Positions 1 to 64,000 of a stretch of DNA of 64,000 nucleotides are shown piece by piece (within the stretch, counting starts at the first letter, position 1; every line of letters starts with the position of its first letter). Where the stretch lies: assembly GCA_041389425.1 (NCBI GenBank), contig JAWKRX010000003.1:6597-70596 (forward strand). Direction: 5' to 3'. Below the pieces are notes generated by a model. That model made no database searches, was not told the DNA's origin, and worked only from the letters and a program-made list of their open reading frames with translations. Made by a program: the position numbers and the translations under genes. This DNA comes from Myxococcota bacterium. GTDB lineage: Bacteria > Myxococcota_A > UBA9160 > UBA4427.

Positions 1-162
1 CCCGAGCTGTCGCATCAGCCGTTCGAGCTCGGGGCGCGTGGGCTTATCGTCGAGATAGTGGATGTAGCTCGCCTGCGTGCCGCGCTCTTCGAGGAGCGCC
101 CGGGCACTGCGGCATTTCGAGCAGCGGGGGTTGAAGTAGACGGTCGTCTCGGCGTCGGGCAT
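1..162 (-). CDS. ArsC/Spx-family reductase-like protein (first 54 codons only; remainder lies beyond the window edge)
   Basis: Minus-strand ATG at 162-160. My translation is MPDAETTVYFNPRCSKCRSARALLEERGTQASYIHYLDDKPTRPELERLMRQLG. The N-terminal strand plus CxxC/S pattern is typical of ArsC-family (YffB-like) proteins. It is absent from the ORF track because it is truncated. Confidence 0.6.
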   Translation of the reverse strand, partial: MPDAETTVYFNPRCSKCRSARALLEERGTQASYIHYLDDKPTRPELERLMRQLG

Positions 163-283
163 GCGGCGATCATCTCGCGGATCGGAGCGGTGTGCCAGAC
201 GGGGCGGGTGGCGACAACGAAGGGCTGCTTCCCGGGGCCAGGCGCGGAAAATCGACCCTGCACCTGCTCTCGCAGGACGTCTT

Positions 284-1534
284 CTACCCGATCTCGCGCT
301 CGTGGCCATCGAGCAGGCAGCTGACGTTCATGTCGCCCATGACGTTGATCGCCGTCCGGCAGCGATCGAGAAACCAGTCCACGGTCAACAAGACGGGGAT
401 GTATTCCAGAGGCAGTCCGACCGCAGCGAAGACCATGGTCATCGTGACCAGACCTGCCTCGGGGATGCCGGCGGCTCCGACCGACGCGACGATGCTCGTC
501 AGCACGACCATCAGCTGCTGCTGAAGGCTGAGGTCCATCCCGATCAGCTGAGCGATGAACAAGGCCGCCATCGCCTCGTAGAGGGCGGTGCCGTCGTTGT
601 TGAAGTTGGCGCCCACGAGCGCTCCCAGGCTGGCGGAACGTTCGCGCAATCCCACGCGATCGGTCAGGACCGTGTAGGTCACCGGCATCGTGGCAGTCGA
701 GCTGGCCGTGGAGAACGCCATGACCAGTGCATCCCGGCCGCCGCGCAGCAGGTCGATCGGCCGCACCCACGAGCCGAGCCGGATCCGGACGAGGTAGTTG
801 GTCGCCTGGATCGCGAGCGCGAGCAACACGCTCAGAACGAAGATCCCGAGCGCCTCGAAGGGAGCGAAGCCGACCGTGCCCACGATGCTGGCCACGATGC
901 CGAAGACCGCGAGCGGGACGAACGCGATCACCCCGTGCAGGATCTTGATCAGCGACTCGAGCGCGAGCTCGACGAGATTCCCGACGGTGCCGATCGGGCG
1001 ATCCCGTTCGTTGCGGAGGGCCAGTCCGAATGCCACGGCGATGACGATCACACCGATGACCTTTCCGTCGTCGCCGAGGGGGCCGAGCAGGCTGCTGGGC
1101 ACGTTCTCGAGAAGCAGGGCGAGCGGCCCCGCCGCCTCCGTCGACTCGTCGTTCGGCGCGGGCGGCGTGAGCGCCGCGCCGCGTCCCGGCTCGATCCCGT
1201 TGGCGACGACCAGGCCGACACCGATCGCCACCAGCGTATTGAGCAGCAGGAGTCGCGGCAGTCGCGTCGCGAGCGGTCCGCCGAGCCGGGTCGTCATGAA
1301 GGTATGGACGATCGCCGCCAGGATCAGGGGCGGCGCGAGCGCTCCGAGCAGACGCAGGACGAGCTGGCCGGGGAGGGCGAGACCAGCCGCTTCGGCTCCC
1401 AGCATCCGTCCTGCCGCGATGCCGATCACGAGGGCGAGCACGATGCGGGCGTAGAGCGGAATGCCCTGCCATCGCGCAATCAGGGTCCGGATCGGGGACG
1501 ACTTCGTCGGAGCGTCGGAATCGGCTTCCGGCAC
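284..1534 (-). CDS. Dicarboxylate/amino acid:cation symporter (DAACS, GltP/DctA family)
   Basis: 416-aa polytopic ORF with family-typical motifs (FSTASSTATMPV, AAGIPEAGLV, DRCRTAINVMGD). High third-position GC. Confidence 0.9.
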   Translation of the reverse strand: MPEADSDAPTKSSPIRTLIARWQGIPLYARIVLALVIGIAAGRMLGAEAAGLALPGQLVLRLLGALAPPLILAAIVHTFMTTRLGGPLATRLPRLLLLNTLVAIGVGLVVANGIEPGRGAALTPPAPNDESTEAAGPLALLLENVPSSLLGPLGDDGKVIGVIVIAVAFGLALRNERDRPIGTVGNLVELALESLIKILHGVIAFVPLAVFGIVASIVGTVGFAPFEALGIFVLSVLLALAIQATNYLVRIRLGSWVRPIDLLRGGRDALVMAFSTASSTATMPVTYTVLTDRVGLRERSASLGALVGANFNNDGTALYEAMAALFIAQLIGMDLSLQQQLMVVLTSIVASVGAAGIPEAGLVTMTMVFAAVGLPLEYIPVLLTVDWFLDRCRTAINVMGDMNVSCLLDGHEREIG

Positions 1535-1539
1535 GGTAG

Positions 1540-2820
1540 TCAGAGGCCGTCGAGTGCGGCGCGGTATTCGGCCAGGAGGTCGCGCCAGTCCTCGATCCCG
1601 ACCGAGATCCGCACGAGGCCCGGCGTCACGCCATGTCGCGCCTGCTGCTCCGGTGTCAGCTCGCTATGCGTCGTCGTCGCAGGATGGCAGGCGAGCGATT
1701 CCATGCCGCCGAGGCTCACCGCGTTCTTCGTGATCGTGAGCCGGCGCAGAAAATCGAAGGCCGCCGGCTTGCCGCCGCGCAGCTCGAGGGAGAGGATGGA
1801 GCCGGGAAAATCGCATTGCGCACGGCAGATGCGCGCCTGTTCGGGGTCGCGGAAGAGCCCGGGGTGGTGGATGCGTTCGATCGCCGGGTGGGCGACCAGG
1901 GCCTCGGCGATCCGGGTCGCGTTCTTGCTCTGTTTGTTCATGCGCAGGGAGACGGTCGGCAGCCGACTCTCGAGCAGCCAGCATTCGTCGGGCTGCAGGA
2001 TGTTGCCGAGGATCACGCGTGTCGAACGCAGCGCCGAGGCGAGCGTCTTTTCCCGGGTGGTGATGACGCCGCCCAGCATGTCGCTGAAGCCGGCGAGGAA
2101 TTTCGTCGCCGAGTAGACACAGGCGTCGGCGCCGAGCGCGAGCGGATGCTGGAAGATCGGGCCGAGGAAGGTGTTGTCGACGGCGACGATCGGGCGCGTC
2201 GCCCGCCGGCGAGCGGCGCGTACGGCGACCGCGATTTCGGTCATCCGCAGGGTGGGATTCGCCGGAGTCTCGATGAAGATCAGCGCGAGGGATTCCGCGG
2301 CTTCGATCGCATGCTCGAGGGCGGGGCCATCTCCGGCCGGAACGCCGATCGCGCGGATGCCCAGCGCTTCGATCAATTCGGAGATGAGGAGCTGCGTCCC
2401 ACCGTACAGGGGCAGCGTGTAGACGAAGCTGCTGCCCGGATGGCAGAGGGTCAGGAACAGCGTCGAGATGGCGGCCATGCCCGAGTTGAAGACGGCGGCC
2501 GAGCTCGCTCCGACTTCGAGGGGGATCAGCCGATCTTCGAGGATCTCCGCGTTCGGATGCGAGAGGCGCGAGTAGATCAGCTCGACGTCTTCGTCCTCGC
2601 GCGCCGTCTCGCGGCCGAGGGCGATCGCGAAGGCGCGCTCGGCCGCCTCGGGGCTCGAGAAGACGTAGGTCGAGGATCGGAAGACCGCGGGCCGCGCCGA
2701 GCCGACGGAGAGGCGGGGGTCGAAGCCGCGCGTCAGGACGGCGGTTTCGGGGCGAACGAACATCCGGGGTTTCTTCGGGAGGTCGGCCACGGTCGTCGAG
2801 GGTAGCCCGTCTCTCGACAC
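1540..2820 (-). CDS. Cys/Met-metabolism PLP-dependent enzyme (cystathionine gamma-synthase / methionine gamma-lyase family, divergent)
   Basis: 426-aa ORF with the PLP-lysine region YSATKFLAGFSD and overall family architecture. The motif deviates from the canonical G-H-S (it has G-F-S). The start could instead be the internal Met at about 2763. The stop lies 6 nt upstream of the symporter start. Confidence 0.85.
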   Translation of the reverse strand: MSRDGLPSTTVADLPKKPRMFVRPETAVLTRGFDPRLSVGSARPAVFRSSTYVFSSPEAAERAFAIALGRETAREDEDVELIYSRLSHPNAEILEDRLIPLEVGASSAAVFNSGMAAISTLFLTLCHPGSSFVYTLPLYGGTQLLISELIEALGIRAIGVPAGDGPALEHAIEAAESLALIFIETPANPTLRMTEIAVAVRAARRRATRPIVAVDNTFLGPIFQHPLALGADACVYSATKFLAGFSDMLGGVITTREKTLASALRSTRVILGNILQPDECWLLESRLPTVSLRMNKQSKNATRIAEALVAHPAIERIHHPGLFRDPEQARICRAQCDFPGSILSLELRGGKPAAFDFLRRLTITKNAVSLGGMESLACHPATTTHSELTPEQQARHGVTPGLVRISVGIEDWRDLLAEYRAALDGL

Positions 2821-3039
2821 GATCCGCTCCGCTCGGCTTCAGGCAGATCGATCGTCTCGGGCCGGTGTCCGAGATCCGGCCCGGTGGCCGGGTTCGTCGG
2901 CCAGCAGATCCGACGAGGGCGAGATCGAAGGACCTCCTGCCTTTGCTGTGCTGCCGAATCGGTCGACCGCCGACGAGGTGGGCCCACGATGGGGGCGAAC
3001 TCTCGCCGGCGGTCGCTGGAGGTTCGAGATTTCCCGGTC

Positions 3040-3696
3040 TCAGCTCGAGAGATCGATGACGGACTGGGCATCCAGTGCACGGCCTTCGAAGAAATCATTG
3101 TCCATCTTGCCGTTCACCCGTACCCGGTCGCCCACGCGGATCTTCTGGTAGCCGTCGTCGTCGAGCGGGTCGTAGGCCATCTCGTCGACATCGACGGTCA
3201 GCTTGCGGAGACCCGTATCGACCACGAACTCCGAGTCGCCGACATGGGTGACGGTTCCCTGGACGACGGTGGACGAGACGATCACCGGGACGTCGAGGGA
3301 CGAAAAGAAGAGATAATCCTCTTCGTCCGCCGAGCTGGCGAAGAAATAGGTGCCGAGCTTCTCGACGTAGACGCTGCCCGCTTCGATCTTGGTCATCTCG
3401 TAGAAATCGTCGTCGATCCGTCCGTAGACCGTGACCTTGTCGTCGGGGAGCAGCTTGTAGCCATCCGCGTCGCGGTCGCCGTCGTCCATCTCGACCTTGA
3501 TGATGCCGTCTCCGTAGTCCAGCATGAACGAATTCGGGGCGACGCTCTCGACGGTTCCGCTGATGCTGATCCACGTGTTGTTCGCCCGGGCGTACGGGTT
3601 CTTGTCCGCTTGCCCGCCCATCGCAGAGCCCGCCGACGAGAAGACGGCCGCGACGACGAGGGCCAGGAGGGCGTGGAGTCTGGAGTGGTGGGACAT
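3040..3696 (-). CDS. Secreted protein with two tandem OB-fold-like repeats (function unknown)
   Basis: 218 aa with an N-terminal signal peptide (LLALVVAAVFSSAGSAMG). Two internally homologous ~70-aa units are visible: ISGTVESVAPNSFMLDYGDG...VTVYGRIDDDF and VQGTVTHVGDSEFVVDTGLR...VRVNGKMDNDF. A GGAGG-type SD lies upstream. Confidence 0.75.
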   Translation of the reverse strand: MSHHSRLHALLALVVAAVFSSAGSAMGGQADKNPYARANNTWISISGTVESVAPNSFMLDYGDGIIKVEMDDGDRDADGYKLLPDDKVTVYGRIDDDFYEMTKIEAGSVYVEKLGTYFFASSADEEDYLFFSSLDVPVIVSSTVVQGTVTHVGDSEFVVDTGLRKLTVDVDEMAYDPLDDDGYQKIRVGDRVRVNGKMDNDFFEGRALDAQSVIDLSS

Positions 3697-3785
3697 GGGG
3701 CTTCCTCCTTTTCGTGAGTTCGTGTGGTGCGTTCATGATCGATCGAGTCCCGACGGATCGCGGTGGAGCCGGCGACCCGGCGGAA

Positions 3786-3811
3786 CATGCGCTGAATTTG
3801 CAATGCGCATG
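3786..3811. promoter_or_regulatory. Inverted repeat CATGCGC-N12-GCGCATG in an AT-richer island about 100 nt upstream of the OB-fold gene (candidate operator)
   Basis: Read directly from the sequence: catgcgc tgaatttgcaat gcgcatg. No binding protein can be assigned. Confidence 0.3.
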
Positions 3812-3982
3812 CCATGCGATCCGTCTGCCTCGGCCCGGCGACGCAGGGGAGACGAATCGGCCGAAGGGATTCTCGCCGATCCTGCAGGGTGTCGGCCCGG
3901 GAATCGCTGCGCCGGCGGGGGCCAGGCGCGCGGCGGGGATTGGCTGCGCGATGCCGACTTCTACAAAAGGGAAACGGCGCCC

Positions 3983-4783
3983 CTAACGACGTCGGTCCGT
4001 ACGCGGAAGGTCTTCACCCCAGACCTGCTCGAGTCTCTGCTGCCGGCCACAGCTCCATTTGTAGTAGGCGTACTGGACGGGGTGCATCTCGTGATAGTCC
4101 TGGTGGGACGCTTCGGCGGGGTGGAACGGGCCGGCTTCGAGCACCGGGGTCACGATCTCGAGCGCGCGGCGTGCTTCGATCGCGTCCCTGGATGCCTCGG
4201 CCTGGACGCGCTGGGTGGCGTCCCGGGCGAAGATGGCCGTCCGGTAGGCATCCCCCCGGTCGCAGCACTGGCCGCCCGGATCCGTCGGGTCGACGTTGTG
4301 CCAGAAGACTTCGAGGAGGGTTCCGTAATCGGTCTTCTGCGGGTCGTAGACGACCTCGACCGCCTCGTAGTGGCCGGTTCCGCCGGCGCTGACCTGGCGA
4401 TAGGTCGGATTCGGCAGCTGGCCGCCGGTGAAGCCGGAGGTCGCGCGAATCACCCCTTCGACCTCATCGAAGGCCTGCTCCATGCACCAGAAGCAGCCGC
4501 CGGCGAAGGTCGCGTACGCGCGCCGCTCATCGGAGGGTGGCGAGGCGGCGGGGGCCGCCAGTCCGCCCGGCTCCGTCTCGTGGTTCTGCGTCGCGGCGTA
4601 CTGCATCGGTGTCGACCGCTCGCGCAGCTCCGTGTCGCTCGGCTCGAGCTCGCCCGCGCTCTTCGACGTCGACCCGACACGCGGCGGGCCGGCGCCGGGA
4701 TCCGAGCACGCGACCGTGAACGCGCTGGCGAGAACGAGACCCGCGCAGGGCAGCATCGCCCGGAAGCTTCCGCTCGCGTTCAT
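3983..4783 (-). CDS. msrA: Peptide-methionine (S)-S-oxide reductase MsrA, predicted lipoprotein
   Basis: Catalytic GGCFWCMEQAF motif and MsrA fold motifs (GHYEAVEVVYDP, YHQDY-type tail). I chose the internal Met (MNASGSFRAMLPCAGLVLASAFTVAC, lipobox-like) because its ATG overlaps the upstream stop as ATGA at 4780-4783. Confidence 0.9.
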   Translation of the reverse strand: MNASGSFRAMLPCAGLVLASAFTVACSDPGAGPPRVGSTSKSAGELEPSDTELRERSTPMQYAATQNHETEPGGLAAPAASPPSDERRAYATFAGGCFWCMEQAFDEVEGVIRATSGFTGGQLPNPTYRQVSAGGTGHYEAVEVVYDPQKTDYGTLLEVFWHNVDPTDPGGQCCDRGDAYRTAIFARDATQRVQAEASRDAIEARRALEIVTPVLEAGPFHPAEASHQDYHEMHPVQYAYYKWSCGRQQRLEQVWGEDLPRTDRRR

Positions 4784-5532
4784 CGAAACGGCATCCAGAG
4801 CCCCATCGCGATCATCATGAGGTTCTCCGTCAGCGAGATGAAGCCGAGCGGCACGTTGCTCTCGCCCCCCACGCAGGCGCATTTCAGCTCGCGGCCGTCG
4901 ACATAGACCGCCTTCACGACCGATGCGGCGCCGACCGAACCGATGAAGAGCGCGATGGGCGCGGCGAGCCAGAGGAGCGCTCCCGCGATCATGAGGACGC
5001 CCGCCAAGGCTTCGGCGAAGGGATAGAGGTAGGCATACGGAACCCAGCGCCGGGCGAGCAGGTCGTAGCCCAGGAACATCGTCGAGAAGCGCTCGACGTC
5101 GCGCAGCTTCAGGAGCGCGAGGAGGGTCATCGAGGTGGCGACGAACGTCTCGAGCGTTCGAAGGCTCAGCGCGCTCCCGAATGCGTTCCAGCGCGTCGCC
5201 AGCGCGATCGCGAAGGCGATCGAGAACACGGCGATGATCGGTTGGTAGCGGGCCTCGCCCTCCTGCCTCACGGGCTCGCCGAGATGCTCGCGAAGAGCCT
5301 CGTATCCGCCGATCCGGCGGTCGCCGAGCCAGATCTGCGGAGTCGTCCCGACACCGTGCTCCTTTTGGAAGGCGTCGGTCTTCTCGCGCGACTCGAGCCA
5401 GCGATCGTCGATCTCGAAGCCCCGCCGCTCGAGCAGCTCCCTGGCCTTGAGGCCGTAGGGGCAGACATGGTCCGGCATCACCATGCGGTAGAGGGTCGCC
5501 TTGCGCGGCACGAGCGACTTCGATCCGCTCAC
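4780..5532 (-). CDS. Glutaredoxin-like domain fused to a MauE/DoxX-type membrane redox domain
   Basis: The N-terminal Grx fold has a monothiol CPYG in place of CPYC, plus TTPQIW and GGYEAL. The C-terminal part has ~4 TM helices and a membrane CAC motif (KCACVGG). The GTG start overlaps the upstream stop (GTGA at 5529-5532). Confidence 0.85.
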   Translation of the reverse strand: MSGSKSLVPRKATLYRMVMPDHVCPYGLKARELLERRGFEIDDRWLESREKTDAFQKEHGVGTTPQIWLGDRRIGGYEALREHLGEPVRQEGEARYQPIIAVFSIAFAIALATRWNAFGSALSLRTLETFVATSMTLLALLKLRDVERFSTMFLGYDLLARRWVPYAYLYPFAEALAGVLMIAGALLWLAAPIALFIGSVGAASVVKAVYVDGRELKCACVGGESNVPLGFISLTENLMMIAMGLWMPFR

Positions 5533-5927
5533 GACGAAGAGCTCGCGCCGCGCCCTCCGGTTGCGCAGTGGATCGCGTAGAGACCCTCGCCGGCGTCCGC
5601 GTCCCCGCCGCTCCAGTCGACGGTCTCGGGTTCCCGGGCCTCTTCCGATGCGTTGAGCCGCGCCACGTCAGCTGCAGTGGCTGCGTCCTCGATGGTCACG
5701 GGGGGAGGGGGCGCCGGTGAATCCTTCGCCGGCGCAGTGTCCGCCGAAGGGGCTGCCCACGGGCCGGATCCGTCCCCTCGAGCGGTCGCGCCCGCTTCCT
5801 TGGAATCGGCTTCGTGCTCCGCGGGCGACTCGCCATCGCCTTCGGAGCACGACGACAGGGGGAGCAGAAGGGCGAGGCTCAAACTGACTGCCCCCAGCGC
5901 TGATTCGAATCGGATTCGCTTGTTCAT
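5529..5927 (-). CDS. Small Pro/Ala-rich lipoprotein (unknown function)
   Basis: Internal Met of the 229-aa ORF: MNKRIRFESALGAVSLSLALLLPLSSC (lipobox). It is preceded by GGAGGGAGG. The rest of the long ORF upstream is not protein-like. Confidence 0.6.
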   Translation of the reverse strand: MNKRIRFESALGAVSLSLALLLPLSSCSEGDGESPAEHEADSKEAGATARGDGSGPWAAPSADTAPAKDSPAPPPPVTIEDAATAADVARLNASEEAREPETVDWSGGDADAGEGLYAIHCATGGRGASSSS

Positions 5928-6229
5928 GGCGGCCTCCCTCCTGGGATCCGTTGACGCACGTCCGCATTCATCGACACTGGTTTGCATTCGGCATGCCAAA
6001 CGTCGCCGCGTCGGTGGAGCGCCCGAGCGACCGGGGAGATCGGCGACACGCCGCCGACTGCGGTCGCTCCCGCCGGTCGATCTGGAGCACCCTGAAAATT
6101 GTCCAATCGGCCATGCGCACGCCGACGCGCCAGGCACGCGTCCTGCTTCTCGATGCCCTGAAAGTCGATGGCTCGGAAAATTGGCTGCGTCCCGGTGGAT
6201 GCCGCTCATTCGACACACTGGAGGTACCC

Positions 6230-6535
6230 ATGCATTTCATCTTCGAGGTCCACGTTCAGCCGGGCTACACCGCCGAGCAATATGCAGACGCCTGGCTGCG
6301 CGCCAGTCGGGTCCTTCAGCAGGCGCCCGGCGCCCGCGGCACGCGGCTGCACCGGAAGATCGGCGCACCCGACGTGCTGCTGGCCATCGCCACATGGACT
6401 TCCAAGCCGGCGCGAGATGCGATGGAGGCGAACACGCCGGAGCAGGTCCGGGAGATCATCGCCGAGCAGGCGCAGTTCGTGGACGTGAAGGTGGTCGGGG
6501 AGTTCGAAGATGCGGAGTGGGTGGTCGAACCGTGA
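6230..6535 (+). CDS. Antibiotic-biosynthesis-monooxygenase (ABM/Dabb)-like small protein
   Basis: ATG at 6230 is preceded by GGAGG (6220-6224). The 101-aa ferredoxin-like pattern is MHFIFEVHV...LLAIATWTSKPARDAM. Confidence 0.7.
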   Translation: MHFIFEVHVQPGYTAEQYADAWLRASRVLQQAPGARGTRLHRKIGAPDVLLAIATWTSKPARDAMEANTPEQVREIIAEQAQFVDVKVVGEFEDAEWVVEP

Positions 6536-6596
6536 CGCGTCGGCTCGTCTGTAGAGGCATGAATCATGCAGCAGGTGCGCGTGAGGAGGACACCGG

Positions 6597-6974
6597 ATGA
6601 CGGAGCAATCCACCACCCCGCTCTTCGCCGAGGCGCTCGACGTGATGAACGCTGCCCTGGCGCGTCACAAGGACGCGGCACCGTACAAGCAGATGCTGGG
6701 GCTCAGCGAGAAGCTGATCGGCGGCCGCAACATCGGGGTCTCGATCTACGATCAGGCCTCGGACCGCCCCATCGATGCATGCACCGTCACGTTCGAAGAG
6801 GAGCGCTTCCAGCTCGTGTCGGATGGGCAGCGGGAGCCGGGTCCGGAGATCACCTGGAAGGTGTCGCGCGAGTATCTCGAGAAGGTCGTCGAGAACCGCG
6901 AGGACTACCTCGCCCATCCCGCGAAGCTCGACTGGGACTGGCTCAAGAGCCGCATGGGGATCGTGCCGGCCTAG
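6597..6974 (+). CDS. Hypothetical protein (125 aa)
   Basis: Balanced amino-acid composition and strong GC3 bias. No family recognised. Confidence 0.6.
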   Translation: MTEQSTTPLFAEALDVMNAALARHKDAAPYKQMLGLSEKLIGGRNIGVSIYDQASDRPIDACTVTFEEERFQLVSDGQREPGPEITWKVSREYLEKVVENREDYLAHPAKLDWDWLKSRMGIVPA

Positions 6975-7040
6975 CAGCCTGACCCACGATGGGCCGCGCG
7001 CTGCTCCCGCTCTCGATCCGCCGGGTTCCGCACGCCGGAC

Positions 7041-7286
7041 TCAGCGGGTGTCGCGACTTTTTTCGCCCCGCGGTAGGTCGCTCGGGACCCCCTGAATCTC
7101 CTGGACCGGCGAGAGCGGCGATCCGGTGCGTCGTTGCCTGGTGGAGTCGTCGGGGGAGCGCCCGTCCAGCGAGCGGCCGCGCCGGCGGGCCACCCCGAAC
7201 ACACGCAGGCGGGCCATCCCGAACATCAGACAGATCCCGAGCACGACGAGCACGCCGAGAGGCAATGCGATCGATTCCCATTCCAT
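7041..7286 (-). CDS. Possible small single-TM membrane protein (81 aa)
   Basis: Internal Met MEWESIALPLGVLVVLGICLMFGM is preceded by GGAGGAGGG with 4-nt spacing. The C-terminal half is low-complexity and Arg-rich, so the call is uncertain. Confidence 0.35.
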   Translation of the reverse strand: MEWESIALPLGVLVVLGICLMFGMARLRVFGVARRRGRSLDGRSPDDSTRQRRTGSPLSPVQEIQGVPSDLPRGEKSRDTR

Positions 7287-7685
7287 GGATCCCTCCTCCG
7301 CGATCGGCCCTGTGATCGGCCCCGTAATCGGCAAAGACGATTGCGACCGACATCACGAAGCCAGACGCCGATCCGTGTCGGTGCGGGCGCCGGGTTGGGC
7401 GCTCGGGCGAGCCGCGAGGCCGACGGGATCGGCAGTGAATGGAGCATCGCATCAACCATGCCAACTCCTGCTGGAATGAGAGGGCGCGGAGATGGCGGCA
7501 CGCGGCCCGTCCCCGCCAGGCGCACCGGTGTGCCGAGGTAATTCGTAGAATCGTCAGAGCCTTCGCACGGTGATCGTGCGACACCGATGGGAGTACTGGG
7601 ACACTCGCGCCGCTCTCGCTCCCCGTAATCCCGCATGGGCGCGGCGCGCGCTGCGGATTCCGTCGATACTCGGCATGCCGTTCGG

Positions 7686-7701
7686 TGGCGCGAACTTTGC
7701 A
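7686..7701 (+). promoter_or_regulatory. Candidate sigma-54 (RpoN) promoter upstream of the beta-oxidation pair
   Basis: TGGCGCGAACTTTGCA versus consensus TGGCACG-N4-TTGCW: correct GG/GC spacing, one mismatch. It lies in a ~500-nt non-coding, lower-GC region about 150-230 nt upstream of the thiolase start candidates. ACTTTGCA is repeated at 7707-7714. Confidence 0.5.
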
Positions 7702-7848
7702 CTCGGACTTTGCAATCAGTCCCTGCAGTCCTGACAGACTCGTCGATTCAGCGCTCCGAGCGCAAAGAGGGCTCGGCGCGAAGAGGGCTCGGGCTGCGGA
7801 CTCGGGGCGCGGAGTGGAGCGTCGAGAACGGCGGGGGGGCGCGGAGAG

Positions 7849-9201
7849 ATGGAGCGCGATCCGATTCAGACGATGGAGAAGGGCCGGAATGGACGGGGGG
7901 TGGACGAGCGCGGCGACGTGAGGCGGCGGGTCTACGTCGTCGACGGCGCGCGGACACCGTTCCTCAAGGCGCGCGGCGAGCCGGGGCCGTTCACGCCGGT
8001 CGACCTCGCGGTGCAGTGTGGGCGGCCCCTGCTGCTGCGCCAGCCCTTCGAGCCCGACGCCTTCGATCAGGTGATCCTGGGCTGTGTCAACGTGATCGCC
8101 GACGAGATGAACCCCGCGCGGATCGCCGCCCTGCGCCTCGGGACCGGCGATGCGACGGTGGCTTACACCGTCCAGATCAACTGCGGCTCCGGCATGCAAT
8201 CGATCGACAGCGCGTTCAGGAGCATCCAGCGAGGCGAGAGCGATCTGGTTCTCGCGGGCGGGGCGGAGGCGCTGAGTCACGCGCCCCTGGTCTTTCGCCG
8301 GGATGCGGTGCATTGGTTCGCGAGCCTCGGCGCCGCCGACGGCGCGCTGGACGCCGCGCGGGCCGCCGTCGGCTTTCGTCCGGAGTTCCTGAAGCCGGTC
8401 GTCGGGCTCGAACGCGGCCTCACCGATCCGATCAGCGATCTCAACATGGGCCAGACGGCCGAAGTCCTGGCGCACCTGTTCGAGGTGTCGCGCGAGGAGG
8501 CGGATGGCTACGCGCTCGAGAGTCATAGGCGCCTGGCCCGGGCGCACGCGGAAGGGCGCTTCGTCGGCGAGCTGGAGCCCGCATTCTCGCCCGATGGCCG
8601 GATCTTCGAGCGCGACGACGGCGTTCGGCCGGATACCAGCATGGAGGCGCTCGCGAAGCTCGCGCCGGCATTCGAAAAGCCGTGGGGCAAGCTCACCGCC
8701 GGCAATTCTTCGCAGATCACGGATGGTGCGTCCTGGGTGATCCTGGCTTCGGAAGAAGCGCTGAAGCGGTACGGCCTCGAGCCCCGCGCCGAGATCGTCG
8801 ACAGCGCATGGACCGCGCTCTCGCCGCGCATCATGGGCCTCGCGCCCGTCTCGTGCGTGACGCAGCTGCTCCTGGCGCGCGACCTCACGCTCGCCGACAT
8901 CGAGCTCTGGGAGATCAACGAGGCCTTCGCCGCGCAGGTGCTGGCTTGTCTCGAAGCATGGCACTCGCCGGATTTCCGCCGCGACGTACTCGGCCTGGAT
9001 CGTGATTTCGGCGGCATCGGGCGCGAGCGGCTCAACGTCGATGGCGGCGCCATCGGCCTCGGTCATCCCGTCGGCGCGAGCGGCAATCGCATCGTGTTGC
9101 ATCTGGTGAACGCACTGCGGCGCGAAGGGCGCAAGCTCGGCGTGGCGAGCGAGTGCATCGGCGGCGGCCAGGGGGGCGCCATGCTGATCGAGGCCCTTTG
9201 A
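7849..9201 (+). CDS. Acetyl-CoA C-acyltransferase (3-ketoacyl-CoA thiolase, FadA/FadI type)
   Basis: Thiolase motifs are present: VQINCGSGMQS (active Cys), GLGHPVGASG, CIGGGQGGAMLIE. The true start is ambiguous among in-frame ATG/GTG codons between 7849 and 7918. Confidence 0.9.
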   Translation: MERDPIQTMEKGRNGRGVDERGDVRRRVYVVDGARTPFLKARGEPGPFTPVDLAVQCGRPLLLRQPFEPDAFDQVILGCVNVIADEMNPARIAALRLGTGDATVAYTVQINCGSGMQSIDSAFRSIQRGESDLVLAGGAEALSHAPLVFRRDAVHWFASLGAADGALDAARAAVGFRPEFLKPVVGLERGLTDPISDLNMGQTAEVLAHLFEVSREEADGYALESHRRLARAHAEGRFVGELEPAFSPDGRIFERDDGVRPDTSMEALAKLAPAFEKPWGKLTAGNSSQITDGASWVILASEEALKRYGLEPRAEIVDSAWTALSPRIMGLAPVSCVTQLLLARDLTLADIELWEINEAFAAQVLACLEAWHSPDFRRDVLGLDRDFGGIGRERLNVDGGAIGLGHPVGASGNRIVLHLVNALRREGRKLGVASECIGGGQGGAMLIEAL

Positions 9202-9239
9202 TGGGGACCGGGCAGGACATGCAGGGACGGAGGAACAAC

Positions 9240-11336
9240 ATGGACGACTTCTGGAGCGCGCTCGAAGATCGCGAGCGGGAGCTGGGGCCGGAGGATGCCC
9301 GCTCGGCCGGCGCGTGGGCCCATTGGCGGCTCGGCCGAGAGGGCGACATCGCCTGGCTGATCGCCGATCGTCGGGACGCCCGGGTCAACACGCTGTCCGA
9401 GCCGGTGATGGCGGAGCTGGACGAAGCGCTCGCGCAGATCGAGCGCGACGCGCCCAAGGCGCTGGTGATCCGCTCGGCGAAGCGCGCCGGCTTCTTCGCC
9501 GGCGCCGACGTCCGCGAGCTGATGCATCTGCGCAGCGCATCCGAAGCGCGGGCGCAGCTCTCCCGGGCGCACGCGATCGTCGACCGCCTGGAGGCGCTGA
9601 AGATGCGCACGCTGGCCGTGCTGCACGGCCACGTGCTCGGCGGTGGCCTCGAGCTGGCGCTCGCCTGCGATCATCGGATCGTCGCCGGCGACGCGCGGCT
9701 GGGCTTTCCCGAAATCCACCTCGGGCTGCACCCCGGGCTGGGCGGGCTCGGACGCCTGCTCGCGCTCGTCGATCCGCTCGAAGCCATGCGCATGATGCTG
9801 ACCGGCAAGGCGATCGATCCGCAGAAGGCGCTCGCGCTCGGGCTGGTCGATGCCGTGACGGAAGAGCGGCACGTGCGCGCGGCGGTGCGCGACGCCGCCG
9901 AGACCGGCTTCGAGGGCCACAAGCCGACGCTCAAGGAGCGCATCCAATCTCCCCTGCTCGCGTCGCACGGTGCGCGCAAGCTCGCCGCGGATCGGATGCG
10001 CTCGGAAGCAGCCCGGAAGGCGCCTCCGGAGCACTATCCGGCGCCCGCTGCGCTGATCCAGATGTGGGAAGACCATGCCGGGGATCCGGAGGAGCTGCGC
10101 AGCCGGGAGATCGAATCGTTCGCGCAGCTGGTGACCGGGCGGACGGCGCAGAATCTGCTCCGTGTCTTCACCAGCCGGGAGAAGATGAAGCACCGCTCCG
10201 ATTCAGCGCCGCCGCCGCGCCATGTGCACGTGATCGGCGCCGGGGCGATGGGGGGCGACATCGCCGCGTGGTGCGCATGGAGCGGCCTGCGCGTGAGCCT
10301 CACGGACCTGGAACCGACCGCCATCGCCAGCGCGATCGGACGCGCCGCCGAGCTCTTCGCGAAGCTCGGGCACGACGGCATCGCGACCCGCGACGCACGA
10401 GACCGACTGATCCCCGACCCCGCCGCTGCCGGCGTCGCGCACGCCGACATCGTGATCGAGGCCGCTCCGGAAAATCTCGAGCTCAAACGGAAGCTCTACG
10501 CGGAGATCGAGCCCCGCATGAAGCCGAACGCAGTCCTGGCGACCAATACCTCGTCGCTCCCGCTGGAAGAGCTGCGCGGATCGCTGCGCCGCGCCGGCCG
10601 GCTGATCGGCCTGCATTTCTTCAATCCGGCGACGCGCATGGAGCTGGTGGAGCTGGTCCGCCACGATGGCGTGGAGGCGGACGCACTCGCCACGGGCCGC
10701 GCGCTGCTCGAAGCGATCGACCACGTCCCCGCAGCGGTCCGCAGCGCACCGGGCTTCCTGGTCAATCGCGCGCTGACGCCGTACCTGATCGAGGCCATGG
10801 CGCTGCTGGAGGAAGGTCACGCAGCGGAGACGATCGATGCCGCCGCCGAGCGGTTCGGCATGCCGAGGGGGCCGATCGCGCTCGCGGACCTGGTCGGTCT
10901 CGACGTCTGCGCTGCCGTCGCGGACTCGCTGCGCCGGCAGCTCGATCGGCCGCTACCGGCGCCGTCGCGTCGGCTGCGGGAGCAGCTCGAGAAAGGCCTG
11001 TTGGGCAAGAAGACCGGACGGGGCTTCTATCGCTGGCGCGACGGCGAACCGGTGAAGCGGAACAATCTCCCGGCGCCGACACAGGAAATCGCCGACCGTC
11101 TGATCCTGCCGATGATCGATGCCTGCCTCGAATGCCTGCGCACGGGCGTGGCCGAGGACGAGCAGGTGATCGACGCCGCGCTCGTGCTCGGCGCCGGCTT
11201 CGCGCCCTTCCGGGGTGGCCCGATCCAGCATGCGCGCAGCGCGGGTCCCCGCCTTCTGCACGGGCGGATGTGGGCGCTGTCCGAGAAGGTCGGTGAGCGA
11301 TTCTGTCCGGATCCGGGGTGGGATCGGCTGCTCTGA
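9240..11336 (+). CDS. Multifunctional fatty-acid oxidation alpha subunit (enoyl-CoA hydratase + 3-hydroxyacyl-CoA dehydrogenase, FadB/FadJ type)
   Basis: N-terminal crotonase fold followed by a HVIGAGAMGGDIA Rossmann domain and 3HCDH C-terminal domains. ATG at 9240 (MDDFWS) is preceded by GGAGG. The thiolase-first order resembles fadIJ. Confidence 0.9.
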   Translation: MDDFWSALEDRERELGPEDARSAGAWAHWRLGREGDIAWLIADRRDARVNTLSEPVMAELDEALAQIERDAPKALVIRSAKRAGFFAGADVRELMHLRSASEARAQLSRAHAIVDRLEALKMRTLAVLHGHVLGGGLELALACDHRIVAGDARLGFPEIHLGLHPGLGGLGRLLALVDPLEAMRMMLTGKAIDPQKALALGLVDAVTEERHVRAAVRDAAETGFEGHKPTLKERIQSPLLASHGARKLAADRMRSEAARKAPPEHYPAPAALIQMWEDHAGDPEELRSREIESFAQLVTGRTAQNLLRVFTSREKMKHRSDSAPPPRHVHVIGAGAMGGDIAAWCAWSGLRVSLTDLEPTAIASAIGRAAELFAKLGHDGIATRDARDRLIPDPAAAGVAHADIVIEAAPENLELKRKLYAEIEPRMKPNAVLATNTSSLPLEELRGSLRRAGRLIGLHFFNPATRMELVELVRHDGVEADALATGRALLEAIDHVPAAVRSAPGFLVNRALTPYLIEAMALLEEGHAAETIDAAAERFGMPRGPIALADLVGLDVCAAVADSLRRQLDRPLPAPSRRLREQLEKGLLGKKTGRGFYRWRDGEPVKRNNLPAPTQEIADRLILPMIDACLECLRTGVAEDEQVIDAALVLGAGFAPFRGGPIQHARSAGPRLLHGRMWALSEKVGERFCPDPGWDRLL

Positions 11337-11463
11337 ACGAGGAGCAGGCGCACGTTCGCCGCGGCCAGAACGATGAGGAATGGCTCCCCTGCGAGCGCGT
11401 GTATCGAACTCTTTGGGTGGCCCCAGAGGAGAGCTTCGGCGCGCTCTCGACGGTGTGGACGCG

Positions 11464-11507
11464 ATCCGGCTTTCGGCGTGACACCGATCGATCGTCGAAA
11501 GCCGGAT
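11464..11507. repeat. Long inverted repeat: 12-bp perfect stem (ATCCGGCTTTCG / CGAAAGCCGGAT) with a 20-nt loop
   Basis: Read from the sequence. It is followed by TTTC. It lies 128 nt after the fadB/J-like stop and about 190 nt before the PEP-CTERM gene. It may be a terminator or a leader structure. Confidence 0.4.
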
Positions 11508-11700
11508 TTCAACCGCGGTCCCGAGCGCGGCGACTGCCTGATTCTCCAATTGACACGGATCGCCGTAGGGTCGAGAGTGTTCGTGCCGCGATCGGCGATT
11601 CCGAGCCCTTCCCGTCGACCTCGCCCGGTGCGGCGCGTCGTGCCCGAGCCCGGAGATCCCGCGCCCGAATCTCGGCCAGTCGGACTCGAGGGAGGATCGA

Positions 11701-12870
11701 ATGCGTTCGAGGATGCGCTCGAGAAAGGCGCTGCTCGTCGCCCTCGCCGGGCTGACGGGCGGACTCGCGGGGTCGAGCGCGGCATCGGCGCAGGTCCTCG
11801 TCGGCCTGCAGCAGCGTCTGTTCCAGAAATACAGCAACGGTCGAATGGGTCCCGATGTGGTGCCCTGCTGCCTCGCGACGTCGATGAATCCGGTCCCAAC
11901 CGTCGACGCGCGCACCGAAGGCTCGCTCATGAGTCCCCACTTCTCCGAGTACAAGAATCGGACCGCGATGGTCGGAAACCTCCTCGGACTCGGAACGCCG
12001 GCCGCCTTGTCCGGAAACGGTCCGCCCTGGTACGGCCTCTACAACACGTCCGGCGGCGTCACGATCCGGGCCGGACGCTACACGACCCGGTATACGCAGA
12101 TGGTCCTATTTCCCAATGCCACACTACGGCGTTTATCGACCTTCCTCGATCGGTCCGTTCAGGATCAGGTCCTGCGTCCCGGCGGCGGACCGGGTGAATT
12201 CCGATATGAAGCGTGGCGACACGCCCCGGATCGACCGACGTTCCGGGATCCGACGACTTGGCTGCCCTATCCGTCGATGGCCGGTCAGATCTCGGTCGGG
12301 GCGGGGCCGAACCAGTTCGGCGGGACGCGCTCGATCGTTCAAGAGGAGGTCGGGATCGCCGTCGCGGAGCACTTCGGCCTCGGGTACCGCCTCCAGGTCC
12401 CGTTCGAAAAGGGCCCCGGCACGTTCTTCACCCCGCTGAACGTCGTTCGACGCGCGACCGCGAGCGGAACCTACGCGCACCTCACGATTCCGTCGCCGAT
12501 GGCGACGACGGGCATGGTGATCTTGGAGGGACAACTCACCGCCTGGTTCACGATCCTGCCCTACACGACCGGCTGGGTGTTTGTGAGCGCCCCGACCGGG
12601 TCGATCCACACCGACTTCGAGTACCGATCGGAAATGGGCTTCAACGATCTCCACGCGACGAGCATGGGGGGAGTCACGGGCCAGCTCCAGCTGGTCTCGG
12701 CGCATCTGGTGCAGTCTCGCGGCCCCATCAACCAGAGCCACGCCGGCACGCACATGACCCGGATCACTTTCACGCCGGAGCCCGCATCGGCGGTGCTGCT
12801 CGGTGCGGGCGCGCTCGTCCTGGTCGCGTCGATCGGGCGCGACGCCGCGCGCGCGCGCATGCGCCGCTGA
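11701..12870 (+). CDS. PEP-CTERM sorting-domain secreted protein (unknown function)
   Basis: Signal peptide MRSRMRSRKALLVALAGLTGGLAGSSAASA. The C-terminus TPEPASAVLLGAGALVLVASIGRDAARARMRR reads as PEP motif + TM helix + Arg cluster. Confidence 0.8.
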   Translation: MRSRMRSRKALLVALAGLTGGLAGSSAASAQVLVGLQQRLFQKYSNGRMGPDVVPCCLATSMNPVPTVDARTEGSLMSPHFSEYKNRTAMVGNLLGLGTPAALSGNGPPWYGLYNTSGGVTIRAGRYTTRYTQMVLFPNATLRRLSTFLDRSVQDQVLRPGGGPGEFRYEAWRHAPDRPTFRDPTTWLPYPSMAGQISVGAGPNQFGGTRSIVQEEVGIAVAEHFGLGYRLQVPFEKGPGTFFTPLNVVRRATASGTYAHLTIPSPMATTGMVILEGQLTAWFTILPYTTGWVFVSAPTGSIHTDFEYRSEMGFNDLHATSMGGVTGQLQLVSAHLVQSRGPINQSHAGTHMTRITFTPEPASAVLLGAGALVLVASIGRDAARARMRR

Positions 12871-12950
12871 TCCGTAGCGCTCGGATCGCTGCGACGATCG
12901 CGGTCCCGTTCGTGTACGCCGGACGCGACCCGAGCGGGCGTGGGCCAGAA

Positions 12951-13026
12951 TGGCTCCCCGGGCAGGACTCGAACCTGCGACAAGGCGGTTAACAGCCGCC
13001 TGCTCTACCAGCTGAGCTACCGGGGA
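12951..13026 (-). tRNA. tRNA-Asn: tRNA-Asn (anticodon GTT), CCA encoded
   Basis: I folded it by hand. Acceptor stem is TCCCCGG/CCGGGGA, D stem GCTC/GAGC, anticodon stem GGCGG/CCGCC with loop CTGTTAA, and T stem GCAGG/CCTGC with loop TTCGAGT. Length is 76 nt. Confidence 0.93.
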
Positions 13027-13047
13027 ACGGGATGCTCGGGCGCGCGG

Positions 13048-13075
13048 AGTTTAGTGCGGGGCGACCCTTCCGCAA
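13048..13075 (-). promoter_or_regulatory. Candidate sigma-70 promoter for tRNA-Asn (TTGCGG-N16-TAAACT) with a GC-rich discriminator
   Basis: Read on the minus strand as ttgcgg aagggtcgccccgcac taaact, about 21 nt upstream of the mature tRNA 5' end. Confidence 0.35.
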
Positions 13076-13160
13076 CGCTCAGGGACCGGCAGAATCGGGC
13101 GGATCGCCGAAAGCTTCGCGACGCCCCGCACCCGGGCGGGCGCCCCTCGCGGGCCACCGC

Positions 13161-13643
13161 TCAGGCGTCTCCGACCGTGATTTCGACGACCTCGAGCTCC
13201 CGCCGGCCCTTGGGCACCTTGACGCTGACCTCGTCGCCGACGGCCTTGTTCATCAGGGCCTGGGCGACCGGGGAGGTGATCGAGATGCGGCCCTGCTTCG
13301 CGTCGGCCTCGTCCTCGCCGACGATCGTGTAGCGGATCTTCTCGTCGGTCTCGGTATCGAGCAGCTCGACGGTGGCTCCGAAGCGGACCTTGTCCGGGGA
13401 CTGGCCGGCGGTATCGATGACCTGCGCTCGGGCGATCTTGTCGTCGAGTTGGGCGATGCGGGCCGCGATGTGGCCCTGCTTCTCCTTGGCAGCGTGGTAC
13501 TCGGCGTTCTCGGACAGGTCGCCGTGGGCGATCGCGGTCTCGATCTCCTTGACGTTCGCGGGCCGGTCGACGCTCTTGAGGCGCTGGAGCTCGGCCTTCA
13601 GGGCTTCGTAGCCGCGCTGGGTCATCGGCACTCGTTGCGACAT
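13161..13643 (-). CDS. greA: Transcription elongation factor GreA
   Basis: The 160-aa C-terminal part of a longer spurious ORF reads MSQRVPMTQRGYEALKAELQRLK...GDLSENAEYHAAKE...SPVAQALMNK. This is unmistakably GreA. Confidence 0.95.
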   Translation of the reverse strand: MSQRVPMTQRGYEALKAELQRLKSVDRPANVKEIETAIAHGDLSENAEYHAAKEKQGHIAARIAQLDDKIARAQVIDTAGQSPDKVRFGATVELLDTETDEKIRYTIVGEDEADAKQGRISITSPVAQALMNKAVGDEVSVKVPKGRRELEVVEITVGDA

Positions 13644-13958
13644 GGTCTTCTCCGGTCGGTTCTCGGGGCCTGGCTCGGGCAGGTTCGGGGGGCCGGGATG
13701 GACCACCGCGACCTCGCGGTGCCCAGCGCGCCCGGGCTCGGGGCGGGTGGGCGCGAGGGGTCGCCCGAATGGCTGGCCGGTCGCTGCCCGGCCGCTTTGA
13801 TCGTGCTTCGGCGAGTCCGACGATTGCGTGCGGACTTCGCATCGATTCGACGGGGGGTGGGCTGAAGTCGTTCTCAGTCGATCGGCGGAGTAGGCTACCC
13901 AGCGTGCGCAGCCGGGGCAAGCAATTTCCCTCTGGGGTGCTGCCGCTACTGGGGAAGG

Positions 13959-14594
13959 ATGAGGAATCGGATGGGGGAGCGGGGAGAGGGAGGCCGGAAC
14001 GAAGACGCGCCCTCGCGGTCGCCGGGCGGGATCGTGCGGATGGGCCTCTTCTTCTACGGGGCGATGGGGATCGCGGCGCTGCTCTGGCGGATGGCGACCC
14101 CCGGCGAGTCGATCCTCTACCCCTCCGCGGAAGCGGCGGCCCGGGCCTGGTCGCTTCCTGCGGCACTCGGCGCGGGCGTGGCCGCAGGACTGGTGGCGAT
14201 CGGGGTCTCGGAGGCGCTGACGCGCTGGACCGCGCTCGGGCGCGCGCTCTCGGATCTGCTGGCGGAGAGCATCGGGCCCCTCGATCGCGCCAACGCCTGG
14301 CTGCTCGCCCTCGCGAGCGGGCTCGCCGAGGAGATGTTCTTTCGCGGCGCGCTGCAGCCGCAGGTCGGGCTCCTGCTCGCGAGCCTGCTGTTCGGGGCGG
14401 CGCATTTCATGCCGCGCCGGGAGCTCGTGCTCTGGAGCGTCTTCGCGGTCCTGATCGGCCTCGGGCTGGGCGCGCTCTTCGAATGGACGGGGCAGCTCGC
14501 CGCGCCGGTCGCCGCCCACGTCCTCGTGAACGGCGTCAACCTGCCGCGGCTCGCGCGCCGTGCGAAGGGCGCGGGCTCAGTCGCAGAGGGCTAG
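13959..14594 (+). CDS. CPBP-family intramembrane glutamic endopeptidase (CAAX protease/Abi type)
   Basis: Motifs EEMFFRG and FGAAH sit in a polytopic membrane protein. The start may be a downstream Met or Val. Confidence 0.85.
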   Translation: MRNRMGERGEGGRNEDAPSRSPGGIVRMGLFFYGAMGIAALLWRMATPGESILYPSAEAAARAWSLPAALGAGVAAGLVAIGVSEALTRWTALGRALSDLLAESIGPLDRANAWLLALASGLAEEMFFRGALQPQVGLLLASLLFGAAHFMPRRELVLWSVFAVLIGLGLGALFEWTGQLAAPVAAHVLVNGVNLPRLARRAKGAGSVAEG

Positions 14595-14634
14595 TCACAA
14601 AGGGATCAGGCACAAAGGGCTCAGTCACAAAGGG
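14576..14634. repeat. Four tandem ~15-bp repeats (consensus CTCAGTCACAAAGGG)
   Basis: Units read as CTCAGTCGCAGAGGG / CTAGTCACAAAGGG / ATCAGGCACAAAGGG / CTCAGTCACAAAGGG. They span the convergent 3' ends of the CPBP gene (stop 14592-14594) and the RidA-like gene (stop 14621-14623). Confidence 0.8.
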
Positions 14635-15034
14635 CAACGGCATCGATCTCGACCCGCGCACCTAACGGCAGCGACGCGACGCCGACGGTCACCCGCGCGG
14701 GCGCGGGCTCCGCGCCGAAGAACTCGCCGTAGATCGCGTTGACCCGGGGAAAGAGCGAGAGGTCCGTCAGGTAGACCGTCGCCTTGACGACGCGGTCGAA
14801 GCCGCTGCCCGCGGCCTCGAGCACGGCGCCGAGGTTCGCGAGGACCTGGCGCGCCTCGTCCTCGATCTCGCCGCTCACCATCTTGCCGCTCGCGGGATCG
14901 AGCGGAATCTGCCCGGAAGCGAAGAGCCAGCCACCGGCGCGGATGGCCTGCGAATAGGGGCCGACCGGAGCGGGCGCTCCGCTCGTTCGGACGACTTCTC
15001 GTTGCTGGCCGGGCTTGCTGGACGGGCTGGACAT
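14621..15034 (-). CDS. RidA/YjgF-family reactive-intermediate deaminase
   Basis: The 137-aa tail of a longer spurious ORF has PVGPYSQAI..GQIPLDP..ARQVLANL..KATVYL..PARVTVGV..LP.GA.VEID. ATG is at 15034. Confidence 0.92.
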   Translation of the reverse strand: MSSPSSKPGQQREVVRTSGAPAPVGPYSQAIRAGGWLFASGQIPLDPASGKMVSGEIEDEARQVLANLGAVLEAAGSGFDRVVKATVYLTDLSLFPRVNAIYGEFFGAEPAPARVTVGVASLPLGARVEIDAVALCD

Positions 15035-15144
15035 GACTTTGAACCGCTCCTTGAGAAGGGCTCGTCCCGGCGCCGCTGCGGATCCGATCTGGATCCGAGA
15101 CGCCGCCGAAACGGCGGGAGCGGCCGGCGCGAAGGCCCGCCGGA

Positions 15145-15393
15145 TCAGGCGAGCGGTTCGGTGACCAGGCGCTCTTCGAGGACGCGGATCAGATAGCCGA
15201 AGAGGAGCAGGTTGGGCAGCCTCCCGCGCGCATCGCCCACGATGCCGGCGCCGTCGGCGAAGGCCTCGGCGTAGCGCGAGAAGAACTCGATCGTCTCGAA
15301 GGGGACGTTCTTCGCGAGCATCTCGTTGACGCGCTCGGTCGGGAGCTCGTCGAAGATCTCCGCGAACTCGGAAGCAATCTCGTCCGGGGTCAT
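15145..15393 (-). CDS. Hypothetical acidic protein (82 aa)
   Basis: Internal Met (MTPDEIASEF...) is preceded by GGAGG with 5-nt spacing. Good GC3. No family recognised. Confidence 0.5.
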   Translation of the reverse strand: MTPDEIASEFAEIFDELPTERVNEMLAKNVPFETIEFFSRYAEAFADGAGIVGDARGRLPNLLLFGYLIRVLEERLVTEPLA

Positions 15394-15513
15394 GTCGCCT
15401 CCAAGCGAAGCGTCTTCGAGCGGCAGGGTCTCCGGGATAGAGAGCGCGTCGAAACGGCTCGATCTTCCCACCGGCGTCCGGCGATGTCAACGGCGGAGCG
15501 TGTCCGAATAGCG

Positions 15514-15555
15514 TGCGCGAATCGGCGTCTGCGCGAATCGCTCGGGCGATTCGCG
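15514..15555. repeat. Three copies of a 9-11-nt element (TGCGCGAATCG x2 direct, CGATTCGCG inverted)
   Basis: Direct repeats lie at 15514-15524 and 15530-15540, and the inverted copy at 15547-15555. The element sits between the rarD stop and the 82-aa gene start. It could form two mutually exclusive hairpins or act as a protein-binding site. Confidence 0.6.
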
Positions 15556-15629
15556 GAGGCTGCGGATCGCTTGCGCGCGGCGCGCGTGACGAATGCCGAG
15601 CGCGGGCGCGGGTCCCGGTCGGGAGTTGC

Positions 15630-16538
15630 CTATTGCGGAACGATGCCGCGCATGCGCAACACCGCATCGAAGAGGAAGAGGCCGAGTGCGACCCAGACGA
15701 GCGAAAAACCGATCGCGGCCTCGCGCGTGAACGGCTCGCCGTAATGGAGCGTCGCGAGCAGGAAGGTGAGCGTCGGTGCGATGTACTGGAACATGCCGAT
15801 CACGATGAGCGGCAGGCGGCGCGTCGAAGCGTGGAACAGCAGCAGCGGCAGCGCGGTGACGGGCCCGGAGAGCGAGACCGCGAAATGGGCCATCGGCGTC
15901 GCGTCGGCGAGAGCGGAGGTGCCCTGGACGAAGAGCAGGGCGAGCGCCGCGAGCGCGATCGGCGAGAGCACCATCATCTCGCGCACGAGCCCGCCGAGGG
16001 GCGGCTGTGGTCGCAGCTTGTGGACGAGGCCGTAGAGGGCGAACGTCGCGGCGAGCACGAGCGAGATCCACGGGAGCTCCCCCGCCCGGATCGCCATCGC
16101 GGCCACACCGCCCGCGGCAGTCGCGACCGAGAGGGCCCGGAGCCGCGATAAACGCTCGCCGAGCACGAGCATCCCGAGCAGCACGCTCATCAGCGGGTTG
16201 ATGAAGTAGCCGAGGCTGGTCGCGAGGACGCGCCCGGTCTGCACGGCGTAGATGAAGACGCCCCAATTGACCGCGATCAGCGACGCGGCGGCGAGGTTCC
16301 AGGCCCAGGCGCGCGCGCCGCGCTCGGCGATCTCGTGGCGGCGCCCGCCGAGCATCAGCACGCAGACCGACACGACGAGGGTCCAGAGCACCCGCGCGAT
16401 CAGCATTTCGTGGGACGGGACGACGTCGACGGCCTTCCAGTAGACCGGCACGATGCCCCAGAGCGAATAGCAGGACACGACCAGCAGGATGCCACTCGGC
16501 GAGAGACGACCGGATCCGGGAGGGGGCGGGCTCGCCAT
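15630..16538 (-). CDS. rarD: EamA/DMT-family transporter RarD
   Basis: 302 aa with 10 TM helices. RarD-typical N-terminus (YSLWGIVPVYWK) and YFINPL motif. Confidence 0.88.
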   Translation of the reverse strand: MASPPPPGSGRLSPSGILLVVSCYSLWGIVPVYWKAVDVVPSHEMLIARVLWTLVVSVCVLMLGGRRHEIAERGARAWAWNLAAASLIAVNWGVFIYAVQTGRVLATSLGYFINPLMSVLLGMLVLGERLSRLRALSVATAAGGVAAMAIRAGELPWISLVLAATFALYGLVHKLRPQPPLGGLVREMMVLSPIALAALALLFVQGTSALADATPMAHFAVSLSGPVTALPLLLFHASTRRLPLIVIGMFQYIAPTLTFLLATLHYGEPFTREAAIGFSLVWVALGLFLFDAVLRMRGIVPQ

Positions 16539-16541
16539 CGA

Positions 16542-18980
16542 TCAGCTGAGCGCCCCCGATGCCATGAGGTCGGCGATGCGATCCGGCTCGAAGCCGAGCT
16601 CCTCCGCGAGGATCTCGAAGGACTCGCCCCCGAGCAGCGGGGCCGCGAAGCGCGGGCCGTTGTCGTAGCCGGAAATCCGGAAGGCATGGCCCGAGTACGG
16701 GATGCGGCCCATCTCGGGATGCTCGAAGACGCGGTGGAAGCCGCGGTGGCGATACTGCGGATCGCTCTGCAGATCGCGGCTGCGCTGGACGTGGCCGGCG
16801 GGGACGCCGGCCTCGAGGAGCAGGCGCATGACCTCGCGCGGCGCGCGAGGGCGCGTCCATCCGGCGAGCTGCGCATCGATCGCGTCGTGGGCGGCGAGGC
16901 GGCCCGGGGCGGTGTCGAGGGCGCTCGCGCGGGCCCATTCGGGATCGCCGAGCACGGCCCGGAGTGCGCGCCACTGGGCATCCGTCTCGACCGCGATCGC
17001 GCACCACTCGTCGTCTCCGGCGCAGGGATAGGCGCCCTGCGGCGCCGCGCCCTGCAAGCGGTTGCCCCGGCGCGTGAACGCGAGGTCGGTCGCCTGGCGG
17101 GCGAGCAGCTCGGGGGCGAGGAAGTGGAGGGCAGCCTCGAGCTGCGCCACGTCGATGTGTTGGCCCTCGCCGGTGCGGCGGCGATGGTCGAGGGCAGCGA
17201 GCAGGGTCGCCGTCAGGAACCGCGGGGCGATCGTATCGGTGTAGGCATTCCAGGGGCCGACGGGGGCGCGGTCGGGCCAGCCCGTCAGGTCGTAGAAGCC
17301 GGCGATGCCGGCGGCGTGGTAGCCGTAGCCGGCGAGCTTCGCGAGCGGGCCGGTCTGGCCCATCAGGCAGGTGCTGACGAGGATGACGGAGGGATTGGCG
17401 CGCGCAGCGTCTTCGTAGCCGAAGCCGAGGCGGGCGGCGGCGCCGGGGGTGAAGCTCTCGAGGATGACGTCCGCCCAGCCGACCAGCGCATCGACGACCT
17501 CGCGGGCGCGTTCGTGCTTGAGGTCGACGGCGAGGCTGCGCTTCGAGGTGTTGAACTCGCCGTAGAACTGCGAGCGGTTCCAGCCGGGCTGGTTGTCCTT
17601 GTAGGGGCCGGCCGTGCGCAGGTTGTCGGCGCGGGCCGCTGACTCGATGCGGACGACGTTCGCGCCGTGGTCCGCGAGGTATTTGCCCGAGATGGGGCCG
17701 ACGCCGACCCAGCTGAAGTCGGCGACCCGGAGCCCTTCGAAGGGAAGGGCGCGCCCCTCGCCGGGATCCGCCTGCGCGGCGCGGGTGCGCGGCGCGCGCG
17801 CGAGCTCTTCGAGGATCTCGCGCGAATGTTCGCCGAGGCGCGGTGCGGGCCGGGGCGGCGTCGGCCTGGACTTCGAGGGGCGTGCGAAGGGGCCGGGTGC
17901 GCGCACCGTCTCGCCGGTCGGCAGGCGCAGCGGCCGATAGTAGTCGCGGGCCTTCAGCTGCTCGAACTCGAGCATGTCGTCGAGGGTCTGGACGGGCGCG
18001 ATCGTGACCCCGAGCGCGAGGCCGCGCCGGAAGAGCTCGGCGCGCGTCTGCGTTCGAAAGAACTCGCGCAGCTTCGCGACCAGCTCGTCGAAGGGGATCG
18101 CGAACTCGCCGCCGCGGAAGATCCGGTAGTCGTAGGATTTCCATTCTTCGCGCCCGAGCCAGGCCTCGTCGATCACGCCGCTCTCGAGCAGCCAGGGCCG
18201 GAGCGCGTTCATGAGGCGACCGCCGCAGAGGGCGACGACGTAGCCGTCGAGGGCCGCATGCACGAGATGGAATTTCGTCGGCCCGATGTCGAGGCTCGCG
18301 CCGTCGCGCTGGAAGTCGTAGCCCTGGGTCGGGAACGCGGTCATCGCGTTCAGCATCGTCCAGGTCATCGCCGACTGGGCCGAGACGTCGGCGAAGACGG
18401 CTTCGCCGGTCGTGCGCATGCGCGCATGGGCGATCAGCGCCGCGACCGCCGCCTCCGCCCCCGCATGCCGCCAGGCCTGGGGCAGCGAGATCCGGATCGG
18501 CGCCCGGTCGCCGTCGCCCTGGACCGACATCGGGCCGCCGAGGGCCGCGAGCGTGAGATCGCTCGCCGGCCAGTCGGCCGCCGGCCCGTCGACACCGAAG
18601 GGCGTCACGCGGACGTGCACCAGCAGCGGATTCGCCCCCCGCAGCCGCTCGAAGCCGAGCCCCGCCGCGTCGAGCAGCGCGGGCGGCCCCGAATCGAGCA
18701 CGAAATCCGCCCCCGCGACGAGCTCGAGCATCCGCGCGCGATCCGCCTCGAGGGCGAAGTCGAGCACGAGCGAGCGCTTGCCCTGGTCGTAGGCGGCGAA
18801 GGCGAGGCTCCGCTCGCTCTCGGGGCCCTCGGCGAGCATCGGGCCGGCCCGCCGCGCGCCGCTCCCCTGCGGCGGCTCGATCCGGATCACGTCCGCGCCG
18901 AGCTCGGCGAGCATCCGCCCCGCGAGCGGGCCGCGTTCGTCCGTCAGATCGAGAACTCGATAGGGCGCGAGGAGATTCAT
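16542..18980 (-). CDS. Tandem (two-module) family III CoA-transferase (CaiB/BaiF type)
   Basis: 812 aa. Both halves begin with the family signature: YRVLDLTDERGPLAGRMLAELGADVIRIE and LRVADFSWVGVGPISGKYLADHGANVVRIE. Confidence 0.9.
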   Translation of the reverse strand: MNLLAPYRVLDLTDERGPLAGRMLAELGADVIRIEPPQGSGARRAGPMLAEGPESERSLAFAAYDQGKRSLVLDFALEADRARMLELVAGADFVLDSGPPALLDAAGLGFERLRGANPLLVHVRVTPFGVDGPAADWPASDLTLAALGGPMSVQGDGDRAPIRISLPQAWRHAGAEAAVAALIAHARMRTTGEAVFADVSAQSAMTWTMLNAMTAFPTQGYDFQRDGASLDIGPTKFHLVHAALDGYVVALCGGRLMNALRPWLLESGVIDEAWLGREEWKSYDYRIFRGGEFAIPFDELVAKLREFFRTQTRAELFRRGLALGVTIAPVQTLDDMLEFEQLKARDYYRPLRLPTGETVRAPGPFARPSKSRPTPPRPAPRLGEHSREILEELARAPRTRAAQADPGEGRALPFEGLRVADFSWVGVGPISGKYLADHGANVVRIESAARADNLRTAGPYKDNQPGWNRSQFYGEFNTSKRSLAVDLKHERAREVVDALVGWADVILESFTPGAAARLGFGYEDAARANPSVILVSTCLMGQTGPLAKLAGYGYHAAGIAGFYDLTGWPDRAPVGPWNAYTDTIAPRFLTATLLAALDHRRRTGEGQHIDVAQLEAALHFLAPELLARQATDLAFTRRGNRLQGAAPQGAYPCAGDDEWCAIAVETDAQWRALRAVLGDPEWARASALDTAPGRLAAHDAIDAQLAGWTRPRAPREVMRLLLEAGVPAGHVQRSRDLQSDPQYRHRGFHRVFEHPEMGRIPYSGHAFRISGYDNGPRFAAPLLGGESFEILAEELGFEPDRIADLMASGALS

Positions 18981-19041
18981 CGGGGCGCGTCGCTTCCGAT
19001 CCGGATCGCGGGCGGGCGCCGGGACGCCGCGCCCCGTTCGC

Positions 19042-19434
19042 TCACTCGGCCTTGTCGGGTGAGAAGATCCGCTGCGTGAAGCGCCAGCCCCCGGCCGTCT
19101 TCGTGAGCTCGTCCATGTAGCGGCCCGTCACGATGACCTTGTAACCGCCCTTCGTGTCGTAGCCGATCAGGAAGGCCGACCCGGTCGCGCGATCGCCCGC
19201 GCCGTCGACCACGATGTTGGTCGCGTTGTGGCGCATGCCGGGCAGGGCCTTGTGGGTGCCGTCGGCGAAGGCGGCGATGGCGTCGTGGCCTTCGAGGGTC
19301 TGGAAGCCGGCGTCGAATTTGCCGCCTTCGACGAAGCAGGCGGCGAAGCCACGGCCGTCGCCGGTATCGATCGCGGTGTTGTAGCGGGAGTAGAGCTGGA
19401 GGATGTCGAGGGTGTCCTGGGTCGAGAGGGCCAT
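19042..19434 (-). CDS. SnoaL-like / NTF2-superfamily protein
   Basis: 130-aa tail of a longer ORF starting MALSTQDTLDILQLYSRYNTAIDTGD. This is the typical SnoaL_4 N-terminus, with a W-containing C-terminal strand. Confidence 0.8.
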   Translation of the reverse strand: MALSTQDTLDILQLYSRYNTAIDTGDGRGFAACFVEGGKFDAGFQTLEGHDAIAAFADGTHKALPGMRHNATNIVVDGAGDRATGSAFLIGYDTKGGYKVIVTGRYMDELTKTAGGWRFTQRIFSPDKAE

Positions 19435-19706
19435 GATGCGGGGCTCCGGGGCGATGGGGGTTTGCGGTCGCCGCGGAATCGGGGCGGCCGGGCTCGTCGG
19501 ATTGCGTTCGGTTCGGCCGCCTCGCCGATGCAGGCGGGCCGGACCGGAACCGTACGGAACGGCAGGAGCCGCGCAAGCGATGGGGCGGGCATCCGGATCG
19601 GTCGAGAATGTTCGGGCCGAACCGGCCTTGCTATAACCCGACTCGACCGGATTCGGGCGCATGAACGGGCGAACGAACGAGTGAACGAAAGGCGAGCGCG
19701 GTCCCC

Positions 19707-20264
19707 ATGGCCAAGTCGGAGTCGGAGTCGGAGTCGGAGTCGGGATCGAAGCGGGCGTCGGATCCCGTCCTGGTCGGCATCGTGATGGGCTCGCGCTCGG
19801 ATTGGCCGACCCTCGAGCACGCGGCCTCGACCCTCGAGACCCTCGGCGTTCCCTTCGAGACCCGCGTCGTCTCGGCCCACCGGACCCCCGACCTGCTCTT
19901 CGAATACGCCGAGACCGCCGCGGCCCGCGGCCTGCGCGCGATCATCGCGGGGGCGGGCGGGGCGGCCCATCTGCCGGGCATGCTCGCGGCGAAGACCTGG
20001 CTGCCGGTGCTCGGCGTGCCGGTCGAGAGCAAGGCCCTCTCGGGCATGGACTCGCTGCTCTCGATCGTGCAGATGCCGGCGGGTGTCCCCGTCGCCACCT
20101 TCGCGATCGGGAAGTCGGGGGCGATCAACGCGGCGCTCTACGCGGCGGCGATGCTCGCGACGACGGATGCGAAGCTGCGGGGGCGACTCGCGGCCTGGCG
20201 CGAGAAGCAGACCGCCGAGGTGCTCGCGCATCCGGATCCGGCGAAGGTCGATGCAGGCACCTGA
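19707..20264 (+). CDS. purE: N5-carboxyaminoimidazole ribonucleotide mutase PurE
   Basis: GSRSDW, SAHRTP and [10 protein letters not shown] motifs are present. The N-terminal (Ser-Glu)n extension is encoded by a hexanucleotide repeat. Confidence 0.93.
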
Positions 20265-20297
20265 ATTCCGGCGGAAGGGCGCGCGGCGAGGCGATCG

Positions 20298-21407
20298 ATG
20301 AAGGTCGGCATTCTCGGCGGCGGCCAGCTCGGGTTGATGCTCGCGCAGGCGGCGTCGCCGCTCGGGATCGAGACGCTGGTCGTCGATCCGGCGGCGGACG
20401 CGGTGGCGGGGCGGGCGACGAAGCATCTCGCGAAGGATTGGCTCGATCCGGCGGCGCAGGGGGCGCTCGCGGGCTGCGACGTCGTGACCTACGAGTTCGA
20501 GAACGTGCCGACCGAAGCGCTCGCGAAGCTCGCGGGACGCGTCGCGATCCATCCGGCCCCCGAAGCGCTCGCGATCGCCGGCGATCGGCTCGCCGAGAAG
20601 CGCTTCCTGCGCGAATTCGGCCTCGAGCCCGCGCCCTTCGCCGAGGTCCCTTCGCGCGCGGCGCTCGACCGGGCCGCCGCGGAGATCGGGCTGCCGATCG
20701 TGTTGAAGACGCGCCGCTTCGGCTACGACGGCAAGGGGCAGGCGGTCGTGCGCACGGCGGACGGGCTGGACGCCGCCTGGGAGAAGCTCGGCGGCGACGC
20801 GCTGATCCTCGAGGGCTTCGTGCCCTTCGAGCGCGAGCTCTCGCTCGCCGCCGTCCGCGGGCGGGACGGCGAGATCCGCTTCTGGCCCCCGGCCGAGAAC
20901 CGCCACGTCGACGGCATCCTCCACATCTCCCGCGCCCCGGCCGCGAACGTCCCGCCGCATCTGCTCGCCGAAGCCGAGCGCGGGCTGCGCGCGATCCTCG
21001 AGCGCCTCGACTACGTCGGTGTCCTCGTCGTCGAGCTCTTCGCCCTCGCCGATCGCTGGCTCGCCAACGAGATGGCCTGCCGCGTCCACAACTCCTTCCA
21101 CTGGACGATCGAAGGCGCCGCGACCAGCCAGTTCGAGAACCACATGCGCGCCGTCGCCGGCCTGTCCCTCGGCGAGACGCGCGTCGCGGGCCATTCGGCG
21201 ATGCTGAACCTCGTCGGCGCGATGCCCGATCTCGCACCCCTCGCCGGCGCACCCGGCATCGCGGTCCACGACTACGGCAAGCCGCCCCGCGCCGGGCGCA
21301 AGCTCGGCCACGTCACGGTCGTCGCGGAGAGCGAGGCCGAGTGCGAGGCCCGCCTGCGCCGGGTCCTCGCCGTCGCCGGCGATCGCGAGCTAGCCTCGCG
21401 CGCATGA
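20298..21407 (+). CDS. purK: N5-carboxyaminoimidazole ribonucleotide synthase PurK
   Basis: 369-aa ATP-grasp protein immediately after purE, with the typical MKVGILGGGQLG N-terminus. Confidence 0.93.
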   Translation: MKVGILGGGQLGLMLAQAASPLGIETLVVDPAADAVAGRATKHLAKDWLDPAAQGALAGCDVVTYEFENVPTEALAKLAGRVAIHPAPEALAIAGDRLAEKRFLREFGLEPAPFAEVPSRAALDRAAAEIGLPIVLKTRRFGYDGKGQAVVRTADGLDAAWEKLGGDALILEGFVPFERELSLAAVRGRDGEIRFWPPAENRHVDGILHISRAPAANVPPHLLAEAERGLRAILERLDYVGVLVVELFALADRWLANEMACRVHNSFHWTIEGAATSQFENHMRAVAGLSLGETRVAGHSAMLNLVGAMPDLAPLAGAPGIAVHDYGKPPRAGRKLGHVTVVAESEAECEARLRRVLAVAGDRELASRA

Positions 21408-22267
21408 CGATCCCGCTCGAGCACCATGCGGCCTTCGCGAACGGCGTCCGGATCCACTACGTGCGCGCCGGCAAGGGCGATCCCGTCGTCCTGCTGCACG
21501 GCTTTCCGCAGACCTGGTACATGTGGCGCAAGATCATCCCCGGCCTCGCGCGACACTACACCGTGATCGCCCCGGATCTGCGCGGCTTCGGCGAGTCCTC
21601 GAAGCCGATCGGCGGCTACGACAAGCGCACCGTCGCCGAGGACATTCATCAGCTCGTGCGCGGGCTCGGCTTCGAGAAGGTCTTCCTCGTGGGCCACGAC
21701 CTCGGCGGCCCGACCGCCTATGCCTATGCGAGCGCGCATCCGGACGAGGTCCGCCGCCTCGTCCTGCTCGACATCGCGATCACCCTCGAGCGCGCCGAAG
21801 CCCTCGAATACTACGCGCGCCTGTTTCACCTCTCGTTCCACGCCGAGCCCGACATCGCCGTCGCCCTGGTCTCCGGCCGCGAGCGGACCTACCTGACGCA
21901 TTTCTATCGCAACTGTTACAACCCCGGCGCCTTCAGCCACGCCGACATCGACGAATACGTCGCCGCGTTCTCTGCGCCGGGCGCGCTGCGCGCGAGCATG
22001 GCCCATTACGGCGCGCTCTGGACCGATCTCGAGCACAACCGCGAGAACGCGAAGCGGCTGCTCGAGATGCCCGTGCTCGGCCTCGGCGGCGCGCTCAGCT
22101 TCGGCGAGGGTGTCGTGAAGTCTGCGCGGCGGATCGCGAAGGACGTGCGCGGGCGCTCGCTGCCGCGCTGTGCCCATTGGATCGCCGAGGAAGAGCCCGA
22201 GGCCCTGCTCGCGGAGCTGCTCGCGTTCTTCGGCGAGGAATACGCGGCGGGAGCGCCGGCATGCTGA
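21404..22267 (+). CDS. Alpha/beta hydrolase, epoxide-hydrolase / haloacetate-dehalogenase-like
   Basis: HGFPQTWYMW oxyanion motif and Asp nucleophile elbow GHDLGG. The ATG overlaps the purK stop (ATGA at 21404-21407). Confidence 0.88.
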   Translation: MTIPLEHHAAFANGVRIHYVRAGKGDPVVLLHGFPQTWYMWRKIIPGLARHYTVIAPDLRGFGESSKPIGGYDKRTVAEDIHQLVRGLGFEKVFLVGHDLGGPTAYAYASAHPDEVRRLVLLDIAITLERAEALEYYARLFHLSFHAEPDIAVALVSGRERTYLTHFYRNCYNPGAFSHADIDEYVAAFSAPGALRASMAHYGALWTDLEHNRENAKRLLEMPVLGLGGALSFGEGVVKSARRIAKDVRGRSLPRCAHWIAEEEPEALLAELLAFFGEEYAAGAPAC

Positions 22268-22617
22268 AGGCCGGGGGCGCCGCGCGCACCGCGGATCCGC
22301 TCGAGCACGCGCGGCGCTGGAGCGCGGCGGGGCAGGGCGTCGCGCTCGCGACGGTCGTCGAGACCTGGGGCTCGTCGCCGGTGCCGGCGGGCAGCCTGCT
22401 CGCGGTGAACGAGGCGGGGCATTTCGAGGGATCGGTTTCCGGGGGCTGCGTCGAGGGGGCGGTGATCGAGCGGGCGCAGGCGGTGATCGCGAGCGGCCAG
22501 CCCGAGACGCTCGAGTTCGGCATCGCGGACGAGACGGCCTGGGCGGTCGGGCTCGCCTGCGGCGGGCGCGTCCGGATCTTCGTCGAGCGGCTCGAGCCGG
22601 CGGGCGGCCCGGCATGA
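22261..22617 (+). CDS. XdhC/CoxI-family protein, short N-terminal-domain type
   Basis: 118 aa with ATVVETWGSSPVPAGSLLAV...GSVSGGCVEG, the XdhC_CoxI signature. It overlaps the preceding stop by 7 nt. Confidence 0.8.
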   Translation: MLKAGGAARTADPLEHARRWSAAGQGVALATVVETWGSSPVPAGSLLAVNEAGHFEGSVSGGCVEGAVIERAQAVIASGQPETLEFGIADETAWAVGLACGGRVRIFVERLEPAGGPA

Positions 22618-23339
22618 AGCGCGCCTCGCTCGAAGCGATCCTCGAGGCGAGCGCCGCGCGCCGGCCGATCGTGCGGCTGGTCTGGCTCGCCACGGGAGAG
22701 GAGCGGCTCGTCGGGAGCACGGCGGAGCTCGACGCGGGACCGGGTGGCGGAGCCGGTGGTGCGGCCGCGGCGGCGAGCTCCGAGCTGCGCGCGGCGGTCG
22801 AGAGCGCCTTCCTCGACGACGAGGGCGCGCTCGTCGAGACCGCGGACGGGCCGGTCTTCGTGCAGCCCTTCAATCCCGCACCGCGCCTCGCGATCGTCGG
22901 TGCGGTCCACATCGCGCAGAGCCTCGCCGTCCTCGCCCGCGATCTCGGCCATGCCGTGCTCGTCGTCGACCCGCGGCGCGGATTCCTCACCGAGGCCCGC
23001 TTTCCGGGCGTCGCGCTCTCGCATGCCTGGCCCGACGAAGCGCTGGATGCCTTCGGCCTCGATGCCCGCAGCGCGGTCGTGACCCTCTCCCACGATCCGA
23101 AGCTCGACGATCCGGCGCTGCATGCCGCGCTCCGCTCGAGCGCCTACTACATCGGCGCGCTCGGCAGCCGGCGGACCCAGGCGAAGCGCCGCACCCGCCT
23201 CGAAGAAGCGGGCTTCACAGGCGAGGCGATCGCGCGCATCCACGGCCCGGTCGGCCTCGACATCGGCGCGAGCAGCCCGGCGGAGATCGCGCTCTCGATC
23301 GCAGCGGAGCTGACGGCATGCCTGCGCAAGCCGGGCTGA
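22614..23339 (+). CDS. XdhC-family molybdoenzyme maturation protein (Rossmann-like C-domain type)
   Basis: PRLAIVGAVHIAQSL..., SHDPKLDDPAL and YIGALGSRRT motifs. The ATG overlaps the upstream stop (ATGA at 22614-22617). Confidence 0.85.
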   Translation: MKRASLEAILEASAARRPIVRLVWLATGEERLVGSTAELDAGPGGGAGGAAAAASSELRAAVESAFLDDEGALVETADGPVFVQPFNPAPRLAIVGAVHIAQSLAVLARDLGHAVLVVDPRRGFLTEARFPGVALSHAWPDEALDAFGLDARSAVVTLSHDPKLDDPALHAALRSSAYYIGALGSRRTQAKRRTRLEEAGFTGEAIARIHGPVGLDIGASSPAEIALSIAAELTACLRKPG

Positions 23340-23998
23340 CGCGGGACGCCATCGCCGGCCTCGTGCTGGCCGCAGGCGGATCGACGCGCATGGGCCCCGA
23401 GCACAACAAGCTGATCGAGCGGGTCGGTGAGCGCCCCCTCGTCGCCGTCGTCGTCGATGCCCTGATCGCGGCGGGGATCCGCACGGTCGTCGTCGTCACG
23501 GGCTTCGAGGCGCAGCGCGTGCGAGAGGAGCTCGCCGGGCGCGCGTGTCGCTTCGTGCACCACGCGGGCTGGCAGGCCGGGATGGGCGAGTCGATCGCGT
23601 GCGGGATGCGGGCACTGCGGGAAGAGCAGGCGCCGCCCGCCGCCGTCCTCGTCAGCGTCGGGGATCTGCCCGGCCTGCGCGCCGAGCATGTCGAGGCGGT
23701 CGTCGCCGCTGCGCTCTCGGAGCCGGGTGCGATCGTGCCTGCTCGCATCGTGGTGCCATCGTTCGCCGGCCGGCGCGGGCATCCGGTGCTCTTCGGTGCG
23801 GCCCATTTCGAGGCGCTGGCGGGGCTGCGCGGGGACGAGGGGGCGCGCGCGATCCTCGCCACGAACCCGCAGGCGGTTCGGGTGGTCGAAGTGACGGGCG
23901 ACGGGATCGTTCGCGACGTCGATACGCTGGCGGATCTCGCTGCGGCACGCATGCAGGCGGATCCGGGCACCGCGAGAAGCGCAAAGGAGGAATCGTGA
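23318..23998 (+). CDS. MobA/MocA-like nucleotidyltransferase (molybdenum cofactor cytidylyl/guanylyl-transferase family)
   Basis: LVLAAGGSTRMG N-terminal motif and GDLP mid motif. It overlaps the XdhC gene by 22 nt. Confidence 0.85.
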   Translation: MPAQAGLTRDAIAGLVLAAGGSTRMGPEHNKLIERVGERPLVAVVVDALIAAGIRTVVVVTGFEAQRVREELAGRACRFVHHAGWQAGMGESIACGMRALREEQAPPAAVLVSVGDLPGLRAEHVEAVVAAALSEPGAIVPARIVVPSFAGRRGHPVLFGAAHFEALAGLRGDEGARAILATNPQAVRVVEVTGDGIVRDVDTLADLAAARMQADPGTARSAKEES

Positions 23999-24831
23999 GA
24001 TCAACAGATCGGAACGTTCGCACCGGATGGGGCATCGCGATCGGCGCATCGGCGCTCGCCGTCCTCTCCGCCCTCGCATGCGACCCGGTGCAGGACGACG
24101 CGAGGCGAAGCGGTTCGGAGGATGCATCGGCGGAGATCACCCGGGCGGACGAAGCGGCCGCGCCGGCGATCGAGCCGGCGCGCGTGGCCATCGCCGGGGG
24201 GCCCTTCGTCGCGGGCTGCGACCCCGCGCGAGGCGACGATTGTCTGCCGGATGAAATTCCGAGTGGCGTCCGCGAAGTCGAGGCCTTCGCGATCGACCGG
24301 ACGGAGGTGACCGTCGCGGCCTATCGCGCCTGTGTCGAGGCCGGGGCCTGCACGCCGCCGGACGTCGCCGAGAGCTGCAACTGGGCCCAGCAGGGACGCG
24401 AGCGCCATCCCATCAACTGCGTCGATTGGGAGCAGGCGAAGGCCTACTGCGCGTTTCGCGGCGCGCGCCTGCCGACCGAATGGGAATGGGAGAAGGCGGC
24501 GCGGGGAAGCGAGGGCCGCCGGAATCCCTGGGGCGATGCGCCGGCCGATTGCCGTCTCGCCGTCATCGACGAGGGCGGCGGCAATGCCTGCGGCGCGGGC
24601 GATACGACCTTCGAGGTCGGCAGCCGGCCCGCCGGCGCGACGCCCGAGGGCATCCTCGATCTGATCGGCAACGTCTGGGAATGGACCGCCACGGTTCGTG
24701 AGAACGGCCGCGCCCCGGTCGTCCGGGGCGCGGCCTACTACAGCGAGCCGGGCCACGCGCGCGCTTCCCACCTGCTCCGCTTCAACCCGATCGGTCGCGG
24801 CCCCTTCGTCGGATTCCGCTGCGCTTCGTGA
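23995..24831 (+). CDS. Formylglycine-generating-enzyme (SUMF1/FGE-sulfatase) domain lipoprotein
   Basis: GTG start after AGGAGG, overlapping the upstream stop (GTGA). Lipobox LSALAC. Motifs RLPTEWEWEKAARG and GNVWEWT. Confidence 0.85.
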   Translation: MRSTDRNVRTGWGIAIGASALAVLSALACDPVQDDARRSGSEDASAEITRADEAAAPAIEPARVAIAGGPFVAGCDPARGDDCLPDEIPSGVREVEAFAIDRTEVTVAAYRACVEAGACTPPDVAESCNWAQQGRERHPINCVDWEQAKAYCAFRGARLPTEWEWEKAARGSEGRRNPWGDAPADCRLAVIDEGGGNACGAGDTTFEVGSRPAGATPEGILDLIGNVWEWTATVRENGRAPVVRGAAYYSEPGHARASHLLRFNPIGRGPFVGFRCAS

Positions 24832-26223
24832 TCACTCGCCCCAGGGCCGGATCGACTTCTTCAGCTGCGCATAGCCCTCGAGGAAGCCGGGTCGCTTCGG
24901 CGAGTAGATCGCGTCGAACTTCGCGAGCGCGTCGTCGAGGAAGGCGCGGACCTTCGCGTTGCCGGGATTCGCGTCGAGGTAGGCGTCGCGGATCAGCACG
25001 AAATGGATGCGCGGATCGTAGGGCTGCTTCGTGCCGCCCATCGACTCGTCGCCGTCGAGCAGCCGGAGCAGCATCGCGTCGGCGGATCCGAGGGTCTGCT
25101 CGTGGATCGGCGGGCCGCTCATGCGGTACATGACGGAGGTCATGTCGCGGCCGTTGCCGGTCGTGTAGCCCATCTCGGTCCAGAGCTGGTTCATGTCCTT
25201 CTTCGTCCCGACGTAGTCGAGGACGATCTGGCCGAACCTGCGCAGCGGATCCGAGACGTCGGCGAGCAGGTCCGTCAGGCGGTCGCCGTCGAGGTCGGTC
25301 GCGAGCACGATGCAGTCGCGCTTCTCGATCAGGTCCCAGATCAGCAGGCCGAAGTTCGTATCCGAGATGTGCTGCTCGATCTGGCCGGTCCAGTTCTCCA
25401 TGCCGGCTTTGAAGTCCTTGGGCAGCAGGGCGATGATCTTGTCGACGTTCTCGCGGTGCTCGACGTAGCCGTCGACGGCGTATTTCCGGCCGACCTTGAA
25501 CTTCGTGCCCTGCAGCAGCCACGACAGGAGGCCGGCGTTGATGCCGTCTTCCTGGGCCTGGGTCGGCTTGAAGGCGACGCGGCCGAGCTTGCCCGTCTCG
25601 TTCACCATCTGCAGGAAGCGCCGCGCGGCATAGGCCATCTGGATGCCGGGCGTGTTCATCTCGGAATGCACGATGCCCGTCTTCGCGTCGACGCCGAACT
25701 TCTTCTTGTCCTGCGAGTAGGGGAGGCAGGGCATGCAGCGCACGACGGTGATGCAGCCGTAGGGGCGGACGTTGCAGTAGACGCCGGCCTGGGTCCGCAG
25801 CGGCGCGTTGCCCGACTTGCCCTTCACGACGACGCGGCCGCCCTTGCCGTCGTTCACGTAGGCATCGCCGGCCGTCGACCATTTGATCGAGGTGCAGGGC
25901 ATGTTGCCGAACCAGGAGAGCGGCTCGAGGTCCCGGTCGTGCCGGTACTGCGCCCACATCGGCACCATGTAGAAGGGCAGGCCGAGGACGTCGGCGGCCA
26001 TGATCGTGCCGAGCATGGCATAGGCATCGGTGAGCGCGTGGGCCACGGGCTTGACCTCGCCCGCCGCGTTCCCGCCCGCCGCATTGAAGTTGCCGCCCTG
26101 CCAGATGACGGCATCCGGGTAGCCGGTGGGGCGGACGTCGGTCGGGGCGTAGAGGCCCGAGAGCAGTCCTTCGAGGTCGCCGCCGGCGGCTTCGGTGCGG
26201 GCGATGTTGAGCAGGTCGAGCAT
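24832..26223 (-). CDS. Uncharacterised 463-aa cytoplasmic protein with a C-x6-C-x5-C-x2-C cluster
   Basis: Starts at the internal Met MLDLLNIARTEAAGG (ATG at 26223). Balanced composition, richer in K/N/M/Y than its neighbours, and strong GC3. No family recognised. Cys cluster reads CNVRPYGCITVVRCMPC. Confidence 0.75.
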   Translation of the reverse strand: MLDLLNIARTEAAGGDLEGLLSGLYAPTDVRPTGYPDAVIWQGGNFNAAGGNAAGEVKPVAHALTDAYAMLGTIMAADVLGLPFYMVPMWAQYRHDRDLEPLSWFGNMPCTSIKWSTAGDAYVNDGKGGRVVVKGKSGNAPLRTQAGVYCNVRPYGCITVVRCMPCLPYSQDKKKFGVDAKTGIVHSEMNTPGIQMAYAARRFLQMVNETGKLGRVAFKPTQAQEDGINAGLLSWLLQGTKFKVGRKYAVDGYVEHRENVDKIIALLPKDFKAGMENWTGQIEQHISDTNFGLLIWDLIEKRDCIVLATDLDGDRLTDLLADVSDPLRRFGQIVLDYVGTKKDMNQLWTEMGYTTGNGRDMTSVMYRMSGPPIHEQTLGSADAMLLRLLDGDESMGGTKQPYDPRIHFVLIRDAYLDANPGNAKVRAFLDDALAKFDAIYSPKRPGFLEGYAQLKKSIRPWGE

Positions 26224-26450
26224 GTCGCGATGTCTCCAACTGGGGGGCGGGTCGGGTCGGGCGTGGCGCCGCATGGTAAGGACCGTTGCCCGTCGTCTCA
26301 AGGCCCCGGCGAAGACCGGGATCCGATCTGCCGGGCGAGGTCCAACGACACACCCGGGGCGCCATCGCGGACGCGAGCCGATCGCGACCGGGGGCGCCCT
26401 GTGGTAGCAATGGGCCACCCATCGCCCGCCCGACCGAGGAGACCACCCGC

Positions 26451-26933
26451 GTGGAAAAGATCCGCTTCGACGACATCGCCGCCCTGCAGAAGCACGTCAG
26501 CCAGGAGTTCGGGGCCTTCGGTCAGCCCGTCGAAATCAGTCAGGAGATGATCAACCGCTTCGCCGAGATCACCGGCGATCATCAATGGATCCACATCGAC
26601 GTCGAGCGCGCGAAGAAGGAGAGCCCCTTCAAGACGACGATCGCCCACGGATTCCTGACGCTCTCCCTGCTCCCGCTCCTCAGCGCCCAGGGCAAGGCGG
26701 ACTATCAGGTCGTCGGCCACGGCAACGCCGTCAACTACGGCTCCGACAAGCTGCGCTTCCTCTCCCCCGTTCCGGCGGGCTCGCAGGTGCACGCCCGCTC
26801 GCGCCTCGTGTCCGCCGAGGCCGGTCCGAAGGGCACGCGCATCGAGACCGAGGTCGCCGTCCACGTCGTCGGCAACGACCGCCCCGCGCTGCTCTACAGC
26901 ATGATCGTCCTGTACCAGGGAAAGGTCGGCTGA
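26451..26933 (+). CDS. MaoC-like (R)-specific enoyl-CoA hydratase / hot-dog dehydratase
   Basis: GTG start after GAGGAG. FAEITGDHQWIHID and TIAHGFLTLSL motifs. Confidence 0.88.
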   Translation: MEKIRFDDIAALQKHVSQEFGAFGQPVEISQEMINRFAEITGDHQWIHIDVERAKKESPFKTTIAHGFLTLSLLPLLSAQGKADYQVVGHGNAVNYGSDKLRFLSPVPAGSQVHARSRLVSAEAGPKGTRIETEVAVHVVGNDRPALLYSMIVLYQGKVG

Positions 26934-26939
26934 AAGCGG

Positions 26940-28229
26940 GTGACGCGCGCCCCCCATCCCGCGTTCTCCGGCTGGCGCATCTGCGGCGCCGCGGTCCTGA
27001 CCCAGGCGGTCGCGATTGGCTTCACGCTCGGGAGCGTCGGTGTCTTCGCCGCGCCGCTCGCGCAGGAGCTCGGCGCGACGGCGACCCAGTTCAACGTCGG
27101 CGTCAGCGTCTTCAGCCTCGTGATGAATCTCTCGATGCCCTTGATCGGGCGCCAGCTCGATCGCGGCCGCATCCGCGGCGTGATGACGGCGGGCGCCTGC
27201 CTGCTCGCCTGCTCGCTCGCGGCGATGTCCCAGGCGCGCGAGCTCTGGCAGGTCGGTGTCTGCTTCGGCGTCGGCAGTGCGATCGGCATGGCGATGCTCG
27301 GCCCGATGTCGTCGTCGACGGCGATGGCGAACTGGTTCGACCGCCTGCGCGGGCGGGCACTCGGCATCGCGAACATGGGCGGCCCGGCCGGCCCGATCGT
27401 CATCGCGCCCGCCGCCGCCTTCGCGATCGGCGAGTTCGGCTGGCGGCCGACGCTGCTCGTTTTCGCGGCCCTGACACTCGCGGTCGGCGTGCCCTGCGTG
27501 CGCTTCGGCATCCTCGATCGCCCGAGCGACGTCGGGCAGCATCCCGACGGCGATGCGCCCGCGCCCGATGCCGTCGCAGCCGTCTCTCCCGATCCGCAGC
27601 CTGCGATGACGGCCGCCGCGATTCCGGCGTTCGCCTGGAGCGCGGGCACGCTCGCCCGCTGCCGGGATTTCTGGTTCCTCGCGATCGCGGCGGCGCCGTT
27701 CGGCGCGGTCGGCATCGTGATGGCGGCGAACGCGATTCCGTACATGACCTGGCTCGGGGTCTCGCCGGAGGCGGCCGCTTTCGTCGTCGTGCCCCAATCG
27801 ATCGGGGCCGTCACGGGCCCGCTGCTCTTCGGCTCCCTCGCGGACCGGATCCATCCGCGCCTGCTCTTCATCGGCCTGATCGGCGTTCTCTGCGCCGCGC
27901 TCGTCGGGCTGGTCTCTCGACCTGCGTATGGGCTCGCGCTCGCACTCTTCGGCGTCGTCGGCGTCGTGGGCGGCTCGATGATGGCGGTCTACGGCGCCCT
28001 GATCGGCCGGCTCTTCGGCGTCCTCGCCTTCGGCCAGGTGATGGGCATGGGCGCGCTCGTGGGCGTTCCCGTCGTCTTCGCCGCGCCGCTCGTCTTCGGC
28101 TCCGCCTTCGACCGCACCGGCAGCTACGCCTCCGGCCTCCTCATCCTGACCGCCGCCCTCGCCACCGCCGCCCTCCTCTTCGCCCTCCTCCCGAGCGGCC
28201 CCGCAAGACGCCCCGCCACCCCGAACTAA
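26940..28229 (+). CDS. MFS transporter
   Basis: 429 aa with 12 predicted TM helices. MFS loop motif GRQLDRGRIRG lies between TM2 and TM3. Confidence 0.88.
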   Translation: MTRAPHPAFSGWRICGAAVLTQAVAIGFTLGSVGVFAAPLAQELGATATQFNVGVSVFSLVMNLSMPLIGRQLDRGRIRGVMTAGACLLACSLAAMSQARELWQVGVCFGVGSAIGMAMLGPMSSSTAMANWFDRLRGRALGIANMGGPAGPIVIAPAAAFAIGEFGWRPTLLVFAALTLAVGVPCVRFGILDRPSDVGQHPDGDAPAPDAVAAVSPDPQPAMTAAAIPAFAWSAGTLARCRDFWFLAIAAAPFGAVGIVMAANAIPYMTWLGVSPEAAAFVVVPQSIGAVTGPLLFGSLADRIHPRLLFIGLIGVLCAALVGLVSRPAYGLALALFGVVGVVGGSMMAVYGALIGRLFGVLAFGQVMGMGALVGVPVVFAAPLVFGSAFDRTGSYASGLLILTAALATAALLFALLPSGPARRPATPN

Positions 28230-28514
28230 CAAAAAGCGTGGGTCTCGCAGGTTTCGACTCGAAATCGATCGCGCCCGCCCCGAGAGATCGAAGGTCGGAC
28301 GGCCGATATCCAAAATCAGCCCGCAGGACGCGGCCCCGATCAGCGAAAACGCGACGAGTGCCCCGGCCGAGCGGTTCGGGGTGAGATGAAATGGACGTGC
28401 GCGCAGCACGGCGATGGACGCGCCGGCGATCCAGAACGCGCACGCCCGAGCCACGAACCCCGAGCCGCTCGACCGGGGCACCGGGCACGTCGTTCGCCGC
28501 AGCCCCCCGCGCCC

Positions 28515-29744
<1,230 letters not shown>

Positions 29745-29999
29745 GGGTCGAGAAGCTCCTTCCGAAAGGGGACTGCCGGTCCGCAATCCCGCGCGTCGGA
29801 AGGCTCGATCGCGCAGCAGGGGCCGGGGTGGGACGAGGCGGGACAGTAGCGACGCGGCGGATTCCTGGCAGCCGGGGCACTCGCTCCGATCGGGAAATCG
29901 ATCGGTGCGTGCACGGACTAGCGCGATATGCTGGCAGCCGGCTGCGAAATCACACGATCCGTGCCCGAACTCTCCCGCCCTGTCCCGACGAGGAGCGAG

Positions 30000-30677
30000 A
30001 TGCCGAACGTTCAGCGATTCTCCGATCCGAAGCTTCGCGCAGCCGGAGGGAGGTCCGGCTCGAGCGCCCGCCCGATCGTGCTGCTCGGCCTGCTCGTGCT
30101 GCTCGCGCTGAGCTCGGCCTGCGCCGGCGGTCCGCCGCTCGCCGTGAAGCCGGGCCCCTACGAGCCGCTCGCGAAGGACGAGGGCTTCCTCGTCGTGCAG
30201 GTCGATACCGATCTCGCCCTCGAGCGCATCGACGCCGGCTCACGTTCGATCGTGCGGAATCTCCAGCCCGGGCGACATCTCTGGCTCGTTCGGATGAAGG
30301 CCGGGAAGATGCGCTGGACGGCGGTCGAGATCGTCGCCCTCGCGAGCAAGGACAAATCGGTCGAGCTGGAGTCGAAGGGCGTCCTCAACGAGCGGGAGTT
30401 CGAATTCGACGTCGTGGCGGGCGCGCTCAACTATCCCGGCGAGATCGTCGTTCGGATGTACACCCCGGAATGGGGCGCCGGTGCCGGGGTCTCGATCCGC
30501 AACCGGAACCATTCCGCGATGGCGATCCGCCGGCTCTCGAAATCCCATCCCGAGCTCGTCGCGGCCCATCCGATCCGATACGCGGGATCGAGCGGCGACG
30601 AATTCCTTCAGTTCTACACCCAGAAGCGGAGTCGGGTTCGCGGCGATGCGCCGATCGAGACGGGGGGATCGAAATGA
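30000..30677 (+). CDS. Lipoprotein (unknown function)
   Basis: Internal Met MPNVQRF...LLVLLALSSAC (lipobox) after AGGAG. The 3' end is coupled to the next gene by ATGA. Confidence 0.65.
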   Translation: MPNVQRFSDPKLRAAGGRSGSSARPIVLLGLLVLLALSSACAGGPPLAVKPGPYEPLAKDEGFLVVQVDTDLALERIDAGSRSIVRNLQPGRHLWLVRMKAGKMRWTAVEIVALASKDKSVELESKGVLNEREFEFDVVAGALNYPGEIVVRMYTPEWGAGAGVSIRNRNHSAMAIRRLSKSHPELVAAHPIRYAGSSGDEFLQFYTQKRSRVRGDAPIETGGSK

Positions 30678-32668
30678 AGTCCGCTTCCTGCACCGCGGTT
30701 GCGATGGCGCTCGTACCGATGCTGTCGATGTCGATCCTGGCAGCGATGTCGGTCGCGCCGGCGAGTGCCCGGGCGGGCGAGTCGGCGGAAGCATTCTGGC
30801 CGGGACCCGGCGTGAGAAAGGTGCGGGTCGACCCGAGCGGCGATTGGATCGCGGCGATCGCCGATCGTGGCGAAGAAGAGAGCGTCGTCGTTCAGCGGAT
30901 CGGGATGCCGACGCTGGGCAGTGTGGTGACGGAGAAGGGGATCATCGACATCAGCTGGGACGGGCCGGGAACGCTGGTCGTCGAGGCGGTGACGCCCGCC
31001 GAACTTTATACGGTCCACGTGGTCTCGCTCGCAGTCACGGGTGAACGCATCGTTCCCCGGCATCGCCGCATCACGGCGCCGGGCCGCCTCGTCGACGCCT
31101 TGCCGCTGGTGCCGGAGAAGCTGCTCTGGCTCGGTTACGGCCAGGGATTCACGTCGGTCCATCGCCTTTCGATCGACGAGATCGTCGACTTCGCCCGGCT
31201 GCACAATACGCGTGGACGAACGATCAACATCGGCGAGCGGGTGGCCGTCGCGGAAGGCATGTCCACGCATTGGGTCGTCCAGCGAGACGGCACGCCCCGA
31301 GCAGCGCTTCGCCACATGGAAGACTTCATCGGCTTGATGATCTCGCCCGACGGCCGGAGGAAAGTCAACACCGCCTACCGATTCAAGGACGAAGAACGCG
31401 AACGTGCGGTCTACCCGGTCGGGTTGACGCCCGACGAGCGGAACGTCCTCGTTCTGGCCTTCAAGGGCGGCGACAAATTGGGGCTTCACGAATGGGACGC
31501 GAAGGAGAGCGCGCCCGGTGCCCCGGTCTTCGTCCATCCGGAAAACGACCTCTCCAGCGTTCTCTCGGATCCCCTCACGGGTGAGCTCGTCGCCGCGGTC
31601 TACGAGGAAGCAGGGGAGCCGCGCTACCACTACTTCGATTCTTATCGCGCGCGCTACCTGTCGCGCTTGCCGGAGGAATGGCGCCGTGAGTCCGTCGCGA
31701 TCCTCGGTGGCTCGGCCGATCGCCAGGTCTTCGCCCTGCTCGACGCGAGTGCGACGAATCCGGGCGATTACTACGTACGTGATCGCGCCGGAAAGCTCCA
31801 TCGCGTCGGCCGATTCGCCGAGAACGTCGACCGCTCGAAGCTCTCGCCGGTCGAAAGCTTCCGCGCGAAGGCCGCAGACGGCGTCGAGGTCGAGGGCTAC
31901 CTGGCGGTGCCGAAGGTCGCAAGCGGGCGCGCGCCGCTCGTCGTGATGCCCCATGGAGGCCCGATCGGGGTCCACGATAGTCGGGACTACGATCCCATCG
32001 TGCAGTACCTCGCGAGCTGGGGCTTCGCCGTCGTTCAGGTGAACTACCGCGGCTCGTCGGGCTATGGCCTCGAATTCGAGAAGCTGGGCGCCAAGCAATG
32101 GGCGCGGGGGATCGAAGACGACATCGACGCCGCCGTCGAAAAGGCGATGGCCGATCCGCGCATCGATCCCGAGCGGGTCTGCATCTTCGGCGGGAGCTAC
32201 GGCGGCTTCTCGGCCTTCGCGAGCGTGATCCGCCATGGCGACCGTTATCGCTGCGCCGTTTCTCTCAACGGGGTCTCCGACATTCCGCTCCTGGCGGATT
32301 CGAGCGATATGGCCGATTCGAAGTCCGCGATGAAGTACTACGAGGACTACATCGGCGACCTCGAGACCGAGCGCGAGAAGCTGATCGAGGTCTCGCCCGC
32401 CTACCACGTCGACGCGCTCTCGACCCCGACCCTGATCATCCAGGGCACCGACGATCGCCGCGTCGATCCGGATCACGCCCACCGGATGGCGCTCATGTTC
32501 GAGCTCCATGCGAAGCCGTTCGAGCTGCTCGAGATCGAAGGGGCAGAGCACGGTCCCGAGCGCGACGAATGGATCATCGTCGCCCGCACCCTGCGGCGGT
32601 TCCTGACGGCCCACCTGATGCCGGGGGCCGAATTCGTTCCGGATCCGCGCACGCGCTGGGACCGCTAG
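30674..32668 (+). CDS. S9-family serine peptidase (prolyl oligopeptidase / dipeptidyl aminopeptidase-like), secreted
   Basis: Signal peptide, a beta-propeller-length N-terminal part, and a catalytic triad context: GGSYGG (Ser), QGTDDRRV (Asp), EGAEHG (His). Confidence 0.9.
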   Translation: MKSASCTAVAMALVPMLSMSILAAMSVAPASARAGESAEAFWPGPGVRKVRVDPSGDWIAAIADRGEEESVVVQRIGMPTLGSVVTEKGIIDISWDGPGTLVVEAVTPAELYTVHVVSLAVTGERIVPRHRRITAPGRLVDALPLVPEKLLWLGYGQGFTSVHRLSIDEIVDFARLHNTRGRTINIGERVAVAEGMSTHWVVQRDGTPRAALRHMEDFIGLMISPDGRRKVNTAYRFKDEERERAVYPVGLTPDERNVLVLAFKGGDKLGLHEWDAKESAPGAPVFVHPENDLSSVLSDPLTGELVAAVYEEAGEPRYHYFDSYRARYLSRLPEEWRRESVAILGGSADRQVFALLDASATNPGDYYVRDRAGKLHRVGRFAENVDRSKLSPVESFRAKAADGVEVEGYLAVPKVASGRAPLVVMPHGGPIGVHDSRDYDPIVQYLASWGFAVVQVNYRGSSGYGLEFEKLGAKQWARGIEDDIDAAVEKAMADPRIDPERVCIFGGSYGGFSAFASVIRHGDRYRCAVSLNGVSDIPLLADSSDMADSKSAMKYYEDYIGDLETEREKLIEVSPAYHVDALSTPTLIIQGTDDRRVDPDHAHRMALMFELHAKPFELLEIEGAEHGPERDEWIIVARTLRRFLTAHLMPGAEFVPDPRTRWDR

Positions 32669-32678
32669 CGGGAAGGGC

Positions 32679-33458
32679 TCAGCGCGTGCAGTACTCGTCC
32701 ATGCCGAAGTAGGGATAGAAGGCGATGCAGGTGCCTTCCTTCAGGTTCCGCTCGTCCTGGAAGAGGTCTTCCCGCTGGATGTACTTCTTCTTGACCGTAT
32801 CGATCCGGAAGACCGGCTCGAAGCCGCCGAAGCCCGAGAAGACCCGCGTGCCGTCCTTGGCATACACGCTGACGTGGAGGGATGCGACCGGAATGTCCGA
32901 GCCGGACATCGACCAGTCGCTCACGGTCTCGCGTCGCCGGACCCCGTCCCAGACGATCGTCCGCGTGCCCTGATATTCGGCGGAGCGCATCAGGAGATTC
33001 GGAGCGACGACGAGATCCGGCGATTTGTCGAGCCCTGCGAGCAGCTCCGGCACGATGTCGCCGAACTCGACGTCGGCCGAGACGACGCCGGAGGCGCCGG
33101 ATTTGCGCTGGGTGCGGACTTTGCGGACCGCGGAATTCGAGAGCTCCCGGAACTTGCGCCCGTCGACCTGCTCGACGGTGATGCCCTTCGACTCGAGGTG
33201 TCGGACGATCATCGCGTTGATGCGGGGGTTCTCGACGTCGAGGCCGCGGACGGGCTTGTCGTTGGTCGCGTCGATGGGGATCAGCAGTACACGCACGAGC
33301 CCGGCGTGATGTTCCTGGCCGGGGCTGAGCGTGAATTCGTGTTTGTGCTTCAGCCGGGGGCCGGAGGCGCAGGCGGCAAGGAAGCAGGCCACCAGGAAGC
33401 AAGAGGCGAGGGCGACGAGCGGGACGGCTGCGTTCGACCGGGCTCCGTACGAATTCAT
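32679..33458 (-). CDS. Lipoprotein (unknown function)
   Basis: 259 aa with signal/lipobox region VPLVALASCFLVACFLAAC. Good coding statistics. No family recognised. Confidence 0.7.
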   Translation of the reverse strand: MNSYGARSNAAVPLVALASCFLVACFLAACASGPRLKHKHEFTLSPGQEHHAGLVRVLLIPIDATNDKPVRGLDVENPRINAMIVRHLESKGITVEQVDGRKFRELSNSAVRKVRTQRKSGASGVVSADVEFGDIVPELLAGLDKSPDLVVAPNLLMRSAEYQGTRTIVWDGVRRRETVSDWSMSGSDIPVASLHVSVYAKDGTRVFSGFGGFEPVFRIDTVKKKYIQREDLFQDERNLKEGTCIAFYPYFGMDEYCTR

Positions 33459-33555
33459 GGATCCTCCGCGATGCTGATCGGGGGCGTGTCACGGCCCCGG
33501 TTGTGTCATTCTCCGAGGCCGGCGGGACTCGCCGGATCCTAACAGAGGAGAGCGC

Positions 33556-35457
33556 GTGTCGATGAGGGAAACGCATCGCTTCGGAGTGACTGGAAGCCGC
33601 TTCGGCCGCTCGCTCGAAGATCCGCGCGGCGGACGGTCGCGCGGGCGCGTTCGATTCCCGCTCGCGGCGACGATGCTGATGGGTGTGATGGCCGGTTGTG
33701 TCGGAGGCCCCGCGCCCGAGACGCGCGCGTCCGTGAAATCCGCCGACCTCGTCTTCCTCGGAAACCGCATCCTGACCTTCGACGCGGCGACCGAGGGCGC
33801 CGGGGGTGTCGCCGTCCGGGGCGAGAAGATCGTCGCCGTCGGATCGCGCGAATCGATCGAGCGGCGGATCGGTCCCCGCACCCGGGTCGTCGAGCTCGGG
33901 GAGCGCGCGCTGCTGCCGGGCTTCATCGACGCGCACGGGCATCTCGGCCTGGTGATGCTGGTCGTCGATTATCTCAACGTCTCTTCGCCGCCGGTCGGGC
34001 CGATGGAGTCGATCGAAGACATCGTCGCTGCCCTGCGCGCGCGGATCGAGGAGCGGCGGCCCGCGCCGGGCGAGCTCGTCGTCGGCTACGGCTACGACGA
34101 TTCGCTGCTCGCCGAAGGCCGCCATCCCGATCGCGACGATCTCGACCGCGTCTCGACGACCCAGCCCATCGTGCTCCTCCACGTCTCCGCCCATCTCGCG
34201 ACCGCGAACTCGGCGGCGCTCGCCGCGATCGGCTACGACGCGCGGACGCCGGATCCGCCGGGCGGGGTGATCCGCCGGCGCGAGGGGAGCCGCGAGCCGA
34301 ACGGCGTCCTCGAAGAGGCCGCGCTCGGGCCTGCGCTCGCGAGCCAGGCGAATGCGCTCGGCACGCCGGAACGCTTCGCCGAGGCGGTCCACAAGGCGCT
34401 CGCCTACCACGCCGGCTTCGGCATCACGACCGTTCAGGACGGCGCATCGTATCCGGCGATGGTCGAGAGCCTCCGCGCGGTCTCGAAGGCGACGCCGCTC
34501 GCGCTCGACGTCGCGGCCTATCTCCGGGAAGAGGCGCCGAAATCCGAGCCGGCGGAAGGGGCGGACGTCCTGCCCTCGGGCGGCGTCGTGCTCGCCGAGC
34601 TCGGATATTCCCGGGATTACAGCGGCGGCGTCCGGGTCGCCGGGGTCAAATTCGTGCTCGACGGCTCACCCCAGGGCCGCACGGCCTGGATGACCCGGCC
34701 CTATCTCGAGTCGCCCCCCGAGAAGGGGCCGGACTACCGCGCCTATCCGACCCTCGACCCCGACTACTATCGCGTCCGCGCCGCGGAGCTGATCGAAGGC
34801 GGCGTGCCCTTCCTCGCCCATGCCAACGGCGACGCCGCGATCGATCTGATGATCGACGGCGTCGCGCGGGCGACCCGGGCGATCGAAGCCCGGGGCGCAC
34901 GCGTTCCGGATCACCGCTCGACGGCGATCCACGCGCAGTTCACACGGATGGACCAGCTCGATGCGATGAAGCGCCTCGGCATCGTACCGTCGTTCTTCGC
35001 GGCCCACGCCTTCTTCTGGGGCGACTGGCATCGCGAGAGCTTCGGCGACGCGCGCGCCCTCGCGATCAGTCCGCTGCGCTCGGCGCAGCGCCGGGATCTG
35101 CGCTTCACGATCCACAACGATGCGCCCGTGGTCCCGCCCGACGTGCTCCGGCTCGTCGAGATCGCGGTGCTGCGCGAGACGCGCTCGGGCTTCGTGCTCG
35201 GCGCGGACGAGCGCATCTCCGTCGAGGATGCGCTGCGCGCGGTGACGATCGACGCGGCCTGGGGCTATTTCGAAGAAGATCGCAAGGGCTCGATCACGCC
35301 GGGCAAGCAGGCGGACCTGGTCGTGCTCGAAGCGGATCCGCGTGCGGTCGCGCCGGAGGCGATCGGCGAGATCGGGATCGTCGAGACGATCGCCCGCGGC
35401 CGCACCGTGCATGCGGCGCCGGGCGCCGAAGCGGCGCAGACGCCGTCGCCGAGGTGA
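33556..35457 (+). CDS. Amidohydrolase-3-family metal-dependent hydrolase, probable lipoprotein
   Basis: PGFIDAHGHLG metal-binding motif and AHANGD, over the typical ~600-aa architecture. Lipobox-like MLMGVMAGC. The exact start is uncertain. Confidence 0.88.
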   Translation: MSMRETHRFGVTGSRFGRSLEDPRGGRSRGRVRFPLAATMLMGVMAGCVGGPAPETRASVKSADLVFLGNRILTFDAATEGAGGVAVRGEKIVAVGSRESIERRIGPRTRVVELGERALLPGFIDAHGHLGLVMLVVDYLNVSSPPVGPMESIEDIVAALRARIEERRPAPGELVVGYGYDDSLLAEGRHPDRDDLDRVSTTQPIVLLHVSAHLATANSAALAAIGYDARTPDPPGGVIRRREGSREPNGVLEEAALGPALASQANALGTPERFAEAVHKALAYHAGFGITTVQDGASYPAMVESLRAVSKATPLALDVAAYLREEAPKSEPAEGADVLPSGGVVLAELGYSRDYSGGVRVAGVKFVLDGSPQGRTAWMTRPYLESPPEKGPDYRAYPTLDPDYYRVRAAELIEGGVPFLAHANGDAAIDLMIDGVARATRAIEARGARVPDHRSTAIHAQFTRMDQLDAMKRLGIVPSFFAAHAFFWGDWHRESFGDARALAISPLRSAQRRDLRFTIHNDAPVVPPDVLRLVEIAVLRETRSGFVLGADERISVEDALRAVTIDAAWGYFEEDRKGSITPGKQADLVVLEADPRAVAPEAIGEIGIVETIARGRTVHAAPGAEAAQTPSPR

Positions 35458-35500
35458 TTGCGTCTGCGCCGATCGGGGCCGTCGTTCGCGGCGGGCCGGA

Positions 35501-35977
35501 TCAGCTCCCGCTCGGGAAGAGCATCGGCTCGCCGTCGACTTCCGCCACGCGCGCGATCAGCTCGCCCTCGGGCGTGCGCGCCGAGAATCCGTCGCCTTCG
35601 CGCTGAAGGACGAGATGGCTCGTTCGGCCGTCGTTGGCTTCGATCCGCAGGTCGAGGGCGTTCTCGCTCTTGCGGGTCAGCACGGCCGTGCCGTCCGCGG
35701 TCGTGATCTTCCGCGACGCGCCGTTCTTCGCGAGGATCGGATTGTTGCCCGTCCAGAACTCGATCGAGTTGAAGATCACGGCATCGAGGAAGGTCGCCGC
35801 GCCGTAGACGGGGAAGATGGCCAGGGCGAGGAAGACGAGCTCCCGGATCCATTTGTCGGGGCTCACCTCGCGATTGAATTGATAGACCTTGCGCGTGAGC
35901 TGGAATCCGCCAAAGCAGCCGGTCGTCGAGACCGGCAGGAAGGCCATCAGCACGAGGGCCGCGATCGTTCGCTTCAT
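35501..35977 (-). CDS. DUF3332-like lipoprotein
   Basis: MKRTIAALVLMAFLPVSTTGC lipobox, then FQLTRKVYQFN...PVYGAATFLDAVIFNSIEFW. This matches my recollection of the DUF3332 signature. Confidence 0.75.
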   Translation of the reverse strand: MKRTIAALVLMAFLPVSTTGCFGGFQLTRKVYQFNREVSPDKWIRELVFLALAIFPVYGAATFLDAVIFNSIEFWTGNNPILAKNGASRKITTADGTAVLTRKSENALDLRIEANDGRTSHLVLQREGDGFSARTPEGELIARVAEVDGEPMLFPSGS

Positions 35978-36295
35978 GGTTTCGTTCTCCTCGGCGTGCG
36001 TGGGGGGAGCGCCGCTTCGACTGGAACCCTAGAAGCTCCGGTGGGCGGGTGGAAGGGCGTGTCGTTCCGGATCGGGCTCGCGGTGCGGAGCGCGGGCGCG
36101 GCGCCGCGTTGACGCCGGGGCGGTTCGTGGCCAGCATCGGTGCAGCGGTCTTTCGCGCAGTCCGGTGGCTGCGCGCGTGCCGCCGCGGCGGATCCCGGCA
36201 GATCGCGGCGGCGCGGCGCCGACGAGACCGCTCGCGTGTTCGTCTGCTTCAGCCCGGTCGGACGGCAGGCTCGAGAGAGGGGAGGGGCCGAACGC

Positions 36296-37135
36296 GTGCG
36301 GATTGCGGGGGGCCGGATCGTCGGATGCTTCGTGCTCGCTGCGCTGGCCGTCGGCTGTGCCCCGCGCAGCAGCTCCCCGCCTTCCGACGTGCGTTCGCTG
36401 CGCGCCGCCGCCGAAGCGGCCGAATCGGAGGCGGAGACCGCGGCGTCTCCCGAGCCCCTGCGCTCCCTCGCCGATCGTGTTTCCGATCCCGTCGTCGCGA
36501 GCCGGATCGAAGCGGCATCGCTGGCGCTGATTCCGGTCGAAGCCTGGCCCGGTGAGCTGCGCGTACCGCTGCGATTGCGCATCGAGTGGGCGGGCGGGCA
36601 TGCGCGCCATGAGGTCCTGCTCGAGCGCTCGCCCGGGCGACTCGTGCTGCGCGAATGGACGAAGGGCCCGGCGCCTGCGAAGCCGCCCGGCTTCCGCCTC
36701 GCCCTCGTCACCGGCCCGGCGAAAGCGGGCGCGCGCGAGTCGCTCGAGATCGAGCCGGGCGCGCTCGCGGATCTGCCCTTCGCGCCGGCCCATCTGCTCG
36801 CGGACGTCCAGCGCGCCTTCTATCCCTGGCTGCTCGGCGTGCCCGAGTGCGGCCCCTGCGAGCGGAGCGGATGGCGCGGCCGCGTCGCCGTCTGGGAGCG
36901 GATGGGGCGGGAGCGGATCATCGATCGGCGCATCGTCGTGCCGGAGCTGCTGCCCTACGGGAGCATCCGCGTGCGTTATGCGCAGCGCCTCGTCTTCGGG
37001 ATGCCGGCGCTCGTCGCGCTCGAGAATGGCTGGATGGGCTACCGGCTCGTCTTCGAGGCGATCGATCCGGCTTCGCGCACGCCCGCCGCGCCGGCGGCGG
37101 AATCGCCCTCGTCCCCGGCCGAGGGCCGACGTTAG
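36296..37135 (+). CDS. Probable lipoprotein (unknown function)
   Basis: GTG start after GGGGAGGGG. Signal/lipobox VRIAGGRIVGCFVLAALAVGC. The upstream part of the 331-aa ORF is not protein-like. Confidence 0.55.
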   Translation: MRIAGGRIVGCFVLAALAVGCAPRSSSPPSDVRSLRAAAEAAESEAETAASPEPLRSLADRVSDPVVASRIEAASLALIPVEAWPGELRVPLRLRIEWAGGHARHEVLLERSPGRLVLREWTKGPAPAKPPGFRLALVTGPAKAGARESLEIEPGALADLPFAPAHLLADVQRAFYPWLLGVPECGPCERSGWRGRVAVWERMGRERIIDRRIVVPELLPYGSIRVRYAQRLVFGMPALVALENGWMGYRLVFEAIDPASRTPAAPAAESPSSPAEGRR

Positions 37136-37300
37136 GGCGGTACGGGCTGCGGATCCGATTGGATCGGGGACCGCCGAGGTGCTACCGATCGGGCGGCGCG
37201 GCGGCGCCGGCATGCGCCGGCCTCCGGCCGTTCCCGCTCGTTCGGGCGTTCGCCCGCCGACGCAGTGTCCTTTCCGCGTCGATGCCCGTGAGGATTCCCG

Positions 37301-38509
37301 ATGTCCCAGCGCCCGCTCCGTCTCGGCGTCTTTCTGGCTCCCTTCCATCCGGCCGACGAGAGCCCGACCGAGCAGATCCATCGCGATCTCGAGCTCGTCC
37401 AGCATCTCGACACCCTCGGCTACGACGAAGCCTGGATCGGCGAACATCATTCGGGCGGCTACGAGATCGTCGCCTCGCCCGAGCTCTTCATCGCGCATGC
37501 GGCGGCGCTGACGAAGCGCATCCGGCTCGGAACCGGCGTCGTCTCGCTCCCGTACCACAATCCGCTCATGGTCGCGGACCGCATCATGCAGCTCGACCAT
37601 CAGACGCGTGGCCGCGTCATGCTCGGCTGCGGTCCGGGCCAGCTCGTGACCGATGCCTTCATGCTGGGCATCGATCCGACGACCCAGCGCCGGCGCATGC
37701 TCGAGGCGCTCGACGCGATCGTGCCGCTGCTGCGCGGACAGGTCGTGACGAAGCAGACCGATTGGTTCGATCTGCGCGAGGCGCAGGTCCAGCTGCCGCC
37801 GGTGCAGTGGCCCGGGCCCGAGATCGCGGTCGCGTCGGCGGTCTCGCCGTCGGGGGCGCGCGCGGCGGGGCAGTACGGGACGGGGCTGCTCTCGCTCGCG
37901 GCGAGCGGGCCGGCGGGCTACGAGCAGCTCCCCAAGCACTGGCAGGTCTGCGAGGAGAAGGCGGCGGAGCACGGCCAGCAGGTCGACCGCGCGAACTGGC
38001 GCTGTGTCGTCCCGATGCACATCGCCGAGACCCGGGAGCAGGCCCGCGCCGACATGGAGCACGGCACGCTCCGCCTCGCCGGCTACATGGAGGCGCTCGG
38101 CGGCTCGAAGCCGCCCTTCGCGACGTCGACCGCGCGCATGCTCGAGGAGTGGACGGGCCCGGGGCTCCCGATCTTCGGGAAGCTGACGCTCGGGACGCCC
38201 GACGACGCCGTGCCCGTGCTCGAGTCGCTGCTCGCGAAATCGGGCGGCTTCGGGACCGTCCTGCTGCTCGGCCACAACTGCGCGAACCCCGAAGCGACGC
38301 GCCGCAGCTACGAGCTGATCGCCCGCTGCGTGATGCCGGCGCTGAACCGCGCGAACGCGGCGCGGGAGCGCAGCATGGCCTGGGCGACGAAGAACGCCGG
38401 CACCTTCATGCCCGCCTTCGGCGCCGGGATCCAGCAGGCGATCGAAGAGCACGAGAAGGAGCGGGCCACCCGCGGCGGGCAGGGCACGCAATGGGTCGCG
38501 GGCTCGTAG
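37301..38509 (+). CDS. LLM-class (luciferase-like) flavin-dependent monooxygenase
   Basis: LGVFLAPFH...LGYDEAWIGEHH...RIRLGTGVVSLPYHNP, the typical LLM signature. 402 aa. Confidence 0.9.
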   Translation: MSQRPLRLGVFLAPFHPADESPTEQIHRDLELVQHLDTLGYDEAWIGEHHSGGYEIVASPELFIAHAAALTKRIRLGTGVVSLPYHNPLMVADRIMQLDHQTRGRVMLGCGPGQLVTDAFMLGIDPTTQRRRMLEALDAIVPLLRGQVVTKQTDWFDLREAQVQLPPVQWPGPEIAVASAVSPSGARAAGQYGTGLLSLAASGPAGYEQLPKHWQVCEEKAAEHGQQVDRANWRCVVPMHIAETREQARADMEHGTLRLAGYMEALGGSKPPFATSTARMLEEWTGPGLPIFGKLTLGTPDDAVPVLESLLAKSGGFGTVLLLGHNCANPEATRRSYELIARCVMPALNRANAARERSMAWATKNAGTFMPAFGAGIQQAIEEHEKERATRGGQGTQWVAGS

Positions 38510-38609
38510 CCCACACACGCGTGCGCGGCAGCGAATCGAGCCCCGCCTGGCCCCCGCTCTGCATGACCGGCGAAGCGCAAGCGAACGAACCCGAAGAAGG
38601 AGAAAGAAC

Positions 38610-39116
38610 ATGGTCGACATCGAGCAGCTCGCGCGCCAGGTCCAGCGCCTCCAGGACCTCGAGGACATCAAATCCCTGAAGCACCGCTATTTTCGGGCGA
38701 TGACCTGGGGGGATCACGAGACGCTGAAGGACACGCTGACGGCGGACGTCGTGACCTCCTACTCGGACGGCAAATACGTCTTCGACGACCGCGAGCAGCT
38801 GCTCCGCTTCCTGATCGATTCCCACGATCCGAACGCGAAGATCATCGCCTGGTGGATGGCGGGCATGCCCGAGATCACCTTCCAGAGCGAGACCGAAGCG
38901 ACGGGCATCTGGGCGATGTACCACTATTTCTTCAACCAGGGGAAGGGTTTCGTCGACGAGATGTTCGTCTACTACGACGACACCTACCGCAAGGAAGACG
39001 GCGTGTGGCGCTTCTCGAAGACCGGCTACAAACGCGTCATCAACCAGATCCTGGATCGCAGCAAGATGCCGTACACCATCACGGCACCGGACTGGGCGGC
39101 GGCGAAGAAGGGATGA
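38610..39116 (+). CDS. SnoaL-like / NTF2-superfamily protein
   Basis: LEDIKSLKHRYFRAMTWGD N-terminus, typical of SnoaL_4/BaiE-like proteins. 168 aa. Confidence 0.85.
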   Translation: MVDIEQLARQVQRLQDLEDIKSLKHRYFRAMTWGDHETLKDTLTADVVTSYSDGKYVFDDREQLLRFLIDSHDPNAKIIAWWMAGMPEITFQSETEATGIWAMYHYFFNQGKGFVDEMFVYYDDTYRKEDGVWRFSKTGYKRVINQILDRSKMPYTITAPDWAAAKKG

Positions 39117-40312
39117 GGGCGGGGGCCGCCGAGCCCCCCCTCCGCCTCGGCGAAGGCCGCATCAGCGGCCTGCTCGGCGTCTTCCTCGGCACACTCTCGA
39201 TTCTCGCCGTCCTCTGCTTCCACTTCCCCGAATGGCTGACGACGCCCGAGCTGCGCGCGGCGTATCCGGTCGGGGCGCTGCGCCAGGTGCTGCTCGCGGG
39301 CATGCTGCTCGCCGCGCTCTTCGGGGCGCTCTCGCTCCTGCTCTCCCCGTCTTCGCGCCTCGGCTTCGCGGGCATCGCGCTCGCGCTCGCGGCCGAATGG
39401 ATGGGCGGGGCGCACGTCGAGGTCGACGCCTTCGACGCGCCTTTCGTCTCGTTCGGATTCGACTGGCTGGTGCTCGCGCTGCTCGCGAACTCGCTCGTCT
39501 TCGTCTTCATCGAGAGGCTCTGGCCGCTGCGGCCCTCGCAGCCGACGCTCCGGCGCGAATGGCGCCTCGATCTCGCCTACTACGCCTTCAATCACGTCAC
39601 GGTCGGCATCGTGCTGCTGACGACGACCTTCTTCTCCGAGACGCTCTTCGGCTGGGCGGTCCACGACGGCCTGCAGACGCTCGTCCGCGCGCAGCCCCTC
39701 CCCCTGCAGATCGTGGAGGTGCTCTTCGTCGCGGATCTGACGCAGTACGCGGGCCACCGGCTGATGCACGAGACGCCCTGGCTCTGGCGCTTCCACGCCG
39801 TCCACCACTGCCCCGAGGAGATGGACTGGCTCGCCGGCTCGCGCATGCATTTCGCCGAGGTGCTCCTCATCCGCTCGCTCGTGATCACGCCGATCTATCT
39901 GATGGGCTTCGCGGAGGCGGCGGTGAACGCCTACGTCGTCTGGGTCGGCATCCAGAGCGTGCTGATCCATTCGAATGTGCGGATCCGCTTCGGCTGGCTC
40001 GAGCACGTCTTCGTGACGCCCCATTTCCATCATTGGCATCACGCGGCCGACGCCGAGGCGATCGACCGCAACTACGCCGCGAGCCTCCCGATCCTGGACC
40101 GGCTCTTCGGGACGTACGCCTCGCCGCGCGATCGCTGGCCGGAACGTTATGGCGTCGTCGGGAAGCCGCTTCCGCAGGGCTTCTTCGGGCAGCTGCTCTA
40201 TCCGTTCATGAAAGGACGGGCGGGGGCGTCCGCTCCGCCCCGCCCTCAATCGAGTACGAGCACGCCGTCCTCGATCGGCCCGCGCCGCAGCATCTTCCGA
40301 TCCCGGGCGTAG
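39113..40312 (+). CDS. Fatty-acid hydroxylase / sterol-desaturase-superfamily membrane di-iron enzyme
   Basis: Three His boxes (HRLMH, HAVHH, HHWHH) after several TM helices. The ATG overlaps the SnoaL stop (ATGA at 39113-39116). The 3' end overlaps the convergent BVMO gene by 67 nt. Confidence 0.85.
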   Translation: MRAGAAEPPLRLGEGRISGLLGVFLGTLSILAVLCFHFPEWLTTPELRAAYPVGALRQVLLAGMLLAALFGALSLLLSPSSRLGFAGIALALAAEWMGGAHVEVDAFDAPFVSFGFDWLVLALLANSLVFVFIERLWPLRPSQPTLRREWRLDLAYYAFNHVTVGIVLLTTTFFSETLFGWAVHDGLQTLVRAQPLPLQIVEVLFVADLTQYAGHRLMHETPWLWRFHAVHHCPEEMDWLAGSRMHFAEVLLIRSLVITPIYLMGFAEAAVNAYVVWVGIQSVLIHSNVRIRFGWLEHVFVTPHFHHWHHAADAEAIDRNYAASLPILDRLFGTYASPRDRWPERYGVVGKPLPQGFFGQLLYPFMKGRAGASAPPRPQSSTSTPSSIGPRRSIFRSRA

Positions 40313-41727
40313 TCCTGGGTGTTGAGCCAGGGCTCGCGATCGCCCTGCTTCGGGAAGAGATGCATCGCGCGCTGCATGTAGCCGGGCGTGAAGCCGTCGA
40401 TCCACGGCCGCGTCGGCATGGCGCGATCTTCCGGGCGAAGGCGCGGGGTCGCGCGGCGGGCGCCGCGCCGGTCCATCGTCTCGAGCACGCGGCAGACCCA
40501 TTCCGCCGTCAGGTCCGCGCGCAGGGTCCAGGAGGCGTTGATGTAGCCGAAGGTCTGGACGAGGTTCGGCACGTCCGAGTACATCATGCCCTTGTAGGTG
40601 AGGGTCTCGGCGAAGTCGACTTTGCGGCCGTCGACCTCGAACTCGGCGCCGCCGAGGACCTCGAGCTCGAGGCCGGTGGCGCTGACGACGATGTCGGCTT
40701 CGATCCGCTGGCCGGATTCGAGCTCGATGCCCGAAGGCACGAAGCGCGCGATCCGGTCGGTGGCGACGGACGCGCGACCCTCGCGGATCGCGACGAAGAG
40801 ATCGGCGTCCGGGACGAGGCAGAGGCGCTGATCCCAGGGGTCGTAGCGCGGCGTGAAATGCTTCTCGACGTCGTAGTCGGGGCCGAGCTGCTTGCGCACC
40901 TCGGCGAGCAGATGGGCGCGCACGCGCTCGGGATGCTCGCGGGTCTGGCGGTAGATCCAGCGCTGGACGAGCACGTTCTTCGCGCGCACGAGGCGATAGG
41001 CGAGGGCGTCGGGGAGCAGGCGCCGCAGCCAGACGGCGATGCGGTCGACCGCCGGCAGCGACGCGACCCAGGTCGGGGAGCGCTGGATCATCGTGACGAG
41101 GGCGGCGGTCTGCGCGAGGGCGGGGACGAGGGTGACCGCGGTCGCCCCGCTGCCGATCACGGCGACGCGGCGGCCGGCATGCTCGAGCTCTTCGGGCCAG
41201 AACTGCGGATGGACGATGGGGCCGCGGAAATCCGCCATGCCCTCGAATTGCGGCGCATGGCCCCGGTCGTAGCGGTAGTAGCCGCTGCACATCGAGAGCA
41301 TTCGCGCGCGCAGCGTCGCCGCGCGGGGCGGGGCGGCGGGATCCGCCTGGGCGACGTCGACCTCGAGGGTCCAGCAGGCCGCTTCGCTCGACCAGCGCGC
41401 GCGGCGCAGGCGATGGCCGAAGCGGATGTGGCGCTCGATGTCGTGGTCGCGGGCGGCCTGGCGGACGTAGGCGCGGATCGAGGGGCCATCGGCGATCGAT
41501 TCGCGGGCGCGCCAGGGCGCGAAGGCGTAGCCGAGGGTGTGCATGTCGCTGTCGGAGCGGATGCCGGGATAGCGGAAGAGGTCCCAGGTTCCGCCGATCG
41601 CCTGGCGGGTCTCGAGGATCGCGTAGGTCTTCGCCGGGCAGCGCGCCGCCAGATGGCAGGCCGCGCCGATGCCCGAGAGGCCGGCGCCCACGATGACGAC
41701 GTCGAAGATTTCCTCGTCCGGGCTCAT
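40246..41727 (-). CDS. Type I Baeyer-Villiger / flavin-containing monooxygenase (EthA-like)
   Basis: The 493-aa C-terminal part of a 1479-aa artefactual ORF. It has VVIVGAGLSGIG (FAD), the BVMO fingerprint FRGPIVHPQFWP (FxGxxxHxxxWP), and VAVIGSGATAV (NADPH). Confidence 0.9.
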   Translation of the reverse strand: MSPDEEIFDVVIVGAGLSGIGAACHLAARCPAKTYAILETRQAIGGTWDLFRYPGIRSDSDMHTLGYAFAPWRARESIADGPSIRAYVRQAARDHDIERHIRFGHRLRRARWSSEAACWTLEVDVAQADPAAPPRAATLRARMLSMCSGYYRYDRGHAPQFEGMADFRGPIVHPQFWPEELEHAGRRVAVIGSGATAVTLVPALAQTAALVTMIQRSPTWVASLPAVDRIAVWLRRLLPDALAYRLVRAKNVLVQRWIYRQTREHPERVRAHLLAEVRKQLGPDYDVEKHFTPRYDPWDQRLCLVPDADLFVAIREGRASVATDRIARFVPSGIELESGQRIEADIVVSATGLELEVLGGAEFEVDGRKVDFAETLTYKGMMYSDVPNLVQTFGYINASWTLRADLTAEWVCRVLETMDRRGARRATPRLRPEDRAMPTRPWIDGFTPGYMQRAMHLFPKQGDREPWLNTQDYARDRKMLRRGPIEDGVLVLD

Positions 41728-41892
41728 GATCGGCTCCGAAGCAGCGCCGCACGGCGCGGGCGGTCTGCGGCGCGCCCACGATACCCGAGGCCTGCGCCGG
41801 AAGGAGCACGCCGCGCGTGGCTTCCAGTCGCAATCCGGGAGGGGCGCGGCGCGTTCGTCGGCTACGCTGGCGACGCTCGCAGGAGGACGCGC

Positions 41893-43350
41893 ATGGTGGC
41901 CGTGACCCAGACGATCGAGCTGACCCCCGAGATCCGGATGGCCCAGGCCCGGACCTACGAGGAATGGCGCGCGGCCGCCGAGGCCGAAGACGAGCAGACC
42001 GGCGCCGCGCGCTGGAAGGCGAAGGACGAGAGCCGCCGCTACGACTACAAAGTGATCCGCCGCCGGCTCGAGGAGCTGCGCGAGGTGCGCGCCTCGGGCG
42101 ATCCGCATCGCCTGCTCTTCTATCTGAACGAAGGCATCCACGGCAATACCGGCGGCATGGGCTCCTCGGCGCTCTACCGGCGTGCGCGTTTCGGCACGAA
42201 GGATCTCGTCACGACCTACTCCCGCGAGCTCGCCGGCGCGATCGAGCAGCTCGCCGCGCAGCCCGACGAGGAGATCTCGTTCACCGAGAAGCGGAAGTTC
42301 TTCCGCCGGGCGAGCCATTGTTTCGGCCGCACCGCGATGATGTTCTCGGGCGGCGGCATCCTCGGCTTCTTCCACGTCGGCGTCGCGCGGGCGCTGCTCG
42401 AGCAGGGCCTGATGCCGAACGTGCTCTCGGGCTCGAGCGCGGGGGCGATGGTCGCCGCGATCCTCGGAACCCAGAGCCCGGACGAGCTGCGCGAGATGCT
42501 GCAGGCGCGCACGCTCCACGAAGCCTTCGAAGGCCTGTTCGAGGCGAGCATCGAGCCGACGCGCAGGCGCCGCCGGCTCGGCGTCGCAGAGCTGCGCAGC
42601 TTCGTCGAGAGCCGCATCCCGGACCTCACCTTCCAGGAGGCCTTCGAGAAGACGGGGCGCCGGATCAACATCTCCGTCTCGCCCCGCGAGCTGCATCAGC
42701 AGCCGCGGCTGCTGAACGCGATCACGTCGCCGACGGTCTTCATCCGCGAGGCAGTCATGGCGTCGTGTGCGATCCCGGGGATCTTTCCGCCGGTGACGCT
42801 CGCGGCGCGCGGCCGGACCGGCGAGCGCCAGCCCTACGTCGCCTCGCGCCAATGGGTCGACGGCTCGGTGACCAATGATCTGCCGGCGCGCCAGCTCTCG
42901 CGGCTCTACGGCGTCAACCATTTCATCACGAGCCAGGTCAACCCGATCATCCTCTGGACCCTCCGCGATACCAGCGCGGAAGACACGCTCTTCGCGAAGC
43001 TCTGGGACATCTCGACCCAGGCCGCCCGCCAATCGGTCCGCGCGACCTATCCGCTCAGCATGAAGCTCACCGAGCGCGCCTATCCGCTGAACCTCTTCGT
43101 GCGCATGGCCTACGGCGTCGCGACCCAGGACTACACCGCCGACATCAACATCCTGCCGCGCCGCCGCGCCTGGAATCCGGCGAAGCTGCTCTCGGCGCTC
43201 TCCTCCCACGAGACCGAGTTCCTGATCGCCGAGGGCGAGGCGTCGACCTGGCCGCGCATCGAACGCATCCGCAACTGCACGCGCGTCAGCCGCGCCCTCG
43301 ACGCCGTGCTCGCGCGCCTCGACGGCCAGCCGATCCCGGCGCGGGCCTGA
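41893..43350 (+). CDS. Patatin-like phospholipase with an N-terminal DUF3336-type extension
   Basis: ATG after AGGAGG. FSGGGILGFFHVG (oxyanion), GSSAG (Ser nucleophile) and WVDGSVTNDLP (Asp) motifs. Confidence 0.9.
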   Translation: MVAVTQTIELTPEIRMAQARTYEEWRAAAEAEDEQTGAARWKAKDESRRYDYKVIRRRLEELREVRASGDPHRLLFYLNEGIHGNTGGMGSSALYRRARFGTKDLVTTYSRELAGAIEQLAAQPDEEISFTEKRKFFRRASHCFGRTAMMFSGGGILGFFHVGVARALLEQGLMPNVLSGSSAGAMVAAILGTQSPDELREMLQARTLHEAFEGLFEASIEPTRRRRRLGVAELRSFVESRIPDLTFQEAFEKTGRRINISVSPRELHQQPRLLNAITSPTVFIREAVMASCAIPGIFPPVTLAARGRTGERQPYVASRQWVDGSVTNDLPARQLSRLYGVNHFITSQVNPIILWTLRDTSAEDTLFAKLWDISTQAARQSVRATYPLSMKLTERAYPLNLFVRMAYGVATQDYTADINILPRRRAWNPAKLLSALSSHETEFLIAEGEASTWPRIERIRNCTRVSRALDAVLARLDGQPIPARA

Positions 43351-43386
43351 ATCGCCCCCGCCCCCGGCCCCGAGGTCATCGTCCCG

Positions 43387-44412
43387 ATGGCGGAGGAGCC
43401 CACGTCCGAAACCGCGTCGCCGCCGGCGCATGCATCCGGAGCCCCGCCGATGTCGATCCGACCGCCCCAACCCGAGACCCCCGAGCCCGGCGCCTTCGCC
43501 GTGCAGCGCGCGAAGGTCGACGGCGATCTCGAGCTCGCCTTCGTCCGCGAGGGCGTCGGCGGCCATCCGCTGCTGCTGGTCCACGGCTACCCCGAGACGA
43601 AGCGCATCTGGTGGCGCAACATCCGGCCGCTCGTCGCCGCGGGCTACGAGGTCATCGTCCCCGACCTGCGCGGCTACGGCGACTCGGATCTCTCCGAGGG
43701 CGACGCCTACGATCTCGTTCTCTATTCGCGCGACCTGAAGACCCTCGTCCACGACGTCCTCGGCCACGAACGCATCGGCGCGATCGCGGGCGACGTCGGT
43801 GGCGTCGTCATCTGCGACATGGCGAATCGCTTCCCCGGCCTGATCGAGCGGATGATCTTCTTCAACACCGTCCCGCCGACCGATTTCGCGAATCCCGACT
43901 GGTACGCCGAGCGCGGCCTCTCGCTGATGCCGCTGCCGGACGGCCCGACCGGCGACTACCGGATTCGCCAGGGGCGCGATCCCGAAGCGCTGCTCGCCGA
44001 GCTCGATACCCCCGAGCGCCGCCGCCGCTACCTGCGCGATTTCTACGAGCACCGGCTCTGGGCCTCGCCGGGCGCGTTCAGCGACGCCGAGATCGACTTC
44101 ATGGCCGAGCCCTTCCTCGATGCGCGAAAGCTCGCCGCGTCCTGGGCGCCCTATCAGCTGCAATACGGCCGGAAGATGTCGGAGATGCCGATGCTGGGGC
44201 CCGTCGAGGTCCCGACGCTCGTGCTCTACGGCCCCGAGGACCACGTGGTTCCGCCGGATTTCGTGAAGCGCTGCGAGGCCGGCTTCCGCGACCGCATCGG
44301 GCCCGTCATCGTGCCGGAAGCCGGGCATTTCCTGCAGTGGGAGCGAGCGGACGTCCTGAACGGCCTCGCGCGCGTCTTCTTCGAGGAATGCAAGCGCGGC
44401 GCCCGGCGCTGA
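43387..44412 (+). CDS. Alpha/beta hydrolase, epoxide-hydrolase-like
   Basis: LLLVHGYPETKRIWW motif and Asp-type elbow AGDVGG. 341 aa; the start may be the downstream Met. Confidence 0.85.
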   Translation: MAEEPTSETASPPAHASGAPPMSIRPPQPETPEPGAFAVQRAKVDGDLELAFVREGVGGHPLLLVHGYPETKRIWWRNIRPLVAAGYEVIVPDLRGYGDSDLSEGDAYDLVLYSRDLKTLVHDVLGHERIGAIAGDVGGVVICDMANRFPGLIERMIFFNTVPPTDFANPDWYAERGLSLMPLPDGPTGDYRIRQGRDPEALLAELDTPERRRRYLRDFYEHRLWASPGAFSDAEIDFMAEPFLDARKLAASWAPYQLQYGRKMSEMPMLGPVEVPTLVLYGPEDHVVPPDFVKRCEAGFRDRIGPVIVPEAGHFLQWERADVLNGLARVFFEECKRGARR

Positions 44413-44422
44413 AGAGGCGGCG

Positions 44423-45157
44423 ATGGGAGCGCGACGGCGAACGAGCGCGTTCCGCTTCCCCGAAGCCGCCGCCGCCGCCGCAGCCGTATTTGCGTTCGTC
44501 GCGATCGCGGTCGGCTGCGCTTCGCCCGCCACGCAGTCCGGGGCGACGGAGCCGGTCCTGTTCGAGGGGTTCGCGGTGCGCGTTCCGGTCGGTCCGGACT
44601 GGGTCCGCCAGCGCGAGGGCTCGACGCTCGTGGTCGGGCGCGCCCTGGGCGAGGCGTGGTCCCACGGCATGGTCGTCGAGATCACGGTTCCGCCGCCGCT
44701 TCCCGATCCGGTCCATCCCTACGATCTGCTGGCCTCGGCGCGGGTGAACGCCGCGAACCTCGCGCGCGAAGCGCAGATCGATCTCGTCGACCACGGCGAG
44801 CGGCTCGTCGAGCACCAGGGCATGGACTGCGTCGATTTCTACTTCATGCTCGCGCGCCGCCATGAAGTCGACGGCGAGACGCGCCATTCGGCCCAGCTCG
44901 GCCGGGGTCTCGTCTGCCGCCATCCCCGCGATGCCCGCCGCATCGTCAACCTGCGATACGCCGTCGAGAATCACGACGGGCGTCTGATGGCCGTCGACCA
45001 GGCTCTCGGCGACGCCTTCCTCGATTCGATCCGGCCGCAGCCCGTCGCCGATCACGACGCCTCTGCGGCGCCGGCCCGACCGGAGACGAGCGATTCGACG
45101 AGCGACCAGAGGGCCTCCCGATCGGCCGCCGCCTCGCGTGTCCAGGGGAGCAGGTGA
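44423..45157 (+). CDS. Probable lipoprotein (unknown function)
   Basis: Signal/lipobox AAVFAFVAIAVGC. The last ~35 codons overlap the convergent SDR gene, so the true 3' end is uncertain. Confidence 0.55.
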   Translation: MGARRRTSAFRFPEAAAAAAAVFAFVAIAVGCASPATQSGATEPVLFEGFAVRVPVGPDWVRQREGSTLVVGRALGEAWSHGMVVEITVPPPLPDPVHPYDLLASARVNAANLAREAQIDLVDHGERLVEHQGMDCVDFYFMLARRHEVDGETRHSAQLGRGLVCRHPRDARRIVNLRYAVENHDGRLMAVDQALGDAFLDSIRPQPVADHDASAAPARPETSDSTSDQRASRSAAASRVQGSR

Positions 45158-46611
45158 GGCGTGCGTCGACGCCGATCGAAGTAGAAGCCGCCTGCCTCGA
45201 TCCGCGCACGGGGAGCGATGGCGAGCCAGACGACCGTATCGGCGCCTTCCGCCGGAGTGCGCAGGATCGCGCGGGTGGCCCGATGAAAGCGCGGAAGAGC
45301 CTCTGCGACGGCCGGCGTATCGGCCCAGCCCGGATGCATCGAGACACAAAGAGGCCCGCGATCACCGGACTTCGCGATGGCCTCGGCCCAGCGCGCGGCG
45401 AGCACGACCTGCATCCGCTTGGTCTGGGCGTAGGCGAGCACGCCGTCGTAGCGGCGCTCGCGCCACTGCGGATCGGATGGATCGAGTCGCTGGGTGTACA
45501 TGCCGCCGGAGGAGACGAAGACGACCCGCGCGTCGTCCGAGCGCGCGAGCGCAGGGAGCAGCCGACGGGTCAGCACATGCGGGCCGGCCACGTGGGTCGC
45601 GAAGGTCAGCTCGAGACCATCCTCTGTCTGCTCGCGCCGAGCGGGCAGCACGCCCGCATTGTGGACGAGCCAGTCCAGACGCTCTCCCGCGAGTCGATCG
45701 GCGAAGCTCCGGACGTCTTCGAGGCGCGAGAGATCCACCCGCTCGAGCACGATCCGCGGATTGCCCGTCCGGGCGCGGATCGCGTCGCGCGCGGCGAGGC
45801 CGCGCTCTTCGTTCCGGCAGGCGAGGACGACTTCGGCCCCGCGTTCGGCGAGAGCCAGCGCCGCCTCGAAGCCGATGCCCGAGTTCGCACCGGTCACGAC
45901 CGCGCGGCGCCCGGCGAGATCGCGGTCGAGATCCTCCGGCGTGAAGCCGACGGCATGTCGGCGGTAGCCCGTGCGATCGAAGGAGAGCACGATCGTCGGG
46001 TCGAGCACGCGCGAGAGTGCCTCGGCTCCGAGCTGCTCGAGGGGCGAGGGCGCGGAAGCCGGAGGGCAGGGGCGAGCGCCGGGCGCGAGCGCGGCCAGGA
46101 CCCCGTCGATCGGCGCGAGATCGCCCGCGACGCGATCCGCATGCCGGAACATGACGCGGCCATCGCGCCCGACGACGAGGACACCGCCGAGCTGAAACGG
46201 ATCGCCCTGCACGGGACCCTGCCGGAATCCGCCCTGCCAGGCCCGGTAGGCATTCGCGAAGAGGCGCGGCGAGGCGAGCTCTTTGCGGCCCCGTCGGAGG
46301 CCGGCGGCATGATACGAGCGGAGCGTCGGATCGATCAGCACGGCGATCCCGGGATCGAGCGCCAGATCCTCGCGAAAGGCGCGCGCGAAGGATTCGCTGC
46401 CATTGCCGATGATCGCGAGCGATGCGCCCGCGGACCGGATCTCGTTCCATCGGTCACGCAACTGCGTGACTTGCTCCCGGCAGAACAGTCAACCGAAGTG
46501 GCGGAGCCAGGCGAGGACGACCGGACCGTCCTGCCAGAGCGTCTCGAGCACGACCGCTCCGCCCTCGGCCCGTTCGACCTCCATCGATGCGAGGTTTCGA
46601 TCCACCTTCAT
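45052..46611 (-). CDS. Candidate selenoprotein: PRX_like2 (AhpC/TSA-type) domain with a U-x-x-C motif fused to a short-chain dehydrogenase/reductase (in-frame TGA at 46491-46489)
   Basis: ATG at 46611 follows GGAGAGG and overlaps the CFA-synthase stop as ATGA. It opens MKVDRNLASMEVERAEGGAVVLETLWQDGPVVLAWLRHFG-[TGA]-LFCREQVTQLRDRWNEIRSAG..., in frame with the 469-aa ORF 45052..46461. The SDR part has TGANSGIG and YAQTK. The conservative alternative is the SDR-containing ORF alone (45052..46461, TTG start), which I rate at confidence about 0.85. Confidence 0.55.
46453..46470 (-). promoter_or_regulatory. Candidate bacterial SECIS-like hairpin (GUCACGC-AGUU-GCGUGAC)
   Basis: Perfect 7-bp stem with a 4-nt loop containing GU, starting 18 nt after the in-frame UGA. 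The loop lies about 26-29 nt from the UGA. Read directly from the sequence. Confidence 0.5.
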
Positions 46612-47885
46612 GCGGCTTCCTCTCCCAGCGATGCGAACGATCCGAACGCCTCCGCGAGCGAGCCGCGCCGCGCGGCCGCCTGATCGAAGACCAGCTGGGC
46701 GGCGAGGTTCGCGCGCTCGAGAAACGCGCCCTCGCAGTAGGCGAGATAGAAATCCCAGGTCCGGAAGAAGCGCTCGTCCATGCCGAGGGCCGCGATCTCG
46801 CCGCGCCGGGCACGGAATCGCGCACGCCAGCGCCGCAGCGTCTCGGCGTAGTGGGGGGTGATGTCTTCGTAGTCCGAGAGGCGCAGGCGCGTCGAGGCGA
46901 GCGCCTGCGAAATGGCGCCGAGGCCGACCAGCTGGCCGCCGGGAAAGATGTAGCGCTTGATGAAGTCGACGCTGCGGATCGAGGGCTCCCAGGCATGCTC
47001 CGGGACGAGGATCGCCTGGATCGCCATCGTTCCGTCCGGCGCGAGCCGATCGGCGCAGACCTCGAAGAAGCGGGGCAGATGCCGATGCCCGACGGCCTCG
47101 ATCATCTCGATCGACACGAGGCGGTCGTAGCTGCCCGAGAGATCGCGATAGTCCTCGAGCAGCACCTCGACGCGGTCCGCGAGACCCGCCCGCGCCACCC
47201 GCTCGCTCGCGAGGGCGTGCTGCTCGCGGGAGATCGTCGTGGTCCGGACGCGGCAGCCGCGGGTCCGGGCCGCGTGCAGCGCGAAGCCGCCCCAGCCGCT
47301 GCCGATCTCGAGCAGCCGGTGGTCGGCGCGCAGCGCGAGCTTGCGGCAGAGGCGTTCGTACTTCGCCGCCTGCGCGGCCTCGAGCGAGTCTTCGATCCGA
47401 TCGAAGATCGCCGAGGAATAGGTCAGGCTCTCGTCGAGAAAGGTCGCGAAGAATTCGTTGCCGAGGTCGTAGTGGGCCTCGATGTTGCGGCGGCTGCCCG
47501 AGCGGTCGTTGTCGCGCAGGCGATGGAAGAGCCGCAGCCCCGGTCGCATCCAGGCGCTTCCGCGCTCGAGCGCGTCGAAGGCGCCGGCGTTGCGGACGAG
47601 CAGGCGGATCACGGCGACGAGATCGTCCGAGCGCCACCAGCCGTTCATGTAGGCCTCGGCGCCGCCGAGCACGCCGCGGAGCGCGAGGGCGCCGAAGAGC
47701 CGCGCGTCGTCGACGACGACGGTCGCCCGCGGCCCCGGCTGCGCCCCGTGAAAGACGGAGCGGTCCGGTCCGGCCTCGAGCACGAGCTCGCCTTCCCCGA
47801 TCGCCCGCAGCGCGGATTCGACCCGGCCGCGGGCGAGCCGCGCGAGCCAGCCCGGCTGCGTCGCCGCCGTACGCGGCGGCGTCAT
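46608..47885 (-). CDS. Cyclopropane-fatty-acyl-phospholipid-synthase-family SAM-dependent enzyme (long form)
   Basis: 425 aa with NIEAHYDLGNEFF, LLEIGSGWGG and FIKRYIFPGG motifs typical of CFA synthases. Taken from the in-frame tail of a 710-aa ORF. Confidence 0.9.
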   Translation of the reverse strand: MTPPRTAATQPGWLARLARGRVESALRAIGEGELVLEAGPDRSVFHGAQPGPRATVVVDDARLFGALALRGVLGGAEAYMNGWWRSDDLVAVIRLLVRNAGAFDALERGSAWMRPGLRLFHRLRDNDRSGSRRNIEAHYDLGNEFFATFLDESLTYSSAIFDRIEDSLEAAQAAKYERLCRKLALRADHRLLEIGSGWGGFALHAARTRGCRVRTTTISREQHALASERVARAGLADRVEVLLEDYRDLSGSYDRLVSIEMIEAVGHRHLPRFFEVCADRLAPDGTMAIQAILVPEHAWEPSIRSVDFIKRYIFPGGQLVGLGAISQALASTRLRLSDYEDITPHYAETLRRWRARFRARRGEIAALGMDERFFRTWDFYLAYCEGAFLERANLAAQLVFDQAAARRGSLAEAFGSFASLGEEAA

Positions 47886-47896
47886 CACCTCGTCGC

Positions 47897-48655
47897 TCAA
47901 GCCAGGACCTCCGAATGCGGGGCAGCGCCCGGATGGGGATGGAAGCGGGCGCCGCGGCGGTGGAGCCGGAAGGCCTGCCAATAGATCGCGGCGAGCGTCT
48001 GGAGCGAGATCAAGGGAAAGCGCAGCAGCGCGCTCGCGAGGGATGCGCCGTCGATTTCGCGGCGCTCGAGCCGGAGGCGCGCATCGAAGACGCGCTCGCC
48101 GTTTTCGAAGTTCTCGATGCGGGCCTCGAGGGTCCGGCCCGGAGCCTCGAACGTGAAGCGATAGTCGTGATGCATCGGGAGGAAGGGCGAAACGTGGAAG
48201 CATTTGCGGGCGTGCGCCTCGATGCGGCCTTCGACGGCGGGGAGGACGTAGGCATGGCGCTCGTTCCAGGGCGTGTTGCGGACGTCGGCCACGACGGCGT
48301 CGAGGGCGCCGGCGGGCGAGAAGGCGTAGTGGAAGCTCACGGGATTGAAGACGTGGCCGCCCATCCGGGGCTGGGTCAACAGGCGGATCGGTCCCTCGGG
48401 CGTGCGCCCCGTCCGCTCGCGCACCAGCGCGCGCACGGCGGCGTCGAGGGAGACCGACGGATCCCCGAGATGGTCCGCTCGGCGAAAGCCCGCGAGGCGC
48501 CGTCGCTCGGCGCCCCAGAGCCAGCGGCCCGCGAAGACCCGATCGAGCTCGGCGAGATCGAGGTACAGCATGCAGAGGCGCTGGCTGAACCCGTGCTGCG
48601 GCGCGAGCCGCCGGGCGTGGTGGACGCGGCCTTCGTAGAGCGCGCTCGCCATCAT
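47897..48655 (-). CDS. DUF1365-family protein
   Basis: MMASALYEGRVHHARRLAPQHGFSQRLCMLYLDLAELD is the characteristic DUF1365 N-terminus. The ATG overlaps the upstream stop (ATGA at 48652-48655). Confidence 0.88.
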   Translation of the reverse strand: MMASALYEGRVHHARRLAPQHGFSQRLCMLYLDLAELDRVFAGRWLWGAERRRLAGFRRADHLGDPSVSLDAAVRALVRERTGRTPEGPIRLLTQPRMGGHVFNPVSFHYAFSPAGALDAVVADVRNTPWNERHAYVLPAVEGRIEAHARKCFHVSPFLPMHHDYRFTFEAPGRTLEARIENFENGERVFDARLRLERREIDGASLASALLRFPLISLQTLAAIYWQAFRLHRRGARFHPHPGAAPHSEVLA

Positions 48656-49896
48656 CCGGCCGCCTCGATCGAGCGGACCACGCGCAGGGCGCTCTGGATC
48701 CCGTCCTCGTGGAAGCCCCAGCGCCAGTAGGCGCCGGCATAATGGATGCCGCCGACGCCGTCGATCTTCCCGTGCTGGCGCTGGGCGTCGATCGCGTTGC
48801 CGTCGAGGATCGGATGCGCGTAGTCGAATTGCGCGAGGACCTGCTTCGGATCGATGCGCGCGCTGCCGTTCAGCGTGACGAGCAGGGGCAGGGCGGACGG
48901 GATGCCCTGGAGGCGGGAGAGGTCGTAGGTCACGAGCACGCCGCCGGCGCCCGGATCGCGCTGGATCCGGTAGTTCCAGCTCGCCCGGGCGGCGGGTCGG
49001 CGCGGCAGGAGCGATCGGTCGGTGTGCAGGATCGTCTCGTTGCGGCTGAAGCGGATCGCGCCGAGGATGCGGCGCTGGTCGGCGGTCGGAGCCGCGAGCA
49101 GCGAGAGGGCCGCATCCGAATGAACGGCGAGGACGACGCGGTCGAAGACGTGCTCGTGGCCGTGGACGGCGAGCTCGACGCCCCGGGCCGTGGGGCGGAG
49201 CGCGCGGACGGGCGCGCCGAGCTCGATCCTGGCGCGCATGCGGCCGGCGAGCGCATCGACATAGCTCTTCGAGCCGCCGCAGATCGTGCGCCAGCGGACG
49301 CTGCCCGCGCGGCCGAGCAGGCCGTGGTTCTCGAAGAAGCGCAGGAAGCTCGCGGCGGGCATCTCGAGCAGCTCGCCCGGCTCTGCGCTCCAGATCGCGG
49401 CGCCCATCGGCGTCAGGTACCAGTCGCGGAAGGCGTCGGAATAGCCGCCGGAATCGACGAGCTCGCGCAGCGTGCATTTCGGATCGAGGGCCCCGATCGC
49501 GCCGGGCGCCTCGCGGGCGAAGCGGAAGACCTCGCGCAACATCCGGAGGAAGGGGCCGCGGAACGATTGGGGGCGCGTCGCGAAGACGCCTCGCAGGCCG
49601 CGGCTCGACCATTCGAGGCCGCTGTGCTCGCAGGCGAGGCCGAAGCTCATCTCGGCAGGCCGCGTCTCGACGCCGAGCTCCGCGAGCAGGCGGGTCAGCT
49701 CGGGATAGGTCGTCTCGTTGTAGACGATGAAGCCCGTATCGACGGCGTGCGCCGTGCCGTGCACGACGGCTTCGACCGTATTCGCATGGCCCCCGAGACG
49801 CGGCTCGGCCTCGAAGAGCGTGACGTCGTGGCGCCGCCCGAGGCGGTCGGCGCAGACGAGCCCGGCGATGCCGGATCCGACGACGGCGATCTTCAT
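48652..49896 (-). CDS. FAD-dependent amine-oxidase/desaturase-like oxidoreductase (COG2907 type)
   Basis: MKIAVVGSGIAGL...LFEAEPRLGGHANT dinucleotide-binding motif. 414 aa. ATGA overlap with the upstream methyltransferase at 49893-49896. Confidence 0.9.
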   Translation of the reverse strand: MKIAVVGSGIAGLVCADRLGRRHDVTLFEAEPRLGGHANTVEAVVHGTAHAVDTGFIVYNETTYPELTRLLAELGVETRPAEMSFGLACEHSGLEWSSRGLRGVFATRPQSFRGPFLRMLREVFRFAREAPGAIGALDPKCTLRELVDSGGYSDAFRDWYLTPMGAAIWSAEPGELLEMPAASFLRFFENHGLLGRAGSVRWRTICGGSKSYVDALAGRMRARIELGAPVRALRPTARGVELAVHGHEHVFDRVVLAVHSDAALSLLAAPTADQRRILGAIRFSRNETILHTDRSLLPRRPAARASWNYRIQRDPGAGGVLVTYDLSRLQGIPSALPLLVTLNGSARIDPKQVLAQFDYAHPILDGNAIDAQRQHGKIDGVGGIHYAGAYWRWGFHEDGIQSALRVVRSIEAAG

Positions 49897-50933
49897 CGCC
49901 CGCATCCGCGGTGGCCCATCACGACGTGCGAGACCCACCATTCCTGCCCGCCCCGGAAGCCGAACAGCTCCGAGCAGCCGAGAAAGAAGAGCCGCCAGCG
50001 CTGGAGCCAGAGCCGCTCCTCGCCGGCACCGTAGGTGGCGCGCAGGATCGGAAGGATCGCCGGCGTCGCACGGTCGAGGTTGGCGAGCCAGGCATCGCTC
50101 GTGCGCTGGTAGTGGGTTCCGTCGACGGTGTGCCGGCGCAGGACGACGAGATCGTCCTGGAAGGCGAGCAGCCAATCGTCGGAGGGCATCATGCCGCCGG
50201 TGAAGAAATGCCGGCCCATCCAATCGCTCTCGCCCTCGGTCCCGTAGGGATAGGCCGAGCGGCGATGGGCGAAATGATGCACGAAGAGCAGGCCCTTCGG
50301 ATCGAGCCAGCGCGCGATGCGGGCGAGCAGCTCAGCGTGGTTGCGGACGTGCTCGAACATCTCGACGGAGACGATCCGATCGAAGCGCGCGCCGGGATCG
50401 AAGGCATTCACGTCCTCGGTCACGACCTCGAGGTTCGAAATGGAATCCCGCTGCGCGGCGCCGCGGATGAACTCGGCCTGGCTCTTCGAGTTCGAGACGG
50501 CGAGCACGCGGCTCTTCGGATGCCGCTTCGCGTACCAGAGCGAGAAGGAGCCCCAGCCGCAGCCCAGATCGAGCACGCGCTGGCCGTCCTCGAGGCCGGC
50601 GCGGATCGCGACGCGCTCCAGCATTTCGAGCTCGGCCTCGGCGAGCGTTCTCGTCTGCGGCCCCCAGTAGGCGCAGCTGTATTTGCGGTGGGGCCCGAGG
50701 ACCCGTTCGTAGAAGGCGGCCGGGACTTCGTAGTGCTGGCGATTCGCGGCGTCCGTCTCGAGGGCGATCGGCGAACGGCGCGCCTGCGCGAGGAAGGCCT
50801 GATGCTGCTCCATCGCGGCCTCGGCGTCGCCCGCGGCGAGCTCGCGCAGGCGTTCGCGCAGAAGCGCACGGATCCCGATCCGGACGAGTCCGTCGGGCAG
50901 CAATCCACTTTCGGCGAGGGAGATGGCGAACAT
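49893..50933 (-). CDS. CFA-synthase-family SAM-dependent methyltransferase (short form)
   Basis: 346 aa with HYEVPAAFYERVLG, VLDLGCGWGS and SVEMFEHV motifs. Confidence 0.9.
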   Translation of the reverse strand: MFAISLAESGLLPDGLVRIGIRALLRERLRELAAGDAEAAMEQHQAFLAQARRSPIALETDAANRQHYEVPAAFYERVLGPHRKYSCAYWGPQTRTLAEAELEMLERVAIRAGLEDGQRVLDLGCGWGSFSLWYAKRHPKSRVLAVSNSKSQAEFIRGAAQRDSISNLEVVTEDVNAFDPGARFDRIVSVEMFEHVRNHAELLARIARWLDPKGLLFVHHFAHRRSAYPYGTEGESDWMGRHFFTGGMMPSDDWLLAFQDDLVVLRRHTVDGTHYQRTSDAWLANLDRATPAILPILRATYGAGEERLWLQRWRLFFLGCSELFGFRGGQEWWVSHVVMGHRGCGR

Positions 50934-51013
50934 GGTCGAGGTTCCGGACTCCGGGCCGGACCCTCGGTTTCCGATCGGGGCGTGTCAAGCAAACCGCCGC
51001 GCGCGGCGACGAA

Positions 51014-51763
51014 TCAGCGGGACTCGGCCGTGCTCGGCGGGGCGACGGGTACGCTGAGTCCCCGTGGCAGCGATTCGGCGCTTCGGCGATAGCGCAGCTT
51101 CCAGCCGCCGAAGAGCGGGCTCTCGAGGGCGACCCATTCGTCTCCCTCCACGGCGTAGGCGAGGGTGATCGCGAGATCGTCGCCTTCGATCCGATACCGC
51201 TCGACCGGAATCTCGCGCGCGCCGATCTCGACGGTGCCCCGGCCGAGCGAGCGCGTCTGGACGGCGACGTACTCGCCCGTCTGGGAGTTGAGCAGTTTCC
51301 GGCGCTTCAGGATCTCGCGCTTGTCCCAGTAGGCGAAGGTGCCGACGCATTCGTCGATGCGCTGGCTTCCGAGCCGGCTCGCCACGGCGAAGCCGCTCGG
51401 CTCGGCGCGCCCCGAGACGTGATCGGGCTTGCCGTTCTGACGGGTCGTCGACTCGATCGATTGCAGGCAGCCGCCGCGCCACTGCTCGACGTTGCGATGG
51501 TCGTAGGTGATCGTCTTGAGCCGCAGGAGCGTGAATTCGAAGGCGGCGCGGATCTCGACGCGCAGACCGTCGTCGCTCGGCTGCAGATCGAAGCGCTGGT
51601 ATCCGATCGGGCGATCGTCGAGGAAAACGTCGAAGCGCAGCTCGCGCGCGGGCTCGGGGATCGCCGCGGCTCGGGCCGGGAGCACCGCCTGGGCGACCAC
51701 CGCCGCTCCGAACGCCAGAACGAGGAGGCGGCCCGAGGCCGGGTTTCCGAATCGCGACCGCAT
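51014..51763 (-). CDS. Secreted protein of unknown function
   Basis: 249-aa tail of a longer ORF. ATG follows AAGGAG. Signal peptide is GRLLVLAFGAAVVAQAVLPARAAA. The beta-rich composition suggests a barrel or sandwich fold. Confidence 0.7.
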   Translation of the reverse strand: MRSRFGNPASGRLLVLAFGAAVVAQAVLPARAAAIPEPARELRFDVFLDDRPIGYQRFDLQPSDDGLRVEIRAAFEFTLLRLKTITYDHRNVEQWRGGCLQSIESTTRQNGKPDHVSGRAEPSGFAVASRLGSQRIDECVGTFAYWDKREILKRRKLLNSQTGEYVAVQTRSLGRGTVEIGAREIPVERYRIEGDDLAITLAYAVEGDEWVALESPLFGGWKLRYRRSAESLPRGLSVPVAPPSTAESR

Positions 51764-52039
51764 GCTGGCTCCTTCTCTTCTTCCCTGCTCTCTCCATCGG
51801 GCGCCGCCGGCGACTTCGAGAGCCCCGATCGCCGATCCCGTCGGCCGCGATGCGACAAGTTGACGCAGCGGTCGGTTCCCTGGGCTGGGATAGATTCGGC
51901 GGCGCGCGCGCGGCCGATCGGGCGCGGGTGCCCTCGAGAACCGGGTGGAAACCGAGTGGGATGCGAGCGCGAGCCGGAGGAAAGCCGCGTGGGAGACCGG
52001 GTGCAAGATCATGGGCAGGAGCGGACCCGCGGCCGCGCG

Positions 52040-52636
52040 GTGCGCCGGAGCGGGCAGCGGGCAGGGCGCCGATCGCAGGCAGTCCTCCTTCCTCTTTTTC
52101 ATGGCGTGCTGGCCGGCGCCGTTCTCGGCCTGCCGAGCTCGGCCGGGGCCGACACCCTCGCCGGCAATCTCCCGGCGTCCGCGACGGCAGCCCGCCTGCT
52201 CTTCCTCGACTGCTCGGACGACGGTGCCGGCGCGCCGCTCTCGGCGACCGTCCAGGTCCGCGACCTCGCGCCGGTCGCGGCGCCGCTGATCAGTGTTCAG
52301 CTGCGCAAGGGGACGGCCGCGACGAACTCGACGGACGCCGTCGACGGCGACGGCGGCGCGAGTCCGCTGGTCTTCGTGAACGGCGGCTCGGGGCGCTACG
52401 ACGTCTACGTCGACAAGACCGAAGCGGGGGAGGAAGCGTTCGAGGTCGTCGCCCAATGCTGGACGGGCGCAGGCGGAACGGGCGCGGCGACCGGCACCGC
52501 CCTCTCCTCCGCGACGGGCACGCCGGTCCCGCTCGCGACCGGGCCCGGCCTCGCGGCGCTCGCCGCGGGCCTCTTCGAAGTCGCGCGCCGCAAGCTGCGC
52601 CGGGGGCGCCGCGATCAAAGCCCCGTGTCGGCCTAG
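52040..52636 (+). CDS. Small secreted protein with an exosortase-type C-terminal anchor (VPLxx-CTERM-like)
   Basis: The frame was chosen on GC3 and composition. The tentative GTG start gives the signal peptide VRRSGQRAGRRSQAVLLPLFHGVLAGAVLGLPSSAGA. The C-terminus reads TPVPLATGPGLAALAAGLFEVARRKLRRGRR. Start is uncertain. Confidence 0.45.
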   Translation: MRRSGQRAGRRSQAVLLPLFHGVLAGAVLGLPSSAGADTLAGNLPASATAARLLFLDCSDDGAGAPLSATVQVRDLAPVAAPLISVQLRKGTAATNSTDAVDGDGGASPLVFVNGGSGRYDVYVDKTEAGEEAFEVVAQCWTGAGGTGAATGTALSSATGTPVPLATGPGLAALAAGLFEVARRKLRRGRRDQSPVSA

Positions 52637-52679
52637 GCCGCCCGTACCTCGGCCTGGATCGCCCCGCGACCGTCTTCGT

Positions 52680-53246
52680 TCATTGATTCGGCGGGCGCGT
52701 CGCGAGCTTGCGCTGCAGGGTCCGGCGATGCATGCCGAGCTGGCGCGCCGCCTCCGAGACGTTGCCCCCGCAATCGCTGAGCACTCGCTGGATGTGCTCC
52801 CATTCGACGCGATGCAGGCTCGGGACCACCGCTCCCGGCGCGGCGGCGCCGCCGTCGCCGCCGCTGCGCGGCTCGCCCGCCCGGGACGCGAAGGCGAGCA
52901 GGATCTCGTCGGCGTCTGCGGGCTTGGTCAGGTAGTCGATCGCGCCGCGCCGAACGGCCTCGACCGCCGTCGCGATGCTCCCGTAACCCGTCAAGACGAC
53001 GCAGGCGATCGCGGGATCGAAGGCGAGGATCCGGTCGAGCAGATCGATGCCCGAGCCGTCGCCGAGGCGCAGATCGAGGACGGCACGCGCGGGATGGAAG
53101 CGCTTCAGGACCTCCGCCGTCTCCGCGAGCGACGCGGCCCCCTCGACCTGCAGGCCGCGATCGCGAAAGGCGCGGCAGAGGCGAGTGCGATAGGCGTCGT
53201 CGTCGTCGACGACGAGCAGGCGGATGGGATCCTGCTCAGGCGACAT
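52680..53246 (-). CDS. regA: RegA/PrrA/ActR-family redox response regulator
   Basis: REC domain (LLVVDDD...DLRLGDGSG...KP) plus the near-invariant RegA HTH NVSEAARQLGMHRRTLQRKL. Confidence 0.9.
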   Translation of the reverse strand: MSPEQDPIRLLVVDDDDAYRTRLCRAFRDRGLQVEGAASLAETAEVLKRFHPARAVLDLRLGDGSGIDLLDRILAFDPAIACVVLTGYGSIATAVEAVRRGAIDYLTKPADADEILLAFASRAGEPRSGGDGGAAAPGAVVPSLHRVEWEHIQRVLSDCGGNVSEAARQLGMHRRTLQRKLATRPPNQ

Positions 53247-54657
53247 CGCGCCCTCCCGTCGCCGCGCGCGCTTCGGCTCGCGCCGCCGCGCCGTTCGGCG
53301 CTTCCGCGATCGGCCAGGCGACGGTCGCCGTCGTGCCCGTACCGGGCTCGGACTCGAATCGCAGCGTTCCGCCGAGGCGCTCGAGATGGAGATGGACGAC
53401 GAAGAGCCCGAGGCCCGTGCCGCGCCCCGGCGCACGCGTCGTGAAGAAGGGCTCCCCGACATGGCGCAGGGTCGCCTCGTCCATGCCGGTTCCGCGGTCG
53501 CGCACGCGCGTCACGAGCTGCTCGCCTTCGCGGCGGATCTCGACGTCGACGCTCGTGTCCGGGCGCGAAGCGTCGAGGGCATTGCGCAGGATCGGGCCGA
53601 CGACCTCGCAGAAATCGATCCGCGCGCCGGCGAAGGCTCCGGGCGCGAGCTGGACGGTGATCCGCACGCGCTCGCTCTCGCCGGCGTCGAGACCGTCGCG
53701 CAGGGCCGCCTCGAGCTCGGCCGCGGCGATCGGGAGCTCGGCTTCGGCGACCTCATGGGCGGCGCGCGCGCGCATGCGGTCGAGGATCGCGCGGCAGCGT
53801 TCGACCTCCGTGCGCAGGAGCTTGGCGTCTTCGGCGAGGCCGGAGGGCGGGGCGGCCGCATGCGCCGACTGCGCGCTGCGCTCGAGCTCCCGGGCGATCA
53901 CGGCGATCGTTCCGAGCGGCGAGCCGAGCTCGTGGGCGGCGCCGGCGGCGAGCGTCGTCAGCGAGGCGAGGCGGGCGTTGCGGGCGGCGACCTCGGTCAA
54001 ACGGCGCATCTCCTGCTCGCGCTCGCCGAGGGTCTCGATGATGCGGGTCATCACGAAGGTCATGACCGCGGCGACGACGACGACGGCGACCCACATGCCG
54101 AGGGCGTGGAGCCCGATCGACGAGCCGGGCAGCGCCGGCGCGTGCCAGAAATGCGCGGGTGTCGACCACGGAAAGACGAGCGCATAGAAGCCCGCGCAGG
54201 CGATCGCGACGGACCAGGTCGCCGCTCGGCTCCCCGTCATCGCCGCGAGCACGATCTGGATGATGTAGAGCGCGCTGAACGGGCTGTCGGGCCCGCCGCT
54301 CCAGGCGAGCAGGAGCGTGAAGAGGGCGGCGTCGAAGACGAGGATCGGGACCACGAGCCGCGCGGCCCGCGCCGGCGAGCGTGCGCGCAGCGCCATCCAG
54401 ATCCCGTTCGTCGCCGCGATCAGGGCCGGGACGAGCCAGAGCCGCTCGTAGGGCAGTGGCAGGGCGAGCCCGGCCCAGGCGATCGCGATCGCCCCGATCT
54501 GCCCCGCGGCGGACAGGAATCGCAGGGGCACCAGCCAGCGCAGCACGGCGTCGGCCCGCGACGGGACGGCCGCCGGCGGCGTCGGCGGCATCGGCGGCGT
54601 GGACGGCGAGGTCGGTCGAGGCGAAAGAGCGGCGTCGGGGACAGGGGACCGCTTCAT
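53236..54657 (-). CDS. regB: RegB/PrrB/ActS-family redox-sensing histidine kinase
   Basis: Six-TM N-terminal domain with GGPDSPF (the RegB GGxxNPF quinone-site region), H-box AAHELGSPLG and a C-terminal ATPase domain. It overlaps regA by 11 nt. The start is taken at MKRSPV. Confidence 0.88.
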   Translation of the reverse strand: MKRSPVPDAALSPRPTSPSTPPMPPTPPAAVPSRADAVLRWLVPLRFLSAAGQIGAIAIAWAGLALPLPYERLWLVPALIAATNGIWMALRARSPARAARLVVPILVFDAALFTLLLAWSGGPDSPFSALYIIQIVLAAMTGSRAATWSVAIACAGFYALVFPWSTPAHFWHAPALPGSSIGLHALGMWVAVVVVAAVMTFVMTRIIETLGEREQEMRRLTEVAARNARLASLTTLAAGAAHELGSPLGTIAVIARELERSAQSAHAAAPPSGLAEDAKLLRTEVERCRAILDRMRARAAHEVAEAELPIAAAELEAALRDGLDAGESERVRITVQLAPGAFAGARIDFCEVVGPILRNALDASRPDTSVDVEIRREGEQLVTRVRDRGTGMDEATLRHVGEPFFTTRAPGRGTGLGLFVVHLHLERLGGTLRFESEPGTGTTATVAWPIAEAPNGAAARAEARAATGGRDVA

Positions 54658-54725
54658 CGAGCGCAGGCTACTCGCCGGGCGGGAGCGCTGCAATTTCGAA
54701 GCGGAGCGCGGAGGCGCGCGCTGCT

Positions 54726-54740
54726 GCGTCAATTTGTCGC
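54726..54740. promoter_or_regulatory. RegA/RegR-box-like element (GCGTCAATTTGTCGC) in the regB-tlpA divergent intergenic region
   Basis: Matches 13 of 15 positions of my recollection of the RegR box GNGRCRTTNNGNCGC. A related TGCAATTTCGA lies at 54689-54699. Confidence 0.25.
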
Positions 54741-54815
54741 GGCCGATCGAGGCCGGGGCGGGGGAGTGCTAAGGCATCCGGGCCGCCGGTGCATCGACCG
54801 CTCCGGCCCTCCGGA

Positions 54816-55532
54816 ATGGATCCCGCCTTGCCCCCTCGCCGCGCCCACATCTCCCGGATTGCGTCCCGGATCGCCAGCCGGTCGTCGACCCGGCGCGATC
54901 GCCGCCGGCCCTTCGGCGCGGCGGTCGCCCGCGCGCTCGCGATCGCGGGGATCATGGCCTTCGCGGTCGCGGGGCTCGGCGCTGCGGCGCGGGCCGGATC
55001 GCTGGAGTCGATCCGAGCGGAATCGACGCAGGCGGAGGCGGGCCGGCGCGCCCCGGCATGCGTGCTCGCGGCCCTCGCGCCCGCGGCGGATGGATTCCTC
55101 GCGCCCCGCGAACGGGACTTTGCCGGGCGGGTCGTGCTGGTCGACTTCTGGGCCTCCTGGTGTCCGACCTGCGAGCGCGCCTTCCCTTTTCTCGATGCCC
55201 TCGCACGGGCGCTTGCGGGGCGGGGGCTCGAGGTCGTCGCCGTGAACCTCGACTCGGATCCGCGGGATGCGATCGAATTCCTGGCGGGGCGCGACGTCGG
55301 ATTCGAGGTCGTGCACGATCCCAGCGGCGATTGTCCCCGGGCCTTCGGTCTCGTCGGCATGCCGTCTGCGTACCTGATCGATGCGGACGGCCGCATCGTC
55401 GAGGTGACGCGCGGATTCCACAAGCGCGAGGCGCTCGCGCTCCGCGCGCGGATCGAGGCCCTGCTCGGCGAGGCGCCGGCCGGCGAAGGCGATCCCGCGC
55501 TCGCGCGCGTCGCGAGCCCGCCGCCGCCGTGA
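54816..55532 (+). CDS. TlpA/ResA-like periplasmic thiol:disulfide oxidoreductase
   Basis: VVLVDFWASWCPTC thioredoxin motif and an N-terminal signal-anchor (ALAIAGIMAFAVAGLGAAARA). The start at 54816 is tentative. Confidence 0.85.
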   Translation: MDPALPPRRAHISRIASRIASRSSTRRDRRRPFGAAVARALAIAGIMAFAVAGLGAAARAGSLESIRAESTQAEAGRRAPACVLAALAPAADGFLAPRERDFAGRVVLVDFWASWCPTCERAFPFLDALARALAGRGLEVVAVNLDSDPRDAIEFLAGRDVGFEVVHDPSGDCPRAFGLVGMPSAYLIDADGRIVEVTRGFHKREALALRARIEALLGEAPAGEGDPALARVASPPPP

Positions 55533-55798
55533 CGGGCGCGCGCGCGAGCGTGATCGCGGTTCGGCGAGGCGGTCTGCGCGGGCAGGTGTGCGTGCGCATC
55601 GTCGCGCTCGGACTCGTGCTCCTGCTCGGCGGCGCTTGTCGCACCGTCGAGCCCTGGGAGCGCGCGCAGCTCGCCGCCCCGCGCATGCAGCCCGAGCCCC
55701 ATCCCGCGCATGCCGCTTTCCTCGATCACGTTCGCCAGAGCCGCGAAGCCGCGACGACCGGCGACGGCTCGGGCGGAGGGGGCTGTGGTTGTTACTAG
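55529..55798 (+). CDS. DUF4266-type small lipoprotein
   Basis: Lipobox LLLGGAC, then VEPWERAQLA...M and the family-typical Gly/Cys C-terminus GGGGCGCY. The GTG overlaps the tlpA stop (GTGA at 55529-55532). Confidence 0.8.
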   Translation: MTGARASVIAVRRGGLRGQVCVRIVALGLVLLLGGACRTVEPWERAQLAAPRMQPEPHPAHAAFLDHVRQSREAATTGDGSGGGGCGCY

Positions 55799-58526
55799 AG
55801 CGCTGCGCGCCTGGCTGCGCAGCCTCGGCGCACCCCGGCCGCAGAAGCGGCGATCGCCGCGTTGGCGTTTGCGTTTGCGTTGGCGTTCGCGGGCGCGGGC
55901 GCCGGGCGGCGCCGAGCGTCCGGCGCCGAGCGCGAGCCTGCGTGCGCTGACGAGCGCCGCCCTCGCGCTGCCCGGGCTCGCCGCTTCGGTCCTGCCGCCG
56001 GCGACGGCCGGTGCCGAGCCGCGCGACGAGGTCCGGCTCCACTACGGCCGCTACGAAGAGGACGATCGAAAGCTCCCGGGCGTCACGAGCCGCTTCGATC
56101 CGATCGACGTCGACTACCTGAACGTCGGCGCGACGAGCTCGCTCCTCGACCGGCTCCATCTCTCGCTCGACTACTACCAGGACACCTGGTCGGGCGCGAC
56201 GCCGATCACGACCGCCCCGCGCTCGCTCTTCGGCAATCGCGCGAGCGCGCCCGACGGCGTCTCCGGCGCGACGCCCTTCATCGAGGGCGAGCTCTTCTTC
56301 GACGGCGATCTGCGCGTGCTCGAATCCGATCGCTTCGGGACGCTGAGCGGCCGCCGCGATCGTGGACCGGTGCACACGCTCTCTTCCGCCTCCCCCGAGA
56401 CGCGCAAGGAGGTGGATCTCGGCCTCGAATACGAGTGGGACGACGCGGCGCTCGGCGCCGTCGGCGGGGTCTCGATCGAGCCCGACTATCTCTCCGGCTT
56501 CGGCCGCCTCTCGGGCCGCATCGATTTCGACCAGAAGCGGACGACGCTCGAGCTCTCCGCCGGCTTCTCGCGCAGCGAGATCGACGCGCGCTTCGATCAC
56601 GACGCCGTTCCCTACATCGATTTCTCCGCCTACGACGGGGACGTCCGCAATCGCGCCTCCGGCTCGCCGGTCCTGCGCGAGAAGCGCTCGGACTGGACGC
56701 TCAGCGCGGGCTTGAGCCGGATCCTGCGCCCGAGCACCCGGCTCGAGACCTCGCTCCAGCTCCGGCGCAGTGAAGGCTTCCTCGCGAATCCCTACAAGGT
56801 CGTCCAGGTCGCCTTCATCGATCCGGAGCAGCAATTCCTCGCGCCGCCCGGCGGCTTCTACGGCGACGTCCATGCGCTGGTCGAGCGCCGGCCGGGCAAT
56901 CGGCACCAGCTGACGTGGTCGAGCCGGCTGCTGCAGGACTTCGCCGCGCTCGATGCGGCGGCGAGCCTGCGATACGTCCTGCACCACGACGATTGGGGCA
57001 TCGACGCCCACACGCTCGAGGCCCAGTGGCGCCAGCAGCTCGGAAAGACCTGGCTGGTGACGCCGCGCCTTCGTTATTTCACCCAGGGCGCCGCGGATTT
57101 CTACCGCCCGCTCGTGATCACGCAGCAGGCCCACCTGCGGATCGAGTCCGATCCCGACGGCAATCTGATCGGGTTGACGCCCTTCTCCCATGCACTCCTG
57201 CCGGGCGAGTACTCCGCCGACCATCGGCTCTCGGGATTCGGCGTGCTCTCCGGAGGCATCGTCGTCCAGAAGCGGATCGCCCGTGCGTTCGTCTTCGAGC
57301 TCGGATTCGAGTACGCGCGCCACGCGGGCAGCTGGCGCCTGGGCGGGGGCGGCGAGGGGGATTTCTCGAACTTCGACGCATGGATGCTCGACGCCGGGCT
57401 CAGGATCGACTTCGCGACGCTGGCGCTCGGCCGCTCCGCCGGTCGCGATTGGATCCTGGCCGACGGCGATGCCGCCGGAGCGGCGGCCTCTGCACCGGGC
57501 GCGGGCGGCGAGGCAGGGCACGGCGCGGGCCATGTCGGGCCGGGCGCGGCAGCGCATGCGATGGCCCATGCGCCGGCGGGCGTGATGTTCGCGCATGCGC
57601 TCCCGCAGGCCGGCGATTTCATGCTCGGCTACCGCACGATGTACATGCGCCGCGCCGGCGATTTCAAGCGGGGCTCGGGCGAGCCTTCGGATCCCGAGCT
57701 CGTCGCCAACGCCTGCGGTGCCGCGGGCTGCAGCGCGGTCGCCGACTCGATGTCGCATCAGATGCACATGCTCGATTTGATGTTCGCGCCGACGAGCTGG
57801 CTGACGCTGATGGCGATGCCGAGCTACATCGACAACGAAATGCGTCTGCGCGCGCCCACCGGCGCCGTCCCCGACGTCCACGGCAACCACGATCGCCACG
57901 CCACCGGCGGCTTCGGCGATACCCGCTTCGGTGCCCTGCTGCGCCTCTTCCATCGCGAGCGGCATCATCTCCAGCTCGGCCTCGTCACGAGCGCGCCGAG
58001 CGGCGATACGAGCGTGCGCTTCCGCCGCGACCACGGCATCGAACGCGGTTTTCTCCACTACGACATGCAGCTCGGCAGCGGCACCTGGGATTTCCTGCCG
58101 AGCCTCACCTATCTCGGCTCGAGCGGCCGCCTCCGCTTCGGCGCGCAGGCGACGGGGATCGTGCGGATGGAGGGCGAGGGGCCGACGGGCTACGCCCTCG
58201 GCGACGAGATCCAGGTCAGCGGTTGGGGCGGCTTCGCGCTCACCGACTGGCTCGCCGGGACTCTGCGCGGCATCTACACACGCCAGGGTCGCATCCACGG
58301 CCGCTTCGATCGGCCGAGCATCGTGCGGACGCCGGGCGACGTCCCCGCGAACGCCGGCGGCCGGCTCTTCGACCTCGGCATCGGGCTCGAGCTCCGCGTA
58401 CCGCGCGGCGCCTTCGAGGGGGTCGTGATCTCGGCCGAATGGCTCCAGCCGCTGGCCGAGGACTGGAACGGCTACCAGCTCGAGCGCACGGGCACCCTCG
58501 CGGCGAGCGTGGGGATGTCGTTCTGA
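55785..58526 (+). CDS. DUF3570-type outer-membrane barrel fused to a second barrel-like domain (913 aa)
   Basis: GTG after GGCGGAGGGGG. The N-terminal half (RLHYGRYEEDD ... LRIDF) resembles DUF3570. A Gly/Ala/His/Met linker follows, then a second domain ending in an OMP-like terminal ...VGMSF. It contains DTWSGAT at 56181-56201. Confidence 0.8.
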   Translation: MVVTRALRAWLRSLGAPRPQKRRSPRWRLRLRWRSRARAPGGAERPAPSASLRALTSAALALPGLAASVLPPATAGAEPRDEVRLHYGRYEEDDRKLPGVTSRFDPIDVDYLNVGATSSLLDRLHLSLDYYQDTWSGATPITTAPRSLFGNRASAPDGVSGATPFIEGELFFDGDLRVLESDRFGTLSGRRDRGPVHTLSSASPETRKEVDLGLEYEWDDAALGAVGGVSIEPDYLSGFGRLSGRIDFDQKRTTLELSAGFSRSEIDARFDHDAVPYIDFSAYDGDVRNRASGSPVLREKRSDWTLSAGLSRILRPSTRLETSLQLRRSEGFLANPYKVVQVAFIDPEQQFLAPPGGFYGDVHALVERRPGNRHQLTWSSRLLQDFAALDAAASLRYVLHHDDWGIDAHTLEAQWRQQLGKTWLVTPRLRYFTQGAADFYRPLVITQQAHLRIESDPDGNLIGLTPFSHALLPGEYSADHRLSGFGVLSGGIVVQKRIARAFVFELGFEYARHAGSWRLGGGGEGDFSNFDAWMLDAGLRIDFATLALGRSAGRDWILADGDAAGAAASAPGAGGEAGHGAGHVGPGAAAHAMAHAPAGVMFAHALPQAGDFMLGYRTMYMRRAGDFKRGSGEPSDPELVANACGAAGCSAVADSMSHQMHMLDLMFAPTSWLTLMAMPSYIDNEMRLRAPTGAVPDVHGNHDRHATGGFGDTRFGALLRLFHRERHHLQLGLVTSAPSGDTSVRFRRDHGIERGFLHYDMQLGSGTWDFLPSLTYLGSSGRLRFGAQATGIVRMEGEGPTGYALGDEIQVSGWGGFALTDWLAGTLRGIYTRQGRIHGRFDRPSIVRTPGDVPANAGGRLFDLGIGLELRVPRGAFEGVVISAEWLQPLAEDWNGYQLERTGTLAASVGMSF

Positions 58527-58558
58527 CGCGCGGAGGCACAGCCGCCGGCGGCCGGCGC

Positions 58559-59467
58559 GTGCGGCGCTTCCGCGCCATGGGCTCGCCCTGCGAGATCCAG
58601 ATCGAGCCGGGCGCCGCGCACGGGGCCGCGCAGGACGCGCGGGCCATCGACGCCGCGCTCGCGGCGGCGATCGCCGAGGTCGAGCGGCTCGAGGCCCGTT
58701 ATTCGCGCTATCGCGACACGAGCGACCTCGCGCAGATCAATCGCGTCGCGGCCCGGGGCGGGACGCTCGAGGTGGATCCGGAGACGGCGGGTCTGCTCGA
58801 TTACGCGGCGACCTGTCACGCAGAGAGCGACGGACTCTTCGACATCACCTCGGGCATCCTGCGCCGCGCATGGCGCTTCCAGGAAGGGCGTCTGCCGGCC
58901 GCGGAGGAGGTCGAGGCGCTGCTGGGCCGCGTCGGATGGCATCGGCTCGCATGGCGATCGCCGCGGCTCGAATTCGGGACGCCCGGCCTCGAGCTCGACT
59001 TCGGCGGCATCGTCAAGGAATACGCAGCGGATCGCGTCGCCGGCCTGCTCCAGGCGGCGGGCATGCGACACGCGCTCGTGAATCTCGGGGGCGACATCCG
59101 GGCCGCCGGCCCGCGCGCGGACGGCAGCGCCTGGCAGATCGGGATCCGGGACCCGCAGCGGGCGGGCGAGGTCCTGCGGCGCGTCGCTCTGCGCGAGGGC
59201 GCGCTCTCCACGAGCGGCGACTACGAGCGCTGCATCGAGATCGACGGCGTGCGCTACGGCCACGTGCTCGATCCCCGCACCGGCTGGCCCGTTCGCTTCA
59301 TGGCCTCCGCGAGCGTGCTCGCGCCGCTCTGCGTCGTCGCCGGCAGCGCCTCGACGATCGCACTCCTGCGCGCCGAGCAGGGCCCGGCCTGGCTCGAGGC
59401 CCTCGGCCTGCCCTGCCTCTGGGTCGACGTCGAGGGGCGGCTGGGCGGATCGCTCGCCGGCGCTTGA
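58559..59467 (+). CDS. apbE: FAD:protein FMN transferase ApbE
   Basis: FRAMGSPCEIQI, SDLAQINR, FDITSG, DFGGIVKEYA and STSGDYER motifs. The start could be GTG 58559 or ATG 58577. No signal peptide is visible with either. Confidence 0.88.
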   Translation: MRRFRAMGSPCEIQIEPGAAHGAAQDARAIDAALAAAIAEVERLEARYSRYRDTSDLAQINRVAARGGTLEVDPETAGLLDYAATCHAESDGLFDITSGILRRAWRFQEGRLPAAEEVEALLGRVGWHRLAWRSPRLEFGTPGLELDFGGIVKEYAADRVAGLLQAAGMRHALVNLGGDIRAAGPRADGSAWQIGIRDPQRAGEVLRRVALREGALSTSGDYERCIEIDGVRYGHVLDPRTGWPVRFMASASVLAPLCVVAGSASTIALLRAEQGPAWLEALGLPCLWVDVEGRLGGSLAGA

Positions 59468-59680
59468 AGGATTTCGTGCTCCGGATCTCGCGGGGAGGCG
59501 CGATGCGCACGACCTGCTGCGGTGTTGCCGTGCGGTGTCGGCTTCGCTGCCTGCTGCGGAATGCCGAGCCAATTCTTCCCTCGGCGATTGCTGACACAAG
59601 CACGACTCGGTGGGCCACTCATTCCCAGACGCGAGCGGATCCCGATGCTTCGGGAGGCCGACTCCGCGCGGAGGTTCGCG

Positions 59681-60706
59681 ATGGCCATCTTCGGCGCTTG
59701 GACTCAGGACGTCGCGGTCGATCTCGGCTGTTCGGCGGTGCGTGTCTACGTCCGTGGCAAGGGTCTCCTCGCCGTCGAGCCGAATCTCGTGGCGGCGCGC
59801 AAGAGCGGGCCGAAATGCGGCGAGGTGCTGGCGGTCGGTGCGGAGGCGGCGCAGATGATCGGCCGGACGCCGCAGGAAGTCGCGGTGGTTCGCCCGGTGC
59901 GCGGCGGCGCGATCGCCGATCTCGATTGCATGGAGGCGATGCTTCGCCATCTCGCCTTCGAGACGGGCTTTCTCGGTGCGCTCCGCCGGCCCCGGCTCAC
60001 GGTGCCGGTGCCCCTCGATCTCTCGCCCGTCGAGCGCCGCGCGGTCCAGGAATGCGGCCGCCAGGTCGGTGCGCGGGAGGTCCGGATCCTGCCGAAGGTC
60101 GTCGCGGCGGCCATCGGCCTCGGCCTCTCCGAGGAGCGGCCGCAGGGGCGCTTCCTGCTCGACATCGGCGGCGGAACGACCGAGGCGGCCGTCGTCTCGC
60201 TCTCGGGCGTGGTGACCTCGCGAACGCTCCGGGTCGGCGGCTCGAGCCTGAACGACGCGCTGCAGGCGTACGTCCGCAAGAAGTTCAATCTCCTGATCGG
60301 CGACGAGACGGCGGAGCGTCTCAAGGTCGTGCTCGGCAGCGCCTATCCCTCGGACTCGATGCGCAGGCTCGAGGTGCGGGGGCGCGATCTGATCTCCGGT
60401 GTGCCGAAGGCGGTCGAGATCGGCTCGGAAGAGACGCGGGAGGCGCTCGAGGAGTCGGTCGCGGAGATCGTGGCCGTCGTGAGCGAGCTGCTCGAGCAGA
60501 CGCCGCCCGAGGTCGCGAGCGACATCTTCGCGGAGGGGCTGGTGCTGATCGGCGGCGGCTCGCTGCTGGGTCAGCTCGATCTTCGCTTGCGTGAGGCGAC
60601 GGGCCTCGTCGCGGTGCGTGCGGACGACTGCACGAATGCCGTCGTGATGGGCGCGGGCAAGATCCTCGAAGATCCCGAGAGCTACGCCGGGCTGTTCCCG
60701 GCCTGA
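59681..60706 (+). CDS. Divergent MreB/actin-like ATPase (orphan; no mreCD follows)
   Basis: ATG after GCGGAGG. Actin-fold phosphate and adenosine motifs: VAVDLGCSAVRVY, LLDIGGGTTEAAVVSL, LIGGGSLL. 341 aa. Confidence 0.85.
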   Translation: MAIFGAWTQDVAVDLGCSAVRVYVRGKGLLAVEPNLVAARKSGPKCGEVLAVGAEAAQMIGRTPQEVAVVRPVRGGAIADLDCMEAMLRHLAFETGFLGALRRPRLTVPVPLDLSPVERRAVQECGRQVGAREVRILPKVVAAAIGLGLSEERPQGRFLLDIGGGTTEAAVVSLSGVVTSRTLRVGGSSLNDALQAYVRKKFNLLIGDETAERLKVVLGSAYPSDSMRRLEVRGRDLISGVPKAVEIGSEETREALEESVAEIVAVVSELLEQTPPEVASDIFAEGLVLIGGGSLLGQLDLRLREATGLVAVRADDCTNAVVMGAGKILEDPESYAGLFPA

Positions 60707-60885
60707 GGGCAGCGATCGGCCGCGTTCAGGCCGTGCAGCCCGAGCCGATCGGCGCCCTTTGCGGCTCGCCGCGGCCGGCTCGACTCGACTCGGTGCCGCC
60801 CTGAGTCGAGCGATCGCGGCCGGATTCGCGCACGAAGGCGGGCTCGCGGGTCGCGTTCGTCGGCTCGGCTTCGTATGCTCGCGCC

Positions 60886-61692
60886 ATGCTGCTTCAACTC
60901 TTCGAGGGCCTCCCTTTCTACGCGCTCTGGCCGGCGCTCGCGGCGATCGGTGTCGGCTGGTACCTGCTGATCTGCGGCGGGCTCTATCTCTTCCTCCACC
61001 GCTCCCGCTACGCCGAGACCGCGCGGCGCTGGAAGACGCAGATCCAGGCGACGCGCCCGGATCAGGTCCGCGGCGAGGTCCGCGACGGCGTGCTCTCGAT
61101 GTCGATGGTGATGGGGAGCATCGCGATCGCGTTCTGGTGCTCCTACAACGGCTACAACCGGCTCTACGCCTCGCCGACGGAGTACCCGCTCTGGTACATC
61201 CCGATCAGCATCTTCGGCGTCTTCGTCGTGATGGAGATCTTCGAATGGACCTTCCACTGGGCCTGCCATCGCAGCGACCTGCTCTGGAAGGTCCACAAGC
61301 ATCATCATCGTTATGCCAACCCGACGCCCTTCGGCGTGATGGCCGACGCGCCGATCGACATGTTCATCAAGTCCTCGCCGATCCTCTGGATCCCGTTCCT
61401 CTTCCCGATCTGGGACGTCGCCCTGATCGGGACCTTCGCGACGATGAACTTCCTCTACGGCACCTATCTGCACGCCGGCTTCGATCCGCCCTGGATGCCC
61501 TCGCCGCACAGCCGCCTGCTCGTCTCCGCCTGGCACCACAACGAGCACCACGCGGGCAGCCTCGACCACAACTACGGCTTCTTCACGGGCTTTCTCGACA
61601 TCCTGTTCGGGACGCGCTTGACTCCCGACGACAAGGCCGCCCGGCGTCCGGGCTATCGGTGCACCGAGTGCCGCGAGCCCGCGACCTCCTGA
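60886..61692 (+). CDS. Fatty-acid hydroxylase / sterol-desaturase-superfamily membrane di-iron enzyme
   Basis: His boxes HWACH, HKHHH and WHHNEHH in a 4-TM protein of 268 aa. Confidence 0.85.
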   Translation: MLLQLFEGLPFYALWPALAAIGVGWYLLICGGLYLFLHRSRYAETARRWKTQIQATRPDQVRGEVRDGVLSMSMVMGSIAIAFWCSYNGYNRLYASPTEYPLWYIPISIFGVFVVMEIFEWTFHWACHRSDLLWKVHKHHHRYANPTPFGVMADAPIDMFIKSSPILWIPFLFPIWDVALIGTFATMNFLYGTYLHAGFDPPWMPSPHSRLLVSAWHHNEHHAGSLDHNYGFFTGFLDILFGTRLTPDDKAARRPGYRCTECREPATS

Positions 61693-61723
61693 GCGCGCGG
61701 CCTCTCGACGCCTCGGGGGCCTG

Positions 61724-62698
61724 ATGAGTCGCTTTCCGTTCGGCATCCCCTTCGGCTGGTATCCGGTCGCCTGGAGCTTCGAGCTCGAGAAGGGCGCCGT
61801 TCTCCGGCGCCATTATTTCTCGCGCGAGCTCGTGCTGTTCCGGGGCGAGTCGGGCGAAGCCTTCGTCCTCGACGCCTACTGTCCCCATCTCGGAGCGCAT
61901 CTCGGCGTCGGCGGCCGCGTCGAGGGCGAGACGCTGCGCTGCCCGTTCCACGGCTGGCGATTCTCGGGCGCCGGCGAGTGCGTCGAGATCCCGTACGCGA
62001 AGCGCACGCCGGCGTCGGCCCGCGCCTTCGCCCATCCCGTTCGCGAAGCGGCCGGCTTCGTCTGGGCCTGGTACCACCCGCAGCACGCAGCACCCTCGTT
62101 CGAGCCGCCGGAAGTTCCCGAATGGCGGGCGGAGGACTGGACGCCGGACTGGACCCACTACGAATGGACGATCCGGACCCATCCCCAGGAGATCGCCGAG
62201 AACAGCGTCGACTGGCCGCATTTTCATCACATCCACCACATGGAGCCGCCGCCCGAGCGCGACGTGCGCTTCGAGGGCCACGAGATCCGCTGGCATGCGG
62301 CGACGACGAAGAACGTCTCGACGCTCGGCGGCGCCGCCGACGAGATCCGCGTCGTCGGGCGCAATCCGGGCCTGGGCTGCAGCTACGTACGCTATTCGGG
62401 GATGCTCGAGACGGTGATCGTCATGGGCATGACGCCCGTCGACGAAGAGCGCGTCCACATGCGCTTCGGGGTGATCGGAAAGAAGGCCGGGCGAAGCGAT
62501 GCCGAGATGGCGGGCTTCCAGAAAGCCTATGCCGACGACATGGCCCTCGCCGTGGAGCAGGATTTCCCGATCTGGGAGAACAAGGTCTACCGCGCCGCGC
62601 CCCGGCTCTGCGACGGCGACGGGCCCGTGCCCGAGTTCAGGCGCTGGGCGGCGCAGTTCTACGTCGCCGAGCCGCTCGCGGGAAGCCGGAGCCAGTAG
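61724..62698 (+). CDS. Rieske [2Fe-2S] non-heme-iron oxygenase (KshA / cholesterol-7-desaturase-like)
   Basis: CPHLGAHL...CPFHGW Rieske motif and mononuclear-iron motif ENSVDWPHFHHIHH. 324 aa. Confidence 0.9.
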   Translation: MSRFPFGIPFGWYPVAWSFELEKGAVLRRHYFSRELVLFRGESGEAFVLDAYCPHLGAHLGVGGRVEGETLRCPFHGWRFSGAGECVEIPYAKRTPASARAFAHPVREAAGFVWAWYHPQHAAPSFEPPEVPEWRAEDWTPDWTHYEWTIRTHPQEIAENSVDWPHFHHIHHMEPPPERDVRFEGHEIRWHAATTKNVSTLGGAADEIRVVGRNPGLGCSYVRYSGMLETVIVMGMTPVDEERVHMRFGVIGKKAGRSDAEMAGFQKAYADDMALAVEQDFPIWENKVYRAAPRLCDGDGPVPEFRRWAAQFYVAEPLAGSRSQ

Positions 62699-62706
62699 CC
62701 CCGACG

Positions 62707-63999
62707 TCAGTCAGTGATCGCCTGGTAGACGCCGTTCTTGAACTCGGGGATGATCGGGATTCCGCCGGGCGGCATCAGCTGGATCATCAGGATCGCGACG
62801 AGCTGCTCTTCGGGATCGACCCAGAAATAGGTCCCCGCGGCCCCGCCCCAGCCGTACTGGCCGACGGAGCCGAGCGTGCCGCCCGGAGCAAGCGCCTCGA
62901 CGATCGAGAATCCGAGGCCGAAGCCCTGGCCCGGGAACCAGCCGGTGAGCATCGGGACGTCGCGCTCCGATGCGGTGAGGTGGTTCGTCGTCATCAGCTC
63001 GATCGATTTGCGGGAGAGCAGGCGGACGCCGTCCAGCTCGCCCCCGCGGCGCAGCATCTCGCAGAAGCGCAGATAGTCGTCGATCGTCGAGACGAGGCCT
63101 CCGGCGCCGGAGGGAAACGCGGGCGGCTCGCGGTAGCGGCTCGTGCCCGGGGCATCGACGACGGTGAGATCGCCGTTCGGACCGGGGCCGTAGTTGGCCG
63201 CGAAGCGGTCCAGCTTCTCGGCGGGGACGAAGAAGGCCGTATCCGGCATGCCGAGGGGCTCGAAGATCTCCTGCCGCAGGAATTCCTCGAAGGGCTGGCC
63301 GGAGACGACGGCGACGAGATGGCCGAGCACGTCGGTCGAGACGCCGTAGAGGAATTTCGATCCGGGCGGATGGGCGAGGGGGATCCGGGCGAGGCGGGCG
63401 ATCCACTGCGCGGGCGGCAGCTTCGTCTGCGATCCACGCAGATCGGCCTCGAGATAGGCCTGCTCGATCGCCTTCGGGGTGAAGCCGGGCGATGCGCTCG
63501 CGAGGCCGGAGGTATGGGTGAGCAGATCGCGGATCGTCATCTCGCGCGGCGCGGCCACGACGTCGGAGAGCGGCGAGTCGGGCGTGCGCAGCACCGGCAT
63601 GCCCGCGAGCTCGGGGATGTGCTTCGAGATCGGATCGCCGAGCAGGAGCTGGCCGCGCTCGACGAGCATCATCACGGCGACGCTCGTGATCGGCTTCGTC
63701 ATCGAGTAGATCCGGTAGATCGTGTCGCGGGTCAGCGGTGCGCCGCGCTCGCGGTCGCGCTGGCCGGTCGCCGCGAAATGCACGACCTCCCCATGCCGCG
63801 CGACGAGGCTCGCGACGCCGGCGATCTCGCCGCGCTCGACGTGGGCGGCGAGGGTGCGCTCGAGCCGCCCGAAGCGTTCGAGCGAGGTTCCGGCGCCGGC
63901 GGTCTCGACGTCGGTGCCGTCGCCCTCGCGCACGTGCGAGGCGTGCAGGCAGCCGGAGGCGAGCGCGATCGCCGCCAGGGCGAGCAGCCGGGCCCTCAC
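62707..63999 (-). CDS. Serine hydrolase (beta-lactamase/esterase class C-related), lipoprotein
   Basis: S-x-x-K motif YSMTKP and lipobox LAAIALASGC. GTG start at 63999. Confidence 0.88.
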   Translation of the reverse strand: MRARLLALAAIALASGCLHASHVREGDGTDVETAGAGTSLERFGRLERTLAAHVERGEIAGVASLVARHGEVVHFAATGQRDRERGAPLTRDTIYRIYSMTKPITSVAVMMLVERGQLLLGDPISKHIPELAGMPVLRTPDSPLSDVVAAPREMTIRDLLTHTSGLASASPGFTPKAIEQAYLEADLRGSQTKLPPAQWIARLARIPLAHPPGSKFLYGVSTDVLGHLVAVVSGQPFEEFLRQEIFEPLGMPDTAFFVPAEKLDRFAANYGPGPNGDLTVVDAPGTSRYREPPAFPSGAGGLVSTIDDYLRFCEMLRRGGELDGVRLLSRKSIELMTTNHLTASERDVPMLTGWFPGQGFGLGFSIVEALAPGGTLGSVGQYGWGGAAGTYFWVDPEEQLVAILMIQLMPPGGIPIIPEFKNGVYQAITD

Positions 64000-64000
64000 G

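Follow-up and report, generated by a model that had tools for sequence, protein, structure and literature searches.

A probable selenoprotein gene joining a UxxC Prx-like domain to an SDR in a Myxococcota bacterium

A gene on the minus strand of a 64-kb stretch of Myxococcota DNA (the window, from whose first letter all positions are counted) most probably encodes a genuine selenoprotein, an in-frame UGA being read as selenocysteine (Sec); we put the probability of this reading at roughly 0.87. The product would comprise an N-terminal Prx-like domain of the thioredoxin fold, with Sec in its redox motif, and a C-terminal SDR. This reading is carried by the comparison of homologues, in which TGA or Cys codons occupy one and the same column, and by a covarying hairpin downstream of the TGA, which accompanies the TGA forms and not the Cys forms. 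The features of the gene and its neighbours are listed in Table 1.

Table 1. Coordinates of the probable selenoprotein gene, its elements and the neighbouring genes in the window
Feature	Position	Strand	Details or evidence
Probable selenoprotein gene, complete	45052..46611	-	519 codons + stop TGA 45054-45052; residue 41 = Sec
Translation start	46609..46626	-	GGGAGAGG Shine-Dalgarno 46626-46619; ATG 46611-46609
Probable Sec-encoding UGA, residue U41 of U-L-F-C redox motif	46489..46491	-	Comparative TGA conservation
Cys44 codon, presumed resolving Cys of UxxC motif	46480..46482	-	Homologue and PGFS alignment
Probable bacterial SECIS core	46453..46470	-	7-bp stem GUCACGC/GCGUGAC, apical loop AGUU
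PRX_like2 / AhpC-TSA_2 / SelL-related thioredoxin-fold domain, residues 8-174	46090..46590	-	Pfam, NCBIfam, PDB
Helical linker and N-terminal extension of SDR, residues 175-230	45922..46089	-	SDR-only relatives, AF2
SDR domain, residues 231-480	45172..45921	-	adh_short, motifs, Foldseek
CFA-synthase-like (cyclopropane-fatty-acyl-phospholipid) methyltransferase, directly upstream	46608..47900 (start approximate)	-	PF02353 CMAS, E = 2.7e-81
DUF1365 protein, UfaO family	47897..48670 (start approximate)	-	PF07103, E = 3.9e-74
UfaD-like FAD amine-oxidase / phytoene-desaturase-like protein	48652..49905 (start approximate)	-	PF01593, PF13450
Second CMAS-type SAM methyltransferase	49893..50933	-	PF02353, E = 1e-38
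DUF6134 protein, probably first operon gene	51014..51700 (start approximate)	-	PF19630, E = 1.9e-38

The original prediction, which was made from the sequence alone, had the gene start at an ATG coupled to the upstream gene and preceded by a Shine-Dalgarno sequence. Both elements are present: GGGAGAGG lies 7 nt upstream of ATG 46611, which overlaps the TGA of the upstream gene (46610-46608) in the arrangement ATGA. Forty sense codons ending in LAWLRHFG run from this ATG to TGA 46491-46489, which is followed by LFCREQVTQ in frame with a 469-aa ORF (45052..46461); translation returned all these coordinates as predicted. Homologues start at the equivalent position with M-R/K-[VIL]-x-x-R-L, and for full-length homologues from 23 other genomes the match runs from residue 1. 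All 384 in-frame TGAs of the window were scanned for GC3/GC2 composition on both sides and for an adjacent Cys; the TGA studied here was the only one with both coding-like flanks and an adjacent Cys, and the scan found no further selenoprotein gene in the window.

For domain searches, Cys was put in place of the TGA residue. Pfam AhpC-TSA (PF00578) matched residues 7-117, spanning the TGA, and AhpC-TSA_2 (PF13911) matched residues 50-160 with 51.0 bits, against a gathering score of 27, which makes the protein a member of that family. On the NCBIfam model NF040769, which has a cutoff of 120 bits, the whole protein scored 111.4 bits and the domain alone 115.1 bits, so that by the NCBI criterion the window protein is a near relative and not a member. 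Its redox centre, U41-L-F-C44, is preceded by a conserved R37-H-F-G. The PRX_like2 / AhpC-TSA signature that had been recognised around the TGA is thus seen both in the Pfam matches and in the alignment of the motif with the prostamide/PGF synthase PRXL2B/FAM213B (PGFS), and the same matches, together with the translation, agree with the proposed 519-aa Prx-like/SDR product. An AF2 model of the Cys form (pLDDT 93.9, pTM 0.88) has a strand at residues 30-35, before the active-site Cys, and a helix at residues 42-52 after it. Since the motif aligns residue for residue with that of PGFS, U41 corresponds to Cys44 of that enzyme, and in the same alignment (PDB 9us9) C44 corresponds to Cys47 and R37 to Arg40. 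The catalytic CxxC-type centre of PRXL2B and its Arg at position -4 are therefore both found here, by sequence alignment to 9us9. In PGFS, Cys44 is the nucleophile that acts on the PGH2 endoperoxide (PMC12938796).

The claim that the TGA stands exactly at the first Cys of the CxxC motif is borne out by the alignment of homologues, which have either TGA or Cys codons at this column. TGA was found in 24 of 24 genome-derived sequences (the window and 23 genome loci), never TAA or TAG, and the Cys44 column holds Cys in all 23 genome homologues found by tblastn. The true terminators of the 23 genome-locus genes are mixed (13 TGA, 6 TAG and 4 TAA). When metagenomes were scanned with a codon-neutral pattern, the U41 column held TGA in 108 of 120 sequences, TGC in 9, TGT in 3 and TGG in none. 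Sec is thus paired with Cys, in the 12 metagenome Cys forms (TGC/TGT) and in a Cys-form fusion, L081 (TGC), and the ORFs of Cys forms run uninterrupted across the column; among full-length homologous proteins, Cys stands there in 26 of 27. About 90% of the sampled family members carry Sec, not Cys. The TGA and the hairpin were found again in 131 sequences, which come from many studies and were assembled independently. Within the 20 codons upstream of the TGA, which were outside the search pattern, none of 125 distinct sequences has an in-frame stop, and entropy is highest at codon position 3. Judged by these sequence features, the peptide upstream of the TGA evolves as coding sequence, and the 40-codon N-terminal extension is conserved in homologues, as had been expected.

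The Sec machinery was searched for in the window and the homologous loci (about 1.1 Mb) with ARAGORN, and with E. coli SelA, SelB and SelD as tblastn queries. Neither the 64-kb window nor the sequence flanking the fusion loci yielded a selA, selB, selD or tRNA-Sec gene, which says little because these sequences cover only a small part of each genome. The sole match was a tRNA-Sec (RF01852, 64.3 bits) on the contig of a stand-alone TGA-form member of the family, L128. A 'tRNA-SeC' call at locus L054 was rejected, as it is a tRNA of ordinary length (73 nt) with a UCA anticodon, lying within a tRNA array. L054 comes from a Myxococcota MAG, a different organism, and carries an SDR-only relative.

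A 7-bp hairpin 18 nt past the UGA had also been described, and it is present as GTCACGC-AGTT-GCGTGAC, with a perfect stem inside the coding sequence, a UGA-to-loop spacing of 25 nt and a value of -10.6 kcal/mol. The published criteria for a bSECIS element are a loop of 3-9 nt with G in the first two loop positions, a stem of 4-16 bp, 16-37 nt from the UGA to the loop and at most -7.5 kcal/mol (PMC13188914). The window hairpin agrees with all four, as do 122 of the 131 Sec forms versus 3 of the 12 Cys forms; the canonical hairpin is found in 115 of the 131 Sec forms and in none of the 12 Cys forms (Fisher p = 3e-10). All seven stem pairs have changed on both sides. Paired cells make up 92.3%, as against 80.4% in shuffles (0 of 500 shuffles were that high) and 18-55% in slid-register controls, and 88 doubly changed cells were observed versus 20.3 +/- 3.7 in shuffles. 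These comparisons uphold the view that the element has the form and the position of a bacterial SECIS. The hairpin overlaps the conserved peptide V-A/T-Q-L-R-D, so that its conservation is partly protein-driven. For a sequence of 71% GC, the 81 nt around the hairpin have an unexceptional MFE (z = -0.27), and the support for the hairpin therefore comes from comparison across sequences and not from thermodynamics. Rfam searches, run both at the gathering scores and at permissive E-values, returned no matching SECIS family and only noise; we know of no Rfam models for short bacterial SECIS elements.

It could be argued that the hairpin plays no part in decoding and only reflects the codons that GC-rich genomes prefer for the conserved peptide V-A-Q-L-R-D. 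GTC, GCG, CGC and GAC are indeed the commonest V, A, R and D codons in these genes, the regional MFE is not unusual, and the Cys-form L081, although its loop is altered (GAG CTG), keeps 6 of the 7 stem pairs. Codon preference would not, however, give TTG as the loop Leu codon in 111 of the 131 Sec forms, when TTG makes up 7% of the Leu codons in these genes. Nor would it account for stems kept through double changes under differing peptides (AVQLHR, VAQLCD, VAQLGG, AAEFRP), for sequences in which the amino acid itself is altered and the pair preserved (e.g. R to C with GCA/TGC), or for the absence of the structure from all 12 Cys forms, and we regard this explanation as highly improbable. Decoding of the UGA as a standard amino acid outside any Sec pathway, either as near-cognate Cys or Trp or as Trp or Gly in a variant code, is in our view quite unlikely. 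It would be in keeping with the lack of Sec genes in the window and the fusion flanks searched and with the 73-nt UCA-anticodon tRNA of the Myxococcota MAG L054, albeit in another organism and at an SDR-only locus. Against it, as a true terminator TGA is more frequent in these genes than either of the other stop codons (13 of 23), which indicates that the genetic code is standard, and TGG was seen in 0 of 120 sequences at the column. Plain read-through also leaves unexplained why a bSECIS-type covarying hairpin goes with the TGA forms and not with the Cys forms, and the contig of the family member L128 carries a bona fide tRNA-Sec.

The TGA would be an ordinary stop if a 40-aa leader were followed by a separate protein of about 469 aa, starting at TTG 46461 or nearby. 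Public annotation, which sets nearly all homologues at 455-480 aa, and the long ORF opened by this TTG speak for such an arrangement. Yet the called starts vary among homologues, and some lie right after the TGA ('MFCREQ' in P0060 and P0092), so that these starts are to be taken as an artefact of gene calling; homologues truly beginning at TTG 46461, which would have told against the original prediction, are thereby excluded. The 40 upstream codons are moreover conserved as protein across the 125 distinct sequences, Cys forms pass through the column as single ORFs, and the internal stop is always TGA when the true terminators are mixed. The prediction had also held that a split at the TGA makes no structural sense, and according to the AF2 model and the PGFS alignment the truncated product would indeed lack three beta-strands and the CxxC nucleophile. 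A real stop is thus very unlikely. A single TGC-to-TGA change would suffice to produce the observed codon by sequencing or assembly error, or in a recent pseudogene of a CxxC enzyme, but the same TGA recurs in the 131 independent assemblies and there is purifying selection on both sides of it, which makes this possibility scarcely credible. Sec insertion remains the preferred reading. Following standard bacterial Sec insertion, the UGA would be read by Sec-tRNA(Sec) bound to SelB, which the bSECIS hairpin would recruit. A SECIS lying within conserved coding sequence would then shape the choice of amino acids, as where Arg gives way to Cys or Gly and the base pair is kept, and the family would offer a clean natural case of an RNA structure constraining a protein sequence.

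The matches of SDR-only relatives begin at about residue 180-200, and residues 188-226 are helical in the AF2 model of the Cys form. The following domain matched adh_short over residues 237-369 (72.6 bits). Its motifs, TGANSGIG (240-247), C265-R266, HNAG (317-320), S367/S368, Y394-x3-K398 and PGWADT (427-432), are invariant across the family alignment, as expected of a classical SDR. The best NCBIfam match was PRK06197 (163.8 bits), and this match, like all other NCBIfam matches of the SDR part, fell under its cutoff. The name given by JGI to homologues is 'SDR family member 12'. The nearest solved folds found by Foldseek were 3rd5 and LPOR (TMt 0.75-0.85), and no solved structure covering both domains was found (TMq at most 0.48). 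On its sequence, the C-terminal module belongs to the DHRS12/PRK06197-like clade of SDRs, is of the NADP(H) type and retains the complete Ser-Tyr-Lys catalytic set. Some members of this SDR clade carry alternative N-terminal modules, as observed in a search of a representative library with the Cys form.

According to the original prediction, the gene is the last of a lipid-modification operon. This holds in the window, as judged by Pfam content and coupling: the UfaD-like, UfaO-like (DUF1365), CFA-synthase-like and SDR genes are consecutive and overlapping on the minus strand. It does not hold as a trait of the family, as a lipid-operon context was seen at 6 of 48 other fusion loci and at 0 of 56 stand-alone loci, many of the contigs being short. 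A CFA-synthase-like gene lies directly upstream also at L001, L002, L003 and L009, and clustering of the neighbours of 23 loci revealed no conserved context beyond this CFA-synthase cluster. UfaO is a DUF1365 protein, and UfaD was described in the same study, in which the SDR of Rhodobacter sphaeroides, RSP1087, was not required for furan fatty acid synthesis (PMC7380195).

By analogy with PRXL2B, the fusion protein may possibly function in the reduction of lipid peroxides, a suggestion that we make tentatively. The U41 selenolate would attack the O-O bond of the peroxide of an oxidised lipid, C44 would resolve the intermediate to a selenenylsulfide, a thiol reductant would regenerate the active site, and the fused SDR might then use NADPH to reduce a carbonyl group of that lipid or of the lipid formed from it. 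The operon context is in keeping with an enzyme that acts on membrane fatty acids after their modification or photo-oxidation, and the likeness to PGFS implies no prostanoid-type substrate in bacteria. A bolder proposal, which we consider rather unlikely, is that the fusion is a self-contained Se-dependent lipid-repair enzyme of Myxococcota, in which the Sec domain would reduce singlet-oxygen endoperoxides or hydroperoxides and the docked SDR would follow. Its substrates would be furan, methylated or cyclopropanated acyl chains formed by the co-encoded UfaD/UfaO/CFA-synthase-like enzymes, and the tightly docked, NADPH-dependent SDR would either reduce keto or aldehyde products or feed electrons to the same active-site cleft. 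If true, the SDR position of a widespread singlet-oxygen operon, so far uncharacterised, would acquire a biochemical role, and bacterial SelL/SelU-type (PRX_like2) proteins their first class of substrate. To our knowledge, no substrate in bacteria has yet been assigned to the PRX_like2 family. The PGFS match, the SDR fusion and, in a sub-clade, the operon of furan-fatty-acid type together form a concrete and testable hypothesis of function.

The family is large and includes both stand-alone and SDR-fused forms. With Cys substituted for Sec, the stand-alone bacterial relatives, most of which have TGA at the column, score 122-136 bits on NF040769 and pass its cutoff. Hundreds of public gene models are cut at the Sec codon: all but one of the best 120 matches to the fusion are truncated, and among the stand-alone relatives about three quarters. 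These models bear the names 'SDR family oxidoreductase', 'peroxiredoxin' or 'hypothetical'; in consequence of the truncation, they lack the catalytic residue. The original prediction regarded the architecture as undescribed among selenoproteins. This stands for the fusion, since our literature search turned up no paper describing the SDR fusion as a selenoprotein, and none on 'SelL-related' proteins or on Myxococcota selenoproteins, but for the stand-alone form NCBIfam already provides a model, NF040769, under the name 'SelL-related redox protein'.

Several known systems resemble parts of the gene and its surroundings. The RSP1091-1087 operon of R. sphaeroides, which belongs to the sigmaE/ChrR singlet-oxygen regulon (PMC7380195, PMC5507510), has the same Pfam set (amine-oxidase-like, DUF1365, CMAS and, last, an SDR), a resemblance at the level of families only. 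RSP1087 is a plain SDR of 245 aa without a Prx-like domain, unlike the fusion, and the operon in the window has the DUF6134 and second-methyltransferase genes in addition. The regulators upstream of it are a histidine kinase and a Fis-type response regulator, and no adjacent ECF sigma/ChrR pair was found. The classical SDR motifs are shared with SDRs of the DHRS12 / PRK06197 type, here as the C-terminal 290 aa of a longer protein. PRXL2B is homologous over nearly the whole Prx-like domain (9us9, E = 8.5e-10), and the motif L-R-[R/H]-F-G-C-x-x-C-R lines up with human PGFS at every residue; the eukaryotic protein contains Cys and has a single domain, whereas the bacterial one would contain Sec and is fused to an SDR. 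Proteins of the NF040769 / eukaryotic selenoprotein L, PRX_like2 (cd02970) / PF13911 group have the same thioredoxin fold and the same position of the redox motif, the window protein differing from SelL-related proteins by its fused SDR of about 290 aa. In the 2007 SelL paper, the SelL motif was reportedly UxxU. SelL has two Sec residues (PMC3473315), and the motif found here is U-L-F-C. Among the 119 families of the 2026 review, which include neither the UxxC form nor NF040769 nor any SDR fusion, the PRX_like2 selenoprotein belongs to the same cd02970 and has Sec at the first position of the motif, but it is a single-domain protein with UxxS, in contrast to the SDR-fused UxxC protein described here. 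Under the rule of that review, a different motif defines a distinct subfamily; the UxxC PRX_like2 subfamily and the Prx-like2-SDR architecture would thus be additions to the prokaryotic selenoproteome.

The minus strand gives the target gene as a start overlapping the stop of the preceding gene, an in-frame TGA and a long continuation in the same frame (see the table below). The coordinates originally predicted for the ATG, the TGA, the frame and the hairpin were each borne out by this reading. The window has 384 in-frame TGAs flanked by open frame on either side; only that of the target combines coding-like composition in both flanks with a nearby Cys. Pfam matches were computed with Cys in place of the TGA.

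Features of the target gene, its surroundings and the homologous loci discussed in the text
Feature	Location	Position (strand)	Remarks
Start ATG	window	46611-46609 (-)	overlaps TGA of upstream gene (ATGA); preceded by GGGAGAGG
In-frame TGA	window	46491-46489 (-)	after 40 sense codons ending ...LAWLRHFG; followed by LFCREQVTQLRD...
Hairpin GTCACGC-AGTT-GCGTGAC	window	46470-46453 (-)	18 nt past TGA
Terminal stop	window	45054-45052 (-)	
AhpC-TSA	target protein	residues 7-117	Pfam; spans TGA
AhpC-TSA_2	target protein	residues 50-160	Pfam
adh_short	target protein	residues 237-369	Pfam
DUF6134	window	(-)	gene 1 of series
CMAS-type methyltransferase	window	(-)	gene 2 of series
FAD amine-oxidase-like protein	window	(-)	gene 3 of series
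DUF1365	window	(-)	gene 4 of series
CFA-synthase-like protein	window	(-)	gene 5 of series
Target gene	window	(-)	gene 6 of series
Histidine kinase and response regulator	window	52680-54732 (-)	HisKA, HATPase_c; Fis-type HTH
DUF3336 + patatin-like phospholipase	window	39232-43350 (+)	domains ~41935-42900
FMO-like flavoprotein	window	~41050-41700 (-)	within 40246-44685 (-)
DUF3570 and ApbE-family flavin transferase	window	55710-59467 (+)	adjoining genes
tRNA-Sec	L128	12336-12427	RF01852
TGA-form stand-alone gene	L128	~5360-5900 (-)	SelL-related
Six-tRNA array	L054	4415-4976	JBKJSE010000404.1
Cys-form fusion P0047 and neighbours	L081	4995-8318	

A protein search returned 4228 relatives of the target. 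Of the best 120, 119 are called at about 455-480 aa, with a query coverage of only about 88-90%, and some of them start with MFCREQ, at the codon directly past the suspect position; the sole exception, P0047 (509 aa), reads RHFGCIFCRQ. Homologue DNA was taken from one genome per species, and 23 loci, mostly labelled as Myxococcota or 'Deltaproteobacteria' MAGs, match from residue 1. Each of the 23 is interrupted by a stop at one shared column (RHFG-stop-[LMIV]-F-C-[RH]-E-Q), behind a conserved peptide. This stop is always TGA, whereas these genes truly terminate in TGA (13), TAG (6) or TAA (4). As gene-caller bias was to be avoided, metagenome contigs were scanned with the degenerate pattern H-F-G-TGN-x-F-C-R-E-Q, whose critical codon is left free at its third position. 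The redox column of the resulting 120 loci holds TGA in 108, TGC in 9, TGT in 3 and TGG in none, a count that may underrate Cys forms with divergent flanks (P0047, with R-Q-Q, would escape the pattern). TGA or Cys at this column and a conserved N-terminal extension were what the original prediction looked to in homologues, and both were found. Full-length sequences make up about a quarter of the best 120 relatives of one stand-alone member (the domain without the SDR). In a protein alignment, the full-length sequences have Cys at the redox column in 26 of 27 cases and Arg in one. The full-length stand-alone homologue P0272 (184 aa, ENA) reads RHFGRLFC; the Arg codon CGA differs from TGA by one base, and the Arg may reflect mutational loss or a base-call variant.

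None of 125 distinct sequences has an in-frame stop in the 20 codons that precede the pattern, the other two frames being interrupted in 22 and 16 sequences, and entropy peaks at codon position 3 (1.45 bits; position 1, 1.13; position 2, 0.99). This coding signal, together with the conservation of the TGA in genome and metagenome loci, excludes a sequencing error, and it likewise excludes a pseudogene. The public gene models of the family are truncated; a true start of the homologues past the TGA is excluded by the TGA column and by the conserved, stop-free peptide upstream.

A hairpin with 5 or more contiguous pairs, always in the same register, is present in 115 of 131 TGA-form sequences and in 0 of 12 Cys forms (Fisher p = 3e-10). 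The loop sequence is AGTT in 111 of these 131 and AGGT in 7; the loop Leu codon is TTG, an infrequent choice in these genes (7% of Leu codons). An ungapped alignment of 124 distinct sequences served to evaluate covariation against 500 shuffles. Each of the 7 pairs has changes in both arms, paired cells reach 92.3% versus 80.4 +/- 0.7% in the shuffles (0/500 as high), and doubly changed cells number 88 versus 20.3 +/- 3.7. With the 3' partner shifted by 1-3 columns, pairing falls to 18-55%. The fourth pair is A-T in the window, as in the homologous locus L012 (ACG with CGT), and G-C in most sequences. Sequences encoding different peptides keep the stem (5'/3' arms): GTCGCGC/GCGCGAC (VAQLRD), GCGGTGC/GCACCGC (AVQLHR), GTCGCAC/GTGCGAC (VAQLCD), GTCGCCC/GGGCGGC (VAQLGG) and GGCGG/CCGCC (AAEFRP).

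The bacterial SECIS (bSECIS) model specifies a loop of 3-9 nt with G in its first two positions, a stem of 4-16 bp, 16-37 nt from UGA to loop and a folding energy of -7.5 kcal/mol or lower (PMC13188914). The window hairpin lies within all four limits (loop AGUU, 7 bp, 25 nt, -10.6 kcal/mol), as do 122/131 Sec forms versus 3/12 Cys forms (p = 2e-7). The Cys-form fusion has TGC at the column and a loop changed to GAG CTG. Most Sec forms lacking the canonical hairpin have another instead, either GAGCAG-GTT-GCTCG, about 10 nt past the UGA and formed by the R-E-Q codons themselves, or an 8-bp GTGGCCGG-GTT-CCGGTCAC. Stand-alone TGA forms with alternative hairpins are found at L088, L103, L106, L112, L152, L184 and L196, and at L085, L086 and L199, which suggests at least three SECIS solutions inside one family. 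The regional MFE z was -0.27, and Rfam has no family matching the hairpin. The SECIS-type hairpin originally proposed thus passes the bSECIS model, covaries in every pair and is absent from the Cys forms.

We conclude, with a probability of about 0.87, that the target is a selenoprotein gene with Sec at residue 41. The TGA/Cys column, the covarying hairpin and the domain matches all support the original prediction of a UxxC Prx-like/SDR fusion. The intragenic hairpin would recruit SelB with Sec-tRNA(Sec), leading to Sec insertion at this residue. No tRNA-Sec and no homologue of E. coli SelA, SelB or SelD was found in the window or in the sequence flanking the fusion loci; as these stretches make up little of any one genome, this does not argue that the machinery is absent. 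On metagenome contig Ga0194058_10000005 (L128), a full-length tRNA-Sec (64.3 bits vs a gathering score of 47) lies 6.5 kb from the TGA-form gene. The Deltaproteobacteria, as broadly defined in the past, are rich in selenoproteins (PMC5029168). A compact tRNA array adjoining an SDR-only relative in an Archangium sp. MAG includes a 73-nt tRNA with anticodon UCA, labelled SeC by ARAGORN; Rfam matches it only as generic tRNA (60.3 bits), and it may be of the opal-suppressor type.

The N-terminal domain (residues 8-174) scores 111-115 bits against NCBIfam NF040769 'SelL-related redox protein' (cutoff 120), and stand-alone Sec-form relatives score 122-136 bits, above the cutoff. Nearly the whole domain aligns with human prostamide/prostaglandin F synthase (PRXL2B, PDB 9us9; E = 8.5e-10), LRHFG-U-LF-C-R lying over LRRFG-C-VV-C-R, so that U41, C44 and R37 correspond to Cys44, Cys47 and Arg40. 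Docking on PRXL2B placed residue 44 beside the peroxide, in a site shaped by Arg40/Arg41 (PMC12938796). The C-terminal domain (residues 231-480) is a classical SDR (TGANSGIG, HNAG, Ser367/368, Tyr394-x3-Lys398, PGWADT), with PRK06197 as top NCBIfam match and homologues named 'SDR family member 12' by JGI. It has a Cys-Arg pair past strand beta-2, which presumably indicates NADP(H) preference. The AF2 model of the Cys-form fusion (pLDDT 93.9, pTM 0.88) has the active-site Cys at the N-terminus of helix 42-52, past strand 30-35, and its high confidence implies that the two modelled domains are fixed relative to each other. No solved structure spanning both was found (TMq at most 0.48). Within the same DHRS12/PRK06197-like SDR clade, other N-terminal fusions occur (P0121, P0130, P0143, P0167 and others; P0154; P0239), the partners being SRPBCC/Polyketide_cyc2 (START-like lipid binding), DUF2878, and HTH with B12-binding (like the CarH light sensor). 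In these fusions, then, the SDR stays constant and its N-terminal partner varies, being a lipid- or light-related module.

By analogy with PRXL2B, the product may act on lipid peroxides, a substrate assignment that we regard as tentative. The U41 selenolate would attack a lipid peroxide or endoperoxide, C44 would form a selenenylsulfide to be reduced by a thiol system, and the fused SDR could use NADPH to reduce a carbonyl of the same lipid.

Thioredoxin-fold selenoproteins of the UxxC type are well known, and the stand-alone bacterial form already has an NCBI model. Eukaryotic Sec members of PRX_like2 are SelL and SelU (PMC3473315; PMC2398784). In a 2026 inventory of 119 prokaryotic selenoprotein families, the only cd02970 entry is 'UxxS', and the UxxC PRX_like2 form, NF040769 and the SDR fusion are all absent. 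An SDR-fused selenoprotein is mentioned in neither the GOS fusion survey, the deep-Sep paper nor the BSepDB paper, and targeted literature searches returned nothing on it.

The target closes a series of overlapping genes on the minus strand. Its predicted place at the end of a lipid-modification operon holds in the window and not generally beyond it, CFA-synthase-cluster genes standing beside 6/48 other fusion loci and 0/56 stand-alone loci, many on short contigs. P0047, the only Cys-form fusion found, lies outside a lipid operon, beside glutathione S-transferase and glutathione peroxidase genes, a peroxide-detoxification neighbourhood. The patatin-like phospholipase gene converges on the target operon from downstream and is conserved (91% identity) beside the closest homologue, with an FMO-like flavoprotein also in this region. 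The DUF3570/ApbE pair appears unrelated to the selenoprotein. In Rhodobacter sphaeroides, the RSP1091-1087 operon is controlled by sigmaE/ChrR and makes furan fatty acids, for which its SDR is dispensable (PMC7380195; PMC5507510). The histidine kinase and response regulator directly upstream of the lipid operon in the window may be its regulators, replacing the Rhodobacter ECF sigma/ChrR pair. The enzyme set of the window matches that of R. sphaeroides, where UfaD, UfaO (DUF1365) and a CFA-synthase-like protein are likewise accompanied by an SDR encoded last.

Follow-up and report, generated by a model that had tools for sequence, protein, structure and literature searches.

The stretch of DNA analysed here, referred to as the window, is 64,000 nucleotides long. 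It contains four co-directional genes that encode, in order, a TlpA-like redoxin, a small DUF4266 lipoprotein, a DUF3570 β-barrel protein and an ApbE-family flavin transferase, and that are transcribed divergently from the genes of a RegB/RegA-like pair (Table 1). The layout given in the original prediction is borne out by the sequence. The four genes run in the same direction with a GTGA overlap at 55529-55532, and the short gap before apbE measures 32 nt if translation begins at GTG 58559 or 50 nt if it begins at ATG 58577. The 14-nt overlap between the second and third genes depends on GTG 55785 being the start of the barrel gene; the public gene call, P0121, uses an alternative start, TTG 55875, which gives 883 aa.

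Table 1. Coordinates of the module, its neighbours and the features discussed in the text (window positions)
Feature	Position	Strand	Evidence or remark
Second RegA-type box copy, GCGTCAACTTGTCGC on the - strand	51852..51866	.	One mismatch; between DUF6134 and gene A
Gene A (P0241, 215 aa), secreted beta-sandwich protein	51989..52636	+	tblastn homologues; AF2
RegA-like response regulator	52680..53246	-	PF00072 receiver, PF02954 Fis-type HTH
RegB-like membrane histidine kinase	53236..54657	-	Pfam HisKA, HATPase_c; start is the ATG kept in relatives (alignment)
Related element	54688-54698		regB-tlpA intergenic region
RegA-type palindromic box GCGTCAATTTGTCGC	54726..54740	.	regB-tlpA divergent intergenic region
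Conserved GGAGTGCTA	54763-54771		regB-tlpA intergenic region
TlpA/ResA/DsbE-like periplasmic thiol-disulfide oxidoreductase	54816..55532	+	Redoxin PF08534, E 4.6e-21; N-terminal membrane anchor, WCPTC
DUF4266 small lipoprotein	55529..55798	+	PF14086, E 1.2e-18; lipobox-like LLGGAC, V-E-P-W-E-R, Gly-rich tail ending GGGGCGCY
DUF3570 + COG4313-like two-barrel outer-membrane protein, 913 aa	55785..58526	+	PF12094, E 3.9e-87
Signal-peptide-like segment SLRALTSAALALPGLAASVLPPATAGA	55938..56015	+	Hydrophobic core unusually conserved
Flavinylation motif 1, D133-T-W-S-G-A-T139	56181..56201	+	Predicted FMN acceptor Thr139; codons gac acc tgg tcg ggc gcg acg
Flavinylation motif 2, D157-G-V-S-G-A-T163	56253..56273	+	Predicted FMN acceptor Thr163; 24 residues after motif 1
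Degenerate third site H-T-L-S-S-A-S	56373..56393	+	H-T-L-S-G-A-S in some homologues
Disordered Gly/Ala/His-rich inter-barrel linker	57462..57560	+	pLDDT <50; residues 530-562 of P0121
Second barrel, COG4313/PF13557-like	57561..58523	+	Fold match; motifs common to stand-alone homologues
ApbE-family flavin transferase, leaderless	58559 (GTG) or 58577 (ATG)..59467	+	PF02424, E 3.1e-74

Composition and conservation of the module

By its sequence, the product of the first gene is a generic TlpA/ResA/DsbE-like redoxin, for which TlpA is a family label only. The earlier name holds as far as the Redoxin match and the WCPTC motif go, but not at the level of the TlpA equivalog NF047696, against which the protein scores 57 bits with a cut-off of 230. 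Its Pfam matches are Redoxin, AhpC-TSA and Thioredoxin_8; PF13899, the thioredoxin-like family cited by Méheust et al. 2021 (PMC8238504), is not among them. W-C-x-x-C is present in every matched homologue. Homologues of the DUF4266 protein end in C-x-C-x in 60 of 61 cases, and 47 of the 61 have a lipobox-like motif. Redox cysteines are conserved in both products, and both genes lie upstream of the barrel gene in reading frames that overlap or abut.

Gene-neighbourhood comparison, proposed earlier as a check, shows that nearly all of 80 genome loci and 80 metagenome loci keep the order tlpA-DUF4266-DUF3570-apbE. Counted only in related loci with enough flank, the neighbours include the second barrel (75/75), ApbE (59/68, directly downstream), the TlpA-like protein (66/75) and DUF4266 (58/76). 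DsbD is absent from the conserved neighbours in 80 loci, and a non-exhaustive scan of neighbours and membrane proteins of the window found neither DsbD (PF02683) nor CcdA.

Homologues of one further gene, gene A, were found by tblastn upstream of tlpA in 56 of the 66 loci with enough flank; judged by this conservation, gene A is a sixth member of the module, which the original prediction missed. Its product has two conserved Cys, a C-terminal TM helix and an Arg-rich tail, and belongs to no Pfam or NCBIfam family. Foldseek searches with its AF2 model (pLDDT 83) returned only weak PPC/collagen-binding-like matches and no cupredoxin-like match; the fold is a generic beta-sandwich that gives no functional lead.

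The two-barrel protein and its acceptor motifs

The large protein had been described as barrel-like, which is correct, but it is not a single barrel. The 913-aa reading frame encodes two β-barrels, DUF3570 being fused to a COG4313-like barrel, and PF12094, although matched over profile positions 2-424 of 427, accounts for no more than residues 53-531 of the 913. The AF2 model of the whole protein has a pLDDT of 86.5 and a pTM of 0.84. This long form is widespread and is concentrated in methanotrophs, Nitrosomonas, Thiobacillus and Myxococcota. In two loci (L001 and L003), DUF3570 and the second barrel appear as separate genes. We rejected this split, and the pieces are probably products of frameshifts, because, in contigs of long-read MAGs, they touch or overlap one another and stop in the middle of a domain. 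Foldseek matches of the whole model to TonB-dependent receptors and to MtrB were not used to assign function, since their rmsd exceeds 20 Å and the similarity is that of generic barrels.

No Pfam family, PF13557 included, matches the second barrel of the window at E ≤ 10, and neither does any NCBIfam family; many of its homologues, at 40-47% identity, do match PF13557. Searches of PDB sequences with this barrel and with the "domain B" protein gave no match. Foldseek relates the barrel to Pput2725 (4rl8) with a target-normalised TM of 0.71 (rmsd 5.8 Å, 321 columns) and to FapF with a TM of 0.64-0.71. Its conserved motifs are APAGVM, a G-C-x4-C pair, M-x-M-x-M-H-M-L-D-L-M-Y-A-P, H-x-T-G-G-x-G-D-T and a C-terminal Phe. 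Within the linker between the barrels, H-x-x-H-x-H is conserved in the consensus. In the signal-peptide-like segment, the ALTAAALALPGL core residues correspond to invariant alignment columns.

The N-terminal DUF3570 barrel carries two family-conserved motifs of the type recognised by ApbE, with SGAT at residues 136-139 and 160-163 of the 913-aa frame. The original prediction had correctly located the first of these and missed the second. Alignment of DUF3570 homologues, which it had named as a test of the motif, shows motif 1 in 118 of 120 close homologues and motif 2 in about 110 of the 120; motif 1 recurs as D-[TS]-[WYFI]-S-G-A-[ST] across short, long and giant members of the family. It should be noted that a single [ST]GA[ST] is easily obtained by chance in a protein this rich in Gly, Ala, Ser and Thr, appearing in 17% of 20,000 shuffles (mean 0.18 per shuffled protein). 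Two full D-x-x-[ST]GA[ST] motifs, however, occur in 5e-5 of the shuffles, and this rarity, together with family-wide conservation and the conserved operon, makes it barely conceivable that the motifs and the gene arrangement are coincidental. The flavin sites would lie distally on strand 3 and within the long loop that follows, probably facing the lumen or the outer side of the barrel; strand order and loop lengths are the sole basis for placing them with respect to the membrane.

ApbE and the compartment of flavin transfer

The ApbE of the window matches PF02424 over profile positions 1-264 of 266 and resembles 13 solved ApbE sequences, with E values down to 7e-37. Its fold begins at residue 7, the frame upstream is not hydrophobic, and neither a signal peptide nor a lipobox was found. 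Because it has no signal peptide, its sequence is not that of an envelope protein, which is what it had earlier been taken for. Among long-form loci, the room ahead of the A-M-G motif is limited to 30 residues or fewer in 44 of 65 apbE genes, and to 15 or fewer in 34 of 65; in 13 of 18 short-form loci, the apbE frame opens 13–26 codons before the ApbE match. Most of the DUF3570-linked ApbEs examined, from long- and short-form loci alike, have by these gene boundaries no room for a signal peptide, while their substrate is exported. The window ApbE and 96 clade members read A-G-S-A-S-T where 1vrm and 5mgy have Asp (A-D-x-L-S-T). We take this Asp to be a Mg ligand (as in T. pallidum Ftp). Because a conserved Asp is replaced by Gly, the chemistry of the clade may differ from that of characterised ApbEs.

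An exported substrate paired with an ApbE that has no export signal is, in our opinion, a paradox that bears on where and how covalent flavinylation occurs, and that also touches the question of how periplasmic FAD supply is bypassed. One solution would be that ApbE is exported after all, by piggy-backing, by an unrecognised signal or from a start other than the one assumed, and that it flavinylates in the periplasm as with NqrC and RnfG. The well-studied ApbE substrates are all modified outside the cytoplasm, and the frame upstream of apbE is long open in high-GC Myxococcota loci. These open frames, however, overlap the barrel gene and mostly have no hydrophobic segment near the ApbE fold, and an in-frame stop lies within ~30 codons of the fold start, often within 13-26, in 44/65 long-form genes and 13/18 short-form loci. 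In alignments, moreover, the N-terminus of the window protein falls where the mature, crystallised ApbEs begin. On balance, we regard export of this ApbE as distinctly unlikely. Tat export as an escape from the mismatch was rejected, there being no twin-arginine motif beside the hydrophobic core.

The mismatch of compartments could also mean that the leaderless ApbE acts on another, cytoplasmic substrate, and that the motifs of long-form DUF3570 are unmodified relics. The related loci, however, yielded no other conserved [ST]GA[ST]-bearing candidate; the linkage of apbE to DUF3570 is tight across phyla, the DUF3570 motifs are strongly conserved, and a cognate pair of the same family has been shown to work. 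We consider this explanation highly improbable.

Because the ApbE clade lacks signal peptides, flavin is most likely transferred in the cytoplasm; we would give flavinylation before export about an even chance. To our knowledge, there is no checkable direct precedent for exporting a chain that already carries its flavin. DUF3570 has been flavinylated in the E. coli cytoplasm while in inclusion bodies (Méheust et al. 2021; PMC8238504), which makes it feasible that a cytoplasmic chain is modified when it is not in its native state.

Regulation, electron acceptor and related systems

The divergent regulatory genes had been identified as RegB/RegA. Their divergence and best NCBIfam matches agree with this, but the pair is only RegB/RegA-like, as both scores fall below the cut-offs: the regulator reaches 192 bits against ActR/PrrA/RegA NF033791 (cut-off 250), and the kinase 205 bits against ActS/PrrB/RegB NF033792 (cut-off 350). 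According to Swem et al., RegB reportedly has a quinone-site heptapeptide, GGxxNPF, and a redox Cys after the H-box. The window kinase reads GGPDSPF, with Ser for Asn, and has Cys288 46 residues after His242.

The palindromic box GCGTCAATTTGTCGC has the same sequence in L005 and L007-L011, six related loci whose flanking DNA has diverged, and it is the sole match in the window to GCGNCWWWWWGNCGC, with 0 expected. It agrees at 15/15 positions with the published RegA motif SSGNVRDNHYSNCSS (quoted in PMC5506826), a consensus that is very degenerate in GC-rich DNA. The box also precedes gene A elsewhere, as a one-mismatch copy in L007 and a two-mismatch copy in L005, and in other phyla, namely in gamma- and betaproteobacterial loci, the module is preceded by related palindromes. 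A scan of 51700-59700 found no sigma-70 promoters, and terminator-like matches were at background. The conservation of the box suggests a candidate operator through which the RegB/RegA-like pair may control the module; such a conserved operator offers a regulatory handle for experiments.

We propose the following mechanism. ApbE would move FMN from FAD onto Thr139 and Thr163 while the precursor is still unfolded in the cytoplasm; Sec export and insertion by BAM would follow. On the envelope side, DsbD/CcdA encoded elsewhere would reduce the membrane-anchored TlpA-like redoxin; the redoxin and the DUF4266 lipoprotein, with its flexible GGGGCGCY tail and CXC pair, would then hand electrons to the barrel flavins at the two sites described above. 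The flavins would reduce an external or periplasmic acceptor, handled by the fused barrel (through its His-rich linker, Cys pair and Met-rich motif) and by the gene A protein. The module would be under redox two-component control by the RegB/RegA-like proteins, acting via the conserved GCGTCAATTTGTCGC boxes.

The recurrent fusion of DUF3570 to a barrel with metal-type motifs, together with gene A, points to the target of the flavins, and our leading guess is a metal ion such as Cu(II), or Fe(III), which would be reduced and then taken up. Methane and ammonia oxidisers, which are prominent in the host range of the long form, need copper for their key enzymes. All four stand-alone homologues of the second barrel that were inspected sit after a DUF2946 gene, and DUF2946 is linked to copper in the literature (e.g. 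PMC9426467). Copper genes near the module (Csp in 2/80 loci, CopA in 0/80) are too weak an indication of copper alone. A role in the reduction and uptake of a metal, possibly copper, is a tentative and doubtful proposal.

The same flavinylated module could instead draw electrons from periplasmic thiols and deliver them to an acceptor that is organic or an oxidant, a reading that we find possible though doubtful. [quoted passage not shown] The conserved motifs of this barrel subfamily (Met-rich, His-rich and Cys pair) and the DUF2946 genes that accompany its stand-alone members, however, point to metal rather than hydrocarbon, and Pfam leaves the second barrel of the window outside PF13557. Acceptors of the non-metal kind could include a quinone or aromatic compound reached via a COG4313-type channel, or a reactive species of oxygen or chlorine; another such function would be to support outer-membrane repair or oxidative folding.

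A wider version of the metal reading treats DUF3570 proteins as flavin-bearing outer-membrane conduits, flavinylated before Sec export by a clade of leaderless ApbEs, with the fused Met/His/Cys-rich barrel and the gene A protein of the long form linking reduction of Cu(II) or Fe(III) by the flavins to uptake through the outer membrane under RegBA-type control. As a whole, this is speculative and, in our estimate, rather unlikely. ApbE might, on the same reading, dock on the conserved core of the signal peptide. If it were true, DUF3570 would be the first case in which covalent flavinylation is shown to precede passage across the inner membrane, and methanotrophs, nitrifiers and Myxococcota would have in the module a reductive route of metal acquisition. 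With the details reported here, the physiological role of the system becomes more testable.

The core of this interpretation is already published. Méheust et al. 2021 (eLife 10:e66878; PMC8238504) co-expressed DUF3570 of Chlorobium luteolum with its cognate ApbE and obtained covalent flavinylation, which was abolished only when both [S/T]GA[S/T] sites were mutated. They reported 543 clusters of ApbE, DUF3570, a thioredoxin-like protein and DUF4266 (227 with DsbD and 316 without) and proposed a hybrid thioredoxin/flavin model of electron transfer, leaving the acceptor open. The original prediction of a flavinylated DUF3570 serviced by ApbE, with thiol chemistry from TlpA and the lipoprotein, matches that work; its remark that the DUF4266/DUF3570 pair has no assigned function is outdated as regards modification and still valid as regards physiological role. 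As no adjacent DsbD was found, the window module falls among the 316 clusters. We think it likely that the window holds a DsbD-less member of the published system, with a barrel predicted to be flavinylated by the adjacent ApbE. Because flavinylation of DUF3570 by ApbE has been in the literature since 2021, the window adds a member rather than a discovery. The fusion to a second barrel and the leaderless ApbE are not in that paper: its text contains no occurrence of "beta-barrel", "PF13557", "RegB", "cytosolic ApbE" or "cytosolic flavinylation", and it discusses neither DUF3570 fusion nor barrel topology. The C. luteolum system (DUF3570, ABB24424.1; ApbE, ABB24423.1) shares with the window the same four families and their clustering, two motifs in the N-terminal region and the C-terminal CXC of DUF4266, whereas the window has a fused barrel protein (913 aa versus ~420 aa), gene A and RegBA-type control.

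Bertsova et al. are said to have shown in 2013 that the FMN-binding domains of NqrC and RnfG are flavinylated by a periplasmic ApbE. These substrates share with DUF3570 the D-x-x-[ST]-G-A-[ST] acceptor, phosphoester-linked FMN and the enzyme family; the window substrate, in contrast, is a β-barrel rather than an FMN_bind domain, and its ApbE is leaderless and has Gly for the conserved Asp. The C-terminal barrel is like the COG4313 channel Pput2725 (4rl8) and FapF (5o65/5o67) in fold, but differs from them in having no significant sequence or Pfam match, in its Met/His/Cys motifs and in its fusion to DUF3570. Similarly, the stand-alone homologues of this barrel recall the copper-regulated DUF2946 operons of the Bordetella bp2923-bfrG type (PMC9426467) in being preceded by DUF2946, a gene that the window module lacks, so that the copper link is indirect. 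The regulatory pair shares with RegB/RegA (PrrB/PrrA, ActS/ActR, RegS/RegR) its domain architecture, best family matches and a palindrome of the GCG-N-C-N5-G-N-CGC type in the target promoter; it differs in scores below the NCBIfam equivalog cut-offs, in the GGPDSPF of the kinase and in a Myxococcota-like host, as opposed to an alphaproteobacterium. With porin-cytochrome conduits of the MtrAB type, the module shares the concept of a redox cofactor carrier that works with an outer-membrane barrel to move electrons across this membrane or at it. This is an analogy only, the fold match to MtrB (6r2q_B) being generic (TM ~0.2, rmsd >20 Å); the hemes of MtrAB reside on a threaded cytochrome, whereas the flavins of the window protein are predicted to be covalently bound to the barrel itself.

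The four-gene module and its flavinylation motifs

Four reading frames follow one another on the forward strand of a region with a G+C content of ~72–75% (see the table below). Their spacing is as originally predicted: a GTGA overlap (55529–55532), a 14-nt overlap and a gap of 32–50 nt were all found. The public gene call of the barrel protein, P0121, uses a later start, TTG 55875. The closest relatives of the module and regulator genes are found in Myxococcota MAGs. The predicted divergent RegB/RegA pair stands as a divergent upstream histidine kinase and response regulator, whose best NCBIfam matches are ActS/PrrB/RegB and ActR/PrrA/RegA; the scores, however, fall below the curated cut-offs.

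The association of the four genes extends well beyond the window, the same order being near-universal in 80 genome loci and recurring in 80 further metagenome loci, the latter seeded with short forms (~420 aa). Counting only those of the 80 genome loci with adequate flank, the COG4313-like C-terminal domain (barrel 2) follows DUF3570 in 75/75, apbE lies immediately 3′ of the barrel gene in 59/68, a tlpA-like gene is present in 66/75, and DUF4266 was detected, within the limited sensitivity of tblastn, in 58/76. Every matched tlpA homologue keeps W-C-x-x-C, and 60 of 61 DUF4266 homologues keep a C-terminal C-x-C-x.

The barrel protein encodes the D-T-W-S-G-A-T motif of the original prediction (motif 1, Thr139 as predicted FMN acceptor) and, 24 residues further on, a second motif that had been overlooked, D-G-V-S-G-A-T (motif 2, Thr163). 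Shuffling of the window barrel protein indicates that one [ST]GA[ST] is common by chance (17% of shuffles) and that two full D-x-x-[ST]GA[ST] motifs are rare (5e-5). Conservation, on which the prediction turned, is high: motif 1, as Q-D-[TS]-W-[ST]-G-A-[ST], is present in 118/120 close homologues, and motif 2 in about 110/120, spaced 22–33 residues from motif 1. Some homologues have a third site, H-T-L-S-G-A-S, which has degenerated to S-S-A-S in the window protein. When 1.84 billion representative proteins were searched exhaustively, 1210 relatives were obtained at E<=1e-3, and motif 1, in the form D-[TS]-[WYFI]-S-G-A-[ST], recurs in short (~420 aa), long (~850–950 aa) and giant (1000–2800 aa) relatives.

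Among the giant proteins P0379, P0396, P0411, P0392, P0387 and P0417, several keep R-D-T-Y-S-G-A-T near residue 80, with the best barrel match hundreds to thousands of residues beyond it; this distance suggests giant insertions or passenger domains.

Features of the module, its surroundings and related loci (window positions unless a locus, L, is named)
Feature	Position	Strand	Remarks
Glutaredoxin-MauE fusion protein	4780–5532	-	
Rce1-like CPBP intramembrane protease	13959–14594	+	
DUF6134 protein	51014–51808	-	divergent from gene A; same position in Myxococcota L009–L011
One-mismatch box copy	51852–51866		5′ of gene A
Gene A (P0241)	51989–52636	+	separated from tlpA by regBA-like pair
Palindromic box GCGTCAATTTGTCGC	54726–54740		regB-tlpA intergenic region
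TlpA/ResA/DsbE-like redoxin	54816–55532	+	PF08534, E 4.6e-21; WCPTC; N-terminal hydrophobic anchor
DUF4266 protein	55529–55798	+	PF14086, E 1.2e-18; lipobox-like LLGGAC; C-terminus GGGGCGCY
Barrel ORF, 913 aa	55785–58526	+	PF12094 (DUF3570), E 3.9e-87
GC-rich repeat cgttggcgtttgcgtttgcgttggcgttcgcg	55855–55890		
Signal-like segment with hydrophobic core ALTAAALALPGL	55938–56015		
Motif 1	56181–56201		
Motif 2	56253–56273		
ApbE	58559/58577–59467	+	PF02424, E 3.1e-74
Second secreted protein	L025 6182–7003; L072 7589–8350		and 47 other loci
Stand-alone barrel-2 loci with small DUF2946 gene	L002 7466–7861; L084 4434–4829; L085 4429–4845; L087 4459–4836		
GCGACAATTTGTCGC-type palindromes	L012, L019, L022, L026, L028, L029, L031, L081		Gammaproteobacteria
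GCGACAATTTGTCGC-type palindromes	L066, L072, L080		Nitrosomonas; two copies ~127 bp apart
GCGACAATTTGTCGC-type palindromes	L036, L043		Betaproteobacteria

Two-barrel architecture and the predicted position of the flavin sites

PF12094 spans only residues 53–531 of the barrel protein, and for the final ~350 residues neither Pfam nor NCBIfam gave a match. Homologues of this C-terminal domain number in the hundreds; some are stand-alone ‘transporter’ proteins of ~360 aa, often with a PF13557 match, and others form the C-terminal half of a DUF3570 protein. Of the 120 best DUF3570 homologues (Myxococcota, Methylococcales, Nitrosomonas, Thiobacillus, Chromatiales and Burkholderiales), nearly all are 820–936 aa long and thus carry the same fusion. 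A confident AlphaFold2 model based on 108 homologues (pLDDT 86.5, pTM 0.84) consists of two beta-barrels with a disordered Gly/Ala/His-rich linker between them. Foldseek relates barrel 2 to the COG4313 channel Pput2725 (4rl8, TM 0.71) and to FapF. Fused and stand-alone barrel-2 members share APAGVM, a G-C-x4-C pair, M-x-M-x-M-H-M-L-D-L-M-Y-A-P and H-x-T-G-G-x-G-D-T.

The two-barrel gene is broken into two or three ORFs in two long-read MAG contigs (L001 1–2568, L003 6318–9005); frameshifts introduced in assembly are a likelier cause of these breaks than naturally separate genes. In the window, the short GC-rich repeat cgttggcgtttgcgtttgcgttggcgttcgcg codes for R-W-R-L-R-L-R-W-R-S-R, part of a long, positively charged stretch ahead of the barrel protein’s signal peptide.

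The model places motif 1 towards the end of a strand of 22 residues (P0121 residues 94–115), of which the first eight residues alternate between hydrophobic and polar and the remainder are polar. Motif 2 lies within an excursion of ~50 residues after this strand, and the degenerate third site starts the next strand of the barrel. Outer-membrane proteins usually have a periplasmic N-terminus and short periplasmic turns; together with the strand positions, this topology would place the flavin sites on the outer or lumenal side of the DUF3570 barrel.

The neighbours of stand-alone barrel-2 genes hint at metal handling. A DUF2946 gene lies directly 5′ in 4/4 cases in which the context was inspected, two of them above the Pfam threshold and two weak, and DUF2946 proteins have been linked in the literature to copper-responsive operons. 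The surroundings of the module itself contain Csp in only 2/80 loci and CopA in 0/80. Reductive uptake of a metal (copper or iron) is, in our opinion, the leading guess for the role of the module, albeit a tentative one. A Csp copper-storage gene is also close by in L087, one of the stand-alone loci.

Leaderless ApbE and proposed flavinylation of the barrel precursor

In most of the DUF3570-linked ApbEs examined (window 58559–59467; loci L004–L167), a signal peptide would not fit. The fold of the window ApbE starts at residue 7 (V-R-R-F-R-A-M-G-S-P-C-E-I-Q), and its residues 26–40 align with residues 30–45 of crystallised ApbEs in their mature form without signal; the barrel gene stops 32 nt before it, and the peptide encoded in frame ahead of the start lacks hydrophobic character. 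Related loci often have an in-frame stop a few codons ahead of the apbE start, as in L039 (stop-D-K-M-E-F-Y-Q-H-G-F-K-A-M-G-T). The room before A-M-G is <=30 residues in 44 of 65 genes and <=15 in 34; the other genes belong to high-GC loci, where the frame that stays open upstream runs, out of frame, through the 3′ end of the barrel gene. Short-form loci are likewise leaderless, with an in-frame stop 13–26 codons ahead of the ApbE match in 13/18 (of the others, one allows 36 and four are high-GC with long open upstream frames), which makes this a trait of the DUF3570-cognate ApbE clade and not of the long form (DUF3570 fused to barrel 2) only. In this clade, C-v-v-A-G-S-A-S-T-I also stands in place of the A-D-x-L-S-T of solved ApbEs, the Asp of which binds Mg in T. 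pallidum Ftp.

The barrel protein, in turn, carries a signal-like segment in its N-terminal region and is predicted to form a barrel in the outer membrane. An exported substrate and a leaderless ApbE are most simply reconciled by flavinylation before export: ApbE would flavinylate the barrel precursor in the cytoplasm, and the flavinylated precursor would then be exported via Sec. This model is compatible with the published experiment, in which both partners were produced in the E. coli cytoplasm and flavinylated DUF3570 was obtained from inclusion bodies (Méheust et al. 2021; PMC8238504). In long and short forms alike, across proteins only 30–50% identical, the DUF3570 signal segment keeps a nearly invariant hydrophobic core, ALTAAALALPGL. 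Such conservation, beyond the needs of a signal peptide, is unusual, and the core could be a docking element for ApbE.

Accompanying genes, probable control and relation to the published system

Clustering of all ORFs around the 80 loci identified a small secreted protein, gene A, 5′ of tlpA in 56/66 loci. It has no family assignment, two conserved Cys, and a predicted beta-sandwich with a signal helix; for the window lineage, the prediction adds a TM helix at the C-terminus together with an Arg-rich tail. Since its homologues lie directly 5′ of tlpA in most related loci, gene A probably belongs to the module as its sixth member. Full-length-homologous JDVT-CTERM proteins beside DUF4266, DUF3570 and TlpA genes were noticed independently in a preprint by Haft on C-terminal sorting signals. 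The CPBP family, which has an Rce1-like member in the window, is the one that Haft proposes to be myxosortases. A second secreted protein of ~250–270 aa, also without family assignment and not present in the window, accompanies the module in 49/80 loci; its predicted mature N-terminus is His (A-H-T...I-T-H-G-C), and it is sometimes fused to the gene A domain. A ‘fused MFS/spermidine synthase’ gene (NF037959) lies 3′ of apbE in many gammaproteobacterial loci (L019 13710–15263 and 24 others).

The box GCGTCAATTTGTCGC is identical in six related loci with diverging flanking DNA, and is the only match to GCGNCWWWWWGNCGC in the window, against 0 expected. All 15 of its positions fit the R. capsulatus RegA motif SSGNVRDNHYSNCSS, and 13/15 fit the RegR box (both motifs as quoted in PMC5506826). 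A related perfect palindrome, GCGACAATTTGTCGC, and near variants lie 5′ of the module in other lineages, mostly without adjacent regBA; regBA-like genes are adjacent in 13/80 loci, in several arrangements. The conserved box and the palindromes across lineages make control by a RegA-type regulator likely, as judged from DNA sequence.

Starting from ‘orphan’ apbE genes, Méheust et al. (2021; eLife 10:e66878, PMC8238504) found DUF3570 alongside and identified two conserved [S/T]GA[S/T] motifs in it. Co-expression of C. luteolum DUF3570 with its cognate ApbE yielded flavinylated DUF3570, and mutation of both sites was needed to abolish flavinylation. Clusters of ApbE, DUF3570, a thioredoxin-like protein and DUF4266 numbered 227 with DsbD and 316 without; the VIT1 iron transporter was present in 25 clusters. 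The C-terminal CXC of DUF4266 was noted, and a hybrid thioredoxin/flavin electron-transfer system was proposed (PMC8238504). Flavinylation of DUF3570 by ApbE, as originally predicted, is therefore supported by this work and by the conservation of motifs and gene order, and, having been published in 2021, is not new. The terms ‘beta-barrel’, ‘PF13557’, ‘RegB’, ‘cytosolic ApbE’ and ‘cytosolic flavinylation’ are absent from the text of that paper, and no description of the fusion, of the leaderless ApbE clade, of gene A or of the operator was found in the literature searched. The window locus is best placed among the DsbD-less members of the system of Méheust et al., with the long two-barrel architecture.
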